Positions 1 through 64,000 of a stretch of 64,000 nucleotides of DNA are shown here, piece by piece (position 1 is the stretch's first letter; each line of letters opens with the position of its first letter). A program made the translations under genes and the position numbers. Where the stretch lies: positions 5,120,001 to 5,184,000 of the forward strand of contig OZ243938.1 in assembly GCA_965214095.1 (NCBI GenBank), given 5' to 3'. The notes under the pieces are model-generated. The model saw nothing but the letters and a program-made list of their open reading frames with translations, had not been told where the DNA came from and made no database searches. Source of the DNA: Candidatus Poribacteria bacterium (GTDB lineage: Bacteria > Poribacteria > WGA-4E > WGA-3G).

Positions 1-1674
1 CTCGCATTAGAACGTCATGCCACAAGTAAGGTCAACCGGATTGAAGACCTTGAAAATATACAAACTTTCGGGTTTCGTGGTGAAGCGTTGGCAAGTATAG
101 CATCTGTCTCTAACTTTGAACTGCTTACGCGTACTGCTGATGCAATACAAGGCACAAAAATCAATGTAGATAGTGGTGTTTTCCGTTCAGTTGAAGAAAG
201 CGGATGTTCTCCAGGAACACATATTTCTATCAACAATCTATTCCACAATGTTCCGGCTCGTTTGAAATTTCTCAAAACCGACACCACCGAGATGAACCAT
301 ATCACCAAGCAGGTAACATGGGCTGCATTAGCACATCCCAAAATACATTTCTTCTTATCACATAACGGCAAGACTGTACTTGATGTGCGAGCATGTGATT
401 CTAATCTGGAACGGGCACGCCTGATATATGGCAAAGAATTTGCTGACAATCTGATTGAATTTGGTGAGGAATTACCCGATTTCAAACTCTCTGGTTTACT
501 CGGAAAACCTGAATTTACGAAGCCGAATCGGGATAATCAACTCTTTTTTATGAACCAACGTCCGATCCGAAGTCCTATGATTGGGGCTGCACTAAAAGAA
601 GCACTCGGTGCAACTGTTCAGTCCGGACGACATGCAGTGGCAATTCTCTTTATGACACTTGAACCTGATACGGTTGATGTCAACGTCCATCCAGCAAAGA
701 TTGAAGTGCGTTTCAAAAATGAGCGGACGATATTCACCGGTATTGTCAAGATGATCCGCAGCGTGATCAACAAAGAGAAGTTCATACCCAAGATTGAGAC
801 ATCTACAGAGACACAACACACTCCTATTGAAAAGAGTAATATAGAAACAAAAACACCAATATCATCTAAACCATTCACAAGACCACGACCCACTATTGTC
901 CCTGAAATAGAAACAGAGACACCTGATGCCACTAAGACAGAGGAAAAGGCAACAAAGAGAGTTGAGACCAAAAGAATAGAGACATTACCAACTGAAAATG
1001 TTGAAACTGAACCGAAACACGAAGAAACAAAGACTGTTGTGCAACCCTCTCAACAGACAATTCCAGAAGGAGCAACGCTCAAACTCCTTGACTTTGAGAA
1101 TGTTGAACTCAAAACAAACCTATTCAAAACATATATTGTCGCTGAAGGAGAAGATAGGGTTTTCTTTATTGACCAGCACGTTGCAGCAGAACGTGTGTTA
1201 TATGAGAGATTTGTGAACCAGTTAAAATCAGACGGTATCCCAGTGCAAGGCTTATTACTGCCTGTGACTGTAGAAGTAACACCACAACAGCTTGCTATAC
1301 TCAAGGTTCATGCAGAACTGTTCAGCAACGTCGGCTTTGAATTGGAGGAATTTGGTGCAAATACAATACTGATTCGCGCTATACCCGCACCTCTGCCAAC
1401 ACGAACAGCAGCACAGACTATCACAGACCTACTGGACAAACTCCCTGACCAACGGCATGAAGAAGTAGAATTGCCCAAGGCAATTGATGATGCATTGATT
1501 ACACTTGCTTGTCGTTCAGCAGTGAAAGCAGGGGATACCTTGGACTCCAAAGAGATGATAAATCTAATCCGAGAGTTATCTGAGGCGAAACTTCCTTTCA
1601 ACTGTCCGCATTCTCGACCTATCATTATTGAAATGGGACGCGATGAATTGGAACGAAGATTTCATCGCTCATAA
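1..1674 (+). CDS. mutL: DNA mismatch repair protein MutL (5' end outside window)
   Basis: The frame is open from base 1 (LALERHATSK...TFGFRGEALASI, GHKL ATPase motifs) and contains DVNVHPAKIEVRF. C-terminal endonuclease motifs DQHVAAE, ACR and CPHSRP. Confidence 0.97.
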   Translation, partial: LALERHATSKVNRIEDLENIQTFGFRGEALASIASVSNFELLTRTADAIQGTKINVDSGVFRSVEESGCSPGTHISINNLFHNVPARLKFLKTDTTEMNHITKQVTWAALAHPKIHFFLSHNGKTVLDVRACDSNLERARLIYGKEFADNLIEFGEELPDFKLSGLLGKPEFTKPNRDNQLFFMNQRPIRSPMIGAALKEALGATVQSGRHAVAILFMTLEPDTVDVNVHPAKIEVRFKNERTIFTGIVKMIRSVINKEKFIPKIETSTETQHTPIEKSNIETKTPISSKPFTRPRPTIVPEIETETPDATKTEEKATKRVETKRIETLPTENVETEPKHEETKTVVQPSQQTIPEGATLKLLDFENVELKTNLFKTYIVAEGEDRVFFIDQHVAAERVLYERFVNQLKSDGIPVQGLLLPVTVEVTPQQLAILKVHAELFSNVGFELEEFGANTILIRAIPAPLPTRTAAQTITDLLDKLPDQRHEEVELPKAIDDALITLACRSAVKAGDTLDSKEMINLIRELSEAKLPFNCPHSRPIIIEMGRDELERRFHRS

Positions 1675-1713
1675 CACCTTATCTAACACCAAATATCAGA
1701 GGAAGGCAGATAA

Positions 1714-3624
1714 ATGAAAACAACACCACTGTACCTTCTAATAACCTGCCTACTATTTGCCATATTTCTCCCAATTGTTTCTTCACAAGAATATAATACT
1801 TGGGGGTTACCAGAAGGTGCAATTGCGCGACTGGGAAAAAGTGAAATCACTGGAAATGTTGCCTTCTCACCAGATGGTAATCGGTTGGCTGTTGCAAGTT
1901 CAATCGGAATTTGGATTTATGATGTACGTCCCGGTGAAGAAACTGAACTGGAACTTATCACTGGACATACGCTTGATGTTACGACACTTGCTTATTCACC
2001 CGATAGTAGCATACTCGCGAGTGGTAGTAGAGATGGATCAATACGACTGTGGGATGCTCTTAGCGGCAAACAAATTACTTTGTACCAAGGAGAAAGGGAA
2101 GAAGTTATCACACTTGTAATTTCAACAGATGGGAAAATGCTTGCAAGTGGACATCATAATTGGTCTAATAATGAACACCAAGTAAGACTATGGAACTTAC
2201 AAACAAAAGAACTCTTAACAACAATAGATGACCATACAAACTACATCTCATCTTTAGCATTTTCACCTGATGGTAAAACACTTGCTACAGGGAGTAGGGA
2301 CAAGACTGTAAGATTATGGGACACACAAACAGGTGAACACAAATCTACACTTGTAGATCATAAAATTTCTATATCTACGCCTATATCTACGGTAGTGTAT
2401 TCCCCTGATGGGAAGACACTTACGACTGTAAGTCCACTTGATACTGTTTTGCAGTGGGATACAGAAACAGGAACTTATGATACAACATTATTCAAACGTG
2501 TTGGACAGATTCATTCACTTGCATTTTCTCCAGATGGCAGCACGATAGCAATAGAGCACATCAATTATGTGAAGTTGATTAATTCTGAAACAGGAAAACT
2601 AGAAGCTGTCTTCAGAGGACACAAAAAAACAATCGAATCCATTGCTTTTTCTCCTGACGGAAACACACTCGCTACTGCTGATTCTGATAATATCATAATG
2701 CTATGGGATACACAAACTCGAAAGCGCAGAACTACCATCAAAGGACATACTTCAAGGGTTCAATGTTTAACCTATTCACCTGATGGGAAAACTATAGCTT
2801 CAGGCAGCTTTAAAGGACTCGGTTTCCTATGGGATGCTCAGACTGGAAAACATAAAGCAACGCTCATAAGAAGATATAGCCTTGACATAACAGGAATAAC
2901 ATATTCACCTGATGGAAAAACAATTGCTACATGTAGTGGTGTTGGCACTGTTGAACTATGGGAAGAACGAACACGTGCGTTTCAGGTACGTAGCAGAAAA
3001 CCGAAATCAACACTTATTGAGCTGTCCACGGAACTACATTGTATTGCTTATTCACCTGATGGAAAAACAATTGCGATAGGAGACGATAAAGGGGATATAA
3101 GTTTATTGAATGCAGATAAAAGTGAAATAATAACTACTCTCTCAGGACACGTAAGAAGGATCAATTCACTTGCATTCGCACCTGATGGATTTACACTTGC
3201 AAGTGCCAGTAGTGATGGAACTGTCAGAATGTGGGATATACAATCTGAGGGCATCATCGCATCACCAGGAGGAAATAGAAGAGGGTCCTATGCTGTAGCG
3301 TATTCTCCTGATGGAAACTTAGTAGCAAGCGCAGGTGATGACAATAATATCCAACTGTGGGATGTACATAGTCAAACTACAAAGAGAATAATTAGAACAC
3401 CGCAAAACCAAGTTACATGTATTGCTTTCTCTCCGAATGGCGTATTTTTCGCATCCAGCAGTCGTGATGGTAGCATTGAATTATGGAGCACGCAATCAGG
3501 TGAACATATTTCATCATTCAAAGCGAATGATGGGTGGATATCAGCAATTGCATTCTCTCCAAATGGTGATACATTAGCAAGTAGCAGTTCTGACGGCACT
3601 ATTCTCTTGTGGAAACTACGTTGA
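1714..3624 (+). CDS. Secreted WD40-repeat beta-propeller protein
   Basis: Signal-peptide-like N-terminus, then a WGLPEGAIARLGK cap and about 14 repeats of the type GH..V..LAFSPDG..LASGS.D..IRLWD. Confidence 0.92.
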   Translation: MKTTPLYLLITCLLFAIFLPIVSSQEYNTWGLPEGAIARLGKSEITGNVAFSPDGNRLAVASSIGIWIYDVRPGEETELELITGHTLDVTTLAYSPDSSILASGSRDGSIRLWDALSGKQITLYQGEREEVITLVISTDGKMLASGHHNWSNNEHQVRLWNLQTKELLTTIDDHTNYISSLAFSPDGKTLATGSRDKTVRLWDTQTGEHKSTLVDHKISISTPISTVVYSPDGKTLTTVSPLDTVLQWDTETGTYDTTLFKRVGQIHSLAFSPDGSTIAIEHINYVKLINSETGKLEAVFRGHKKTIESIAFSPDGNTLATADSDNIIMLWDTQTRKRRTTIKGHTSRVQCLTYSPDGKTIASGSFKGLGFLWDAQTGKHKATLIRRYSLDITGITYSPDGKTIATCSGVGTVELWEERTRAFQVRSRKPKSTLIELSTELHCIAYSPDGKTIAIGDDKGDISLLNADKSEIITTLSGHVRRINSLAFAPDGFTLASASSDGTVRMWDIQSEGIIASPGGNRRGSYAVAYSPDGNLVASAGDDNNIQLWDVHSQTTKRIIRTPQNQVTCIAFSPNGVFFASSSRDGSIELWSTQSGEHISSFKANDGWISAIAFSPNGDTLASSSSDGTILLWKLR

Positions 3625-3642
3625 TTACATAATTACCAGTAA

Positions 3643-4206
3643 TTAGAAGTTTTCTGTGAAAGTTACCGTTACTTTCCCATCGTTGATTGAATTTCTAAAT
3701 CTATCCAACAACGCTTCTTCAGTCTCATTAGGATATACATAAGACAAACGAAGATATTCAATAATCAATGGGTCAAATGTTCGAATGAATTCAAAGTAGA
3801 ACTTGCCAAATGTGTTTTCTATTAGTCTCATAGCCATACTGTTTTCTAATGAAGTAAATCCATCCAGAACTGTTGAGTCTTCACGCTTCTCATCTTTATA
3901 TATATCAACCAATTCCACCCAAAATGCTCTTCCGAAACCAAGTTCCTCATTGAATATTATTTCAGAATCATCAAAAACAATTTGATAATCACCTGCTGCG
4001 TCTGCCTTTTGAAGTGATTCTGTCCGCCTCTGATTAACCCGATCCATAGCCTCTCGCGCTCGTTCTATGTGGGTCTGAGTCGGTGGTTCAGGTGGAGAAA
4101 TAATCTCCATCATCGGCTTTGTCATCGGTTGATCACAACCGAATGAAAACACTATTAAGATAATTGCGCATAATTTAAGCAGGATTATCCTCGTAATACA
4201 AATCAT
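3643..4206 (-). CDS. Hypothetical lipoprotein
   Basis: Hydrophobic stretch ending FSFGC (lipobox-like). ATG at 4206 is preceded by AGGAG; the ORF track extends to 4275. Confidence 0.65.
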   Translation of the reverse strand: MICITRIILLKLCAIILIVFSFGCDQPMTKPMMEIISPPEPPTQTHIERAREAMDRVNQRRTESLQKADAAGDYQIVFDDSEIIFNEELGFGRAFWVELVDIYKDEKREDSTVLDGFTSLENSMAMRLIENTFGKFYFEFIRTFDPLIIEYLRLSYVYPNETEEALLDRFRNSINDGKVTVTFTENF

Positions 4207-4275
4207 TTCGTCTCCTATATTTATATATTTATGTATTAGTTCAGACTTACATTCGTACCGTCCAAACATCGTCAA

Positions 4276-6162
4276 CTAAAAGACCCAAACTGCCATTTGT
4301 CCTGCACCACGATTGCACCAAGTATAATAGGGAATTGCTGTAACAGGCAGTCGCTTTGCACTTGGCTCAGAAAGATAGAGGTTGTTACCCCACTCTTCAA
4401 TATCATAGATAGTCCCTGTTCCACGAATTAGTGTTATACCACCAAGAGTTTCACTGTCATAAACAACTTCTACTTTACCATTTTCAGCAAGCGTGAGTGT
4501 CTCAAATGCACCATCAGGATTATCAACATCTTCAAAACAGTAAACAAGTGGGCCGCGACGCAATGCTGATCGTCCAAGATTATCTCTTACATTCGGATGT
4601 GCATATATTCTATCTACTGACATATCCAATTGCAATTCAACGCTATCATTTGCTTGCCACGTTCTTCCAATTGATAGATATCCATTTTTAGTATCCTTAA
4701 CGTTAATCGTTTCCCCATTGATACTCACATCAAAGTCTTTACACCAACCCGGTATTCGCAAATTCAGGTTAAACTTAGCAGGTTTCTCTGGGTTTACAGT
4801 AAGTTTTACATCTCCTGACCACGGATAATCAGTGTCTTGTGTAATACACAGTGAGACATCATCTGCTATAGTTGTTTCTGCATTCCCACCAACATAGAGA
4901 TTAACCCATAAGTCATTGTCATCAATAGCATAGATATATTGACCAAGAGAACCGAGTAGACGAGCAATATTTGGCGGACAACACGCACACCCGAACCACG
5001 GATTCCGTTGTCTACCACCACGACTCGCCAGCGGATTTTGATAGAAGAAGTCCGTCCCTTCAAGAGAAACACCTGAAAGTGCGCCATTGTATAGTGCCGT
5101 TTCTAATACATCCATGAAACGTGACTCACCTTTCAATAGGAACATCCGATGCGCCCAGAAAATCAAACCGATGGATGCACAAGTCTCCGCATAGGCAGAG
5201 AAATTTGGTAATTCATAATCTTGTGTGAACCCCTCATTGTGTCCCGATGGTCCTACACCGCCAGTAATGTATAATCGCTTTTCTACATTCTGCCAAAGAG
5301 CATCAAGAGCATTGGTTATTGCTGCATCACCTGTTTCCGAGGCAATATCTGCAGCTCCTGCATAGAGATACATGGCTCTTACTGCATGTCCAACACATTC
5401 TGTTTGTTCCTGAATTGGCAAGTGTGCTTGCGAATATGTGCCATCATATTTCTCATCGCGTGTGTAGTGATGTTTATACGCCCCTAACCCACCCGGTAAA
5501 TCAGGATTTTCCAATTCTTGCTCAAAAACTGTCGGTCTATGTCCGCGTTTCGTGACAAAGTATTCCGCAAGAGACATGTAACGCTTTTCACCTGTAACAC
5601 GGGCTAATTTTACTAAAGCAAGTTCAATCCCTTGGTGTCCTGGAAGACCATCCCGTTTGCCTTCACCGAATATGTTATCAATAAGGTCAGCAAATTTGCA
5701 TGCCACATCAAGAAGAGTTTGTTTACCTGTTGCTTGATAATGTGCAACGCCTGCTTCGAAAAGATGTCCTGCACAATACAACTCGTGCATCATACCGAGA
5801 TTCTGCCACTTCTTTTCAGGTTCAACCAATGTAAAATAGGAATTCAGATAACCATCTTTCTGTTGACTTTTGGCTATCGTATCAATAACTCCATCCAAAT
5901 CACCTTCCCAATCAGGATTTGGGTGGGAGTGTAAAGTGTATGCGGCAGCTTCTACCAACTTATGAACGTCAGAATCGTTGAAAAAGATGCCTTCAAAATT
6001 CCCTTCCATTGACCCCGCAGCTTTAGCAAAGTTACTAATTCTGCCCGTTATCCGACACTGTTCTAACTCGTGTGGAATCGTCTCCTTTGAATTCGTTTCT
6101 TGACGTGGTGACCAGAATCTATCATCAATCGTAACTGCTGCAAAAGAAATTGCTTTCAACAT
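4276..6162 (-). CDS. Glycoside hydrolase family 127 (beta-L-arabinofuranosidase-like)
   Basis: Motifs FNDSDVHK, HELYCAGHL, GHAVRAMYL, YAETCASIG, CACCPPN and IPYYTWCNRG..QMAVW. ATG at 6162 preferred. Confidence 0.93.
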   Translation of the reverse strand: MLKAISFAAVTIDDRFWSPRQETNSKETIPHELEQCRITGRISNFAKAAGSMEGNFEGIFFNDSDVHKLVEAAAYTLHSHPNPDWEGDLDGVIDTIAKSQQKDGYLNSYFTLVEPEKKWQNLGMMHELYCAGHLFEAGVAHYQATGKQTLLDVACKFADLIDNIFGEGKRDGLPGHQGIELALVKLARVTGEKRYMSLAEYFVTKRGHRPTVFEQELENPDLPGGLGAYKHHYTRDEKYDGTYSQAHLPIQEQTECVGHAVRAMYLYAGAADIASETGDAAITNALDALWQNVEKRLYITGGVGPSGHNEGFTQDYELPNFSAYAETCASIGLIFWAHRMFLLKGESRFMDVLETALYNGALSGVSLEGTDFFYQNPLASRGGRQRNPWFGCACCPPNIARLLGSLGQYIYAIDDNDLWVNLYVGGNAETTIADDVSLCITQDTDYPWSGDVKLTVNPEKPAKFNLNLRIPGWCKDFDVSINGETINVKDTKNGYLSIGRTWQANDSVELQLDMSVDRIYAHPNVRDNLGRSALRRGPLVYCFEDVDNPDGAFETLTLAENGKVEVVYDSETLGGITLIRGTGTIYDIEEWGNNLYLSEPSAKRLPVTAIPYYTWCNRGAGQMAVWVF

Positions 6163-6209
6163 ATTTCCCTCATCTATGGATAAAATGTTGCGGGACAACG
6201 GAAATATTA

Positions 6210-6308
6210 TAGTGAATTATAAATATAAGTTGACACCCGCGACCCACGGTAGGCGAGGTTTCCTAACCTCGCCAATGCTGAGTGTTCAAGTAATTTCAAA
6301 ATCTACTA
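6210..6308. mobile_element. 99-bp TA-flanked MITE carrying REP GTAGGCGAGGTTTCCTAACCTCGCC
   Basis: Near-identical 99-bp copy at 24843-24941. Ends TAGTGAAT...ATCTACTA, both copies flanked by TA. Confidence 0.75.
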
Positions 6309-6348
6309 TAGTTAACAATATCCATTGTCCAACAAGTGTAATATAATG

Positions 6349-7035
6349 TTAGTGACTATTTACACTAATCTGTTTGAATTCTTCTGAAGGTAAGTATTCA
6401 CCCAATACTTGCTGCACATCTGCTTTATTGAGCCGTTTTGCTGTAATAATAACACATCTTTTTTGCGATTCTTTATCCCAAGCCTTCTCAAACTCCTTGA
6501 AAGTCAATCTACGTTTACTTTCACTATTAGGACTCTGAAGGTGGACCATACCTGATGTGTTGTTGTAATGTGATATAGGTGAAATAAACGGTGTATGTTC
6601 TCGTATTTGAATCATTACAATTGGTGCCCAACCTTTTGCAACAAATGCCTTTAAGATATCTAATGAACAGTTGGATAGAAAAGCACTATGTTGTCCAATT
6701 TCACGTATCTTATTATGAAAATTAACGAGTGCTAATCTATTACGAGGAATAGATGGTTTTTTGTATACATTTCTCAAATATGGAGTCTTTTGAAAATTAA
6801 TAGTGGCTGATTCTGGTAGATTTGATTTAGCAAGTGGTGATTTGACATTCGTGGTTTTGTTAGATGACGGTATAGTATTTTTGGGCACTTCAAATTCACT
6901 TGTGGGAACAGGACCGCAGCTACTTATAAAAAACACAAACATAATTAAGAAAATACTTTTGTGAAATATTGAATATTCAAGAGACCTTGACAATATCTGA
7001 CGAAGGTTATTGAAGGACAACAATACATGCTTCAT
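6349..7035 (-). CDS. Hypothetical lipoprotein, weak peptidase C39-like C-terminus
   Basis: Lipobox-like FFISSC. GWAPIVMI...SPNSESKRRLTFKEFEKAW resembles C39-like domains, but no clear catalytic Cys/His. AGGAG RBS. Confidence 0.55.
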   Translation of the reverse strand: MKHVLLSFNNLRQILSRSLEYSIFHKSIFLIMFVFFISSCGPVPTSEFEVPKNTIPSSNKTTNVKSPLAKSNLPESATINFQKTPYLRNVYKKPSIPRNRLALVNFHNKIREIGQHSAFLSNCSLDILKAFVAKGWAPIVMIQIREHTPFISPISHYNNTSGMVHLQSPNSESKRRLTFKEFEKAWDKESQKRCVIITAKRLNKADVQQVLGEYLPSEEFKQISVNSH

Positions 7036-7074
7036 GTTTTTCTCCTCGTGTTATTTTAGTTGAATTGACCATGT

Positions 7075-8094
7075 TTAATTGATTTTAACTGTAGCTTCTC
7101 TTTTTTCTTTCCATGATTCTACTATTGCTTCTGTGATTCGCAGTGCTTGCAAGCCATCACGACCAGTTGGTGCGGGTATTCGATCATTCAGCAAATCATC
7201 CACTAACGCTGCCATACGGAGTGCAAATGTACCATCAAAGGCAAGCTGTTCCATTCTAAAAATAGATGGACGATATTCCTCCACAACCTGATTGTCACGT
7301 TTCATCAAAGTGGCTTTGCTAAGCACATTATCAACAACGATCTCTCCCGCAGAACCACAAATTTCTAATCTCTCAATCGGATGAATAAAATCGCTATCCC
7401 AACTCGCCAAAAGCGTTGCAACAACTTCAGTTTCATACTTAAATGAAATTGCCATGCTCGTATAGCAAGCATCTTCTCCATTACGCGCTTCGTGTTCTCT
7501 GGGTTTCGCCATCTGTGCACACACCGAGACTATCTCCCCACCAAACCAACGTAGTAAGTCAAGTGCGTGTGTTTGAAGTTCATAGAGTAAGTAATACTCA
7601 CCCTTCCAAGTTGAGGAGGGGCCACCTTGCGACAGTTTCATATCCAAGTAATATGTCTGTCCAATTGTCTCTGCATCAAACCATTTTCTCGCTTGTACAT
7701 AACCTGGAGCAAACCTTCTATTATAGTCTATAGCAAGATGTACCTCTTTCTCTTCTGCTTTCGCAACCATCTGTTCCGCTTCATCAATATAAAGGGATAA
7801 GGGTTTCTCAGAAATAACGTGTTTTCCCGCATCAAGACATTCCATTACCGGTTCAAAGTGTAAGTGATCTGCAGTTACAACATCAACAAGGTCACATTCT
7901 TCATTCTCAAGCATTTCCTTAATGGATGGATACCAGTTCGGTATACCGAGTGATTCAGCCCTCTCTTTTGCTTTATTCGCATCAATATCGCATACTGCGA
8001 CTAATTCCGCACCCTGATGTTGTAAATATCCGCGTTGGTGTAATAATCCTATCCCACCACAACCAACAGCTGCAACTTTTAGTTTTCCAGCCAT
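7075..8094 (-). CDS. Gfo/Idh/MocA family oxidoreductase
   Basis: VGCGGIG Rossmann motif, GKHVISEKPL, YNRRF. ATG at 8094 with AAGGAG RBS. Confidence 0.92.
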   Translation of the reverse strand: MAGKLKVAAVGCGGIGLLHQRGYLQHQGAELVAVCDIDANKAKERAESLGIPNWYPSIKEMLENEECDLVDVVTADHLHFEPVMECLDAGKHVISEKPLSLYIDEAEQMVAKAEEKEVHLAIDYNRRFAPGYVQARKWFDAETIGQTYYLDMKLSQGGPSSTWKGEYYLLYELQTHALDLLRWFGGEIVSVCAQMAKPREHEARNGEDACYTSMAISFKYETEVVATLLASWDSDFIHPIERLEICGSAGEIVVDNVLSKATLMKRDNQVVEEYRPSIFRMEQLAFDGTFALRMAALVDDLLNDRIPAPTGRDGLQALRITEAIVESWKEKREATVKIN

Positions 8095-8208
8095 AATAGA
8101 GTTCTCCTTATATAATGAGAACGGTGTTTGTAACTCCCTATAAATATAATATACAATACACAAAAAAATAGCAAGAAAGAAAATCAGGAATGGAATTACA
8201 ATTTCATT

Positions 8209-8341
8209 TAGCAAAAACCATAATTATTTACACACTACGGTAGGTTCGGTTTCCTAACCGAACCGGTGTTTATTCAGTCACATTGATGCGGTTAGGTAAC
8301 CGAACCTACTGGGAGTGTGCACATATTTTTAGATTTCACTA
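8209..8341. mobile_element. TA-type MITE with inverted REP doublet (GTAGGTTCGGTTTCCTAACCGAACC)
   Basis: Homologous to 30959-31092 and to the outer shell at 55793-56090. Ends TAGYAAAAA...TTTCACTA. Confidence 0.72.
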
Positions 8342-8402
8342 TAGCAAAAAGTTGGAAATGTGCTATAGGCGTAACTACTAAATTTACAAAGAGAAGAAAA
8401 AC

Positions 8403-8513
8403 ATGAAACGTTATGGAAACCACCACGGAAACTCTGGAATCGCTGCTTATGAAGCGGGAACTAAGTTTATTAGAATCCAGTTTACTAGCGGCAGTATCTA
8501 TCTGTACACCTAA
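8403..8513 (+). pseudogene. Truncated small protein (KTSC-like) interrupted by repeats
   Basis: MKRYGNHHGNSGIAAYEAGTKFIRIQFTSGSIYLYT* resembles the N-terminal half of ~70-aa KTSC-like proteins (recalled). The stop is followed within 16 nt by a REP/MITE stack. Confidence 0.55.
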
Positions 8514-8528
8514 TCAAAATAGGTGTTT

Positions 8529-8550
8529 GTAGTCGCGCAATTCATTGCGC
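8529..8550 (+). repeat. REP hairpin GTAGTCGCGCAATTCATTGCGC
   Basis: Copies at 11462-11483 (+), 14212-14233 (-), 18977-18998 (+), 39059-39080 (-), and degraded at 28041-28063. Confidence 0.8.
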
Positions 8551-8618
8551 CTCGGACATTCTCTCGCTAAGTTAGAATTTATACTCTCATAATGAGATAT
8601 TCTCTATTAGAAATGGTA

Positions 8619-8777
8619 TAGCTTGATGAAAAAGTGTTAGAATATCAATATTAGCAGCCCCAGCGGGGCGGAATGTGTATAGCACATCGTGAACAAACCA
8701 CTTATAGCCCCAGCGGGGCGACAGGTGTATCATTGAAGAAATAGGTATGATGACTGTGATTCTCCTTGTCCAGACTA
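8619..8777. mobile_element. 159-bp MITE-like element with two AGCCCCAGCGGGGCG hairpins
   Basis: Same-length homolog at 38852-39010; imperfect ends TAGCTTGA...TCCAGACTA. Confidence 0.72.
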
Positions 8778-8861
8778 TTATATATTAAACGAGAACGATA
8801 ACAGATCTTTGATAAATTAATGCATTAGGCCTGTGCGAATGGAATTTTGGCGATCGGAAAG

Positions 8862-8890
8862 TTGACACACTTTCATAACAGTGCTATAAT
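8862..8890 (+). promoter_or_regulatory. Consensus sigma70 promoter
   Basis: TTGACA-N17-TATAAT with extended -10 TG, about 160 nt upstream of ATG 9053. Confidence 0.75.
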
Positions 8891-9052
8891 TTTGCTTATT
8901 ACAAGGTAGGTTATTGAAATCGTTCAAATCATCTATGATACAATTCAAAGATGTTTATAACTCTCGTGTCAGGTTCAGTATAATCCTTGACACCCCATCT
9001 ACAACCACATACAATAAACCTCAAAATAAAATGATCTTTGCGGAGATTTTTC

Positions 9053-9685
9053 ATGCCAACAATCGAAAAAGTATTTGACTCACCCGGTCCTCAACCAAAC
9101 GGTATGCAAGCGACTGAAGAAGGACTCTGGATAATTGACCAACGCAGCAATGAAGTTCATCTCGTCTCTTATGATGGTGAGGTGAAAAAGACACTTGAAA
9201 CTGGTTCGGATAGAGGCAGCGGCATTACGGATACAGGTACTACGCTTTGGCTTGCTTCAACCTATAGTTGTGAAATATTGTCTATCGATCCAGAAAATGG
9301 TAAAACACTTGCCTCTTACGAAACACCAGGTGCTGGACAAACAGGGGCACACGGTTTGGAGTGGCGAGACAATAAACTGTGGACGGCAGTACCACCCTCG
9401 GCTACAATCTATCAGGTTGATGTAGAAGATGACTTCAAGGTAATCCACACAATACCTGCGCCTGACGATAGACCCCACGGAATTGCATGGGTAGGAGACG
9501 ATCTGTGGTGTGTTGAGACGAACCATCGCGCAATATATCAACTCAACCCAGAAAATGGTGAACACATTAGCAAAATTGATATTCCAGAACCACACCCAGA
9601 ACCCCATGGTATGACCTATTGGCAAGGACATTTCTGGTATTGTGATGCACATACAACTGCTGTCTGTCGTGTGGAACTATCCTAA
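9053..9685 (+). CDS. Beta-propeller protein (glutaminyl cyclase/Vgb-like repeats)
   Basis: Five repeats of the type P..PHG(I/L).W.G..LW. Stop overlaps the next start (TAATG). Confidence 0.7.
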   Translation: MPTIEKVFDSPGPQPNGMQATEEGLWIIDQRSNEVHLVSYDGEVKKTLETGSDRGSGITDTGTTLWLASTYSCEILSIDPENGKTLASYETPGAGQTGAHGLEWRDNKLWTAVPPSATIYQVDVEDDFKVIHTIPAPDDRPHGIAWVGDDLWCVETNHRAIYQLNPENGEHISKIDIPEPHPEPHGMTYWQGHFWYCDAHTTAVCRVELS

Positions 9686-10467
9686 TGTTGACCAATGGTA
9701 GACTCTTGAAAATGGGCAAAAACTGTGCTGCAATGAACATGGCAATTGATGAAGCAATTCTAATTTCGCAGAAGAACCATCCCATTCCTACTCTAAGGTT
9801 TTATGATTGGATGACACCCGCGTTCAGTTTCGGTTATTTTCAAAATATAACGTCAGATGTAGACGTGCACGCATGTCGTGAAGAGAACATAGAGTTGGTT
9901 AAACGGATGACCGGAGGTGGTACAGTCATACACGGTTGGGATTTGACCTATTCACTGATTAAACCGCGTTATTCTGGAGAAGAGACAGTCTCAGAGATGT
10001 ATCAACAAATTGGGAAAAACCTTGTCAACGCGTTCCGCAAACTCGGTATTCCTGCAACACGTTATATTCCGTCTACAAATCAGGCTACTTTGTCTCAAAA
10101 TATATGTTTGACAAATCTCGCTGAACATGATGTATTATGCAACAAGAAAAAGGTTGCAGGCGTGTCAGTCAGACGTAACAGAAACGGTATTTTATTTCAA
10201 GGATATATCTCGTTGGATTCGCCACCAAATCCTATTCTTAAAAGAGTATCAAAACATAAAGAGGGACAAAAGGTAGTAAAGGAGAATTCATCTGCAATAA
10301 ATACGGAAGAATGTTTCATCAATAGAAATATACTTATCCAAACTATTTGTGAAACATTTGATATAGGAATTACGTTTAATGTTGGTAAAATGTCGGAGAA
10401 AGAATTGGTGTTTGCAGAGGAGTTAGCAAAGAACAAATATGAAACAGATGCATGGAACTTCAATTGA
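9685..10467 (+). CDS. Lipoate-protein ligase A / octanoyltransferase family protein
   Basis: NMAIDEAI, PTLRFYDW, KRMTGGGTVIH..DLTYS, KKVAG. Confidence 0.9.
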   Translation: MLTNGRLLKMGKNCAAMNMAIDEAILISQKNHPIPTLRFYDWMTPAFSFGYFQNITSDVDVHACREENIELVKRMTGGGTVIHGWDLTYSLIKPRYSGEETVSEMYQQIGKNLVNAFRKLGIPATRYIPSTNQATLSQNICLTNLAEHDVLCNKKKVAGVSVRRNRNGILFQGYISLDSPPNPILKRVSKHKEGQKVVKENSSAINTEECFINRNILIQTICETFDIGITFNVGKMSEKELVFAEELAKNKYETDAWNFN

Positions 10468-10479
10468 TTTAATTTCATA

Positions 10480-10508
10480 TTGACAGGTTTTCCTAAAAAT
10501 ACTACACT
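10480..10508 (+). promoter_or_regulatory. Putative sigma70 promoter
   Basis: TTGACA-N17-TACACT, 50 nt upstream of ATG 10558. Confidence 0.55.
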
Positions 10509-10557
10509 CTGTGCACATCTATATTTATTGGGCATTTCGCTAAGATAGAGGCAAACA

Positions 10558-11406
10558 ATGGATCCACTATGTTTAGAACACTGCATAACTGAATCTGAAA
10601 AACAACAATTTGAAGAAAACGGTTACTTTGCTGTTGAGGATGCAATTCCTCAAGAAATGGTTGAAAAATTATTAGTTGCATTTGACCGTATTGGTGCTGA
10701 GCATTTGGGTAAAGACGAATTCCCACCCCATGCAAGGTTCAATATACTTGACTTTGTAGGCAGAGATGACATCTTTATTGAACTTCTTGATTGGCACACA
10801 ACATTTCCAAAGGTATGGGGTATTTTGGGGTGGAATATCAAACTCTATCATTCACATATGATTGCCTTACCGCCTCTTCCAGAGAAAGAACATGATAAAC
10901 AAAAACGACTTGGTTGGCATCAGGATAGTGGAAGATTGAACATAGAATTGGAAGGAGACCCGCGTCCTCGTGTCTCATTGAAAGTTGCCTATTTCTTGAC
11001 TGATACATCGGTACCAGGACGTGGCAATTTCAGTGTGTTACCCGGCAGTCAAAAATTAAATAAAATAGAAATGCCTGAAGATGGCACTGCAGATCCTGAA
11101 ATCGCAACACCCGTTTTTGCAAAGCCTGGTACTGCTGTATTCTTTGACAGACGTTTATGGCATTCTGTCGGACGAAATACATCAGACATTACACGTAAAG
11201 TGATATTCTATGGATATAGTTATCGGTGGTTGCAGCCGCGGGACGATATGACGGTTGAGCATTATATGGAAAAATCTGACCCAATCCGCCAACAAATCTT
11301 AGGTAAGAGTACAGGAGGGATGGGGTATACTTCCCCTGGTGATAAAGATGTCCCGCTGCGTATATGGATTCAAGAAAACCTCGGTTCTGAAGCGGTTGCA
11401 AGATAA
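10558..11406 (+). CDS. Phytanoyl-CoA dioxygenase (PhyH) family Fe(II)/2OG dioxygenase
   Basis: FEENGYFAVEDA, WHQD (HxD), VLPGS, GTAVFFDRRLWH...N.S...R. Confidence 0.9.
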   Translation: MDPLCLEHCITESEKQQFEENGYFAVEDAIPQEMVEKLLVAFDRIGAEHLGKDEFPPHARFNILDFVGRDDIFIELLDWHTTFPKVWGILGWNIKLYHSHMIALPPLPEKEHDKQKRLGWHQDSGRLNIELEGDPRPRVSLKVAYFLTDTSVPGRGNFSVLPGSQKLNKIEMPEDGTADPEIATPVFAKPGTAVFFDRRLWHSVGRNTSDITRKVIFYGYSYRWLQPRDDMTVEHYMEKSDPIRQQILGKSTGGMGYTSPGDKDVPLRIWIQENLGSEAVAR

Positions 11407-11518
11407 TCTATAGTTATCTTTAACAGAAATAATTTTCCTTAATTCTACTTTAAACGTGTTTGTAGTCGTGCAATTTATTGCGCCTCGGACATTCTTCTTA
11501 AATTGATACGGTAAATTT

Positions 11519-12706
11519 CTACCAATCACCCCGCCGATCCTCCCAGAGACGCTCTTTCAAAACATCCTCATTAAGTTCTGTTCCCCAACCAGGACCTGTT
11601 GGTATTTTCATATTGCCATCAACAATTTCAGGTACATCTGTCGTCAAATCATCTTTCCAAGGCACATCATCAATATCAACTTCCATAATACGCACATTCG
11701 GCAAAACAGCACAGAGACTCGCACTGACAAATGTCGCAAGATGGCTATAATAGTTGTGTGGAGCAACATTGAATTGATACACATCCGCTAAATCACCAAT
11801 TTTCTTTGACTGAGCAAAACCATTCCAAGGCACATCAATCATAAACACATCCGCAGCACGAGAATCAAAGTATGGAATATATTCACGCATATAGTATAGA
11901 TTTTCACCGGTGCAAATCTTAGTTGTCGTAGAATCCTTAATCTGCCGAATTGCTTCATGGTCATACATATCTATTTCCAACCACAATAAGTTGTAGGGTT
12001 CCAACATCTTAGCTATTTGCATACATGCCTCAGGTTTGAAATTAAAGTTCAGATCAAGATTGAGACCGATATCAGGACCGATGGCTTCTCTAAATGTTGC
12101 TATCAATGTTTCAATGTGATTAAGAAGTTGTGTTGATACATTTCCGTCAGTAGAACCAGGTCCTTCCCCAAATCCGCTGAAATAAACAGATGCTGGATCT
12201 CCCGGTATGACAATATTTGTCTTTAATGCAGTGAAACCTTTCTCAACCACTTCATGACCTAAGGCAGCAATGTCCGCCATTGTTCTTAAAGGTGGAACAC
12301 CCATCAACTCATAATATCTTGCACGAGACGACCCACAATGTGACCAGTAGACACGAACTTCATCACGAGTCGGTCCACCGAAGAGCTCCACAACGGATAT
12401 TCCCAATGCCTTTGCCTTGATGTCAACAAGAGCCAATTCAATTCCTGCAATTGCTTTTGCCGCGATGCCACCTGGACTCTGTCGTGAACCGCGTATCATA
12501 TCCCAAAACCGCATTTCATAAGCACGCGGATCACGACCAATCAGTAGCGGTGTTAGGTCTTTAATTGCACCTGAAACTCCGTTAGGGTTTCTCCCGTCAC
12601 TACATTCACCATAACCAGTGACACCTTCATCCGTTTCAACCTTGACAAATATCCACGGTCTCCATCCACCATCAACAATAAATGTATCAATATTTGTTAT
12701 CTTCAT
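11519..12706 (-). CDS. Mandelate racemase/muconate lactonizing enzyme family (sugar-acid dehydratase-like)
   Basis: VKVETDEGVTGYGE, GIELALVDIKAKALG, CTGE, APHN, PTGPGWG. Confidence 0.9.
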   Translation of the reverse strand: MKITNIDTFIVDGGWRPWIFVKVETDEGVTGYGECSDGRNPNGVSGAIKDLTPLLIGRDPRAYEMRFWDMIRGSRQSPGGIAAKAIAGIELALVDIKAKALGISVVELFGGPTRDEVRVYWSHCGSSRARYYELMGVPPLRTMADIAALGHEVVEKGFTALKTNIVIPGDPASVYFSGFGEGPGSTDGNVSTQLLNHIETLIATFREAIGPDIGLNLDLNFNFKPEACMQIAKMLEPYNLLWLEIDMYDHEAIRQIKDSTTTKICTGENLYYMREYIPYFDSRAADVFMIDVPWNGFAQSKKIGDLADVYQFNVAPHNYYSHLATFVSASLCAVLPNVRIMEVDIDDVPWKDDLTTDVPEIVDGNMKIPTGPGWGTELNEDVLKERLWEDRRGDW

Positions 12707-12727
12707 AGATTTACTCAAAAAAGTTTG

Positions 12728-13720
12728 CTACAACACTACAATTTCACCACATTGTTCAGATGCACGCAATGCATCACAGACACGCATTGTGTCTACCGCA
12801 GCACTTGTCCAAATAGGTTCAAGATTATCTGATTGAACATTAGACGAAAAACGCTCAATCATATTGACTTCCTGAATACAAACATCAGTCTCATATTTGT
12901 CGTTATTTTCTCCGTGAATCCAAAACCTTGCCGTTTCTTCAGAACTTGGTATAGTGAAATCATCACAGACAAGTGATCCTTGCGTTCCTGCCACCTCAAA
13001 CCATCTTCTCAATCCCGTATCAAACCCGCAGTCGAATGTCGCAATCCGTTCACCTTCAAACCAAAGTAGACCTGAAAAATTGTAATCAACACCGACCTTA
13101 TATCGTGCTGTTGCATAAACTTGTGTAGGTAACGCTTCAAATGCCCAAAGTATAGCACGAACACAATAATAACCGAGATCCCCAAGACAACCGCCACCTA
13201 ACTCTGGTTTTGCCCTAATATTATTTATCTGTATCGTTTGCCAGTTGAATGTAAAGGCTGCAGTAACCCTACGCAGGTCCCCTAAACTATCCAGCTTTTG
13301 CTTCATCAACTCAGTTCGATCATGATGTACCCACATCACACCATCCATAAGTTGGACACTGTTTTTTTGGCAAGTTTCCGCCATCATTTTTGCTTCATCA
13401 GAATTAGTAGAAAGCGGTTTCTCGCAAAGGATATGCTTACCAAGTTTTGCTGCTCGGATTGTCCATTCTGCATGCATTGATGGTGGAAGTGGGATGTAGA
13501 CCGCATCTATGGTCTCATCAGAAAGGAGTTCATCGTAAGAACCGTAAGCGTTTGGCACATTATGATTCTGTGCCCATGATGCCGCCCGTTCTTCTGTGCG
13601 ACTGGCAATAGCAATCAACTCTGCATTTGAGGAAAGGTTGATAGCACGCGCAATTTTTGTGGCAATATTCGCAGTACTTAAAATACCCCATCGGACAGGT
13701 GCTTTTGTTTCAGTTTTCAT
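12728..13720 (-). CDS. Gfo/Idh/MocA family oxidoreductase (xylose/glucose dehydrogenase-like)
   Basis: WGILSTANIA, DAVYIPLP..MHAEW, GKHILCEKPL, GGGCLGDLGYY. Confidence 0.92.
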   Translation of the reverse strand: MKTETKAPVRWGILSTANIATKIARAINLSSNAELIAIASRTEERAASWAQNHNVPNAYGSYDELLSDETIDAVYIPLPPSMHAEWTIRAAKLGKHILCEKPLSTNSDEAKMMAETCQKNSVQLMDGVMWVHHDRTELMKQKLDSLGDLRRVTAAFTFNWQTIQINNIRAKPELGGGCLGDLGYYCVRAILWAFEALPTQVYATARYKVGVDYNFSGLLWFEGERIATFDCGFDTGLRRWFEVAGTQGSLVCDDFTIPSSEETARFWIHGENNDKYETDVCIQEVNMIERFSSNVQSDNLEPIWTSAAVDTMRVCDALRASEQCGEIVVL

Positions 13721-13802
13721 ATATTAATTCTGTTGTAATTTGTGATAGTACTTGTTCATTACTATATCCAAAAACACAGAATTCGTCAAGCGATAATAGT
13801 AG

Positions 13803-13877
13803 TGTTCTGTCTACACCAATCTTGTAGGTCGGGTAGAGGCACGAAACCCGACATGCAATGTCCGAATGGACACTCCA
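13803..13877. mobile_element. MITE with 4-bp NTAN target duplication (IS701-like), single REP
   Basis: Ends TGTTCTGTC...GACACTCCA, flanked by GTAG on both sides. Homologs at 52681-52803 (CTAG), 55823-55861 and 60393-60707 (CTAT). Confidence 0.72.
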
Positions 13878-13885
13878 GTAGTATA

Positions 13886-14294
13886 CAGTTTTTTAGTTTT
13901 AGGGTTTTTGTTCAATATTATTTACAAACGTAAAATTCATTATGGGTTTGGCTCTGCAAAGTTCCTATTCCCAGGTTGACGTTTATTTTCTTAATGGCAC
14001 TTTGATATTTCAGACTCTTATCCTGAAAATCCTATAATCCTGAAAATCCTGGTTCAGACAAGAATCAATATATCCAATAAATTCAGTGATGGGACCGATG
14101 CGGGGACTTAACAGCAAGTTAACCTCAATAATTACGAAAACTTAAAACTATAGTAAAACGGACAATTAATGAAACATATTGTCCCAATTGCCTATTCATA
14201 TAATGTCCGAGGCGCAATGAATTGCGCGACTACAAACGTGTTTTCCTAAATGTAAAGTGTATTGTTAATTTCAAATTTCACTATAAATATCCCT
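13886..14294. mobile_element. CAG-ended (ISAs1-like) MITE with AATCCTG repeats, interrupted by a TA-type MITE at 14151-14283
   Basis: Ends CAGTTTTTTAGTTTTAGGG and CTTAAAAC[TA]AATATCCCT. Removing 14151-14283 plus one TA restores the terminal repeat seen at 38407, 44025 and 61157/61380. Confidence 0.65.
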
Positions 14295-14311
14295 AAAATG
14301 TACATAAAATA

Positions 14312-14340
14312 TTGACATCTATCTCTCTTAATGATAAACT
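14312..14340 (+). promoter_or_regulatory. Putative sigma70 promoter of argC
   Basis: TTGACA-N17-TAAACT with extended TG. Confidence 0.6.
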
Positions 14341-14373
14341 ATGTCAATTAAAATCAATACAAAGGTAAGAGCA

Positions 14374-15417
14374 ATGACAAAGATAGGTATTGTAGGCGCA
14401 TCTGGTTATGGCGGAAGTGAATTACTCAGATTCCTCGTCAACCATCAAGGTGGACTAAACATTGAACTCGCCACCTCCGAGACCTACGCAGGTAAGCGCG
14501 TGGATCATGTCTTACCACATCTGCGAGGATTCGTAGATATTGAGTTCGAACCATTGGAAATAGATTCACTAAGAGAGCGAGTGGATGTTGTCGTGCTTGC
14601 CGTTCCGCACAAAGTCGCTATGACGTATGCACCACAGATTCTTGAACAAGACTTACGGGTGGTTGATTTTAGTGCGGATTACCGATTGAATGACGTAGAC
14701 ACATATACCAACTGGTACCACGTTGACCATACCAGTCCGGAACTTATACAAAATGCTGTCTACGGATTGCCAGAACGTTATCGTGAGAAAATCAGAGATG
14801 CACAACTCGTCGCAAATCCCGGCTGTTATCCAACAAGTTCAATACTTGCCACAATACCACTGTTAAACAATAGACTCATTGAATTGGATTCTATCATCAT
14901 AGATTCAAAGTCGGGTATTTCTGGGGCAGGACCTAAACCTAAAGACACTACACACTATCCAAATCGTGAGTCAAATCTTGTCGCCTACAACATCGGAAAA
15001 CACCGACACACACCAGAGATTGAACAAGAGTTAGCCGCAGTTGCTGGAGAGGATGTTACTTTGACCTTCACGCCACATTTAGTTCCTATGACGCGCGGCA
15101 TCTTAAGCACTGTCTATGCACGCCTAAAAAATCCTCTTGATACAGAGACATTACTCGAAACTTACACATCATTTTATAGTAACGAACCATTCATCAGAGT
15201 TCTTGATAAAGACATTTATCCAGAAACAAAAGCTGTTCTCGGTAGCAATTATTGTCATATCGGTATAGATGTAGACGAGAGAACACAACGTATCGTCGCT
15301 ATGGCAGCACTTGATAATCTTGGCAAAGGTGCAGCAGGTGCCGCTTTACAAAATCTTAATCTCATGTTCGGCTACGACGAAACAGATGGACTTAATTCAC
15401 CAGGATTAATGCCATAA
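14374..15417 (+). CDS. argC: N-acetyl-gamma-glutamyl-phosphate reductase
   Basis: IVGASGYGGSEL, DFSADYRL, ANPGCYPT, SGISGAG, HRHTPEI, FTPHLVPMTRG, DNLGKGAAG.A.QN.N. Confidence 0.97.
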   Translation: MTKIGIVGASGYGGSELLRFLVNHQGGLNIELATSETYAGKRVDHVLPHLRGFVDIEFEPLEIDSLRERVDVVVLAVPHKVAMTYAPQILEQDLRVVDFSADYRLNDVDTYTNWYHVDHTSPELIQNAVYGLPERYREKIRDAQLVANPGCYPTSSILATIPLLNNRLIELDSIIIDSKSGISGAGPKPKDTTHYPNRESNLVAYNIGKHRHTPEIEQELAAVAGEDVTLTFTPHLVPMTRGILSTVYARLKNPLDTETLLETYTSFYSNEPFIRVLDKDIYPETKAVLGSNYCHIGIDVDERTQRIVAMAALDNLGKGAAGAALQNLNLMFGYDETDGLNSPGLMP

Positions 15418-15623
15418 CTACGGTAAAATGACCATTCTCTGTTGTTGCTATAGTTTAGACAGTTTTTAATGGATTTACGCATTTTTGTGATTGTTCCAAT
15501 AATTCTGAATAAAAGTTGGAATTATTATCAAATTTCTGAGTAGTCAGCACCTACAAAGCACGTCTACTACCTATGTTCACATGACCTATAATTTCGAATT
15601 GAAACTGGAATAGGAGAAATTTG

Positions 15624-16406
15624 ATGATGGTAAACTTAATACTTTCGCGATACTTTATGATATTTGTTGTATTTATGGTATCTATCTTGCCTCAATCCAT
15701 TTATGCCCAAGATAAAAACACTGTTCTATTGTATACATTTGATTCCGGGGACGGTGATGTTGTCAAAGACTTATCTGGAAACGGGAACGATGGCACATTA
15801 ATGGGAAGTGCAGATTGGGATAATGGAAAACTTGGAAACGCGCTTGTTTTTGGTGGAAACGGACCAAAAGATTTCGTTGATATTCCTGATAGTGACAGTC
15901 TTGATCTTGTGACCGAACTCACAGTTGAAATGTGGGTTTATCTGAATGCACATTCAACAGCTGGAGGTACCGGGGTTACAAAAGAGAAATCATATAAAAT
16001 TGGACCGAGAAGCAACAAAAGATCTATACTTCGAATGACGACTACTAAAAATGACTGGGTGAGTGCTATTGTAATTGGGGAAAAACCGTTACCGCTTAAC
16101 ACTTGGTTTCATATAGCAGGCACTTACGATGCAAAGTCTGGTGATGGTATATTATACTTCAATGGAGAATTGGACAGTGAAAACAATATTGGTGGTGATA
16201 TTGTACCAAACGATGGTGTAGTTTGGCTTGGACGCGGTTCTAGCCCGTTTTTAGATGGGTATATGGATGAAGTACGAATCTCCAATGTAGTACGTCCACT
16301 GAAAGAAATACAACATTTGATGAACGCTGGCATTGAAGGTGTGCTTTCTGTGTCACCAAATGATAAATTAGCAACTTCATGGGGAAAACTCAAAAGCAAA
16401 TTATAA
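15624..16406 (+). CDS. Secreted LamG/concanavalin A-like domain protein with C-terminal KLATSWGKLK motif
   Basis: Signal peptide, DLSGNGNDGTL, TVEMWV, WFHIAGTYD, G.MDEVRIS. Confidence 0.88.
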   Translation: MMVNLILSRYFMIFVVFMVSILPQSIYAQDKNTVLLYTFDSGDGDVVKDLSGNGNDGTLMGSADWDNGKLGNALVFGGNGPKDFVDIPDSDSLDLVTELTVEMWVYLNAHSTAGGTGVTKEKSYKIGPRSNKRSILRMTTTKNDWVSAIVIGEKPLPLNTWFHIAGTYDAKSGDGILYFNGELDSENNIGGDIVPNDGVVWLGRGSSPFLDGYMDEVRISNVVRPLKEIQHLMNAGIEGVLSVSPNDKLATSWGKLKSKL

Positions 16407-16547
16407 TAACGTGAGTTTGATAAATCAAATTCTTGTATTCGGTGAAGTTAGGAAACCCGCTATAGTCGTCAATTTCAGGAGATATTCTCTTGTTGGAGGG
16501 TTTCCAACCCGATTACCACTTTTTTACAAACCTAGTCCACCCCGTCT

Positions 16548-17702
16548 ATGAAACTTATGATTGTTGTAGGAGAACCTTCTGGTGACCTGCAAGCCTCACA
16601 TGTCGCACATGCACTTAGAACGCGCTGCCCAGATATTAGTCTATATGGAATGGGTGGCGATATGATGAAAGAGGCGGGTGTGTCACTTGTTATCCACATA
16701 CAAGATTCGGCAGTTATGGGGATCGCTGAAGCCTTCGCAGTCCTACCGAAGTTCCTAAAAAAACAATCACTCTTAAAACAACATCTCAGAGAAAACCGTC
16801 CAGATGCTTTACTCCTCGTGGATTTTGCGGAATTCAATACTCCTTTAGCAAAATACGCTAAATCGCAAGGAGTACCAGTCATCTATTATATCCCACCGAA
16901 AGCGTGGGCATGGCGACCAGGTAGAGCAAAAAAACTCGCAAAACGCACAAATGTCATCGCTTCTATCTTCCCATTTGAAACGGAATTCTATCAAAAAGCA
17001 GGGGCAAATGCAGTATTCGTTGGACACCCATTGGTTGACTTTGCTAAGACACACATATCTATGAGGAAAGCACGGCAAAAACTCAACCTTAAAGAACATA
17101 CCTCTGTTATTGGCTTAATGCCCGGTAGCAGACGTTCTGAAGTCCAACGTATTCTCCCAATCATGCTAAAAGCAGCTGCAAACATATCGCAGCTTATCCC
17201 TGATACAGAATGGGTTCTACCCATCGCACCTAGTATTTCTGAAGAATTAATATCCGACTGCAAGAAAGGAATAGAAGGAATTCCAACAATCAAAATAATT
17301 CATGATGAAACTTATACAGCCATGCGCGCTGCGCATTTGATGCTTGTCACTTCTGGTACAGCTACACTTGAAACGGCATGCATTGGTACTGCGATGATCA
17401 TCCTATATCGCACATCGTGGCTCAATTGGAGGATAATCAAAGCACTAACACCTTTAGAACATAGCGGGTGGCCTAATCTCATTGCAGGAAAACGGATCGT
17501 CCCAGAACTTCTTCAATCAGATCTTTCATCCGAATCACTAACAGAACAGACAATTGAACTGATTAAAAACCCCAAATTATGGGTTACACAACGGGAAGCA
17601 CTTGAAGCAGTACATAAACAACTCGGTGAACCTGGTGCTGCAGAAAGAACAGCACAATTGGTCTTAGACGAAATTAAATCATCACACCACCCTACACAAT
17701 GA
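16548..17702 (+). CDS. lpxB: Lipid-A-disaccharide synthase
   Basis: VVGEPSGD, VDFAEFN, YYIPPKAWAWR, FPFE..FY, FVGHPL, PGSR.SE, SGTATLE, PELLQ. Confidence 0.96.
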   Translation: MKLMIVVGEPSGDLQASHVAHALRTRCPDISLYGMGGDMMKEAGVSLVIHIQDSAVMGIAEAFAVLPKFLKKQSLLKQHLRENRPDALLLVDFAEFNTPLAKYAKSQGVPVIYYIPPKAWAWRPGRAKKLAKRTNVIASIFPFETEFYQKAGANAVFVGHPLVDFAKTHISMRKARQKLNLKEHTSVIGLMPGSRRSEVQRILPIMLKAAANISQLIPDTEWVLPIAPSISEELISDCKKGIEGIPTIKIIHDETYTAMRAAHLMLVTSGTATLETACIGTAMIILYRTSWLNWRIIKALTPLEHSGWPNLIAGKRIVPELLQSDLSSESLTEQTIELIKNPKLWVTQREALEAVHKQLGEPGAAERTAQLVLDEIKSSHHPTQ

Positions 17703-18817
17703 AACGCACCTTCTATAATTTCATCACGACAGAACAACGTGGTTTCCTTCCAAACCTATTCCGCATATTCCTAATGCCGTTGTGTGGTCTCTACAGTCTC
17801 ATCGCCATGATACGAAATTACTGCTACAATGTAGGTATCTTTAAGCAGCAGAAACTTCCGTGCGTTGTCATTAGTATTGGGAATATAGTTGTGGGAGGAA
17901 CAGGAAAAACACCAACTGTCGCCGCAATTGCAAAGATGCTGCAAAATAACGAAACAAAAGTCGCAATACTACTCCGGGGCTACAAACGCAAGAGCGACAA
18001 CGAAATAACAATAGTATCGGATGGTAAGAACTTGTTATGTTCAAGAGAAGAAAGCGGTGATGAAGCGAACATGCTGGCACACCAACTCTCTGAAATTCCA
18101 ATCATCGTTGGAAAACAACGATACCTTATAGGTGAAGCAGCCATTAGTAAATTCAACAGTCAAGTACTAATCCTTGACGATGGATATCAACACCGGAGAT
18201 TAGCACGAGACCTTGACATTCTCATAATTGATGCAACGCAACCCTACGGTACTGGTTCACTCCTACCTATAGGAACATTGAGAGAACCCAAATCATCCAT
18301 AAAACGTGCAGACATCATTCTCCTGACACGGACAGATGTAAAGGGTATAAACATTGAACAACTGAAGACAGAACTCAACCAATTAGCACCGAATACACCT
18401 ATCTTAGAAAGTATCCACAAACCAACATCGTTGTCCCAACTAAATCAAACAGACGATAACTCCACGATGCCTCTGAATTATCTCTCAGGGAAACGACTAC
18501 TTGCTGTGAGTGGAATCGGAAACCCAAATGCATTCGCTAAAACACTTGAAAAACATCATCCTGACAAAGTTGAGTTGTTAGCCTTTCCAGATCACCATGT
18601 CTATTCCGAATCCGATATACAACAGATTCAACGGAAGTTCAAACAGGTTAATGCAGAATGCATCATAACCACCCAAAAAGATGAACATAAATTCGCAGAT
18701 CTCAACACAGACTTGCCGATATTTGTATTAGCGATAGATTTAGTCATCACAGAAGGTAAGAAAGTCCTCTTAGATAAATTGCTAATTTATCAAAAAGCCG
18801 AAACCATTTCTCAATAA
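17699..18817 (+). CDS. lpxK: Tetraacyldisaccharide 4'-kinase
   Basis: ISIGNIVVGGTGKTP, RGYK, GDE, LDDGYQH, LLPIGTLREP, FPDHH, TTQKD. Overlaps the lpxB stop. Confidence 0.96.
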   Translation: MKRTFYNFITTEQRGFLPNLFRIFLMPLCGLYSLIAMIRNYCYNVGIFKQQKLPCVVISIGNIVVGGTGKTPTVAAIAKMLQNNETKVAILLRGYKRKSDNEITIVSDGKNLLCSREESGDEANMLAHQLSEIPIIVGKQRYLIGEAAISKFNSQVLILDDGYQHRRLARDLDILIIDATQPYGTGSLLPIGTLREPKSSIKRADIILLTRTDVKGINIEQLKTELNQLAPNTPILESIHKPTSLSQLNQTDDNSTMPLNYLSGKRLLAVSGIGNPNAFAKTLEKHHPDKVELLAFPDHHVYSESDIQQIQRKFKQVNAECIITTQKDEHKFADLNTDLPIFVLAIDLVITEGKKVLLDKLLIYQKAETISQ

Positions 18818-18820
18818 TAA

Positions 18821-18932
18821 TACCATTTCTAATAGAAAACGCCGCATTTTTGTAGCACAAACTGCCAGTTTGTGCAGTCCTTCAAGAGATTCCTAACAAA
18901 TTTTAATGGGACAAACATTTATAGAAATGGTA
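18821..18932. mobile_element. MITE with TACCATTTCTA/TAGAAATGGTA terminal inverted repeats carrying REP GTAGCACAAACTGCCAGTTTGTGC
   Basis: Perfect 11-bp TIR. The same right end also occurs at 8608-8618 and 25188-25198. Confidence 0.62.
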
Positions 18933-19042
18933 TAACTTCACTATAAGAAACAGACCTTTTGTAAATGAACACTCCAGTAGTCGCGCAATTCATTGCGCCT
19001 CTTACATTCATTTATGGGATTTACTTGTCAGAATTGGCATAA

Positions 19043-19948
19043 CTACTCAGGTATTGCAACACCTTCATTTGCTGTCATTTCAGCATATAACTCCTGCAAA
19101 CGTGCTGTCATCGGACCAGGATTCCCCGTGCCAATCTGTCTGCCATCCACTTCCAACACCGGACTTAACTCCCCTACAGTACCTGTAGTGAACATCTCGT
19201 CAGCAGTATATACCTCTGTCAAAGAGACGTTCCGCTCCACCATAGGGATCTCAGCTTGTCGTGCAAGATGGATAACATTACCGCGCGTAATACCCGGCAG
19301 ACAACTATCCGCGTGTGAGGTAATCACTTCCCCACGTTTCACTATAAAGATATTGGTTGCATTCGTTTCAGAGACAAAACCGAATACGTCAAGCATGATC
19401 GCATCGTCTACGCCTGCCACATTCGCTTCAATCTTCGCAAGAATGTTATTAATCAGATTGTTATGATGAATCTTGGAATCGATACACTGTGCAGGATTTC
19501 TCCGAATAGCTGATGTTACCAAACGAACACCAGTACTTGCATATATCGGTGCTTTCCATTCTGCCAATACTATAAGACAAGTACCATACTGATTGACATG
19601 TGGGTTCATGCTTGAGGTAACCTTTTTCCCACGGCTTAACGTCAGACGTATATGTACTTCATCGCGCATGCCATTTGCTTGGAGCGTTTCAAAGATTGCA
19701 GCTTTGATCTCATCACGAGAAGGTATCCCTTCAAACGCCATCGCATGTGCCGAGTCTATCAATCGGTCTAAGTGTGGATCCAAGGCAAAGATCTTTCCTT
19801 TATAGATACGTAAACCTTCCCAAACACCATCTCCTCCTTGTACAAGACTATCAAATACAGATATTTTCGCATCTTCACGCGGTAGCAATTCACCACCAAC
19901 ATGTATCAATATATTTTCATTACGCGCATCAGGCAATTGTGGTTGCAT
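19043..19948 (-). CDS. Class IV PLP-dependent aminotransferase (branched-chain/D-amino acid type)
   Basis: AKISVFD...GDGVWEGLR, HLDRL, ETNATNIF, LPGITR, ADEMFTTGT. Confidence 0.9.
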   Translation of the reverse strand: MQPQLPDARNENILIHVGGELLPREDAKISVFDSLVQGGDGVWEGLRIYKGKIFALDPHLDRLIDSAHAMAFEGIPSRDEIKAAIFETLQANGMRDEVHIRLTLSRGKKVTSSMNPHVNQYGTCLIVLAEWKAPIYASTGVRLVTSAIRRNPAQCIDSKIHHNNLINNILAKIEANVAGVDDAIMLDVFGFVSETNATNIFIVKRGEVITSHADSCLPGITRGNVIHLARQAEIPMVERNVSLTEVYTADEMFTTGTVGELSPVLEVDGRQIGTGNPGPMTARLQELYAEMTANEGVAIPE

Positions 19949-20050
19949 TCATTCTCCTCTTTCCATTAGTTTTATTTTATTCAATCAATTTCTCAATACA
20001 TATATAATACCAAAACACAGATGAAATGGCAATTAACTTCCATAACAGAA

Positions 20051-21982
20051 TCATATCCAACTATATACCGCAGACCGTAAAACCAGACTCAATAGAGGCC
20101 AGAAACACCCCATCAACGCTTCACCTAATACCAATCCTATGAAAAAGGGTATTGCACGACGATACGCTTTTATGCCTCCATTCCGTAAGATAATCCATTT
20201 CGCTACCATTGCAATCAGCAGGGGAAACCAGATAATATCTGTTGTGCCAGGAGCAACACCAATAACATATCCCGCAGGATGCAGCGGACACCAAACAAAA
20301 CGAGAACGTAGAAATATAATACCTAAATTTGACATGAATGTTAACCCAAGCACTGTTGTTGCTAACCAGTCCATCGGTTTCGGATTGACTAACCACGAAG
20401 AGAGGAAATTATAGGTATCTGCACCACCCGCATGAATCTGCTCTGAGCCTGCTGCAACTCCCTCTCTATATATCGTATACGGATAGAGTATCAAACTTGA
20501 TAAGATACCGACAAGGCTGGCTATGACTAACACCGTGAACATCGTTCGGTTACGCACGCCGGTCCTTTCACCAAGTTTGAACGATTCCAACTGATCAGGC
20601 ATCGGATGCGTACGGAATGACGCATAACTTGCACCACTTAGCCAATTCAATAAGGATAGCATTGTCAGATTACCTGCTCGCAATCTACGCGTGCCAAGCA
20701 GTGAAATCATCATATATTGCGGTGTTAGGTATCCGATTGCATGTATCGGTGGACCAAGTTCTGCACGCATACGCGTCAGTCCAACAACAATCATCAGATA
20801 TATAACTATGAAAACAGAAAATGCCCATAACGACATACCCCCTCGAACACATAAGACAGCAAGTAGAAGAAGGGATAAACCGAGTGTAATAACAGTACTA
20901 CGAGGTGATATTGCTTCATTTTTTGAAGCGGAACGATCATGACGAATTACCTGTGAGAATACGAGAGCAAAATGCTGCCTACCATGCCAACAAGCAATAG
21001 CAAGCAGTGCCAGCAACGCACCTGCTCCCTGCTCACCTAAAAACGGATATCCCGGTACTTTCGACACACCTGTTGAGCTGCCAAATATAAGCTGCACCTT
21101 CTTCATCAAATAAAAAAATGTGCATGAAAATGCTAAATCCAATGGCAGTATAAAGGAAAACCCTATCAGATACGGATGAAAACGGAGCGGTGTATTACCA
21201 ATCGCATTCCACGGTTTCTGCGTAAAATAGATATTCAGGTTATACTTCTTCACCGGTATCTCAGGAAGTACAGGATAGAAGTATTGAAGTCCGTTCAACA
21301 GATTTATCCCAAATGCTATACCGAAACCGATCCAGAGCAGACGGTTCCTAAATATACGACGGTTTGTCGTTATCTCAAGTGGGATCTGAATGATCGGATA
21401 CGCGAGTTTTTCGTTCTCTATCCACTGCTTGCGTATCAACGATGTCAAGCAGAGGAATATCAGCATCAACAGAAATATAACTGCTGTCCAAGAAAGTATC
21501 GGAACAATCCAATGTTGCACATAGCCTTCAGTGAAAAAGTTGACATTTCCTTCATAGAAATCGTTGACAGTCTTCGGGTCTTTGACAACAAGCCATTCTG
21601 GCAAATGGTGAAACAGGAGTGCCTCCCAATCATTTTCAGCAGTGGCAAAACGAAACGCGTATGGAATCAATCCCATAAGACGTGGCATACAATCATGACC
21701 TGAAAAAGCACTACCGACTGCAAGCATGCTGTAAACAACGATCAAGTCCCGTTGTGATAGTGCAGCCGTCGGTGCGAAACTCCGTATCCACATGTTCAGC
21801 ATCGTGATTACAAATATCCCGAACATAACATTGACCGACATCGCTACGGTTGTCAAATGTGCTGTGTGCCATATCATTTCTACATAGGCTATCCAGTAAC
21901 TGTTGCCAATTATCAGAACAGTACCTATCAAGACCGCGCGTTTCGTGATTCTTGAGGTGGGATGTAAGTTAGTTTGATGCAT
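20051..21982 (-). CDS. Polytopic membrane protein, putative peptide/oligopeptide transporter (DUF6785/DUF6784-like)
   Basis: Many TM segments, RKQWIENEKLAYPI, TRMRAELG, WCPLHPAGY, PFFIGLVLGE. Start uncertain (21982 or 22039). Confidence 0.72.
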   Translation of the reverse strand: MHQTNLHPTSRITKRAVLIGTVLIIGNSYWIAYVEMIWHTAHLTTVAMSVNVMFGIFVITMLNMWIRSFAPTAALSQRDLIVVYSMLAVGSAFSGHDCMPRLMGLIPYAFRFATAENDWEALLFHHLPEWLVVKDPKTVNDFYEGNVNFFTEGYVQHWIVPILSWTAVIFLLMLIFLCLTSLIRKQWIENEKLAYPIIQIPLEITTNRRIFRNRLLWIGFGIAFGINLLNGLQYFYPVLPEIPVKKYNLNIYFTQKPWNAIGNTPLRFHPYLIGFSFILPLDLAFSCTFFYLMKKVQLIFGSSTGVSKVPGYPFLGEQGAGALLALLAIACWHGRQHFALVFSQVIRHDRSASKNEAISPRSTVITLGLSLLLLAVLCVRGGMSLWAFSVFIVIYLMIVVGLTRMRAELGPPIHAIGYLTPQYMMISLLGTRRLRAGNLTMLSLLNWLSGASYASFRTHPMPDQLESFKLGERTGVRNRTMFTVLVIASLVGILSSLILYPYTIYREGVAAGSEQIHAGGADTYNFLSSWLVNPKPMDWLATTVLGLTFMSNLGIIFLRSRFVWCPLHPAGYVIGVAPGTTDIIWFPLLIAMVAKWIILRNGGIKAYRRAIPFFIGLVLGEALMGCFWPLLSLVLRSAVYSWI

Positions 21983-22066
21983 GCTTTTAACGGGGTGAGA
22001 TAGGTTACTGTGTCGTAAAACTTGAAGGTAATATATCAAATTTTATGGATATATTTTCTATAATAT

Positions 22067-22095
22067 GTTATACTAAACAATCAGAAGTCTGTCAA
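22067..22095 (-). promoter_or_regulatory. Putative sigma70 promoter
   Basis: Minus strand TTGACA-N17-TATAAC upstream of the transporter gene. Confidence 0.6.
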
Positions 22096-22297
22096 GGTGA
22101 AATTCAGAACGTGATGCTTTAGTTATTACTTATACGAAGCGGTTCCAATAGGATTAAACCCGATCTTATGGTTTTTACATTATGGACACCTGACAATCGA
22201 TTTCAACGTTGTGAAGTACAATAATATATTTCAATATAACATTCTTTCAAAGAACTATTTCAATGACTAAATATTGTCATATACAGGAGTGACCAAT

Positions 22298-23419
22298 ATG
22301 CAATTGACTTTTCAAAAAGACGAACTTTTACACACACTTCAGATGGTGCAGGGAATTGCTGGGGGACGAAATACCTTGCCAATATTGTCAAATGTACTCA
22401 TACGCGCACAAAACGGGAACATAGAATGTGCTGCGACTGATTTAGAAGTTGGCATTAGAATAAAAGTTTTGGGGGACATCAAAGAAGAAGGTGCTATTAC
22501 CGTCTCTGCAAAGAAATTATCTGACATCGTACGTGAATTACCTGATGCGCCGATTGAACTGGTAACGACAGCAAATGACAGAGTCGAAATCACATGTGGT
22601 GAAGGTGTCTACAAAATAATTGGACTCTCCGATGAAGAATTTCCTGAACTCCCATCTGCAAATGGGGTAGGTATTCCTATTGATGGTGAAACTTTATGCT
22701 CTGTTATTCACAAAACGCAGTTTGCTGCATCAACGGATGAAGTGCGATATACATTGAACGGTTTGTATTTCAGTCTTATGGATGACAAAACTGAAGTGGT
22801 AGCAACGGATGGCACAAGACAGCTCGCTTTAACTTATTGTCCTTCCTTAAAAAGTTCGGATGAAGTCGCAGGATTTATCGTTCCATTGAAGACAATTAGA
22901 GAGGTTGCGAGAATTTTCGCGGAATCAGCTGAAGTTAAGATTTCTCACCAAAAAAACCAGCTCCTCTTTTCCGATGAAAACACGACACTAACGACACGTC
23001 TAGTTGAAGGTGAATATCCACCATATCAGAAACTGTTTCGTGATGCTTCTGATGGACGGACAGTTATCTCAAAAGAGGCTATCTTACGCGCCGCAAAACG
23101 AGTCTCTTTGCTCTCAGACCCAAAGAACTTCCTAATCTGCTTAGAAATCGATACAGAACAGATTCGGATTTCAGCGAAAACACCAGAACTCGGTGAGGCA
23201 CATGAGACAGTCTCTGTGGAATCTGGGACTGGCAGTGTACGCATCGGTTTGGATGCACGTGTGCTTTTAGATGTATTGACGCATATTGAAACTGATTCAC
23301 TCATTTTTGAGTTCACTGGAGAGTTTATACCATTGATCGTGAAACCTACAGGAGATATTGAGCATACTTGTTTTATCATGCCTATGCGTTTAGAACCTGC
23401 TTCACCATTGGAATCTTAA
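22298..23419 (+). CDS. dnaN: DNA polymerase III beta sliding clamp, paralog 1
   Basis: TLPILSNVLI, ATDLEVGI, EEFPELP, RYTLNG, RLVEGEYP.Y, IMPMRL. AGGAG RBS before ATG 22298. Confidence 0.93.
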   Translation: MQLTFQKDELLHTLQMVQGIAGGRNTLPILSNVLIRAQNGNIECAATDLEVGIRIKVLGDIKEEGAITVSAKKLSDIVRELPDAPIELVTTANDRVEITCGEGVYKIIGLSDEEFPELPSANGVGIPIDGETLCSVIHKTQFAASTDEVRYTLNGLYFSLMDDKTEVVATDGTRQLALTYCPSLKSSDEVAGFIVPLKTIREVARIFAESAEVKISHQKNQLLFSDENTTLTTRLVEGEYPPYQKLFRDASDGRTVISKEAILRAAKRVSLLSDPKNFLICLEIDTEQIRISAKTPELGEAHETVSVESGTGSVRIGLDARVLLDVLTHIETDSLIFEFTGEFIPLIVKPTGDIEHTCFIMPMRLEPASPLES

Positions 23420-23516
23420 TTCCTGCTTATATTTACCGATTGTACAGTATACTTCCTGTATGCAGTTCGCATAAAGCATTCATTATAGCAATTGATTAAT
23501 AATAGGAGATTTCTAT

Positions 23517-24626
23517 ATGGAACTTGCCTTTGAAAAAGATGAACTCCTTGATAACCTACAAACAATCCAAGGCGTAACAAGTGGACGCAACACTTTGCCG
23601 ATACTTGCAAACATTCTCATTCGCGCACAAGATGAGGGAATAGAATGTGCCGCGACCGACTTGGAAGTTGGCATAAAAGTAAAAGTAGACGGGACGATAG
23701 CAGATACAGGTGAAATTACCGTCTCTGCAAAAAAACTCGTTGACCTCGTGCGGGAATTACCTGATAAACCAATTAAACTCGTTACGACTGCAAATGATAG
23801 AATTGAACTCACTTGTGGCGATGGCACATATAAGATAATCGGACTTTCAAGTGAGGAATTTCCACCAGTACCGTCTACTAATGGAGAAGGATTAACTATT
23901 GATGGTGAAATGCTAAACTCCGTTATCCGAAAAACTATTTTTGCAGCATCTACTGAAGAGGTACAATTCCTTCTGAACGGTCTCTATTTCAACCTACTTG
24001 AAGATAGAACAGAGGTGGTCGCAACCGATAGAAACTATCTGGCATTAGCACATTGTGCCCCACTGCAGACATCTGAAGACGTTGAAGGGTTTATAGTGCC
24101 TTTGAAAGCAGTTAAAGAGATTGAACGCACGTTTGCTGATTCAGAAAGTGTGAGGATCTCTCTCCAGAATAGCCAACTGCTGTTCTCTGATGAAAATGCG
24201 ACGCTGATGACACGATTAGTAGATGGGAGATATCCTGAATACCAAACGATTATCCCGGAGTCTACAGAAAGCCGTGCTGTTGTATCAAAGGACTCATTTC
24301 TGCGCGCATCGCGCCGCGTGTCCCTTCTTTCCAATCCAAAGAACAATGCAATATGTTTAGAGATAGATAGTGAAAGAATTCATCTATCTGCAAATACTCC
24401 TGAACTTGGTGAAGCACACGAGACGATTGCAGTGGAATCCAGTACTGGAAGTGTGCGGATAGGACTGGATGCTCGGATGTTAACAGATGTGTTGTCGCAT
24501 ATTGAAACGACATCTCTCGTTTTAGAGTTCTCAGATGATGCCTCACCCTTCTTAGTCAAACCTGAAGGAGATGACGGACATCTATGTATCATTTCACCGA
24601 TGCGATTAGATGCAATCCACCAATAG
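23517..24626 (+). CDS. dnaN: DNA polymerase III beta sliding clamp, paralog 2
   Basis: TLPILANILI, ATDLEVGI, EEFPPVP, RLVDGRYPEY, ISPMRL. AGGAG RBS. Confidence 0.92.
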   Translation: MELAFEKDELLDNLQTIQGVTSGRNTLPILANILIRAQDEGIECAATDLEVGIKVKVDGTIADTGEITVSAKKLVDLVRELPDKPIKLVTTANDRIELTCGDGTYKIIGLSSEEFPPVPSTNGEGLTIDGEMLNSVIRKTIFAASTEEVQFLLNGLYFNLLEDRTEVVATDRNYLALAHCAPLQTSEDVEGFIVPLKAVKEIERTFADSESVRISLQNSQLLFSDENATLMTRLVDGRYPEYQTIIPESTESRAVVSKDSFLRASRRVSLLSNPKNNAICLEIDSERIHLSANTPELGEAHETIAVESSTGSVRIGLDARMLTDVLSHIETTSLVLEFSDDASPFLVKPEGDDGHLCIISPMRLDAIHQ

Positions 24627-24649
24627 AATATGCTGATGTTTACATCATT

Positions 24650-24821
24650 CATAGACGTCAATTTAGCGTCCTTCCAAGTACCGGTAGGTTCGGTTTCCTA
24701 ACCGAACCGGCTTTGTGCCAAATACCTTCATAGAGGTTCTCGCGTAGGATCCGGTTCGGTTAGGAAACCGAACCTACCGTCCTGGGGAAAACGCCTAATT
24801 TACACTAAATTGACGCTTATG
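24650..24821. mobile_element. 172-bp CAT-ended MITE with 20-bp target site duplication
   Basis: TIR CATAGACGTCAATTTAG/CTAAATTGACGCTTATG. ATGCTGATGTTTACATCATT occurs at both 24630-24649 and 24822-24841. Internal inverted REP doublet. Confidence 0.85.
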
Positions 24822-24842
24822 ATGCTGATGTTTACATCATTA

Positions 24843-24941
24843 TAGTGAATTATAGATATAAGTTGACACTTTCGACCCACGGTAGGCGAGGTTTCCTAAC
24901 CTCGCCGATGCTGAGTGCTCAAGTAATTTCAAAATCTACTA
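24843..24941. mobile_element. 99-bp TA-flanked MITE (copy of 6210-6308)
   Basis: Near-identical to 6210-6308. Confidence 0.75.
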
Positions 24942-25085
24942 TAATATCAAATCTACTTTAGCTGCCTGATGTAATACAGTCAAATGTCCACATCCATCCC
25001 GCATATACAAAAAGAGTTTGAATCTGGTAAATTTGTTGTTAAGTTTGTCTTATACAAATTCTATTTGTTCTTATCTCATTTTTTC

Positions 25086-25165
25086 GTAGGTCGGGTAGAG
25101 GCACGAAACCCGACATGATGACTACAATCAAGACGTGTCGGGTTTCGTGCCTCTACCCGACCTAC
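25086..25165. repeat. Perfect inverted REP doublet (REPIN-like) between convergent genes
   Basis: 30-bp GTAGGTCGGGTAGAGGCACGAAACCCGACA and its exact reverse complement, separated by 20 bp. Confidence 0.85.
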
Positions 25166-25198
25166 AGAAGAATGAGGTATTATTAATTAGAAATGGTA

Positions 25199-27922
25199 TT
25201 ATTTATTGTCTATCTCCCAAAGAAACACAGAACCATTATTACAACCGCTAACAAGGGTTTTTCCATCAGGACTAAACGCGATACTATCAACCCGCCCTAT
25301 ATGACCCATCAGTGTTTTCTTGTGTTCGCTGGTGTGTGTATCCCATAATTGAATCGTGCCATCTCCACACCCACTTGCGAAGGTTTTTCCATCCGGACTG
25401 AACGCTAAACACATCAAAAATGTATCTCCGCTAATTGTAATTTTGATTTTCCATGTGTCTATATCCCATAGATGGATAATCCCATCATTGCCTCCACTTG
25501 CGAGGATTTTTCCATCCGGACTGAACGCTAAACCTTCCACCCAATCATTATGTTCGGTAAGTACGATTTTATTTTCACCAGTTGCAACATCCCAGAGACA
25601 AATAGTTTCATCATTACTTCCGCTTGCAAGGATTTTACCATCCGGACTGAACGCGATACTATTGATCAACTTCTTATGTCCAATAAGTGTCCTTTTATGT
25701 TCGCCAGTGTGTGCATCCCAGAGGTGGATAGTATCGCCATCTTCACTTGCAAGTATATTTCCATCCGAACTGAGTGCTATATGCTTAACAAAACTGGTAT
25801 GTCCAGTAAGTATCAATTTGTGTTCGCCAGTGTGTGCATCCCAGATGTGGATGTCATCGTCAGTCCCACAAAAAAGAGTTTTTCCATCAGGGCTGAACAC
25901 TATACTGTAAGCCGATTCTATCTGTCCATTTTTAGGCTCGTTAAGTGTTCTTATGGGTTGCCTTGTATCCGCATCCCATAGACGAATAATTCCACTGGCA
26001 TCCCCACTTGCGATATAGTACCCATTCGGATTGAACGCAACACTGTGTACCTCCTGCGAATGTCCAGTAAATATTTTTTTCGCGTTGCCGGTGTGTACAT
26101 CCCAAAACCGTATGGTGCCATCGCCACCTCCACTTGCAAGTGTTTGTCCACCCGGACTGAACGCTAACCCACCGCGCCCTACATTTCGCGGGTGCTCGGT
26201 GATTATTTCCCTGTGTGTGCCAGAGTGTACATCCCACAGACAGATTGTTTCATCGCCATAGGACGTAGTAGCAATTGTTTTTCCATCAGGACTAAACGCT
26301 AAGTGGATAACGTGATCCTTATGCTTAGAGAGAATCATCTTGAGTTCGCCTGTGTTTAAGTCGTAGAGATAGACAGTGCCACTTACACTACCAACAGCGA
26401 CTATTATTCCATCTGGACTTAACGCAGCACTAATAGCAGAGCAATCAGGGTGCATAGCAAAAGTTTTCTTGTGTTTACCCGTGATCGAATTCCAAAGACT
26501 GATTTTGTCTCCCCTACTCATACTGACAAGAGTCTGTCCGTCTGGCGTGAATGATAAATCAGAACCATTATACGGATCATTCGAGAGTGTATACTTTTCC
26601 TCTCCAGTGATGGCATCCCATAATCGGATAGTGCCTTGCCGATTATTACTCGCAAGTATTTTGCCATTCGGGCTGAATGTTAAGCATGTGATATACTCTG
26701 TATTACGTCCAATGAGCGTTTCTTGCGTCCCTGTGATTCTATCATACAGGGTAATATTACCATCGGCATTTCCACTTGCTAAGATGCGTCCATCTGGGCT
26801 AAAAGCAAGGTGGAAGGCATGACTCGTATCAGCTGTGATTAGACTTGCCTCTTGATGTACTGTCACATCGTAAAGCCAAATACCGATGCCACTCGCAACA
26901 GCCAGCAACTTACCGTCAGGAGAATATTTTATATCGGCTATATACCCTTTACTGAGGCGCACTTTAGCATCTTCAGGCAGGTTCCATTGCATAGCATCTT
27001 GTGTTAGGTTGTTTTCCACGGTTTTTGTTCCTTTTGTTAAACCGTTGTTACTGTTTTTGCTGAGGTTAGTACCACCAACCCGGTTTTTCAATTTGGGTTT
27101 TGATTGAAGATTCAAAATAATAGGCGCGTCAACTATTTCAATTGTGGGTTCTGATTTTGCGTCAACGCTATACGGGCTCTGAAAATTAGCGGTGAATTGC
27201 TTACTTGCTCCCATCAACAAAATAACCAAAATAGCAGATGCGCCTAAAGCTGCAAACGGTAGCAACGGTTTACTTCCTAATGGAGATGTTTGTTTGATTG
27301 TGTCAATACGTCGTATGATGTTTTCAGTTAGATCTGGACTTAATGGGATGCTGCCGAGGGTTTCCCGAATTATGGACTCTTCGTTCTGTAAACGTTCTCG
27401 TGCCCGTTTAAGTCGACTTTTAACAGTGTTTGAAGATACACCTAAAAACTTGCTAATCTCTTCACAACTCATTTCACCGAGGTAGTGCAGGACCATCACC
27501 GTGCGTTCACTTTCTGGAAGTTTTTCCATGAGCTTCTGCACGATTTTACGTCTGTGTTCAACGGCTGCGTCCTCACGCTGTTCACAGACATAGTCCGCAT
27601 AAGCAGTTTTTTCAAGTGTCTTTTCACTGGTGGAATCCAAGGATTTCATGTCCATCCGCTTCTTTCTGAACCATGCTTTGCATTGTCGATTGGCGATGAC
27701 GTAAAGCCAACCAGCAAACTGACCCGGATTTTTCAACGAGGCGAGTCTTTGGTATGCCAGTAGGAAAGTATCCTGTGTAATTTCTTCAGCGATATGGAAA
27801 TCACCGATTTTCCGCCAGGCAAGCGCGTGAACGCTTTTTTGATATTTCTCAACTAACGCACTGAAAGCAGTTTCGTCACCTGACAATACTTCTTGAATCA
27901 GTTCAAAATCATCTCTTTCCAT
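25199..27922 (-). CDS. ECF sigma factor - transmembrane - WD40 repeat fusion, paralog A
   Basis: Sigma region 2 (AFSALVEKYQ..V...A.R...D...AEEITQDTFL, FAGWLY.IA.R) and region 4 (LPESERTV..L.Y...SCEEIS.FLG...NTVKSRL.RAR). TM helix at about aa 220-238, then about 14 WD40 repeats. Confidence 0.92.
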   Translation of the reverse strand: MERDDFELIQEVLSGDETAFSALVEKYQKSVHALAWRKIGDFHIAEEITQDTFLLAYQRLASLKNPGQFAGWLYVIANRQCKAWFRKKRMDMKSLDSTSEKTLEKTAYADYVCEQREDAAVEHRRKIVQKLMEKLPESERTVMVLHYLGEMSCEEISKFLGVSSNTVKSRLKRARERLQNEESIIRETLGSIPLSPDLTENIIRRIDTIKQTSPLGSKPLLPFAALGASAILVILLMGASKQFTANFQSPYSVDAKSEPTIEIVDAPIILNLQSKPKLKNRVGGTNLSKNSNNGLTKGTKTVENNLTQDAMQWNLPEDAKVRLSKGYIADIKYSPDGKLLAVASGIGIWLYDVTVHQEASLITADTSHAFHLAFSPDGRILASGNADGNITLYDRITGTQETLIGRNTEYITCLTFSPNGKILASNNRQGTIRLWDAITGEEKYTLSNDPYNGSDLSFTPDGQTLVSMSRGDKISLWNSITGKHKKTFAMHPDCSAISAALSPDGIIVAVGSVSGTVYLYDLNTGELKMILSKHKDHVIHLAFSPDGKTIATTSYGDETICLWDVHSGTHREIITEHPRNVGRGGLAFSPGGQTLASGGGDGTIRFWDVHTGNAKKIFTGHSQEVHSVAFNPNGYYIASGDASGIIRLWDADTRQPIRTLNEPKNGQIESAYSIVFSPDGKTLFCGTDDDIHIWDAHTGEHKLILTGHTSFVKHIALSSDGNILASEDGDTIHLWDAHTGEHKRTLIGHKKLINSIAFSPDGKILASGSNDETICLWDVATGENKIVLTEHNDWVEGLAFSPDGKILASGGNDGIIHLWDIDTWKIKITISGDTFLMCLAFSPDGKTFASGCGDGTIQLWDTHTSEHKKTLMGHIGRVDSIAFSPDGKTLVSGCNNGSVFLWEIDNK

Positions 27923-27960
27923 CAGAGACCTCCATAATCAATTTTGGCTTACAATTATCG

Positions 27961-27990
27961 GTGACGCGTTTTTTCGGTGGATAGGTTGCA
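27961..27990 (-). promoter_or_regulatory. Putative ECF-type promoter TGCAACC-N15-CGCGTCAC
   Basis: Same motif at identical spacing at 30893-30922, while the spacer has diverged. AAC/CGTC cores are typical of ECF promoters. Confidence 0.62.
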
Positions 27991-28090
27991 GAATTGTCAT
28001 AATTGAAACAAAACCTGTCTTTTTTGTGTGTAGACGAAACACGGACAATGAATTGTGCAGCTACCAACGTAGGTATGATGAATTGGGACA

Positions 28091-30832
28091 TTACGGATTT
28101 ATTTCCCAGAGCAGCACAGTGCCATCATCACTACCACTAACGAGGGTTTTGCCATCAGGACTGAACGCGATGCTTCTAACCCAAGCTGTATGTCCAGTCA
28201 GCGTTTTCTTGTGTTCGCCAGTGTGTGCATCCCATAAGTTGATGATACCGTCTACACCTCCACTCACAAGAGATTTTCCATCAGGACTGAATGCCAAACT
28301 GAACACCCAATGTGAATGTCCAGTGAGTGTCATCTTACTTTTGCCTGTCCCTATATCCCATAGGTGAATGATCTTGTCACCACCTCCACTAGCAAGGGTT
28401 TTGCCATCAGGACTGAATGCAACGGTCTTAACACCTTCAAAACTGTATCGACTATTCTTATCTTCTAATTTCTCGGTATGTCCAGTGAGTATCATCTTGG
28501 TATCGCCAGTGTCAACATCCCATAGTCGTATCGTAGCGTCCTCACTACCACTGGCGAGGGTTTTGCTATCCGGACTAAAGGCAACGCTATAGACTCTGTG
28601 CTTATGTCCGTTGAGCGTTATTTTATGTTCACCAGTATGCATATTCCAAAGTCGTATAGTCATATCCTCGCTACCACTCGCGAGTGTCCTTCCATCGGGG
28701 CTGAGTGCTATGCTATGGATACCCCACGTATGTCCGGTGAGTAGCATTTTGTGTTCTCCGGTGTGTGGATCCCAAAGACGGATGCCATCGTCAGTCCCAC
28801 AAGCGAGAGTATTTCCATCAGGACTGAAGACCATACTTGATGCTGCGTCATTAAACTCTTTGAATGTTCTCATTTGGTGTCCAGTCTTCGCATCCCACAA
28901 ACGAATAGTGCCATCGGCATACCCACTTGCAACAATTTGCCTATTGGGGTTGAACGCTACGCTATAAACATAGTCCGAATTTCCAGTGATTGCAGACTTT
29001 TGGTTGCCGGTGTTCATATCCCAGAAACGGATGGTGCCATCTCCACTTCCACTACTTGCGAGTGTTTTCCCATCAGGACTGAATGCTAAACCCCAAATAT
29101 CTCCCGTGTGTTCAGTGAGAATAATCCTCTGTTCACCAGTGTGCACATCCCAGATACGTACTGTTTCGTCTATATATGATGAACTTGCGAGTGTTTTCCC
29201 ATCCGGACTAAAGGCTATGCTTTGAACGTCCACAGAATGTCCTATGAGTTTTCGCTTGAGTTCACCTGTGTTTAAATCTGAAAGGTAGATAATACCATCT
29301 CTACTGCCAATAGCAACTGTTTTGCCATCCGGACTGAACGCTGCGCAAAATACACTATCAGTATTTTCCACTTTGAATGTTTTCTTATGTTTACCAGTGA
29401 TTGCATCCGATATACAGACTTCGCTACCCCCAGTCACACTAACAATTGTCTTGCCATCCGGGCTGAATGAAATATAACCGATATTTTCCGGGAGTCCAGT
29501 GAAACTATCCTTATGTTCTCCGGTGATAGTATCCCAAAGTTGGACAGTATCACCGTCTCCACTTGCTACTATTTTTCCATCAGGACTGAATACAATGGTT
29601 GTGTGCGAGTTCGTATGACCTATAAGTGTTTTTTGTGCACCTGTGCTTCTATCCCACAGAATAATCGTCCCATTCCAGTCTCCACTCACAAAAGTGTGTC
29701 CATCCGGACTAAATGTGAGGCGATTGACTAAACCCGTATGGTCTGTGAGCAGGGCGACCTCTTGATGTGTTGTTGCGTCGTAGAACCAAATTCCGACACC
29801 ACTTGCAACAGCAAGAATTGTCCCATCAGGAGAATACTGTATTTCACTTATCATACCTTTACCAAGGCGGGCTTTAGCATCTTCAGGTAGGTTCCATTGC
29901 ATAGGGTCTTGTGCTAAGTTGTTTTTCACTGTTTTTGTTCCTTCTGTTAGACCGTTGTTACTGTTTTTGCTGAGGTTAGTACCACCAACCCGGTTTTTCA
30001 ATTCAGGTTTTGATTGAAGATTCAAAATAATAGGCGCATCAACAATTTCAATAGCAATTTCTGATTTTGAATCTACACTATACGGCTTCTGAAAATTTGT
30101 GATGAGTTGTTTGCTCGCGCCCATCAACAAAATCACCAAAATAAAGGATGTACCTAAAGCTGCAAACGGTAGCAACGGTTTACCTCCTGATGGAGATGTT
30201 TGTTTTATGCTGTCAATACCTTGCATGATGTTTTCGGTTAGATTTGGAGGTAATGAAACACTGCCGAGTGTTTCCCGAATTATGGACTCTTCGTTCTGTA
30301 AACGTTCTCGTCCCCGTTTAAGTCGACTTTTAACAGTGTTCGAAGATACACCTAAAAACTTGCTAATCTCTTCACAACTCATTTCACCGAGATAGTGAAG
30401 GACCATCACCGTGCGTTCGCTTTCTGGAAGTTTTTCCATGAGCTTCTGCACGATTTTACGTCTGTGTTCAACGGCTGCGTCCTCACGCTGGTCACAGACA
30501 TAGTCCGCATAAGCAGTTTTTTCAAGTGTCTTTTCACTGGTGGAATCCAAGGAGTCCATGTCCATCCGCTTCTTTCTGAACCATGCTTTGCATTGTCGAT
30601 TGGTGATGACGTAAAGCCAACCAGCAAACTGACCCGGATTTTTCAACGAGGCGAGTCTTTGGTATGCCAGTAGGAAAGTATCCTGTGTAATTTCTTCAGC
30701 GATATGGAAATCACCGATTTTCCGCCAGGCAAGCGCGTGAACGCTTTTTTGATATTTTTCAACTAACGCACTGAAAGCAGTTTCGTCACCTGACAATACT
30801 TCTTGAATCAGTTCAAAATCATCTCTTTCCAT
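28091..30832 (-). CDS. ECF sigma factor - transmembrane - WD40 repeat fusion, paralog B
   Basis: Same architecture as paralog A; the first 191 aa differ at only 4 positions. Confidence 0.92.
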   Translation of the reverse strand: MERDDFELIQEVLSGDETAFSALVEKYQKSVHALAWRKIGDFHIAEEITQDTFLLAYQRLASLKNPGQFAGWLYVITNRQCKAWFRKKRMDMDSLDSTSEKTLEKTAYADYVCDQREDAAVEHRRKIVQKLMEKLPESERTVMVLHYLGEMSCEEISKFLGVSSNTVKSRLKRGRERLQNEESIIRETLGSVSLPPNLTENIMQGIDSIKQTSPSGGKPLLPFAALGTSFILVILLMGASKQLITNFQKPYSVDSKSEIAIEIVDAPIILNLQSKPELKNRVGGTNLSKNSNNGLTEGTKTVKNNLAQDPMQWNLPEDAKARLGKGMISEIQYSPDGTILAVASGVGIWFYDATTHQEVALLTDHTGLVNRLTFSPDGHTFVSGDWNGTIILWDRSTGAQKTLIGHTNSHTTIVFSPDGKIVASGDGDTVQLWDTITGEHKDSFTGLPENIGYISFSPDGKTIVSVTGGSEVCISDAITGKHKKTFKVENTDSVFCAAFSPDGKTVAIGSRDGIIYLSDLNTGELKRKLIGHSVDVQSIAFSPDGKTLASSSYIDETVRIWDVHTGEQRIILTEHTGDIWGLAFSPDGKTLASSGSGDGTIRFWDMNTGNQKSAITGNSDYVYSVAFNPNRQIVASGYADGTIRLWDAKTGHQMRTFKEFNDAASSMVFSPDGNTLACGTDDGIRLWDPHTGEHKMLLTGHTWGIHSIALSPDGRTLASGSEDMTIRLWNMHTGEHKITLNGHKHRVYSVAFSPDSKTLASGSEDATIRLWDVDTGDTKMILTGHTEKLEDKNSRYSFEGVKTVAFSPDGKTLASGGGDKIIHLWDIGTGKSKMTLTGHSHWVFSLAFSPDGKSLVSGGVDGIINLWDAHTGEHKKTLTGHTAWVRSIAFSPDGKTLVSGSDDGTVLLWEINP

Positions 30833-30852
30833 CAGAAACCTCCATAATCAAT

Positions 30853-30883
30853 AATTGCATAGGAATTGCATAGGAATTGCATA
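30853..30883. repeat. 11-bp tandem repeat AATTGCATAGG (2.8 units) in the 5' UTR of paralog B
   Basis: Directly visible. This leader is exactly 22 nt longer than that of paralog A. Confidence 0.8.
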
Positions 30884-30892
30884 CAATCTATA

Positions 30893-30922
30893 GTGACGCG
30901 ATTTTGTAAGGGATGGGTTGCA
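30893..30922 (-). promoter_or_regulatory. Putative ECF-type promoter TGCAACC-N15-CGCGTCAC
   Basis: Second copy of the motif at 27961-27990. Confidence 0.62.
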
Positions 30923-30958
30923 AGAATGTCAAAGTTGAAAGAAAAAATCTAAATTTTA

Positions 30959-31092
30959 TAGTAAAAATCATAATTATTTACACACTACGGTAGGTTCGGT
31001 TTCCTAACCGAACCGGTGTTTGTTCAGTGTTATAGATGCGGTTAGGAAACCGCATCTACCGTGGAGTGTGCACGTATTTTTACATTTCACTA
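30959..31092. mobile_element. TA-flanked MITE with inverted REP doublet
   Basis: TAGTAAAAAT...ATTTCACTA flanked by TA; homolog of 8209-8341. Confidence 0.75.
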
Positions 31093-31284
31093 TAAAGAAA
31101 ATACCCAATTAACGAGATAAATCCCGATAATTGGGTAATATCAAGAAGGAATAGCAGGTTTGCAGCAACTTTTATAAACAGACAATTTCGTCCAATAAAA
31201 GTTAAGGTATATCTTTCTATGACGTTTCGACAGAACTAAAGATACCTGTGAAACATTTGCTATAAGAATCGCATCTCTGTGAGG

Positions 31285-32202
31285 TTAACTAACTTCTGTG
31301 CCAGACATTTGCTCTAAAGCCAACAGCAATGCTTGCGTTCCTAAACGTCCATGTCCTTGTGCTTGCACAGCAGTGTAAAGTTGATGCACCAAGGCAAGTC
31401 CCGGTAGACTCAGGTTCATTTTTCTTGCTTCATCCAGTGCAATGCTCATATCCTTGATGAAATGTTCCACAAAGAAACCAGGGTCAAAGTCGCGCTTGAG
31501 AACCCGTGGGGCTAAGTTATCCAACGACCAACATGCAGCTGCTCCACCGCTGATTGAAGATAGCATCGTCTCCAAATCCAAACCCGCTTTATGACCATAA
31601 ATCAATCCTTCACACACACCGATCATCGTGCCAGAAATGGTAATCTGATTGCACATTTTGGTATGTTGACCAGCACCAGCACCGCCTTGATGAACGATGT
31701 TCTTACCCATAGCGGAAAATAGCGGCATAATTGCTTCTACCGCTGAGTCATCACCCCCGACCATGATAGAGAGTCGTGCTTCTCGCGCACCAACATCACC
31801 ACCTGAAACAGGGGCATCTACAGATGATACATTCTGTTCACTTGCAGCAGCATATATCTCCTGTGCAAGAGAGGGTTCAGTAGTCGTCATATCAACGATA
31901 ATACTACCTGATTTTGCGCCATTCAGAATACCGTTTTCACCGAGATAAACCTCTCTCACATCGGGTGGAAACCCAACGATTGTAAAGATGACATCTGAAA
32001 CTGCAGCAACTTCACTCGGTGATTCTGCCCATGTCGCACCATCATCAATAAGAGGCTGTGCTTTTGATTTTGTGCGGTTATAGACCGCCATTTCATATCC
32101 GAGATCCATCAGATGTTGACACATCCAACGTCCCATTACACCAGTTCCAATCCAACCTAATTTTGTTTTTGTAGGTTCTACACTCGTTATGTTGTCTGCC
32201 AT
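31285..32202 (-). CDS. NAD(P)-dependent beta-hydroxyacid dehydrogenase (3-hydroxyisobutyrate/tartronate semialdehyde reductase family)
   Basis: [46 protein letters not shown]. Confidence 0.92.
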
Positions 32203-32313
32203 GATTCTCCTTTCTGAGTTACTGTGATAATTGATTCTTTATGATGAACAAATGATTCGAACAAGTCCTTAGAAGTTGTTGTAGAACATGCCAACCATAT
32301 CCACCATATTAAC

Positions 32314-33441
32314 CTATGTTCCCTTTTTATCCTTGAGCTTTGCTATTGTAGGTGCTTGAATTTGCGGTATAGCATCTTCTTGGATATCCTTTTTACTTCT
32401 TTTTATATCTTTTGCCAATTGCATTGCGATTACAATACCACCAGCAATAACCCCACAATAGACACTAAAAAAACGATTCAACAATACAAACGGTGTAATT
32501 AAATTCGCAGATATTAGACTCTTCATTAATACACTTTTTGTCCCTTCTGCAAACCCACTTGCACCAGGTGTTGGCATGAATAGGACAACAAAATTGTACA
32601 ACATTTCAACAACACATAAGTCCCATAATGACGCATTAGCATTAAATGATCTGATTACAAAGTAGCCACCACCAACCCGTGCAAAAATGAAACCAAAAGT
32701 AAGAGCCAAACTCAATAGATAAGTCCATTTGTGATTGCGAAGAATGTTCCTGGCAAAAGCACTGTGTTCCGTAGTAATTTGTTCTACTTTTAACTTAGCT
32801 CGTTCTAAGTATGGAACAGAAGGACTAAACCTTCTTCCTATTTGATCGGAAATCCAATAAAAAATACGAGATACGAATGCTGGTTTGAAAAGTAATAGAA
32901 GAAATGCCAGAAAAACGAAACCAAATATTAGAAAACTAAACAAACTTATCCAAGTTGTATCTTTTGGGATCAGTCTGGGGTCTAATAAAAGTATGCTACA
33001 TGCTGAGAAAAAGATAACGATTAACGTCGAAAGGAAGGCAGTAATTCCAGCTGTAATAGCCCCAGATAGCGGCACGCCAGATCTCGCGTATATATAAAGA
33101 TGACCAACGCCCCCTGTTTGGAATGGTGTAATTGCGGACACACAGGTTGTTGCTAAAATAGCACGGCAACTATCACGAAATCTAATTGAAGGACTAACTA
33201 TTCGAATAAAAATGTGGAATCTGAGTCCGCCGCACAACCAATCCAGTAACATGCATACACTTGCAGCAAGTAGAAATTCAAACCTTATTCCATAAAATAC
33301 CTGCAATAACTCTTCTGTCTTGTTTTCTATACTTTTTTGTGTGTCAAAACCCAAAAAAATAACCAAAAGCCCAACCAACGTAAATAAAATGAAAAGAAGA
33401 ACACCGCGAATCATTTTTTCGCGGCTCATAGGGGCTAGCAT
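32314..33441 (-). CDS. Lysylphosphatidylglycerol synthase TM / flippase-like membrane protein (UPF0104)
   Basis: Multiple TM helices, AITPFQTGG, PTPGASGFAE, RFFS.Y. Confidence 0.8.
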   Translation of the reverse strand: MLAPMSREKMIRGVLLFILFTLVGLLVIFLGFDTQKSIENKTEELLQVFYGIRFEFLLAASVCMLLDWLCGGLRFHIFIRIVSPSIRFRDSCRAILATTCVSAITPFQTGGVGHLYIYARSGVPLSGAITAGITAFLSTLIVIFFSACSILLLDPRLIPKDTTWISLFSFLIFGFVFLAFLLLLFKPAFVSRIFYWISDQIGRRFSPSVPYLERAKLKVEQITTEHSAFARNILRNHKWTYLLSLALTFGFIFARVGGGYFVIRSFNANASLWDLCVVEMLYNFVVLFMPTPGASGFAEGTKSVLMKSLISANLITPFVLLNRFFSVYCGVIAGGIVIAMQLAKDIKRSKKDIQEDAIPQIQAPTIAKLKDKKGT

Positions 33442-33494
33442 TAATATATATTACCTTTTGTTCTTACGTGTTTCTTCTTGCGTCTATGGATCAA

Positions 33495-34340
33495 CTATCT
33501 ATCAACAAGCGTTAACGTCAAACTGATGTCCATCGGCATGGCAGAATGTGTCAATGCCCCAACTGATATATAGTCAACTCCAGTTGCAGCAACTGCTTTC
33601 ACTCGATCCAATGTAATCCCACCAGAAGCTTCTGTGATTGCAAGATCTCCGACTCGCTGGACTACTTCCTTCATCATCTCAATCGACATGTTGTCAAGCA
33701 GCAAGATGTCTGCTTTTGCTTCAAGTGCTTCATTGACCTGTTCAACGGTTTCAACCTCTACCTCAATCTTCACTGTATGCGGTGCAGCCAATCTTGCTCG
33801 ATGAACAGCTTTAGTAATTCCACCAGCAGCAACTATGTGGTTATCCTTAATGAGAACGCCATCATACAGTCCAAATCTGTGATTCTGTCCACCCCCGATG
33901 CAAACCGCATATTTTTGTATCGCACGCCATCCAGGCGTTGTCTTCCGTGTATCCACAATCTTCACATCATAGTCTGTAACAGCATTGACAAACTGCGAGG
34001 TTAAAGTTGCTACACCGGAGAGTCGTTGTAAGAAGTTAAGTGCAGTTCGCTCACCGATGAGAATTGTCTTTGCATCTTCCTGTACCTCAGCAATCGGAGT
34101 TCCTGCCCTAACCGCATCACCATCATTGACAAAGGCTGTGAAGGTCAGACCAGAATTTAGTTTCTCAAAGGTCCTTTCTGCAACGGGTAGACCTGCAATA
34201 ACACCATCGGTTTTTGCCAGAAGTGTCCCGATACCTATTTGAGCGGATGGCACTGTTGCCTCTGTAGTAATATCACCGATACCGATATCTTCTTCAAAAG
34301 CAAGTTCGATTAATGTATCTACAGAACTGAGGTTAAGCAT
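33495..34340 (-). CDS. nadC: Nicotinate-nucleotide pyrophosphorylase (quinolinate phosphoribosyltransferase)
   Basis: EDIG.GDITT, ERTALNFLQRLSGVAT, DTRKTTPG, HRFGLYD.VLIKDNH, LLDNM, EASGGI, ISVGALTHS. Confidence 0.97.
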   Translation of the reverse strand: MLNLSSVDTLIELAFEEDIGIGDITTEATVPSAQIGIGTLLAKTDGVIAGLPVAERTFEKLNSGLTFTAFVNDGDAVRAGTPIAEVQEDAKTILIGERTALNFLQRLSGVATLTSQFVNAVTDYDVKIVDTRKTTPGWRAIQKYAVCIGGGQNHRFGLYDGVLIKDNHIVAAGGITKAVHRARLAAPHTVKIEVEVETVEQVNEALEAKADILLLDNMSIEMMKEVVQRVGDLAITEASGGITLDRVKAVAATGVDYISVGALTHSAMPMDISLTLTLVDR

Positions 34341-34435
34341 GTTTACTCGATGATTAAATGAGTCTCTCTAAATGAATGTATACGTCTTGATGTCGATCCT
34401 TAAACTAGCCTTGTGCCTTCCTATTTATATCCAAA

Positions 34436-34894
34436 TTAATATGAAACTCTAAGTCCTTTTATAGTCCCTTCTTCGTCAATTTTGATCATTGCCAAACCCA
34501 AGGCATTTGATAAATCATAACTTGCACGCCAAAATGATTCAGACAAACCATCCCAATTTTCTACTAATTCCTCAAGCGTTGTAGTTTCATAGTCGTCTAT
34601 AGGTAGTTCAAGCAACTCGTCTGGTGTAGTATCTTCAAAATAAAATATTTCATCTATACCAAGTTTCCACTCGCGTTCTAACTCACGCTTTTCATCAATT
34701 GTTAAAGTATAGGTCTCAATTACTTTCTCAAATATATCCTGAGTTTCTTCTTCAAGTTCTTTGAGTCTGTTTAATCTCTTCTCTTTTTGCCTCCAACTAC
34801 TTTCATTATAGTCGTCAACCTTCTGATTTCTTATTTTTTGTTTGCGAGAGGCAACACCGCGTTTTCGGTTTTTCGCTTTTCTTCCTTTTTTCAC
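34436..34894 (-). CDS. Hypothetical protein with basic N-terminus and acidic C-terminus
   Basis: 152-aa ORF filling the gap between co-oriented genes; no recognised motif. Confidence 0.6.
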   Translation of the reverse strand: MKKGRKAKNRKRGVASRKQKIRNQKVDDYNESSWRQKEKRLNRLKELEEETQDIFEKVIETYTLTIDEKRELEREWKLGIDEIFYFEDTTPDELLELPIDDYETTTLEELVENWDGLSESFWRASYDLSNALGLAMIKIDEEGTIKGLRVSY

Positions 34895-34915
34895 TGGATT
34901 AACCTATCAATGTTC

Positions 34916-34940
34916 AGGCGCGGTCTTAAACCGCGCCTAC
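34916..34940 (-). repeat. REP hairpin GTAGGCGCGGTTTAAGACCGCGCCT
   Basis: GTAG followed by an 8-bp stem on the minus strand. Confidence 0.6.
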
Positions 34941-34958
34941 TCAACTTAACAACAATCC

Positions 34959-35873
34959 CTAATATCTTTCTAAATAGGGTGTAAGGAATTTTTTCGCATC
35001 TTCCGTAACATCCCAGGCGTTTGCCCAGAAACAGAGATCAATAGAGAACCACTCCCCATCATAACCCGTTTCATCCATGATGACAGGAATAATAGCGTCA
35101 AAGTCCAACACACCTTCACCGAAAGGTGCGTGAGTACTTGTTTCATCATGATGCAGCGTATTATCAGAGTCAATGAGATGGAAATGTCCTATTTCTCCCT
35201 TCAACTGACGTGCAAGTTCAATTACACCGTTGTCACCCAAGGTCTCCTTCTCACCCACCTGTCGTGAACCAACAGTAGCACACATCTGCGCGTGACAGGT
35301 ATCAAACATTACCTTGAAATTCGGGTGATCCACAGCCTTCGGTAAATTGATTATATCACTCGGTTTATTGAACATAAAACCGGGTTCAAACTCCCACAGC
35401 ATCAACACACCGTGATCTTCAGCGACTTGTGCACAACGTCTCCAAAGTGAAACGATACGATCCCAAGCTTTCTCACGTTCAACTCCCTCTACTTCTTGCT
35501 CAGCATCAGACACAGTGTCAACACGGATTGAAGGTGAACCGAGATCAAGTGCAAGCTGTAGATTCCGCCTAAATAACTTGAAGTAAAAGTCGTCTTCTTG
35601 TGCTTCGTCCGATCCGGGTGCTGGATGTGACCAAAAATCTGCTGCCAAACCAGAGACTTCCAAACCGTAGTAACTAATCAATCCTTTGACAGCATCTCGA
35701 TCACTCTTCATCGGATAATCGTTGATGTCTATGTGCGGTTTAAATGCTCCGATTTCAACACCATCAAATTCAAGTTCACCCAACCGTTTTACGACATCGT
35801 CGAATGGTACAGGATTATCTTCATAAGGTCCAAATGCATAAGCCCAACTGCCAATTGACAATTTTTTTGCCAT
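34959..35873 (-). CDS. Sugar phosphate isomerase/epimerase (xylose isomerase-like TIM barrel)
   Basis: FDGVEIG, WEFEPGF, MFDTCH, HFHLIDSD, HAPFGEG.LDF. Confidence 0.87.
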   Translation of the reverse strand: MAKKLSIGSWAYAFGPYEDNPVPFDDVVKRLGELEFDGVEIGAFKPHIDINDYPMKSDRDAVKGLISYYGLEVSGLAADFWSHPAPGSDEAQEDDFYFKLFRRNLQLALDLGSPSIRVDTVSDAEQEVEGVEREKAWDRIVSLWRRCAQVAEDHGVLMLWEFEPGFMFNKPSDIINLPKAVDHPNFKVMFDTCHAQMCATVGSRQVGEKETLGDNGVIELARQLKGEIGHFHLIDSDNTLHHDETSTHAPFGEGVLDFDAIIPVIMDETGYDGEWFSIDLCFWANAWDVTEDAKKFLTPYLERY

Positions 35874-35934
35874 GTTATCCTCCTACAGGAATAAAATTAT
35901 AATTTACTTCAATCAATCACAATGTTCGCTTGAA

Positions 35935-37149
35935 TCATATACCAGCAACCAAATTCCGTACTTCTGTCTCAAGTTCAATCGTAATTTCTTCTACTGTCTC
36001 TTTCTTCTGTGTCTTGTATGCCTCGTAGTAGTTCAAGAGATTTATCGGTTCACCAGCACGTATTGATGCGACACGAGGTCCCCGCATACTTCCCTTACCA
36101 AAAACTTCTTTTTCCAACCTAAATATTACCTCAAGATAACGTTCCGCAGAAGGCTCCTCTGCTACATATCCATCGGTAATCGCAATAAAATTTATCAATC
36201 GTTCCAAATCAGGATAGAACTGTTGAAATTTTTGAAGTTGTTCCTCATGTATTTTACGTTCATATTCTGTCATCTGATCTATATCTCTGTATACCTCGGC
36301 ATCAACGATGTTTTTCAACGCACGAACACGGGTAAGGATATCGTTCTCAGATCGGATACCTAATATTTTCTCAACATGGGTTAATATCTGTTCCTTGAGT
36401 CCTTGAATATGTTGGTTCAGTGATGCTGTGGGGTCTACTTTATATTGATATTCATCTGCCAATGTAGAAAGAATGGCGATGCCGATACGTCTAAGACGTT
36501 GATAACGTTCAGCAGGCGTACGTGCATCAGACGGAAGTATACTTCGCTCTAAGTTCGCAAGTGCAGTATCAATAACGTTCCACATATCTTGTGTATAACG
36601 ATATTTGATTCCCATCGGAACAACAAATAAGGGTGTCTCAATTTCACCCTTTTTCATATCGTCTATTGCCCAGAAACAGAATTGCGCGACACCTCTTTCA
36701 AAACGCATCACGGTATCATTCTGGTGAGATATTTCCCCTTCTCCAAAGATAACAAGTGGCCATTTCCCCTCAACTAATATTTCGCGTGTTGTTCTGAATG
36801 CGTTTCTATCAGCAGTTCCACGGACCACTGAATAAACACCACATCGCTGCATCACAGCACTGCGGATTCCAAGGAAATTTCCTCTATCAAATACCTCTCT
36901 TGCTGACATATAGTAAAACGGTTGAGATAAATGTTTTGACAACAAGAACATGACATAAGGGTCATCTGAAGCCGCATGGTTGGGAGAAATTAACGTAGGA
37001 ATGCCACGTGTTGATTCTAACCTTTCAATTGTTTCCTGGTCAATGTCTAACGTCATCCCTTTCAGATAGAACCGGTTGACGATCGGCATGATTGCTTTGA
37101 CAACCTTTATGACGGACATGTTCGGTTTTGGAGGCTTAAAGTCTAACAT
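35935..37149 (-). CDS. 1-acyl-sn-glycerol-3-phosphate acyltransferase family protein
   Basis: PNHAASDD (HX4D), GVYSVVRG..DR.A, LVIFGEG. Confidence 0.85.
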   Translation of the reverse strand: MLDFKPPKPNMSVIKVVKAIMPIVNRFYLKGMTLDIDQETIERLESTRGIPTLISPNHAASDDPYVMFLLSKHLSQPFYYMSAREVFDRGNFLGIRSAVMQRCGVYSVVRGTADRNAFRTTREILVEGKWPLVIFGEGEISHQNDTVMRFERGVAQFCFWAIDDMKKGEIETPLFVVPMGIKYRYTQDMWNVIDTALANLERSILPSDARTPAERYQRLRRIGIAILSTLADEYQYKVDPTASLNQHIQGLKEQILTHVEKILGIRSENDILTRVRALKNIVDAEVYRDIDQMTEYERKIHEEQLQKFQQFYPDLERLINFIAITDGYVAEEPSAERYLEVIFRLEKEVFGKGSMRGPRVASIRAGEPINLLNYYEAYKTQKKETVEEITIELETEVRNLVAGI

Positions 37150-37222
37150 TACGTGCTACCGTGGGGTAACTCGGCGTGCACCTACCGTTGCGTATCACGT
37201 CACACGGTGTGCGATACTTTTC

Positions 37223-38329
37223 TTATAGTTCAGGTGGATAACAACAGATCACTTCCAGCGGTTCATCACCAGTGCTGACGATGGCGTAACTGGATAAACA
37301 TCTCGGTATGAAGAATGACTTACCACGTTTGATGGGAATATCTTCAAAATCACCACGCAGTACACCTTCACCACCTAATGTGACAAGTGCATAGAAACCT
37401 TTACCTGCAGGCATGCTGAGAGTTGATGTCACGGTCAAACGTGAACATCCAAAGTATTGTAACGCTTCCTCAGGAACGATTCGGTCTTCACGGTTATCAC
37501 CTTCTGCTCTCACAAGTTCAGGTGTCCGTCTGATATAGTTGTTAAGATAATCTAACTCAAGCTTGTCAAATTCAGCAGCATCCACTGCCAAATCCCAACC
37601 GAGTCCAAGGTGTCCATCTTCCTTATCATAAGGAAAACCTTCCCATTCGGCAAGTATATTCCAATCTGTCGGTTCTTGTGGTTCAAGGACACAAAGTCCT
37701 GTTCCGAGTGAATGCACAATCGGTGTCCGTAGGAAATAAACTTCTCCAACCTTCGGTTCAACGACATGCAAAAGACTTCGTAAGGTTTCAATATCTTGTG
37801 CTTCCATCAAATCACGGAAATCGGATTTATCTATCGTTTCTTTCCATCCAATCCATGCCTTGGCACCAGGACGCGTGCCGATTAATATCCACGCTTCGTT
37901 CTTGCCAAAAGGAGAATTGAGGTGTTCTAACGCAAAATCTGGATTCGGATGCCAGTGGATCGGAATGTGTGCTCCTTCGCCAACATCAAAAATCTTGAGA
38001 AGCACGCCTAAGTCAGTACCAAATTTGTCAACGTGCGCGCTACCAAGTGTATCTTCAGGAAATGCGTCCAAGAGTTCTTTTAATAAAACAATCTCTCCAC
38101 TTGGGAGTTGAACAAGACTGAAACCTTTTTCTGGAGGGTTATCTCTACCGGGTGTAATCGCTCTATTTGTGGAAAAAATCCATTCTTCTGAGTAATAATC
38201 GTCTTTCGGATCGGGTTCACCCATAAATTCTGCCCGAAGTTTGCCACCGTTATAGAAGTGCAAGTATGTGTTCGGTGCTAAAGCAATGGGTGCGCTTAAC
38301 ATTGACTGTAATTCTGTTTGTGTTGCCAT
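37223..38329 (-). CDS. Type I phosphomannose isomerase-like cupin
   Basis: SEEW, LLKIFD, IHWHP, GKNEAW, VHSLG, EPQEPTD. Confidence 0.78.
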   Translation of the reverse strand: MATQTELQSMLSAPIALAPNTYLHFYNGGKLRAEFMGEPDPKDDYYSEEWIFSTNRAITPGRDNPPEKGFSLVQLPSGEIVLLKELLDAFPEDTLGSAHVDKFGTDLGVLLKIFDVGEGAHIPIHWHPNPDFALEHLNSPFGKNEAWILIGTRPGAKAWIGWKETIDKSDFRDLMEAQDIETLRSLLHVVEPKVGEVYFLRTPIVHSLGTGLCVLEPQEPTDWNILAEWEGFPYDKEDGHLGLGWDLAVDAAEFDKLELDYLNNYIRRTPELVRAEGDNREDRIVPEEALQYFGCSRLTVTSTLSMPAGKGFYALVTLGGEGVLRGDFEDIPIKRGKSFFIPRCLSSYAIVSTGDEPLEVICCYPPEL

Positions 38330-38360
38330 ATTGCTGTCCTCTCTTTATCTTTATGATGTA

Positions 38361-38389
38361 ATTCTATCATTTTTGAGGCGGTTTGTCAA
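38361..38389 (-). promoter_or_regulatory. Putative sigma70 promoter
   Basis: Minus strand TTGACA-N17-TAGAAT with extended TG. Confidence 0.6.
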
Positions 38390-38406
38390 GAGTCTTTTAG
38401 GAGTCC

Positions 38407-38555
38407 CAGGGGTATTTAGTTTTAAGGATTCGTAGCCATTAAGGTTAGCTTAATGTTAAATCCCTAAATCGGACTAACCAATGGATTTGTTGGATTTATT
38501 GATTCTTGTCTGAACCAGGATTTTCAGGATTAGCAGATTTGCAGGATTGTGAGTT
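38407..38555. mobile_element. Left half of CAG-ended MITE (homolog of 13886-14294, reversed)
   Basis: Starts CAGGGGTATTTAGTTTTAAG and aligns colinearly by eye with the reverse complement of ~14015-14150, including the TGTCTGAACCAGGATTTTCAGGATT block. Confidence 0.65.
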
Positions 38556-38774
38556 TGGGACTCCAATGTTCCTATTCAAAGTGTGCCGTCTATTTTTCTG
38601 TGTTTCAAAAGCGCGAATACGAACAGAGAATTGGGGTTGGTTGTTTTTTCTATTTTTTTGTGAGTCGCTCTCCTGCTTGTTGTGGTAGGAGTTTGTTGGA
38701 GCTTTTTGTGTTGGTCGGTTTTTTGAAAAAACAACCAATGTCGCTTTTCTTGTTTATTTTCTTTTGATGTACTA

Positions 38775-39042
38775 TAGTTTGGACAATTTCTCTCGGTTGC
38801 ATACTGATATTTCTAGCATTTTCAACATTTTGTGAGTTTTCAATAGGATAATAACTTGACGAAAATGAGTTAGAATATCAAAATGAGCAGCCCCAGCGGG
38901 GCGAAATGTGTCCAGCACATCGTGACAAAACGATTTATAGCCCCAGCGGGGCGACAGGTGTATCATTGAAGGAATAGGTCCGATGACTGTGATGCTCCTT
39001 GTCCAGACTATTATTCAAGTCTATAAAAAACTGTCCAAACTA
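38775..39042. mobile_element. TA-flanked MITE (TAGTTTGGACA/TGTCCAAACTA) containing nested 159-bp element at 38852-39010
   Basis: Perfect 11-bp TIR with TA on both sides. The inner element matches 8619-8777. An isolated similar end lies near 15451. Confidence 0.72.
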
Positions 39043-39212
39043 TAGTTTAATGTAAGAGGCGCGATAAATTGCGCGACTACAAGCCTGTCTTTTGTTGTTG
39101 TTGTGATGCGTTGTCATTTGATTATTGATGGGTAATATTATATGTTATGGTGGGATGGGTGTGTAGGGTTTTTTGGGGAGGAACAATGGATGACCAAGTA
39201 ATTTGGGGGTGG

Positions 39213-39378
39213 ATTTGTTTGAATCTGGATTTGCAGGATTAGTAGATTTTCAGGATTAGGGTTTGGTATATCGTATGTTCTTTGCAATGAAGAAACTTCT
39301 ATTTTTGATTGGCAGTTTGGAGAGACAAACTCATAATCCTGCAAATCTACTAATCCTGAAAATCCTGGTTCAGACAAT
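39213..39378. repeat. Inverted pair of AATCCTG(AA)-periodic repeats
   Basis: 9-nt periodic AATCCTGAA/AATCTACTA units ending GGTTCAGACAA. Also at ~14020-14062, 38505-38548 and 63886-63978. Confidence 0.7.
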
Positions 39379-39484
39379 TAAGGGTGGTTGAGGTTAGGGT
39401 GTGTGGAAGGTGTATCTTTACTAATCTAACGATGATGATCTTTAGTATTCGATAATCAGTAAGGAGACTGTCTTTCTATCACTG

Positions 39485-41578
39485 CTATTGCTGAGGAGGC
39501 GTTAACATTGCGGCGATGTCTGCGGGGATTTTAATGTTGTTTTTCTGTTCAAAGTCTTTAACATTTTCATAGTCGTTATGGAATGACTGGATAATATCAT
39601 AACCCATGTTTTTCGCAGTCGTGAGGTCTGATTTGGCTTTTTCCCATTCTTGAAGATGCATCCAAGATTCGCCGCGATTGCAGTAGGATTCATAATCCTC
39701 TGGATTTAGTTCAATCGCCTTGTCATAGTCTTGAATTGCTCTATCATAATCCCCCATTTCCGAGTAAGTAAGACCTCTGATATTATATGCTATATCGTCC
39801 TCTGGATTTAGTTCTAACGCCTTGCCATAGTCTTGTATTGCGCTATCATGATCACCTTTTTCTGAGTAAGCAATACCACGTTTGATATATGCTCTACTAT
39901 CCCCTGGATTCAGTTCTATCGCCTTGGTGAAGTCTTGCATTGCGTTTTCATAATCATCTATTTTCGCATAAGCATTACCACGGTTGAAATATGCCTTAGT
40001 ATCATCAGGATTCAGTTCAATCACTTTACTAAAGTCTTGAATTGCGCTTTCATAATCCCCCATTACCGCGTAAGTAAGACCTCTGATACTATATGCTATA
40101 TCGTCCTCTGGATTTAGTTCTAACGCCTTGCCATAGTCTTGTATTGCGCTATCATTATCACCTTTTTCTGAGTAAGCAATACCACGTTTGATATATGCTC
40201 TACTATCCCCTGGATTCAGTTCTATCGCCTTGTTATAGTCTTGAATTGCTCTATCATAGTCCTCTTTTTTAGCGTAAGCATAACCACGGTTGTTATATGC
40301 TCTACTATCCTCCGGATTCAGTTCTATCGCCTTTCCAAAGTCTTGAATTGCGTTTTCATAATCATCTATTTTCGCATAAGCATTACCGCGTTTGATATAT
40401 GCTTTACTATCCTCTGGATTCAGTTCTATCGCCTTTCCAAAGTCTTGTATTGCAAGATCAACTCTTCCTTCACCTGCATAAACAAGTCCTCGACTGTGAT
40501 AAACTTCGTAGAATTCTGGATCAAGTTCAATTACCGTGTTAAAATCTTTGAGAGCCTGATCGGAATCTCCTTTAAGGAAAGAAACACTCCCGCGTAAACA
40601 CTGCACAGCAACATTTGATGGGTTTGACTCTATTACTTTACTAAAATCCTCAATAGATTGATCCCAATCTTTCTTAACAAAGTAAGCCATCCCTCGATAT
40701 CGATATATATCAGAATAATTTGGATCCAGATGAATCACTGTGGTGAAATCCTCAATTGCGCTATCTACATCTCCCATGCTGGCGTAGATAATCCCTCGAT
40801 TCCTATAGCTTTTCAGGAAATCCGGCTTCAACGTTATTGCTTGAGTATAATACTTTATAGCTTCAGCAGCAGCATTTTCCTTTTCAACAGAGTCTGCTTT
40901 TCTGCCGATATTCTGCAAGGACAATCCACTGTAATATTTAGTGTAGGCATCTCGATGTATTTCCTGTTTTCTTATGAAACTGTAAAGATCGTTTAACACT
41001 GTATCTGTTGAGATGTCGTGTTCTCGCCTGAGATGTTGTAGTAGTGGTTGTTTGAGATTGGCTGGAATAGTGACAATCTGGGATTCGTCTGGTTCAATGA
41101 ACCCTTGTGGTGACTGGACAAATACTATTCCTTGGTTACTGACACGATGTCGTGGATTTTTAGGCTTTAGCATCCAGTCTTTAATCGTCTCAGTTTTCTG
41201 CACAATAACTCTACCATCTTTAGCAGCTGCCCCATAGCAAGCAAAGAAGAGTGCTATCAAATGGTTAGACGTGAAGTCTATCAGATTGGTTTTGCCACCG
41301 TAGTGTTGGAGTTCAGCTAAGATATCTAAGTCGTCCTTTTTGTAAAGATACTGTTTGGCTTCATCTATCATATCTCTTTGAACGAGTTCCAGATCGATCA
41401 ACTCTACATCACAATCGGCAAATTCTCTATAAAGACTTGAGGAGACTTTACCAGCATTTTCTGACTCACCACGATAGATACATTCACTATCAGCCGATAT
41501 TGTCTCTATCTCTTCAATGACTTCAAGAGCAGCGTCTTGTTGGTTGTCTTGAGAATTTTGTTTCTTTAGCATGTTCAT
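39485..41578 (-). CDS. FRG domain - TPR repeat protein (long TPR array)
   Basis: IYRGE, LQHYGGKTNLIDFT...IALFFAC, then about 12 TPRs (AY.NRG.AY....DY..AIQDF.KAIELNP). Confidence 0.88.
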   Translation of the reverse strand: MNMLKKQNSQDNQQDAALEVIEEIETISADSECIYRGESENAGKVSSSLYREFADCDVELIDLELVQRDMIDEAKQYLYKKDDLDILAELQHYGGKTNLIDFTSNHLIALFFACYGAAAKDGRVIVQKTETIKDWMLKPKNPRHRVSNQGIVFVQSPQGFIEPDESQIVTIPANLKQPLLQHLRREHDISTDTVLNDLYSFIRKQEIHRDAYTKYYSGLSLQNIGRKADSVEKENAAAEAIKYYTQAITLKPDFLKSYRNRGIIYASMGDVDSAIEDFTTVIHLDPNYSDIYRYRGMAYFVKKDWDQSIEDFSKVIESNPSNVAVQCLRGSVSFLKGDSDQALKDFNTVIELDPEFYEVYHSRGLVYAGEGRVDLAIQDFGKAIELNPEDSKAYIKRGNAYAKIDDYENAIQDFGKAIELNPEDSRAYNNRGYAYAKKEDYDRAIQDYNKAIELNPGDSRAYIKRGIAYSEKGDNDSAIQDYGKALELNPEDDIAYSIRGLTYAVMGDYESAIQDFSKVIELNPDDTKAYFNRGNAYAKIDDYENAMQDFTKAIELNPGDSRAYIKRGIAYSEKGDHDSAIQDYGKALELNPEDDIAYNIRGLTYSEMGDYDRAIQDYDKAIELNPEDYESYCNRGESWMHLQEWEKAKSDLTTAKNMGYDIIQSFHNDYENVKDFEQKNNIKIPADIAAMLTPPQQ

Positions 41579-41585
41579 TGTTCTT

Positions 41586-41646
41586 GGGAATCTGAATCCC
41601 TCCTACAGAAATTGGTTTATCGTTGGGGATCGGAGTTCACTCCTAC
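41586..41646 (-). repeat. Two tandem GTAG REP-like hairpins
   Basis: Minus strand GTAGGAGTGAACTCCGATCCCC and GTAGGAGGGATTCAGATTCCC. Relatives near 52628 and 61048-61103. Confidence 0.55.
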
Positions 41647-41652
41647 AGTCAA

Positions 41653-41952
41653 CTAACTGTCTAAGTTTCTTCCGTGCTTCATAATAGTGTCAACTATTAT
41701 ATTGCGTCTGCGTTGCTTAGTTTCCTTCACAGAAGTGAATGTGCTTTCTTCTGCATCACGTTTGACAGCATTGGATATCGCATTACGCAATTTATTTTTA
41801 CCATCTGTTGGAGTAATATCTATATCGGGGTTCTTTATAGCGTTGAAAACTGGATCGCTTAACATGTCTTGAACATCTCTTGAAGATAGGAATTCGTCTG
41901 TTTGCATACTCTTGCTTTCTGTGGAAATCGCTGCTGCTTTCTTGTTTGCCAT
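41653..41952 (-). CDS. Small hypothetical protein between the two FRG-TPR genes
   Basis: 99 aa, strong GGAGGGAGG RBS, upstream TTGACA-N17-TATATT (42065-42037). Confidence 0.7.
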   Translation of the reverse strand: MANKKAAAISTESKSMQTDEFLSSRDVQDMLSDPVFNAIKNPDIDITPTDGKNKLRNAISNAVKRDAEESTFTSVKETKQRRRNIIVDTIMKHGRNLDS

Positions 41953-42121
41953 TAGCCTCCCTCCATTTTAAAATGTAATTAATCACCAGAGAATCACTAT
42001 GAATCATTGGAATCGCATGTATTCGAATTTCAACAAAATATACATAATACTTGAAAAGATGTCAATATAATTTCATTGAATATGTGATCAGTTTCTATTT
42101 TAGATATTGGTAACGGTGTAA

Positions 42122-43831
42122 TCATATATTTTCACTTTGCCTTAGGATCACTTTGATGTCCTCTTGTAATGTAATATCAGTGTTCTGTTCAAACGCTTCA
42201 ATGCTACCGAAATCGTCCTTGAATTTCTTAGCAACTTCTATCCCATTAGTTTCTGCGGATTTAAAGTTGTTCTCGGCTTCTTTCCAACGTTTTGATTTTA
42301 ACAAAACAGTGCCTCGATAGTAATAGGCATTACCGTCACTTGGATTAAGTTGTATGGCTCTGCCAAGGTCTTCAAGGGCTTCTTTCGAGTCGTCATTCTT
42401 CTGGTGTATTAAACCTCGGTTGATATAGGAACTAGTATCATCCGGATCCTTTTCTAATGCTTCGGTATAATTATCTATTGCCCCATCAAAATCACCCTTA
42501 CCAAAACTTGCAATGCCGAGGTCTATATATGCTTCAGTGAGGTCTGGATCAAGTTTCGTTGCCTTGGTGCTTTTGTCAATTGCAAGGTCTAAGTCTCCAC
42601 TGTTCAGATAGGCGTTCCCGAGTTGATTGTAAGCATCAGCATAGGCAGGATCAAGTTCTGTTGCATGGGCATAGTCTTCTATTGCCTTGTCAATATCACC
42701 CTTCCCATAGTGGATTAGACCTCGGTGGACATAAGTCTTAGCAAGATCTTGTTTTAGTCGTTTCGCTTTGCTGGGAAGATTTTCAGATTCAGTATCTATC
42801 ATCTCCTTCTTCATGTCAATTGCCTTGTTAAAGTCTTTTATTGCTAAGTCTACAACATTTTGACTGGAATCTTCTTCATCTAAATAGGCGATGCCGCGAT
42901 GGTGATGTGCCCAGAAGAGAATATCTATATCTGCGTCTTGTTCACCTGGTGGAGGGGATATAACTCTTGTATAGCAACTGATTGCTTCTAATCGCTCTCC
43001 CTTTTGATGTGCCTTAATACCTTGCTGTAGATAACCTTCGGCATCAGGTTTAAACTCCTGTTTACTTTGGACATGTAATCTTGCGAAACCATCAGCATCA
43101 GGATAGATCGTTGCGTCAGTAAGACCAACGACTTTATCTAAGGTTCTCAGTAGGTCTTCTTTACCGTCCTTTTTGATGACACATTCATCTGCGGGTTCAA
43201 TTTTAGCACCACCGAAGATGAACACTGATTGCTGAGCAATAATACGATTGTTCTGACGTTTCGGTTGCCATTGGTAAAGCGGATATCTGTTATTATTGTC
43301 CACCTTAAAGAAGTGTTCAATCTTCTTATCTTCTAACAAATCGGAAGTAATTGTTCTGTATCGTGATGGATCGTCAACACGAACTGCATAGACTTTTCCA
43401 TCTACTTCTTCCTTTTCGTCGTTTGTGTTCTCAACACCAAGATTGTTCTCATTGTTTAAGTCTTCTTCTTTGGTGGTGGTTTGTTCACAAGCGAACCAAA
43501 GTGCAACGAGTGCGTTACTGGTGAAATCTATTAGACAAGTGGCTGCACGAAAGTGTTGTAGTTCTGATAATAACGGCAGATCGGAAAGCCGCTCTCTGCT
43601 CAATTGATCGTGTCCCAGAAGACGAGCTTTCTCTATCAATTCCTGATTAATTTTGAGAAGTCTGACAGGATTATTCCTGCCAGTATTTGGTAGACGGCGA
43701 CTGGCAGATGGCTCAATTTTGTATGTCTTATCTGGCACACCACGGAATAGATATTGACCGTCGTTGAATTGTTCTGCCCATTTCAGAAAACCGCCGAGTG
43801 TTCTAACCCGACCTGGCACTTTTTTCGCCAT
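42122..43831 (-). CDS. FRG domain - TPR repeat protein
   Basis: LFRGV, LQHFRAATCLIDFTSNALVALWFAC, RIIAQQSVF, IYPD, then about 7 TPRs. AAGGAG RBS. Confidence 0.88.
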   Translation of the reverse strand: MAKKVPGRVRTLGGFLKWAEQFNDGQYLFRGVPDKTYKIEPSASRRLPNTGRNNPVRLLKINQELIEKARLLGHDQLSRERLSDLPLLSELQHFRAATCLIDFTSNALVALWFACEQTTTKEEDLNNENNLGVENTNDEKEEVDGKVYAVRVDDPSRYRTITSDLLEDKKIEHFFKVDNNNRYPLYQWQPKRQNNRIIAQQSVFIFGGAKIEPADECVIKKDGKEDLLRTLDKVVGLTDATIYPDADGFARLHVQSKQEFKPDAEGYLQQGIKAHQKGERLEAISCYTRVISPPPGEQDADIDILFWAHHHRGIAYLDEEDSSQNVVDLAIKDFNKAIDMKKEMIDTESENLPSKAKRLKQDLAKTYVHRGLIHYGKGDIDKAIEDYAHATELDPAYADAYNQLGNAYLNSGDLDLAIDKSTKATKLDPDLTEAYIDLGIASFGKGDFDGAIDNYTEALEKDPDDTSSYINRGLIHQKNDDSKEALEDLGRAIQLNPSDGNAYYYRGTVLLKSKRWKEAENNFKSAETNGIEVAKKFKDDFGSIEAFEQNTDITLQEDIKVILRQSENI

Positions 43832-43903
43832 TTACCCATTCTCTCCTTTATGTTAATGATACCACAGGTTTCCATTTAATTGCCATAAAATGTTACAAAT
43901 CAA

Positions 43904-43939
43904 GTGTGTAAAGTTTTTGACATGAACCACTTTACACAC
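43904..43939. promoter_or_regulatory. Perfect 11-bp inverted repeat upstream of FRG-TPR gene
   Basis: GTGTGTAAAGT-N14-ACTTTACACAC in the divergent intergenic region. Confidence 0.45.
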
Positions 43940-43959
43940 CCTTCAGACTAATAGAAATA

Positions 43960-44025
43960 CAAACACATAATGAAATTAACGTTAGTGAATAATATTGAAC
44001 AAAAATCCTAAAACTAAATATCCTG
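43960..44025. mobile_element. Right half of CAG-ended MITE
   Basis: AAACACATAATGAAATTAACGTTAGTGAATAATATTGAACAAAAATCCTAAAACTAAATATCCTG matches the reverse complement of 13886-13950. Confidence 0.65.
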
Positions 44026-44179
44026 CTTCAGATATTACAAATTTGACAAAATTAACCCTTTAATGCCATAATTGCGTCACCTTAAGTAACACAGAGTGAT
44101 TTGATCTAACGCATTTTCGTTTAACAGTGACTTCGGTGTAAACTACCTACTCATTACACACCGAAAGGAGGAAATGTAA

Positions 44180-45343
44180 ATGGACACTAACGATACACCA
44201 ACTGCGGAAACCTATCGTGCAAACGCATTTGCAGATTTCAATCCAGAACATTCAGCACCGGGTGCAACACCAGAACGATTAGAACACTTGAAGGAACACG
44301 GGTTTGTCATTATCAATGACTTTGTTGACAACCCTTGGATTCCGAAACTACGGGAGGCAGGACGGCGTGTCACCGAAGCATGTGCACCTGAAAACAAATA
44401 TGATGTAATTGACTGCTCAAAAGGGTATGTCCATCGGACAGGACAAGAACAACCGTGGGCAATTCGCGGGATTATACATCCTGCTTTTGAAGAACCCAGC
44501 TTTAATGAATTTCACGGTTCTACTGATTTCTTAGATTTTGTCGCATCTTGGTGTGATGGACTTCAACCGGAAGACCTTACGTTTAGAGGCACGCTACTAT
44601 GGGCAAATCCACGCACACACGAGAATAAACTCGGTTGGCACAGAGATGTAACGTGGTGGGGAACAGGAAAAGCATACTTCGCACAACGTGAAGTGCGAGG
44701 GGACGGACCTGAAGCATATTCTGAAGAGGTTGAGAGGATCCGTTGGAAAGAAATTCAGGAAAATAACGCTAAGAACCTCAAAGAACGTAATGGCGTGAGT
44801 ATGTTTTTGGCTTTGGCTGATGACGAATGTCATGAGCTTGTTCCCGGCAGTCATGACCGATGGAGAACTCCGTTTGAACATGATGTGCTGCTGCCGAAAA
44901 ACATGAAAGATGCAGGTATACCGTATACACCCAGTTGGAATGGCAGTGACCCATTACCCAGTCAAGTAGCAATTCGCCTAAAGGCAGGGGAAGCATTGAT
45001 TCGAAACGGAGCAACAATACATACGGGACATACCGTTCCTGAACGCGAACGCAATACCTTGTCTATCGGATGGTCAAAATGGTCAGGAGAATCTGAAGAC
45101 GAACCTTCAGTGACAGATGTACGGCATGCATGGCAACTTGATCCAGCAGTCAGAGAATCATTGCCACACAAATGGATGCAGACTGCATGGGACCGCTGGG
45201 CAGCAACCCAAAAACTCGGTGATACACTTGAAGATCGTTATACAGGTTATGACATCAATCACATTAAATCTGGCATGGTACTCGGTTGGCGGGGAGAACT
45301 GGAACAGCAAGCAGCTGCAGCTGCGACTGAGGACTCTGAATAA
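44180..45343 (+). CDS. Phytanoyl-CoA dioxygenase-like Fe(II)/2OG dioxygenase
   Basis: LKEHGFVII, WHRD, LVPGSH, LKAGEALI......H. AGGAGG RBS. Confidence 0.78.
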   Translation: MDTNDTPTAETYRANAFADFNPEHSAPGATPERLEHLKEHGFVIINDFVDNPWIPKLREAGRRVTEACAPENKYDVIDCSKGYVHRTGQEQPWAIRGIIHPAFEEPSFNEFHGSTDFLDFVASWCDGLQPEDLTFRGTLLWANPRTHENKLGWHRDVTWWGTGKAYFAQREVRGDGPEAYSEEVERIRWKEIQENNAKNLKERNGVSMFLALADDECHELVPGSHDRWRTPFEHDVLLPKNMKDAGIPYTPSWNGSDPLPSQVAIRLKAGEALIRNGATIHTGHTVPERERNTLSIGWSKWSGESEDEPSVTDVRHAWQLDPAVRESLPHKWMQTAWDRWAATQKLGDTLEDRYTGYDINHIKSGMVLGWRGELEQQAAAAATEDSE

Positions 45344-45375
45344 TACCATCACATTCGTCTGAAGGGAACGATATT

Positions 45376-45605
45376 CATAGATGTCAATTTAGCGTCCTTC
45401 CCGTGCCGGTAGGTTCGGTTTCCTAACCGAACCATGGGCGTCAATTTAGCGTCCTTCCAAGTGCCGGTAGGTTCGGTTTCCTAACCGAACCGGGTTTGCG
45501 TCAAACTCTTTGATAGAGGGTTCCCGCGGCAGATCCGGTTCGGTTTCCTAACCGAACCTACCGGTCTGGGATTATAGCGAAATTCCCCTCAAATTGATGC
45601 CTATG
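45376..45605. mobile_element. CAT-ended MITE, self-nested (two left ends at 45376 and 45433, one right end)
   Basis: CATAGATGTCAATTTAG and CATGGGCGTCAATTTAG; right end AAATTGATGCCTATG. The second left end directly follows GTTCGGTTTCCTAACCGAAC. Confidence 0.75.
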
Positions 45606-45627
45606 GGACAAAAACGATATAAACTCA

Positions 45628-46725
45628 TCACTTTATCACTGGGACTTTACGCCATCCTTGTCCCTGTGTGAACTCTCGCACACTCAAACACCATATCACA
45701 ACTCGTTTTCCTTTCATATTATCGCGCCTACGAAACAGATTCAATCGTGATGGTGTTGCGCCAGAACCACGAACCGCTACTACATCAGCAGAAAATCCGA
45801 GTTGATGTGCAAGATGGTCTGGTAAACCTGACGATTGCGCATGCATGTCTCCACCCAGATGAAAAACAAGATTATGGCTGTCTCCTAATAGAACAATTGG
45901 ACTCTCACGCCATGATGTGCCGAACGGTTTAGTATCTGCAATTGATTTAGCATCCTCTTTGACATAACTCAGTTGTAATTGTTCCTTTGGCATTTCCTTA
46001 TGACCGAGTTCTTTCCAAAGATCTCCTGTGATTTCAATAGTTCGTGTTTCAATTGTCCCTTTACGTTTTGGAATTGCGTCAATCCAAGACGGTTTTCCTA
46101 TCCTTTTCGCAATCGCCTTCGCTGCAAGAACACACGCAAAGCTTGACCAGTGCGTATCCTGCTTGCAAAATAGATCACCAGCATCGGTGTAACGATTCTG
46201 AAGAAAAAGATCGGTTAGATCCAATACGTTTACACCATGTTCCCGTAAAATGTCATAGAAATCAATATGATGTTTGTCAGTGCGTATCGTCTTACTATAA
46301 TCAGAAATCAACTCAGGATAAATGGTAGCCTTTGCAGGAATCGGAACGAAAATCAAATCTATCCCAACAGTATCCAATTGTGCTTTAAAATCAAGAATTG
46401 CTGGGAGTGGATCCGCATACTCAAGATTTGATGCTTGACTAACATCCTTCGCAGCGTCTCCCCAAAATTGTCCAACAAGTAAATGTCGTAACTCAGGAAT
46501 AAAAAACAACCAGTCCTGCTTACCTGTTACCACTGAAGTGTTTTGTTCCTGTGCGTGATTCACTTTTTCAGTTAACGATTGCCAAAATATATCATGTCCA
46601 ACTAATTCGGTTTCACATTCAATCAATTCGCATGTGAACAGAAAAAGTGAAAGAATCAACATCAGCAATCTACTTGCATTTGAAATTATCACGGTAATTC
46701 TCCCCAAAAGAGATCCAATAACCAT
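45628..46725 (-). CDS. AlgX/AlgJ-type SGNH O-acetyltransferase
   Basis: GKQDWLFF, PIPAKATIYPE, KQDTHWS (DxH), LLGDSH. Start uncertain (possibly 46662). Confidence 0.82.
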   Translation of the reverse strand: MVIGSLLGRITVIISNASRLLMLILSLFLFTCELIECETELVGHDIFWQSLTEKVNHAQEQNTSVVTGKQDWLFFIPELRHLLVGQFWGDAAKDVSQASNLEYADPLPAILDFKAQLDTVGIDLIFVPIPAKATIYPELISDYSKTIRTDKHHIDFYDILREHGVNVLDLTDLFLQNRYTDAGDLFCKQDTHWSSFACVLAAKAIAKRIGKPSWIDAIPKRKGTIETRTIEITGDLWKELGHKEMPKEQLQLSYVKEDAKSIADTKPFGTSWRESPIVLLGDSHNLVFHLGGDMHAQSSGLPDHLAHQLGFSADVVAVRGSGATPSRLNLFRRRDNMKGKRVVIWCLSVREFTQGQGWRKVPVIK

Positions 46726-48263
46726 GTCTCTTCATTCTCCAATTCTATACGATTGTAGCTTTCGTATTCAGTTTGTACGGATGCCCAAGATCGCAGTCGT
46801 AACTCCACCCGCTGTCCGATTTTAAGGGATGTCGCTTCTGTCCATCTATTCTTACGCATACCCCACATAAACACAATCAGTTCATCTGGAAGTTCAGACG
46901 TATCTGAAGGTTCAATATGAAGAGCAATTAGACATTCAGTATATGGCACACTACCCGGAGAAGGCGGATCTGTTTTGTCTTTGATAGTAGCATTCACGAT
47001 GATCTCATTGTTAACCTCGGTCGTTTCTACCTGTTTACCCTCTGGTTTCGAATGTATTTCAGGGATCTGTAGTAGTTTCCAGTCACCTGAGAATAGTTCA
47101 CGCGCCGCAAATTGATATACGACCACACGTTTCCCCATGAGACGTTCCGGTTCCTTTACAAGCGTTTGCCGAGTTGTGAGTGAACCACCATCATTGACGA
47201 CAATCTTATCTACCGGACGGGAAAGTTCTGCACTGAGATGTTCAACGAAACCGGCTGATTTACCCCATCCCATCTCCGCAAGTGAATAGATATTACTGAA
47301 ACTATCACCGAGAAAAAGTATCTCTGCATTACGATCTGGTTTCCATGTTTCACCTGACTGAGTCTGGATTACATGTGTTGTGACATGCTCCTTTGGAAAC
47401 AATGCTTGGTTCTTACGAAGATTCAGCATTTTAGCGATGTCACCTATATTTATGACTTCAGTTGCCGTTTTGGTGTAAATAGCGTTAGGGTTATTGACGA
47501 ATTCCACATTTTCGGATATGAAAGCTGCAAGCTGTTTTGCCACATCTTCCATTGTTTCTGGCTTCCAATGCGTATCTGTTCTAAGATACTGAGCATTCTG
47601 TTGAGAAGCATCAAAAATATATGATGTTGGGTCATATACCAGAATATCATGAGAAGAGAGATTTGCAACTATTTCCGAATATGCTGGATTATAGATAGGT
47701 GAAGACAAGTTTTGGAATCGTTCAGAAAACTTATCTGAGTGGATAGAAGGTTTAACAGGTGTGGGCATTACAATCAGTTTGATGTTGCGTTCTGCTAACT
47801 GCCGTTTAAAATCTACAATCGCTTCAACTGCATTACCAGAGGAAGTTGTTTTGTCAGGCAAATTAAAATTAGTACTAATATTCGCTATTAGTGAGTCAAT
47901 ATCAGCACGGTAGAACAACCAACCATCACGACCTACATAAGCCTGTTCATTTCCTGTTCGAAATAGACTCGTCAAGAATGTCTGAACATTGGGTAACAAC
48001 CAATTCGTAAGTACGGATTCATTTTCTAATGTATCCTCAAATTCTTGAAAGGATTCACGTTTTAGATCAGAAATTACCCCGACTGTGCGAAAAACCTGTG
48101 GTAACTTACCCCGACTAATTTCGGATACAATCTGACAGAAAGGCACTGAAAGCAGCACAACACCAAAGACTATTAGTACAAATATGCACACGTCTCTCTT
48201 CACATTCGTGCTGCCAAGGTCTTTTATGGCTGTTTCTCTGCGGTGTTCTGCTAAGTTTCGCAT
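46689..48263 (-). CDS. AlgJ-type SGNH O-acetyltransferase with extra C-terminal domain
   Basis: N-terminal TM, GRDGWLFY, PTPVKPSI, RTDTHW, FLGDSFS, VVYQFAAREL. Confidence 0.82.
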   Translation of the reverse strand: MRNLAEHRRETAIKDLGSTNVKRDVCIFVLIVFGVVLLSVPFCQIVSEISRGKLPQVFRTVGVISDLKRESFQEFEDTLENESVLTNWLLPNVQTFLTSLFRTGNEQAYVGRDGWLFYRADIDSLIANISTNFNLPDKTTSSGNAVEAIVDFKRQLAERNIKLIVMPTPVKPSIHSDKFSERFQNLSSPIYNPAYSEIVANLSSHDILVYDPTSYIFDASQQNAQYLRTDTHWKPETMEDVAKQLAAFISENVEFVNNPNAIYTKTATEVINIGDIAKMLNLRKNQALFPKEHVTTHVIQTQSGETWKPDRNAEILFLGDSFSNIYSLAEMGWGKSAGFVEHLSAELSRPVDKIVVNDGGSLTTRQTLVKEPERLMGKRVVVYQFAARELFSGDWKLLQIPEIHSKPEGKQVETTEVNNEIIVNATIKDKTDPPSPGSVPYTECLIALHIEPSDTSELPDELIVFMWGMRKNRWTEATSLKIGQRVELRLRSWASVQTEYESYNRIELENEETWLLDLFWGELP

Positions 48264-48265
48264 AT

Positions 48266-49669
48266 CTAAAATATGAAATAGATGAACGGATTATAAGCTT
48301 GTGTTGACATAATTGCAAGAGAGATTAACAATAGTAGGATACACACACCCATTCGGATAGGAGTTAATCGTTGTGTCCAATCCCACGTCTGTGGAAAACA
48401 CCATACGACAATTCCTGCGATACACATTGTCAAAATGTAATAAGGTTGATATATTATTCCAGCAATCAGATTCGTAGATGCATGTATATTAGCACTGCTA
48501 AACATACATTTCAAGAAGTTAAGCACATGCGGAATATCACTACACCTGAAAAAAACCCAAGTGATAAGGACAAGCAGGAATGTCAGTCCAATTCGTAATT
48601 GTCTTGGTAGCGATTCATAGTAGCTTGACTTCCCTCGATTTCTTTCTATTGCAAGCATCCCACCATGAATTCCACCCCAGATGACAAAATTCCATGAAGC
48701 ACCGTGCCATAATCCCCCAAACAACATTACAAGTGCTAAGTTGATATAAGTTCGCCTACTACCCAGACGGTTTCCGCCAAGTGGAATATAGAGATAGTCG
48801 CGTAACCAACTTGATAGTGAAATGTGCCATGTCCGCCAAAAGTCTGTAATAGATTCTGAACGATAAGGAGAATCAAAGTTCTTAGGAAACGTAAACCCCA
48901 ACATCAACCCTAATCCTATCGCCATGTCAGAATAACCGCTGAAGTCAAAATAAATTTGAAAGGCGTAGGCGATTGTTCCATACCACGCATCAAGTGTGCT
49001 GACCACCCCTGCGTCAAACACTGTGTCCGCACATTTACCACAAGGGTTGGCTAACAATATCTTCTTTGCCATACCCAGCGAGAAGAATGCAATCCCGCGT
49101 GCAAACTTTTCTAATGTGTGCGTTCTTTGTTTGAGTTGATCCGAGATTTCTGAAAAACGGATTATAGGACCAGCAACAAGTTGCGGGAACATTGACACAT
49201 AGCAAGCAAAATCAATGAAATTGCGAATCGGCTTTGCATCACTACGATACACATCTATCGTATAACTCATCGACTGGAAGGTGTAGAAACTGATACCGAG
49301 AGGCAGTGTGACTTGAAGAACGGTTTCCCATATCGGCATTCCTAACCAATCCAGAAGTGTGTTAAAGTTGGATATGCCAAAGTTGAAATACTTGAAAAAA
49401 CCTAATAGTGATAGATTTGAACAGATAGAAATTATTAGGGCAACTTTTCGATTACGGTGATTTTCGCTGCCAGAGATGACACGGCCACATGAATAGTCAA
49501 CCACCGTTGAGGCAAACATCAACAACACAAATGGTGGATTTGCCCAACCGTAGAATAGATAACTTAGGAGTGTGAGTCCAAAATGTTTCGCTTTACGTGG
49601 CAGTAGGAAATAACTAAGTAATGCAATCGGAAGGAAATAGTAGACGAAGATATGAGAACTAAAAACCAT
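48266..49669 (-). CDS. algI: MBOAT family O-acyltransferase (AlgI/DltB/PatA type)
   Basis: MVFSS, LPLGISFYTFQSMSY, FPQLVAGPIIR, QIYFDFSGYSDMAIG, FWRTWHISLS.W.RDYLYIPLGGNR, GLWHGASW, PFIYFIF. Confidence 0.92.
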   Translation of the reverse strand: MVFSSHIFVYYFLPIALLSYFLLPRKAKHFGLTLLSYLFYGWANPPFVLLMFASTVVDYSCGRVISGSENHRNRKVALIISICSNLSLLGFFKYFNFGISNFNTLLDWLGMPIWETVLQVTLPLGISFYTFQSMSYTIDVYRSDAKPIRNFIDFACYVSMFPQLVAGPIIRFSEISDQLKQRTHTLEKFARGIAFFSLGMAKKILLANPCGKCADTVFDAGVVSTLDAWYGTIAYAFQIYFDFSGYSDMAIGLGLMLGFTFPKNFDSPYRSESITDFWRTWHISLSSWLRDYLYIPLGGNRLGSRRTYINLALVMLFGGLWHGASWNFVIWGGIHGGMLAIERNRGKSSYYESLPRQLRIGLTFLLVLITWVFFRCSDIPHVLNFLKCMFSSANIHASTNLIAGIIYQPYYILTMCIAGIVVWCFPQTWDWTQRLTPIRMGVCILLLLISLAIMSTQAYNPFIYFIF

Positions 49670-49693
49670 AGCAAATTCTGTTGTAGATTATCA

Positions 49694-51397
49694 TCACTTA
49701 CGACGTTTTTTAGTATTAAGTAGCCTAACTTTTTCAAGTTCTTGTGTCAACTTTGTTGCACCGTGCGCGTTCAGATGGTCAAGGTCTTTGAACATTTCAG
49801 ATGTAAAATCGTGGTTTCCACCCTTGATAAAGTCAACGAAAACAAGATTGGGAAATCGTTTCTCTAAGTTTCGTAATTCTTTAACCAATTCACGATACCC
49901 TTTCTGTGTTGTGCCATCATCATCCACAACTGCTTCTCCCCGCATGATAGGATGGAAAGGGGACAGATATAGCAACACCTGAATGTCACGTTCCTTTAAT
50001 GAAGTAATCATCGCTTTAAGTCGGTTCCACCTTTTTTCAGATATTTCCCATTCTTCATCAAAATCGTCCTTTTCAGGATCTTGCCAGACTTCGTTTTTAT
50101 ATTCCCAACCCCATGGACGTTCAGACCAATACACACCCACATAAGGGATAGCAGAGATTTCATCTGTTGTCTTTTTCTTATCATTGTCATCGGATGGTCT
50201 CCAGAGAGTTTTAGCATGTTTCTGATCAAATTCAAACCCATCGCTTCTTCGCAACACTCTATCGGAAGATTTTTCAAAATGGCGATTAACCACACGCGGG
50301 GACATCTGATAAACCACCCACTCTAAGTTAGGAAGTTTCAACAGATATTCATCTACAACAAGTTTCTGTACCTCTAATGAACCCCCTGAAATCGCGAGAT
50401 TGTATGCGACAGGCGTCTTTTGATTTTCCTTACCGTAGAATAAACCGGTCCTTACTCCACATTCACAACGTGAGTCCCCCAAAGCAACAAGTTTGAGTTG
50501 ACCCTTCAATTGCCAAAAGACAGGCATCTTTTCGGAGAGAATGGAATCGTAATCAAACCTATCATCTATAGAACGGTCTTCAAGTATTTTTTGTCCAAAA
50601 TCGTGATAGAGTGGTATGTCCAAGTCTAACTCAAGTGTATCACTTGTATAAATACTTTCAAGTTCTTTGAATTGTTGATATGGATAAAGTTCTAATGTCC
50701 GTGAAGTTCCAATTTTGGCTTCCCCAATTGATTGCGGTTGGTTATCATATATTGCCCAATGTGCAACACGAAGTTTCTTTCCTTTGAACTCACCATCAAG
50801 CCGTTTCTTGAGTTTATATTCATAAAATACGAGTGCTTCCCGATATGGAGATATATCATCAAGAGTCGGCAGTTTAGATTTCGCAACTAACTCTACTCTA
50901 AGTTCAATAGGATCACTCATGTCTATATCTATCAAAGTGCCATCTTGTGCAATCTCAAGTTCGATCTCTACACCCATATTGTCAACTTCAATATCAAAAA
51001 AATCGGTTTTGCCAAGTTCTGATTTCCGTTCTATATCGTCAATTTCCAAGGTTCCAACGTGCCGACGAACTGTATCTTGAACAGGTTTGGGAAGTTCAGA
51101 AAAAGAAATTTCCTCAGTTATATCTCTCTGCTTGAATGTGCCATCTTCCATAATCTCTAATTCAATTCTAATTCTATCATTTTCCGCTTCTACATCATAT
51201 TCAATCTCACCGTCATCTTCATCTCTGTCAATATCGTCGATTGGAACGTCCCCGATTTCTTTCAGGACGATTTTCTGTATGGATTTTGGTAGCTCATCAA
51301 ATTCTATGTCTTCAGAAAATCCATAGTAACTGATGAAAACGAAGCATAGTAAAATACAAAATAGTCGTTGTTTTGTATGGAAACGATTTTTCATCAT
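49694..51397 (-). CDS. Secreted protein: acidic PepSY/BLIP-like repeats, middle domain and SGNH-like domain
   Basis: Two repeats of ELPK.(I/V)Q..V...(I/V)G...IDDI(D/E)R......(Y/F)D(V/I)E; ALGDSR; FKDLDHLN.HGA. Confidence 0.65.
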   Translation of the reverse strand: MMKNRFHTKQRLFCILLCFVFISYYGFSEDIEFDELPKSIQKIVLKEIGDVPIDDIDRDEDDGEIEYDVEAENDRIRIELEIMEDGTFKQRDITEEISFSELPKPVQDTVRRHVGTLEIDDIERKSELGKTDFFDIEVDNMGVEIELEIAQDGTLIDIDMSDPIELRVELVAKSKLPTLDDISPYREALVFYEYKLKKRLDGEFKGKKLRVAHWAIYDNQPQSIGEAKIGTSRTLELYPYQQFKELESIYTSDTLELDLDIPLYHDFGQKILEDRSIDDRFDYDSILSEKMPVFWQLKGQLKLVALGDSRCECGVRTGLFYGKENQKTPVAYNLAISGGSLEVQKLVVDEYLLKLPNLEWVVYQMSPRVVNRHFEKSSDRVLRRSDGFEFDQKHAKTLWRPSDDNDKKKTTDEISAIPYVGVYWSERPWGWEYKNEVWQDPEKDDFDEEWEISEKRWNRLKAMITSLKERDIQVLLYLSPFHPIMRGEAVVDDDGTTQKGYRELVKELRNLEKRFPNLVFVDFIKGGNHDFTSEMFKDLDHLNAHGATKLTQELEKVRLLNTKKRRK

Positions 51398-51416
51398 AAC
51401 GAAATTCCTATGATTG

Positions 51417-52574
51417 TTATAGTTCCTTTCTCAAAATCACTATACGATTGCTGTTCGTGCCTTTGTTGTTGTTAGCAACACCCCAACAATTTGCTGTTTT
51501 CGTGAAATCCTGGGTGTTAATCATCAATTTTTCAGGTATAAATCCTGCATCAAGAGAGGCTTTTGCAACAGCATTTTCTAAGAATATTTCACCTTTACGT
51601 ACCTCTCCCACTTCAAAAGCAATTCTACCAGATGGTTTTAGTACGCGATGTAACTCAACAAATACATCTGTCATCCGTGCAACCCAATCATCAAGTGACT
51701 TTAATTGCCAGATTTTACCTGCTTCTATTGTTATATCACAAAACCACATTCGTAACCAGTTGTCCTGTTTATAGTCAACAGTATCAAGAAATGGAGGAGA
51801 GGTTACAACTAAATCAACAGATTCGTCAACAATCTGAGGTGTATCATCAGCGGATCCTGTTATGAGAACTGCATCATCACGCCAATAATAATCAGGGATG
51901 TCGTGTCGTAACAACTGTTTTGATTTACGTAGTATCAATTCTTTTGTGTTGCGGTATTCTGGGATCTGATTGCGTTTTTCGTTTATTTTCCGTTGCGAGT
52001 TTACTGATGCCGCAAGATTCGGAGGCAGTGTAAAAACAGAGAAGAAACCCGAGGAATGTCCTGTGAGACGACTACATGCGACCATTTGTAACCACGCATC
52101 TATTCTATCAAACCGTCCCTGTTGAAAATATGTTCGCCAACCATAGATTTCTCTGAGTGTATCTTCGTGAAAAAAGACTAATAAATCAGGGTCAATTTCT
52201 TCATCATAAGATAGGTCTATCTCAGACAACCTTTCCTCAATTTCCGCTAAAGCCGGTGGATTGAGTCGTGGAGATGTCAGAACTAATGAAAGTGGGTTAA
52301 TATCATTTCCGATGACTTTATGTCCGTGGAGTTGTGCCTCTATTAAGGTCGTTCCGCGTCCCATAAAGGGATCGTAAACGACAGATTCAGATTTACAAAA
52401 CTTTTGGATAAAATGTGCGGGGAGTTGTGGTTTGTAGCAGGCGCGGTATGAGATTTCATGAATTGAATGTCCAGCACGTTGTTTTGCTGTCCAAAATTCG
52501 CCTATCTCAGTAGGGACATAGACAGAATAACTATTGGGACGATTGAAGTCAAAGGCTAATTGTACTGAAGGCAT
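51417..52574 (-). CDS. Orphan DNA methyltransferase (N4-C/N6-A)
   Basis: Motif I YDPFMGRGTT precedes motif IV LVVTSPPF; RVLKPSG. No nuclease gene adjacent. Confidence 0.85.
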   Translation of the reverse strand: MPSVQLAFDFNRPNSYSVYVPTEIGEFWTAKQRAGHSIHEISYRACYKPQLPAHFIQKFCKSESVVYDPFMGRGTTLIEAQLHGHKVIGNDINPLSLVLTSPRLNPPALAEIEERLSEIDLSYDEEIDPDLLVFFHEDTLREIYGWRTYFQQGRFDRIDAWLQMVACSRLTGHSSGFFSVFTLPPNLAASVNSQRKINEKRNQIPEYRNTKELILRKSKQLLRHDIPDYYWRDDAVLITGSADDTPQIVDESVDLVVTSPPFLDTVDYKQDNWLRMWFCDITIEAGKIWQLKSLDDWVARMTDVFVELHRVLKPSGRIAFEVGEVRKGEIFLENAVAKASLDAGFIPEKLMINTQDFTKTANCWGVANNNKGTNSNRIVILRKEL

Positions 52575-52680
52575 GGAATAAAACCAATATACAGGTTATT
52601 CTAAAGATTCTCATAAGTGGTCAGTCGGTAGGAGCGATCTCCAAATCGCGAACTAAAATAAAATGTTGACTAAGCACTAG

Positions 52681-52803
52681 TGTTCTGTCTACACTAATCT
52701 TGTCCGTCGGGTAGAGGCACGAAACCCGACAGGCAGCCATTTATCATCAATAAAGGCGGGGGCGTGCCTCTACCCGACCTACAATGTCCGAATGGACACA
52801 GCA
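52681..52803. mobile_element. NTAN-type MITE with REP doublet
   Basis: TGTTCTGTC...GACACAGCA flanked by CTAG on both sides. Confidence 0.75.
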
Positions 52804-52838
52804 CTAGAATACATATTGAAATTATATCTTTTGAGAAC

Positions 52839-54407
52839 TCAATCTGATAGAAGGGATTCAATCATACAAATTAACGGTTGTCCGTTCACGATATGCGATC
52901 CCTTGAACGTGTATTGCCAATACCCGTTTTTATCAATTAAAATAAAATGCGGGATGGCTCTGACGTTATATGCCTCAGCAAATTCCCAATCTGGATCAAG
53001 CAAAACAGGCCAAGGCGGGTTATGTTCATCTAAAGACTTCTGCACTTGCTCAGGCTTTTCACCATTATTAACTCCCAAAAAGACGAAATCTTTGCTCATG
53101 CTAAAATGCTCGTAGACGAGTTTGAGTTGAGGAACTACCAAGTTGCACGGTCCACACCACGATGCACTTACATCAAGCAATACTACTTTTCCAGACATAT
53201 CTGATAAAGTGTATGATTCACCATCCAGCGTTTCTAAACGAAAATCCTCTGCCTTCTCATTTATTCTTTTCGACAGCACTTGTTGACAGATATGTATACG
53301 GTCCGCTTCTTTTCGGATTTCGTATTCTGCTTCGGTGTCTTTGAGAAATGCCTCAAAGGTTGTCTTGGGATTTCTTTTCTTTATCTGTTGATAGACGCGT
53401 TTTAAACCTGATTGCGCATCAGGATGGGGAGTAGGGGCAAAATGTGCATCCACATAGTAGTACTTTGCTTTTTCCCATTGTTCAATACCTTCTGCAGATC
53501 GTCCAAGCATATAAAGATAGTCTATCGTTTCCTCGCCAAACCTTGCCCAAAATGAATCCAGAAAATCCGGTGCGTACTCGTTGAGGTGATCATGTGCTTC
53601 GCGCCACTTTTCTTGATGGTAGTAAACTTTCCCACGTAAGCGCGAGATCTCTTCGTAAGCATATTCTAAGCTTCCCTTTTTCCTTTCAAGCCATTCTTGT
53701 TCTTCCTTCTCTTCTAATCTTATTTCAGCACGATCTAAAGTTTTCAATGCTTTATCTAATCGGTTGCTAAGCTTAATTCGATATTTTACTGCGTTCGTAT
53801 ATGCCCATATGTGCTTTTGCTGAGTCTCGTTACAATAATATAGATGTGCATTCATGAGATCATCAATCAGTTCATCAATGTAGACACCGTCTGCAAGAGA
53901 ACGATTCTTCTCTACTAACCGCAGCATGTTTTCATAAGCCAGCATATACCAAGTAGTTGGACCATCTGTAATAGTACATTCATTGATGACACGTTCGTTA
54001 TAGTGCCACTGCTGATCTTCGTCTTCATTCAGTTCTGCTAACTCTAATAGTGCTGCCAGATATGTGTCGGTTCCTGGGTAATTTAACATCTTGTTAAATA
54101 TCTCTTTTGGAACATTCTTGGCACGGCCAGGAAGACGTGTATATCCCATATAGACAGTGAAATATAAATCCGATGATTCTGGGTGTGTTTGTAATACCAT
54201 TTCGATTTCGGGATAGATTCGCTCTTTCGCTTCTGTTTCTGAAAACATTTCGGTCATTAGTTCCCAGCGTGTATTGTAAGCCTTCAAATCCGGTGGATTG
54301 GATTCTAAGACCTGTTCGCTGATTTCTAATGCCTTGTCAAATTCACGTGACCTGGACAGGTCATTAATCTGTTCCGATAAACTCTGTTGTTCTTTATTTT
54401 CTAACAT
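52839..54407 (-). CDS. TPR-like helical domain + TlpA/redoxin (thioredoxin-fold) protein
   Basis: C-terminal DFRLETLDG...GKVVLLDVSASWCGPC...IPHFILIDKNG. GAGGAG RBS. Confidence 0.85.
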   Translation of the reverse strand: MLENKEQQSLSEQINDLSRSREFDKALEISEQVLESNPPDLKAYNTRWELMTEMFSETEAKERIYPEIEMVLQTHPESSDLYFTVYMGYTRLPGRAKNVPKEIFNKMLNYPGTDTYLAALLELAELNEDEDQQWHYNERVINECTITDGPTTWYMLAYENMLRLVEKNRSLADGVYIDELIDDLMNAHLYYCNETQQKHIWAYTNAVKYRIKLSNRLDKALKTLDRAEIRLEEKEEQEWLERKKGSLEYAYEEISRLRGKVYYHQEKWREAHDHLNEYAPDFLDSFWARFGEETIDYLYMLGRSAEGIEQWEKAKYYYVDAHFAPTPHPDAQSGLKRVYQQIKKRNPKTTFEAFLKDTEAEYEIRKEADRIHICQQVLSKRINEKAEDFRLETLDGESYTLSDMSGKVVLLDVSASWCGPCNLVVPQLKLVYEHFSMSKDFVFLGVNNGEKPEQVQKSLDEHNPPWPVLLDPDWEFAEAYNVRAIPHFILIDKNGYWQYTFKGSHIVNGQPLICMIESLLSD

Positions 54408-54840
54408 ATATCTCCTCAATTAGTTCGCAGCCAGTAAATTGCGAATTTCTGTCATTGAGTTTAATCGCTAAATTAGGAAAGTTTCCTTTATTGATACAAG
54501 ATATCATTTTTTCTCAAATGGGAAACTCTCAAATTTGTCAATTAAGAGAAATTAATGCTTTTTCTTATACAAGTCAGAAAAGAAATGATAAATAGAATAA
54601 GTCAATATTGCTTTGATTCAAAAAGCGTAAGCTGCTTGGAAAAAGTTGGATGAGGTAGTCCTGTTTGTCCGTTCCCCTAAATTGCTTCTAAGTTCTCAAG
54701 GCATGAATAATCCTTGAAGAATCGGGTGATGTCATCTGCTTTCCTCTGTTCTGCCAGTTTCTCTTGAAGGTGGATCAATACGCAGTCGGTTAAAAACACG
54801 AGGTGTTTGTTTTTTTAGAAACGTAAACCAAACTCTCCAA

Positions 54841-55335
54841 CTAAACAGTATAATGCTTAGCAATATCATCGTCCAGATTTTCTAAAATATCTTTGGCATC
54901 ACGTTTCGGTGTTTTTTCCTTTTTCACTTCTGCTTCAAGAAATCCGTTTTCTTCAATAACCTTTTCATCAACATATATTGGCACTTCACATCGGACTGCA
55001 AGCGCAATAGCATCACTAGGTCGTGAATCTAATTCGAATTTCTCTCCGTTCAATTCAAGGGTCACCTCTGCGTAAAATGTAGAATCTTCAATAGAAGTGA
55101 TACAAACAGAATCCACCTGAGCGGAAAATGTCTCAATCACGTTCTTGAGCAGATCGTGTGTGATGGGACGTGGTGGAGGTGTCTGTTTCAGTTGGTTTTC
55201 TATCGCCCACGCTTCGGATTCTCCGATCCATATCAGCAATATCCGTTTAGATTCCCCTTCTCTTTCTTTCAACACAACAAGGGGAGTGCGAGTGTTTCGA
55301 TCAATTGTTAGAAATTCAATATTTACTTCAACCAT
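54841..55335 (-). CDS. Bifunctional nuclease family protein (DUF151), copy 2
   Basis: LLIWIGESEA, PPRPITHDLL, TFYA, DSRPSDAIALA. GAGGAG RBS; ATG overlaps the end of the upstream gene. Confidence 0.9.
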   Translation of the reverse strand: MVEVNIEFLTIDRNTRTPLVVLKEREGESKRILLIWIGESEAWAIENQLKQTPPPRPITHDLLKNVIETFSAQVDSVCITSIEDSTFYAEVTLELNGEKFELDSRPSDAIALAVRCEVPIYVDEKVIEENGFLEAEVKKEKTPKRDAKDILENLDDDIAKHYTV

Positions 55336-55747
55336 CTTTTTTCTCCTCTTCAAGGAAACCGTGTTCTTCTAAAACACCTTCATCTACAAAGATTGGGGCA
55401 TTAAATCGTATTGCAACAGCAATTGCGTCACTGGGACGCGAATCTATGGCAATTTCTTGTGTACCTGTTTTAAGACTCAACTTCGCATAAAAGGTTGACT
55501 TCTCAATTTTGGTGATATAGACCGCATTAACGGTTGTCGAAAGTGCATCTATGATATTCTTGATAAGATCGTGAGTCAATGGACGTGGAGGAGACATTTC
55601 ATCCAAATATGATTTTATTGCGTTTGCCTCCGCTTCTCCGACCCAAATCAATAACCTTCGTATAGGAGCACCTTCTTTCTGTTTTAGAATGACGACTGGT
55701 GTTCCATTATTGTTTGTGGAGATATAATCTGCTTTTACTTCAACCAT
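55328..55747 (-). CDS. Bifunctional nuclease family protein (DUF151), copy 1
   Basis: LLIWVGEAEA, PPRPLTHDLI, TFYA, DSRPSDAIAVA. Confidence 0.9.
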   Translation of the reverse strand: MVEVKADYISTNNNGTPVVILKQKEGAPIRRLLIWVGEAEANAIKSYLDEMSPPRPLTHDLIKNIIDALSTTVNAVYITKIEKSTFYAKLSLKTGTQEIAIDSRPSDAIAVAIRFNAPIFVDEGVLEEHGFLEEEKKDG

Positions 55748-55792
55748 TGGGATACTCCATTGTTCAAAATATCTTCGGTTTAATGTGTATTA

Positions 55793-56090
55793 TAGTAAAA
55801 ACCAAAATTATTTGCATAGTACTGTTCTGTCTACACTAATCTTGTCCGAATGGACACTCCACTACGGTAGGTTCGGTTTCCTAACCGAACCGGCTTTGTG
55901 CCAAATACCTTCATAGAGGTTCTCGCACAGGTTCCGTGCAGTTAGGAAACCGAACCTACCGGCCTGGGAAAACGCCTAATTTACACTAAATTGACGCCTA
56001 TGGTTCGGTTTCCTAACCGAACCGGTATTTGTTCAGTCTCATAGATGCGGTTAGGAAACCCCATCTACCGGGGGGTGTGCACGTATTTTA
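55793..56090. mobile_element. Composite of three nested MITE families
   Basis: TA-type shell containing a REP-less NTAN element (55823-55861) and the body and right end (to 56002) of the CAT-ended element, followed by GTTCGGTTTCCTAACCGAAC. Confidence 0.72.
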
Positions 56091-56111
56091 CATTAGTTGA
56101 AGCTGCAAATT

Positions 56112-57980
56112 TTATTCAGAAGTAGGCTCGGATTCAGAAGTAGGCTCGGATTCAGAAACTGTTACTGAATTCTGATTAAGACCTTTAGCATAATCCTGAA
56201 TCGTCTGTCCAATTTTTGCAGTATCCAGACCGCTGAAGTTAACGAGTTCTTTCAAGAGTGGCATTGCAGCTCCAGCATTGATTATAGAACCGAGGATGCG
56301 ACTCATTCCACCTGAATTACCATTACCACCATTTCCACCTAAATCAAGTACACGGATACTTTCAATACGTTCTGCAGGTTTCATCAACTCACCCGTAACT
56401 TCAGGTAATGCCTCAACAAGTGCATGCACTGCATCACTGACAAGCACCTGTGGTTCAGCTTGGTTTTTGGCAGTAATTAAGGCTTCTTCGCCATCAGCCT
56501 CAGCCTTTGCTTCAACAAGCAAAGCCTCAGCAAGTATTTTTGTTGCCTCAGACTTGACTGTCGCTGCCTCCAGTTCCGCTTTTGCTGTTTCAACGATGGT
56601 GTATGCCTCAGCATCAGCCATCTTCTCCTTAGCAATTCTTTCTTCGTCTGCTTCTTGTTCTGCACGAATCAGTTCAATTTTGCTTTCGCGTTCAGCCTTT
56701 TCTATTGCTTCAGCAGTTTCAACGGCGGCTTCAGCGCGGGCTTTTTCTGCAGAAACCGATAACAGATCGATAAGGGCAATCTCACGTTCTTTCTCTTTCA
56801 ATGAAACAAGAATAGCGTTTTCTGCCTCAGCTTCTTTTTCTGCACGTTCCTTATCAATCAATACAATTCTACGTTCAATTTCTGTTTCTTTGACTGTAGC
56901 CTCTTGTTCAATCTTAGCTTTTTCAATAGTGAGGTTACGCTGGATTTCTGCTTCCTCAACCGCTTGCAGTTGTTGTACTTTTGCAAGCTCAACTGCTTGC
57001 TTTTGAGAGATTTCACTTTCTTCAACCTGACGTTCCTGTTCAATCCGTTCCATCTCTATTTTTTGAGTTTGCGCAATTTCAGCAGATTTTATAGCCTGTT
57101 CTTGCATAATTCGTGCTTCTTCAACCGCCTGGAGTTGTTCAAACTTATGTGCTTCAACCTGACGTTCCTGTTCCGCCTTGTTAGTAGCAATTTCCTTACG
57201 TTGTGCTTCTTGGGCGAATTCAAGTCGTTGCTCTACCTCTAAACCTTCGGTCTCTGTTTCTTCTTCACGCATCTTGATCTCAAGTTCAGCTTTGAGACGG
57301 TCTTCTTCACGTTTAACTTTATTTTCGTGTTCTATCTTAGCGGTTGCAGTCTGTTTCTCTTCAACTTCCTGCTTGATCGTCTGAATTGCGACAACATCAA
57401 AACGGTTGTTTTCATCAAGTGAATCAAGTGGGGTTTGATCAAGGTTGGTAATAGCAACAGTTTCAAGTTTGAAACCGTTCTGCTCAAGATCTTCAAGGCA
57501 TGCTTCTTGAACTTGATCAGAGAATTCTTGTCGTTTTTCATGGAGTTCCTGAAGTTCCATGGTCGCGGCAACACTTCGTAAAACACCTACAAGTTTACCT
57601 TCCAGCAACGTATTCACTGCTTCTGGAGTCAAGGTTTTATCTCCAAGACTTGCAACTGCTTTAAGCACATCTTGTTCATTCGGTTCAATTTTAACATAGA
57701 ATTCTGCCTGAATGTCAACACGTAAACTATCCTTTGTAATCAGTGCCGCTTGACCTTCACGTTCAACAGGCAGCTGTAAGGTATTTAGTGAGATAGTTTG
57801 CGTTATGTTTGTTATTGGGTTCACAAGCGTTCCACCAAATACAACACGTTTCTTATTGCCACCTGAAATCACCAACGCGGCATCAGCAGGGGCTTTTTTG
57901 TAGAATGATTTATAGATTAACACAAAGATTACGAATAACGCAATCAGACCACCAACAATGAGGATAAAAAGTTCACTCAT
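56112..57980 (-). CDS. Flotillin/SPFH domain protein (YqiK-like)
   Basis: N-terminal TM, ALITKDSLRVD..AEFYV, LRSVAATM.L.ELHE.R, DL.QNG.KLE.V.IT.LDQT, long EA-rich coiled coil, KPAERIESIRV. Confidence 0.9.
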   Translation of the reverse strand: MSELFILIVGGLIALFVIFVLIYKSFYKKAPADAALVISGGNKKRVVFGGTLVNPITNITQTISLNTLQLPVEREGQAALITKDSLRVDIQAEFYVKIEPNEQDVLKAVASLGDKTLTPEAVNTLLEGKLVGVLRSVAATMELQELHEKRQEFSDQVQEACLEDLEQNGFKLETVAITNLDQTPLDSLDENNRFDVVAIQTIKQEVEEKQTATAKIEHENKVKREEDRLKAELEIKMREEETETEGLEVEQRLEFAQEAQRKEIATNKAEQERQVEAHKFEQLQAVEEARIMQEQAIKSAEIAQTQKIEMERIEQERQVEESEISQKQAVELAKVQQLQAVEEAEIQRNLTIEKAKIEQEATVKETEIERRIVLIDKERAEKEAEAENAILVSLKEKEREIALIDLLSVSAEKARAEAAVETAEAIEKAERESKIELIRAEQEADEERIAKEKMADAEAYTIVETAKAELEAATVKSEATKILAEALLVEAKAEADGEEALITAKNQAEPQVLVSDAVHALVEALPEVTGELMKPAERIESIRVLDLGGNGGNGNSGGMSRILGSIINAGAAMPLLKELVNFSGLDTAKIGQTIQDYAKGLNQNSVTVSESEPTSESEPTSE

Positions 57981-58030
57981 TTCATTTCTCCTTGACTTTT
58001 GTTATCATGTTTATTTTTGGTAATTTGTAT

Positions 58031-58825
58031 TTACTGTAGTTCCATTTCTACTGGTTTCACATCAAAAATCCGTTTATCAGAATCATAGTTTATAAGAATA
58101 ACGGTATCTCCTTTTACCGGAAACGTTTCATCAGGTTTTACACGACATTTCACTGTCAATGTATCCCCATTAGGGACAACAACACGTGCTGTTCCAAAAG
58201 TAGAAGTAACTTGTCCACTTATCACTCTACCGCGTAAGCCGAGTAGATGCATATCTTTTGTTGCTGGATCACTTTCTGGAAAGATCCTTGAAAGAGTCAA
58301 CGATAGATATCGCGTGCTTAACACACTGCAGACAAAAGCAACTGAACAGGATATGCCAAAGAACAGACTTGTTGTGGAATCAACACGAAGGATATTATTG
58401 ACGATTAACCCGGTGAAACTCCAAGTCGTAAAAAGGGACATTACGACAATCATAAACGGGACCCTGCCAATATTCAAGAAACCTAATACGTCTCCAAAGA
58501 CACTACCAGCTGCACCAGAATCCGTGGTAATTTCGGTATCTGCATCGGCATCAACATCCATATCAACATCAGCGTCAACATCCATGTCAATATCCGCATC
58601 AACATCTAAATCTAAATCAACGTCAACATCCGCATCAACGTCAAAGTCAACATCTGCATCCACATCAAAGTCTGCATCCACATCTGCGTCAACGTCAGCG
58701 TCAGCATCTCCGAAGTCCAATCCACCGAGAACCAGCCGAAAAATGGCAAACAGGAAAACGACAGTAAGTGGTGCAGTAAACCACACATTATAAGGTACTA
58801 CAAGATATTTCCAAAAAGCACCCAT
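58031..58825 (-). CDS. YqiJ/NfeD-like flotillin partner (DUF1449) with Asp-rich low-complexity insert
   Basis: TM, (DAD-V/F/M)n tract, [12 protein letters not shown], two TMs, C-terminal OB-like LLG..G.V......FG.A. Confidence 0.8.
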
Positions 58826-59211
58826 TAGTTATACCTCCCAATCTGTTCGGTGATAAATTGCTGGACATGCATCGCCTCATGAAAACTCATGTTATCTATC
58901 CAGTAAATATTACGTTTGACATATATTTCAAGCCGCGCTTGTCCAAATAACCGATGTTTCAGCAGACGCGCAAGTTTTACAGAACGTATATCACTAAAAA
59001 ACACATTACACCGTATATTTGCATAGGAGACAGCGATATTCCCCATAAACTTTTCATCTAATACGAGGACACGCAGCGATGTGATAAGAACAAAATCTGG
59101 ACGTAACAATGAGGAACGTCCGAGAACACACAGATAGATTTTCTCATCCTGTTGGAGTTCTGCTTTTGCAAGTTGTTGAATACGTGTGGGTAAATTTCCA
59201 AATTCAGCCAT
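58825..59211 (-). CDS. Small bacterial PH-domain-like protein
   Basis: LQQDEKI......LITSLRVLV...FSDIRSV.L....LFG pattern. GAGGA RBS; stop overlaps the next start. Confidence 0.65.
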
Positions 59212-59297
59212 CGTGCATCGTCCTCTTATACTATTGAGACATTGAAATGAGGAAAGATAGCAAGAAATGTCAGATTTGATTGTTGAAAATGTAAATG

Positions 59298-59337
59298 ATA
59301 ACAATAAACACACAATCTCTTGTGTGTTTATTGTTAT
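59298..59337 (-). terminator. Long hairpin immediately 3' of tmRNA
   Basis: 18-bp perfect stem ATAACAATAAACACACAA / TTGTGTGTTTATTGTTAT with a 4-nt loop. Confidence 0.7.
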
Positions 59338-59339
59338 GA

Positions 59340-59690
59340 TGGAGGTGGCGGGAATCGAACCCGCGTCCGAAAGCAGATTGATAAAGGTCTCTACATGCTT
59401 ATCCCAGGTTTTAAGTTTCGCCAGTTAGACTCCCCTGTGCAGGATTCATAAATGACTATCTCAAGTTTAGATTCGCAGGATGTCCCTTGAGAACAACCAA
59501 ACTGCTAGCCTGTATTGTGACGCTTTTACCTCCCTGACAGACAACAAGTCAGCAAAGCGTAGCCGCTTAAGCAGCTAATGCTAATTCTTGATCAGCAATT
59601 ATAATTGTTCCGCCTATTTTACGAGGCCTGCGGAGACCTCGGCATGCAACCCAGATCGCAATTACCTCCGTCGAAACCTGTGTCACCCCC
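59340..59690 (-). ncRNA. ssrA: tmRNA; tag peptide (A)ADQELALAA
   Basis: 5' GGGGGTGAC...TTCGAC and 3' GGGTTCGATTCCCGCCACCTCCA, with G3-U70 alanine identity. Tag frame 59596-59567 GCT GAT CAA GAA TTA GCA TTA GCT GCT TAA. Directly downstream of smpB. Confidence 0.96.
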
Positions 59691-59708
59691 AGAATATATC
59701 TCGTGGGT

Positions 59709-60179
59709 CTATGTATAAGAACGTATTTCACGATCCGCATGATCGCGATCTATTTTTTCACGTTTGTCGTAAAGACGTTTCCCTTGTGCTACTGCTAATT
59801 CTAACTTAACCCGACTACCTGTAAAGTATGCACGGGTTGGAATTAACGTCAAACCTTTGGATTTAACAGCCCGTTCCAGTTTTCTGATCTCGCTACGATG
59901 TAACAGCAGTTTCCGTGGACGTTTCGGTTCATGGTTCATCTGATTACCTTGGTCGTACAAACCGATGTAAGCATCAACCAGAAATACCTCGCCATCTGTT
60001 ATCTGTGCGTAACTATCTGTCAGATTGAACAGCCCGTTCCTTATTGCTTTGACTTCAGTCCCTTGCAAAACGATACCTGCTTCATATCGGTCGCGGAGAT
60101 GATAGTCATACCGTGCTTTCCGATTGACTGTAATTGTTCCGTTCTGCGGGGAATTCTTCTTCTTTTTCACAATAACCAT
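59709..60179 (-). CDS. smpB: SsrA-binding protein
   Basis: NRKARYDY, EAGIVLQGTEVKAIR, NHEPKRPRKLLLH, GLTLIP, GKRLYDKRE. Confidence 0.97.
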   Translation of the reverse strand: MVIVKKKKNSPQNGTITVNRKARYDYHLRDRYEAGIVLQGTEVKAIRNGLFNLTDSYAQITDGEVFLVDAYIGLYDQGNQMNHEPKRPRKLLLHRSEIRKLERAVKSKGLTLIPTRAYFTGSRVKLELAVAQGKRLYDKREKIDRDHADREIRSYT

Positions 60180-60392
60180 TATTGTAACATATAAATTTCC
60201 TGTATGCAAGGAAATTGTATAAGGTGTCAAGGTTATTTATGGTATAACAATATAGGGCGTACTAAAGATGTGAAAAACGCAAACATCCGATAAACCCGAT
60301 GCCTACGCAATTTAGTCAAAATTACCGATGGTCACTTTTTTAGTACCCTCCCCTAATTGGATGCCTACAATTTATTGTCAAATTACAACTAT

Positions 60393-60707
60393 TGTTCTGT
60401 CTATACTAATCTTGTCCGTCGGGTAGAGGCACGAAACCCGACATGCCATAGGCGTCAATTTAGCGTCCTTCCAAGTACCGGTAGGTTCGGTTTCCTAACC
60501 GAACCGCTTTGTGCCAAATACCTTCATAGAGGTTCTCGCGTAGGATCCGGTTCGGTTAGGAAACCGAACCTACCGTCCTGGGAAAAACGCCTAATTTACA
60601 CTAAATTGACGCCCATCAGGCACGAAACCCGACATGCAGACATTTATCATCAATAAAGGCGGGGGTCGTGCCACTACCCGATGGACAATGTCCGAGTGGA
60701 CGCTCCA
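60393..60707. mobile_element. NTAN-type MITE (CTAT duplication) hosting a nested CAT-ended MITE
   Basis: CTAT at 60389-60392 and 60708-60711. Removing 60447-60637 restores a sequence colinear with 52681-52803. Confidence 0.78.
60447..60617. mobile_element. CAT-ended MITE with 20-bp target site duplication
   Basis: AGGCACGAAACCCGACATGC at 60427-60446 and 60618-60637. Body nearly identical to 24650-24821. Confidence 0.87.
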
Positions 60708-61156
60708 CTATTGCTGTGTCCACATCTTATTTATGGTGAAGCATAGAATTATATCTACACTTTCTATCAACGGTAGACGAGGTTTCCTAACCTCGCCTCA
60801 GCAATGTATAGAATCAAATTCAATAATTTACCAAAATATCCGATATTTACTCAATTTGCGTTTAATTGCTAATTGGTAAAATTGGTAATTTTTTGTTCGG
60901 AAGAATCCAGTCATAGACAAGATCCGTGTACAGAAAAAATTACCAATTGCCTAAAAGTATCAACACTATATCACTCTAATTGACATTTGGAAACGATTTT
61001 GTCTGAACGATCCGCAGTCCAAGAACCGCTACCTAACGACCTCAAAGGTAGGGAACTCCGATTCCCGGCTGCAAACGGGGCGCGATTCGGAGATCGCTCC
61101 TACAGTGGTGTGTCCAATTATTTTCATACTTCACCATAAATAACCCTGGAATTTTA

Positions 61157-61380
61157 CAGGGTTATTTTGTTTTAATAAATTATCAACATCAGGATTTACT
61201 GAAAGTTAATACTCAAAGCGGTAGGTGCGGTTTCCTAACCGCACCGAAACCTGTGAAAAGACCTATTATGAAAGGTGTTTGACACAAATCCGGTGCGGTT
61301 AGGAAACCGCACCTACCGGCTTGGGGAATTTAGCATTTGTGAAAGAATACACAAGAAAAACCTAAAACTAAATAACCCTG
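61157..61380. mobile_element. 224-bp CAGGG-ended (ISAs1-like) MITE with 8-bp target duplication and REP doublet
   Basis: TIR CAGGGTTATTT(T/A)GTTTTA (17/18 match). GAATTTTA at 61149-61156 and 61381-61388. Internal GTAGGTGCGGTTTCCTAACCGCACC inverted pair. Confidence 0.8.
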
Positions 61381-61592
61381 GAATTTTATATGACAAATTT
61401 ACAGAAAAATGCTATACTTGTTAATATAGTAAGTTGCAATTTAGGATTTATGTCAATTTCACGATTTTTTTAGCATATTGGTATAATGGTTTAATTTCAG
61501 ACGGTTTCTGCAATTACAACGTGCCTACCGATTGTACGTAAGTCCTGATTTCTAACGTATCAATTTCCAACCGATAGGATTAAACACGAATT

Positions 61593-62789
61593 ATGAATTC
61601 CTCATCTATCTTGTTTTATACTGGTGCTGCTTTCATCTCATTTGCTGCAGCAAGTATGTCATCTCCCGATACCATTGAAAAACCGACTGAACCCCCTCAG
61701 ACTATCCAAGAAAAATTTGAAATGTCCGAATTTTACCAGCAGTGGATAGATGTTGGTGGATTTCCCGTTGTTTCATCGGAGAAGGTTGATCCACATGCTT
61801 TGCAGGAAGCTGCTTGGCTCATCCAGCAAGTTATTGGACACCGACCAGATTTGCTACAAGCACTTGCGGAAAATAATGTTCGGTTCTCCATTATGGCATA
61901 CAACGAGATGACGACAAAGATTCCTGAACATAGCGACCTAAAGCCAGACTTTTATTGGGATCGGAGGGCACGTGGTTTGGGGGCAACTTCTGCACGTCCC
62001 TCAGTGAGTTGTGGTGAAGAAAACCTGCTTAATTATTCGGGGGATCCTTACGGAACTGAGAATATACTTATTCATGAGTTTGCTCATGCATTACATCAAA
62101 TGGGACTTAGTACCGTTGACCCAGATTTTGATAAACGGCTTAAGGTTTTGTATGAGGCAGCAATGGAGAAAGGTTTGTGGAAAGGCACTTATGCTTCTAC
62201 AAACAAAGAGGAATATTGGGCTGAAGGCACACAATCTTGGTTCAATACGAACCGAGAAAACGATGCACAGCATAATCATGTGAGTAAACGGGGAATATTG
62301 AAAGAATATGATCCTGACTTGGCAGAACTGCTCACCGAAATTTATGGTGACACAGATTGGCGGTATTCTAACGCTGTCAAACGTCTCAATCTACCACATT
62401 TGCGGGGATATGATCCTGATAATGCCCCAAAGTTTGCGTGGCCTGCTGATCTCGCAACATGTTATGACCAACTCTTTGACGAGAACTGTGAAGGTGGAGA
62501 TAGATGGACAGATTTGAAACGTTACGAACCGAGTCAACTTTCAACGTTGAAGTCTCAAGACGGTGACAACACTGCCGTTCTTTTTGTGAACAAAACTGAG
62601 ACTGATATTACTTATTATTGGATAGATGCAGATGGCAATGAATCATATCGCGGGCGCGCTGCCGCGAATGCCTATAGCATCCATCATACGCATGCCGGTC
62701 ATATTTGGCTTGTGAAAGATCCTGATGGACAGGAGCTTGTTGTGTTTCAAGCTGAAGAGAAGACTGGACGTGCATTTATTGGCAAGTGA
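61593..62789 (+). CDS. Secreted zinc metallopeptidase-like protein with C-terminal VHL beta-domain
   Basis: Signal-like N-terminus, ILIHEFAH (HEXXH), downstream EYWAEG, C-terminal FVN.T.....YYWID.DG....G.........T..GH.WLV.D. Confidence 0.72.
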   Translation: MNSSSILFYTGAAFISFAAASMSSPDTIEKPTEPPQTIQEKFEMSEFYQQWIDVGGFPVVSSEKVDPHALQEAAWLIQQVIGHRPDLLQALAENNVRFSIMAYNEMTTKIPEHSDLKPDFYWDRRARGLGATSARPSVSCGEENLLNYSGDPYGTENILIHEFAHALHQMGLSTVDPDFDKRLKVLYEAAMEKGLWKGTYASTNKEEYWAEGTQSWFNTNRENDAQHNHVSKRGILKEYDPDLAELLTEIYGDTDWRYSNAVKRLNLPHLRGYDPDNAPKFAWPADLATCYDQLFDENCEGGDRWTDLKRYEPSQLSTLKSQDGDNTAVLFVNKTETDITYYWIDADGNESYRGRAAANAYSIHHTHAGHIWLVKDPDGQELVVFQAEEKTGRAFIGK

Positions 62790-62862
62790 TATGCTATGTT
62801 TATTTAGCAATATCTAATTATTTAATTTAACAATTGATCATATTTATTAGGGAGAGAAATTT

Positions 62863-63879
62863 ATGAACAAGAAATTGTTTCGTATAATAGCATTGGCTTT
62901 AACAGTTTTATTGGTGACACCTCTGATTGCAGACAATCACGGTGGTATTCTGGAAAAAGTGCAGAATAGAGGAAGGTTAATTTGTGGTGTCAATAAAGAA
63001 TTGCCAGGGTTCGGTTTTCTCGGTCAGGATGGCGAATGGAAAGGATTTGATGTAGATTTTGGTCGCGCAATTGCAGCTGCAGTTTTTGGGGATGCGAGTA
63101 AAGTTGAGTTCCGTTCCTTAAAAGCAGCTGACAGATTTCCTGCACTTCAGACAGGTGAGATTGATGTCTTAATCCGCAACACGACTTGGACGTTAACCCG
63201 TGATACTGCAAACGGTGCAGACTTCTGTCCACCTAACTTTTATGATGGTCAGGGATTTATGCTTCGTAAAGGTCTGGAAATAACCTCACTGAAGGATCTT
63301 GACGGTGCTACTATCGGGGTTACTGCTGGAAGTACAACTGAGTTAAATCTTGCAGATAAAATGCGGACATTAGGGATCAAAGTTGAGTCTATTGTTTTTG
63401 AGGAAACTGATACGCTTTATCAAAGTTACGACCAAGGACGTTGTGATGCTGTGACAAGTGATAAGTCTCAACTGCTTTCACGGCGACAATCTTTGAAAAA
63501 TCCTGATGATCATATTATTCTTGATGTGACCATTTCCAAAGAACCTTTAGCTCCTGTTACTGTTCATGGAGACAACAAGTGGAATGATGTTGTCAGTTGG
63601 GTTGTTTATGCTACGTTCTTTGCAGAGGAGCATGATATTACAAAAGCTAAGGTGAAGAACCTTAAATCTGACAATCCAGAAATTCAACGTTTTCTCGGTG
63701 AATCTGGAAATATTGGTGAGCAACTTGGTTTGCCAGCAGAATGGGCGCGCAATACTATTGGGGCAGTCGGTCACTATGGTGAAATCTTTGAGCGTAACCT
63801 CGCGCCTCTCGGTCTTCCGCGCGGTGTCAACAAACCTTGGACAGAAGGTGGATTGCTTTACGCAATGCCGTTCCGATAG
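62863..63879 (+). CDS. aapJ: General L-amino acid ABC transporter substrate-binding protein (AapJ/BztA family)
   Basis: RGRLICGV...LPGF, GFDVDFGRAIAAAVFGD, RFPALQTGEIDVL.RNTTWT..RD, FYDGQGF, ISKEPL.P, VG.YGEIFERNL, GGLLYAMPFR. Confidence 0.9.
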   Translation: MNKKLFRIIALALTVLLVTPLIADNHGGILEKVQNRGRLICGVNKELPGFGFLGQDGEWKGFDVDFGRAIAAAVFGDASKVEFRSLKAADRFPALQTGEIDVLIRNTTWTLTRDTANGADFCPPNFYDGQGFMLRKGLEITSLKDLDGATIGVTAGSTTELNLADKMRTLGIKVESIVFEETDTLYQSYDQGRCDAVTSDKSQLLSRRQSLKNPDDHIILDVTISKEPLAPVTVHGDNKWNDVVSWVVYATFFAEEHDITKAKVKNLKSDNPEIQRFLGESGNIGEQLGLPAEWARNTIGAVGHYGEIFERNLAPLGLPRGVNKPWTEGGLLYAMPFR

Positions 63880-64000
63880 AATATATTGTCTGAACCAGGA
63901 TTTACAGGATTGAGAGTATCCACTCAAGATGAACATAATCCTGAGTAAATGGAAATCTTGTAAATCTTGGTTTAACACATGACAAAACTCTAACACACCA

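Follow-up and report, generated by a model that had tools for sequence, protein, structure and literature searches.

The 64-kb stretch of Candidatus Poribacteria DNA analysed here (the window; C1:5120001-5184000 of a 5.2-Mb genome) contains a miniature element flanked by exact 20-bp duplications. This locus raises the question of which enzyme moves the element and what that enzyme reads in its targets. The initial annotation, made from the window alone, proposed a transposase of no named family that recognises the structure of hairpins rather than their sequence and cuts them with a fixed 20-nt stagger. Our data show that the finding itself is real and that the enzyme class is more ordinary than the annotation supposed.

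The 17-nt end used for counts, CATAGGCGTCAATTTAG, has eight matches in the window at no more than 3 mismatches, compared with 0.19 expected from shuffles; none of 100 shuffles reached eight. The copies that carry these ends are listed in Table 1. Two of them, copies 1 and 4, are intact and have the exact 20-bp duplications that were first reported for them. The host of copy 4 also has an empty paralogue in the window, as claimed: alignment of 52676-52812 with 60387-60714 reveals a single 191-bp gap, which corresponds to the 171-bp element plus the 20-bp duplication. The 20-mer of this empty site is one base off the copy-4 duplication. A third target had been deduced from two partial copies, one with a left end at 45433 that comes after the REP 20-mer GTTCGGTTTCCTAACCGAAC and the other with a right end at 56002 that precedes it. 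Both junctions are present, but the copy at 45433 is full length. Its right end has 3 mismatches and it is inserted at the first REP (45413-45432) of the older 57-bp fragment that precedes it. No matching 20-mer was found on its 3′ side, from which we infer a later rearrangement. The copy at 55871-56002 would have arisen by insertion into a REP followed by a REP-REP deletion, and the REP that adjoins its right end is part of a host REP-pair unit.

Table 1 Features of the MITE copies in the 64-kb window.
Feature	Coordinates	Strand	Details
TSD left, MITE copy 1	24630-24649	.	ATGCTGATGTTTACATCATT, identical to 24822-24841
MITE copy 1, 172 bp	24650-24821	+	Ends 24650-24666 and 24805-24821; 98% identity to copy 4
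Cargo REPs, MITE copy 1	24688-24707, 24754-24773		
TSD right, MITE copy 1	24822-24841	.	ATGCTGATGTTTACATCATT
Older MITE copy, 57-bp left-end fragment	45376-45432	+	End, subterminal sequence and first REP
Diverged full-length MITE copy, 173 bp	45433-45605	+	80% identical to copy 4
Empty paralogue of copy-4 host element	52681-52803	+	Single target 20-mer 52715-52734
Partial MITE copy without left end	55871-56002	+	Starts at REP 55871-55890; exact right end 55986-56002
REP 20-mer adjoining right end	56003-56022	.	GTTCGGTTTCCTAACCGAAC; right copy of duplicated target
TSD left, MITE copy 4	60427-60446	.	AGGCACGAAACCCGACATGC
MITE copy 4, 171 bp	60447-60617	+	Sits within another small repeated element
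TSD right, MITE copy 4	60618-60637	.	AGGCACGAAACCCGACATGC

All four MITE sites of the window are intergenic. Copy 1 lies between convergent ORFs ending at 24626 and 25199; an ORF-finder frame on the minus strand (24380-24661) overlaps its first 12 bases, and another on the plus strand (60357-60656) spans copy 4. The 572-bp gap between the convergent genes (24627-25198) is a stack of repeats, in which the MITE is accompanied by a variant REP (~24880-24907) and an inverted pair of a second palindrome family (25085-25165). In the closest relative genome (G005), which is 87% identical in the gene flanking the copy-1 site, the orthologous gap is ~90 bp long and contains a single REP; this intergenic region is different and unalignable, and no orthologous empty site for copy 1 was found.

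The whole genome contains 183 end-like matches at no more than 3 mismatches and 64 left/right end pairs that lie 100-1600 bp apart. In 41 of the 64 pairs the flanks agree in the 20-nt register with at most 5 mismatches. When the Hamming distance was compared for k = 17-23, k = 20 was lowest in every one of the 41, so that in these pairs the genome-wide tabulation of duplication lengths suggested by the initial annotation shows no wide scatter; two MITEs with exact 19-mers can be read as 20 too. A BLAST search with the MITE returned 32 full-length copies (74-100% identity), and its interior, which consists of two inverted REPs ~45 bp apart, is covered ~190 times. Since the MITE and a 1488-bp IS have only the terminal 17-19 nt in common and the interior occurs ~190-fold, the MITE is a frequent REP-pair unit with an IS end on either side. 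It is 171 bp long, has 32 copies and has the same 17-nt ends and 20-bp duplications as the 1488-bp IS.

The long copy with the same ends, which the annotation had suggested looking for, exists: 13 end pairs are spaced at 1487/1488 bp and represent IS copies. Each of the 13 is flanked by exact 20-bp repeats, and in each the ORF, of 439 or 447 aa, is intact. With one of the 13 taken as reference, ten copies lie within 4 nt of it and the remaining two are 26 nt away; judging by this near-identity, the IS appears to have been active recently. Its ends, CATAGGCGTCAATTTAA(G) and CATAGGCGTCAATTTAG(T), fit the IS231-subgroup pattern CAT-------AA--TAA---. The encoded transposase matches Pfam DDE_Tnp_1 (PF01609; 1.9e-22, 80.4 bits with a cut-off of 23) and the NCBIfam IS4-family model NF033592 (195.4 bits, cut-off 115). 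All 17 relatives compared have D119, D191, R320, E324 and K331, and these residues align with IS231B. The spacers between D119, D191 and E324, of 71 and 132 residues, are within the IS4 ranges D(60-110)D(100-150)E. In the YREK motif, Y(2)R(3)E(6)K, R320, E324 and K331 are kept and the tyrosine position is Ala in the IS; among the relatives it is Val or Leu in some and Tyr in L012, L031 and L067, and Tyr is present in IS231B and in the relatives with 11-bp duplications. The Ala is residue 317 (L001:114-1433, minus strand), in an IS that is apparently active. With an AlphaFold model of the transposase (pLDDT 68.9), Foldseek ranks 1-5 were all Tn5 transposase (E 5.7e-9 to 9.8e-8); PDB sequence searches with the transposase and with a 17-sequence profile gave no relevant match. 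The IS1634 family was considered and rejected, as NF033559 reaches only 28.7 bits with a cut-off of 100. Thus, the transposase that the annotation had left without a family is, as predicted from profile matches and the structural model, an IS4-family DDE enzyme of Tn5-like fold that resembles IS231.

The duplication length departs from this family. According to the accessible text of De Palmenaer et al. 2008 (PMC2266710), duplications of about one helical turn are among the defining traits of the IS4 family and range from 7 to 13 bp across its subgroups, and the IS231 subgroup combines the ends CAT-------AA--TAA--- with direct repeats of 10-12 bp. The IS described here duplicates 20 bp in 13 of 13 copies, beyond the 7-13 bp of the family and the 10-12 bp of the subgroup, and its transposase belongs to a separate clade with 100/100 support instead of clustering with IS231.

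To understand what the transposase reads, we examined the flanks of its ends. The abundant REP of this genome is GTTCGGTT-N4-AACCGAAC, an 8+4+8 palindrome. Among 150 element ends (no more than 2 mismatches), 88 adjoin a REP-like 20-mer and 62 do not. Such a strong association, together with a duplication that spans exactly the 8+4+8 palindrome, is what would be expected if the transposase recognised an extruded hairpin or cruciform and cut at the base of its stem, so that the duplication equals stem, loop and stem. The targets that are not REPs argue against this. In the flanks of the 62 non-REP ends, position -20 is G in 48, position -2 is A in 36 and position -1 is C in 51. After de-duplication they represent 37 distinct targets, 29 of which start with G and 29 of which end with C, and their consensus ends have only G(G/T)(G/T)...(C/A)AC in common. 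The outermost pair is complementary in 27 of the 37, but at positions 2-10 the base is complementary to its mirror-image partner in 3-15 targets, with ~9 expected by chance. No fold is predicted for 17 of the 37, and their mean minimum free energy (MFE; -0.88) does not differ from that of 3000 motif-matched controls (-0.62, p=0.25), although it is slightly lower than that of random 20-mers (p=0.019). The check on the folding of reconstructed targets that had been proposed therefore gave no advantage over motif-matched controls. These targets are nevertheless duplicated over ~20 bp. In the window itself, where all three targets had been described as stem-loops, only the REP 20-mer is strong (DNA MFE -7.0 kcal/mol); the other two reach -2.1 and -1.4 kcal/mol. 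Because the non-REP targets have no folding advantage, a hairpin is not needed and the ~20-bp stagger belongs to the enzyme. The claim that structure is recognised rather than sequence thus fails on the 37 non-REP targets.

The REP preference exceeds what this minimal motif can account for. On the plus strand 10,429 sites fit the minimal end motif, whereas 68 of 431 REPs adjoin an element end and 123 more are found inside elements, which amounts to 191 of 431 REPs (44%) next to or inside elements of this MITE/IS family. The use of 68 of 431 REPs against 10,429 motif sites means that more than six end bases are read in the target. Counter-selection of insertions into genes accounts for no more than a part of the REP preference, and the extra preference may have a structural component.

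The relatives of the IS bear on the same question. The closest homologues of the transposase are in Candidatus Poribacteria MAGs, and we analysed 92 IS copies, with transposases of 47-90% identity, from other Poribacteria genomes. The conserved ends of these copies read CATAGGYGTCAAYTTAA/G. Exact duplications flank 55 of the 92 copies and measure 20 bp in 21, 19 bp in 27, 18 bp in 5 and 17 bp in 2; of the remaining copies, 9 have duplications with 1-2 mismatches, 24 are without a duplication and 4 are without an end pair. In non-REP targets of the relatives the duplications again have a G-rich start and end in AC or CC (for example L007, L020, L028, L080, L104 and L116). Of 20 REP targets with exact duplications, 19 (all but L086) obey one rule, in which the duplication is 16 bp longer than the loop: 3-nt loops give 19 bp (10 targets) and 4-nt loops give 20 bp (9 targets). 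The same is seen for one IS type in one genome (L109-L112), where 4-nt-loop REPs give 20 bp and a 3-nt-loop REP gives 19 bp. The stagger is therefore not rigid, as the annotation had proposed it to be: in the relatives the length ranges over 17-20 bp, and 19 versus 20 bp tracks the 3-nt versus the 4-nt loop.

A transposase that reads structure would predict the same loop-length result. Several observations weigh on the other side. Imperfect REPs with stem mismatches are used as targets, and in the REP family hit by the clades with 55% and 49% identity the stem within the duplication is just a short GGGT/ACCC. Moreover, 8-bp stems rarely extrude as cruciforms, and IS4-family DDE enzymes capture duplex targets. 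Together with the ~20-bp length at the 37 non-REP targets, which have only background complementarity in their interior, these points make cutting at an extruded hairpin unlikely.

Long duplications are not confined to Poribacteria. An IS on a Herpetosiphon aurantiacus plasmid (35% identity) has a 19-bp duplication and one on a Chlorohelix plasmid (34% identity) has a 20-bp duplication. More distant relatives from Clostridiaceae and Prolixibacteraceae (26-30% identity) have 11-bp duplications, including GGGTTAGACCC and GGGTCAGACCC; the flanks of L065 (IS231B) and L068 (Clostridium CF011) gave no clean TSD. In a maximum-likelihood tree of 28 rows, in which the two Chloroflexota rows drew a long-branch warning, the long-duplication ISs form one clade and IS231B falls with the 11-bp relatives in another; the split has 100/100 support. 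Thus, the long (17-20 bp) duplications are a clade trait.

Taken together, we consider it probable that the MITE is moved in trans by an IS231-like IS4 transposase whose insertion sites are set by symmetric half-sites 19-20 bp apart, and that the REP, as the best match to these half-sites, is copied whole. The 1488-bp IS, whose 13 copies lie elsewhere in the genome, would supply the transposase that moves the 171-bp MITE. By analogy with the cut-and-paste transposition of Tn5, Tn10 and IS231A, the enzyme would cut the element out and attach each of its two 3′ ends to a phosphate on a different strand of the target. These phosphates would be ~20 bp apart, compared with 7-13 bp in the described IS4 members, and gap repair would then yield the 20-bp duplication. 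The joining sites may be set by a transpososome that reads the half-sites 5'-G(G/T)(G/T)-N14-(C/A)AC-3', with a spacing that would tolerate about one base either way. Because the REP fits both half-sites best, most of the insertions that are retained straddle the whole 8+4+8 palindrome, the duplication is the whole REP and an intact REP is left on each side. As the MITE has the order REP-spacer-REP between two IS ends, each new copy would bring two more preferred targets, and REP-REP recombination would account for the solo ends.

The initial annotation had suggested that the element spreads its own landing pads, and this suggestion holds: the cargo REPs are the favourite target. Since they are preferred targets, copies are nested, in the window at 45376-45605 and elsewhere at C1:443699 and C1:2355851, where IS copies sit inside MITE REPs, and at C1:2057240-2057414. 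The last of these is an array with a 58-bp period; the region C1:2057070-2057414 starts with one MITE, followed by three extra 58-bp units that each consist of a 38-bp MITE left end and a 20-bp REP. The array looks like the product of repeated insertion or of unequal recombination at the cargo REP. A search for excision footprints in the form of tandem REP 20-mers found none, the 3 tandem hits being unrelated sequence.

Two further explanations do not involve the IS transposase acting on the MITE. It is very improbable that another enzyme mobilises the MITE and that the ends in common with the 1488-bp IS are incidental; the two do have just the terminal 17-19 nt in common, but MITEs commonly resemble their parent IS at the ends alone, and IS and MITE are alike in ends, duplication length and target preference. 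That the flanking 20-mers are not TSDs at all, and that a REP-bounded element was spread by REP recombination or a REP-associated Y1 transposase, is scarcely credible: most flanks are REPs and the genome has five Y1_Tnp genes, yet nine pairs (no more than 2 mismatches), including 3 IS copies, have non-REP flanks that are all unique or low-copy, the empty paralogue has its 20-mer once, and the REP of the MITE family is absent within 1.5 kb of any Y1 gene.

Among named elements, the closest relatives of the transposase are in the IS231 subgroup. Like the IS231 subgroup (IS231A/B, IS186), the Poribacteria IS has a single-ORF DDE transposase with R(3)E(6)K and 5'-CAT ends, and IS231B of B. thuringiensis has the similar ends CATGCCCATCAACTTAAGA. 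The targets also correspond: in the parts of the sources available, IS231A inserts into GGGNNNNNCCC with an 11-bp TSD (PMC2577343), and IS186, filed under IS4/IS231, uses GGGG(N6/N7)CCCC with a variable core (PMC5009759). All are symmetric, G-rich on one side and C-rich on the other, with a slightly variable spacer, and the Poribacteria spacer is about twice as long. Non-autonomous derivatives that have only the ends in common are found in both cases, since the MIC231 cassettes are non-autonomous IS231 derivatives (cited in the accessible text of PMC2266710). The differences are equally clear. The Poribacteria transposase is only 27-28% identical to the IS231 copies in Bacillus plasmids and forms its separate 100/100 clade; the clade of Poribacteria and Chloroflexota duplicates 17-20 bp and not 10-12 bp; its hosts are Poribacteria and Chloroflexota and not the Bacillus cereus group; and the YREK tyrosine is not kept.

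Duplications much longer than one helical turn are also made by the IS1202 group and by casposons. IS1549/IS1634 resembles the present IS in this respect, but its duplications, given as 8-514 bp in the accessible text of PMC2266710, are variable between copies, whereas the Poribacteria length is sharply defined. Specific insertion into REPs is shared with the REP-targeting ISs (IS1397, ISKpn1, ISPsy8, ISPpu9/10, ISPa11, ISRm22 and ISRm19). As far as the available part of PMC1525189 describes them, these belong to five families including IS4 (ISRm22), have repeats of 0-6 bp and split the REP, whereas in the Poribacteria IS and MITE the duplication takes in the complete 20-bp palindrome core, so that both flanks retain an unbroken REP; in addition, the Poribacteria IS has a MITE with the REP as cargo. 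The MITE interior of two inverted REPs ~45 bp apart resembles BIMEs and REP pairs, but unlike these the unit is bracketed by IS ends in 32 full-length copies and transposes with 20-bp duplications.

In the literature searched, outside ISfinder and the subgroup direct-repeat lists of PMC2266710, we found no IS4-family element with 17-20 bp duplications, no study of ISs or REPs in Poribacteria, and no description of a REP that is straddled and duplicated by an IS or of a MITE that exports REP pairs. No IS name is attached to the homologues listed or to six NCBI/ENA protein clusters. The IS and its relatives are apparently an undescribed long-stagger clade of the IS4 family. More tentatively, and with rather more doubt, this may be an unnamed IS4 subgroup, first described here, that has multiplied in Poribacteria, also occurs on Chloroflexota plasmids and joins at sites 17-20 bp apart (about two helical turns) on the outermost base pairs of the REP stem, so that a whole REP would be copied with every insertion; its REP-pair MITEs may then represent a self-seeding, RAYT-independent form of REP/BIME proliferation, possibly with structural target choice.

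The well-supported sister clade of IS231 that duplicates 17-20 bp shows that, in a single transposase lineage, the two active sites can come to lie about twice as far apart on the target, and the clade offers a natural system for studying what sets the stagger length in Tn5-type transpososomes. Since 191 of the 431 REPs of the family lie at or in elements, mobile elements may contribute materially to REP numbers in these sponge symbionts. The MITE and IS copies also break short-read Poribacteria assemblies at every copy. We compared four public runs, as Logan contigs, with window positions 44500-62000; the long pieces listed stop beside repeats (45428, 52651/52722, 55849, 56031, 60299/60300 and 61351). 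None of the Logan joints listed corresponds to the 191-bp block, and the comparison is uninformative on presence/absence polymorphism.

Several further observations concern the genome and its repeats. The Y1_Tnp (IS200/RAYT-like) genes are located at C1:81623, 2170036, 2385609, 4230081 and 2666075, and four of them are 141 aa long. A RAYT-driven REP system was considered and rejected, as the GTTCGGTT...AACCGAAC REP, the one REP family tested, occurs in none of the 1.5-kb flanks of the five genes. Contig C2 (32,066 bp) has a G+C content of 64%, compared with 41% on the main contig, and could be foreign or a contaminant introduced by binning. Among the relatives (L005-L045 and L080-L130), the 24 of 92 IS copies with unlike flanks are often bordered by a REP on one side and by its inverted form or a different variant on the other; such flanks suggest frequent recombination or inversion between copies.

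The small repeated element that hosts copy 4 is ~125 bp long and is found in the window at 60387-60714, 52676-52812, 55816-55866 and 25085-25170. It starts with TGTTCTGTCTACACTAATCTTGTCCG and carries another palindrome family, GTCGGGTAGAGGCACGAAACCCGAC. Its core, GGGTAGAGGCACGAAACC, recurs in another Poribacteria genome, where it flanks an IS (L031, 49% identical) as an exact 18-bp duplication, and the duplication of L041 is the same core with one base changed. Because this core recurs as the duplication of L031, different IS lineages seem to be matched to different REP families.
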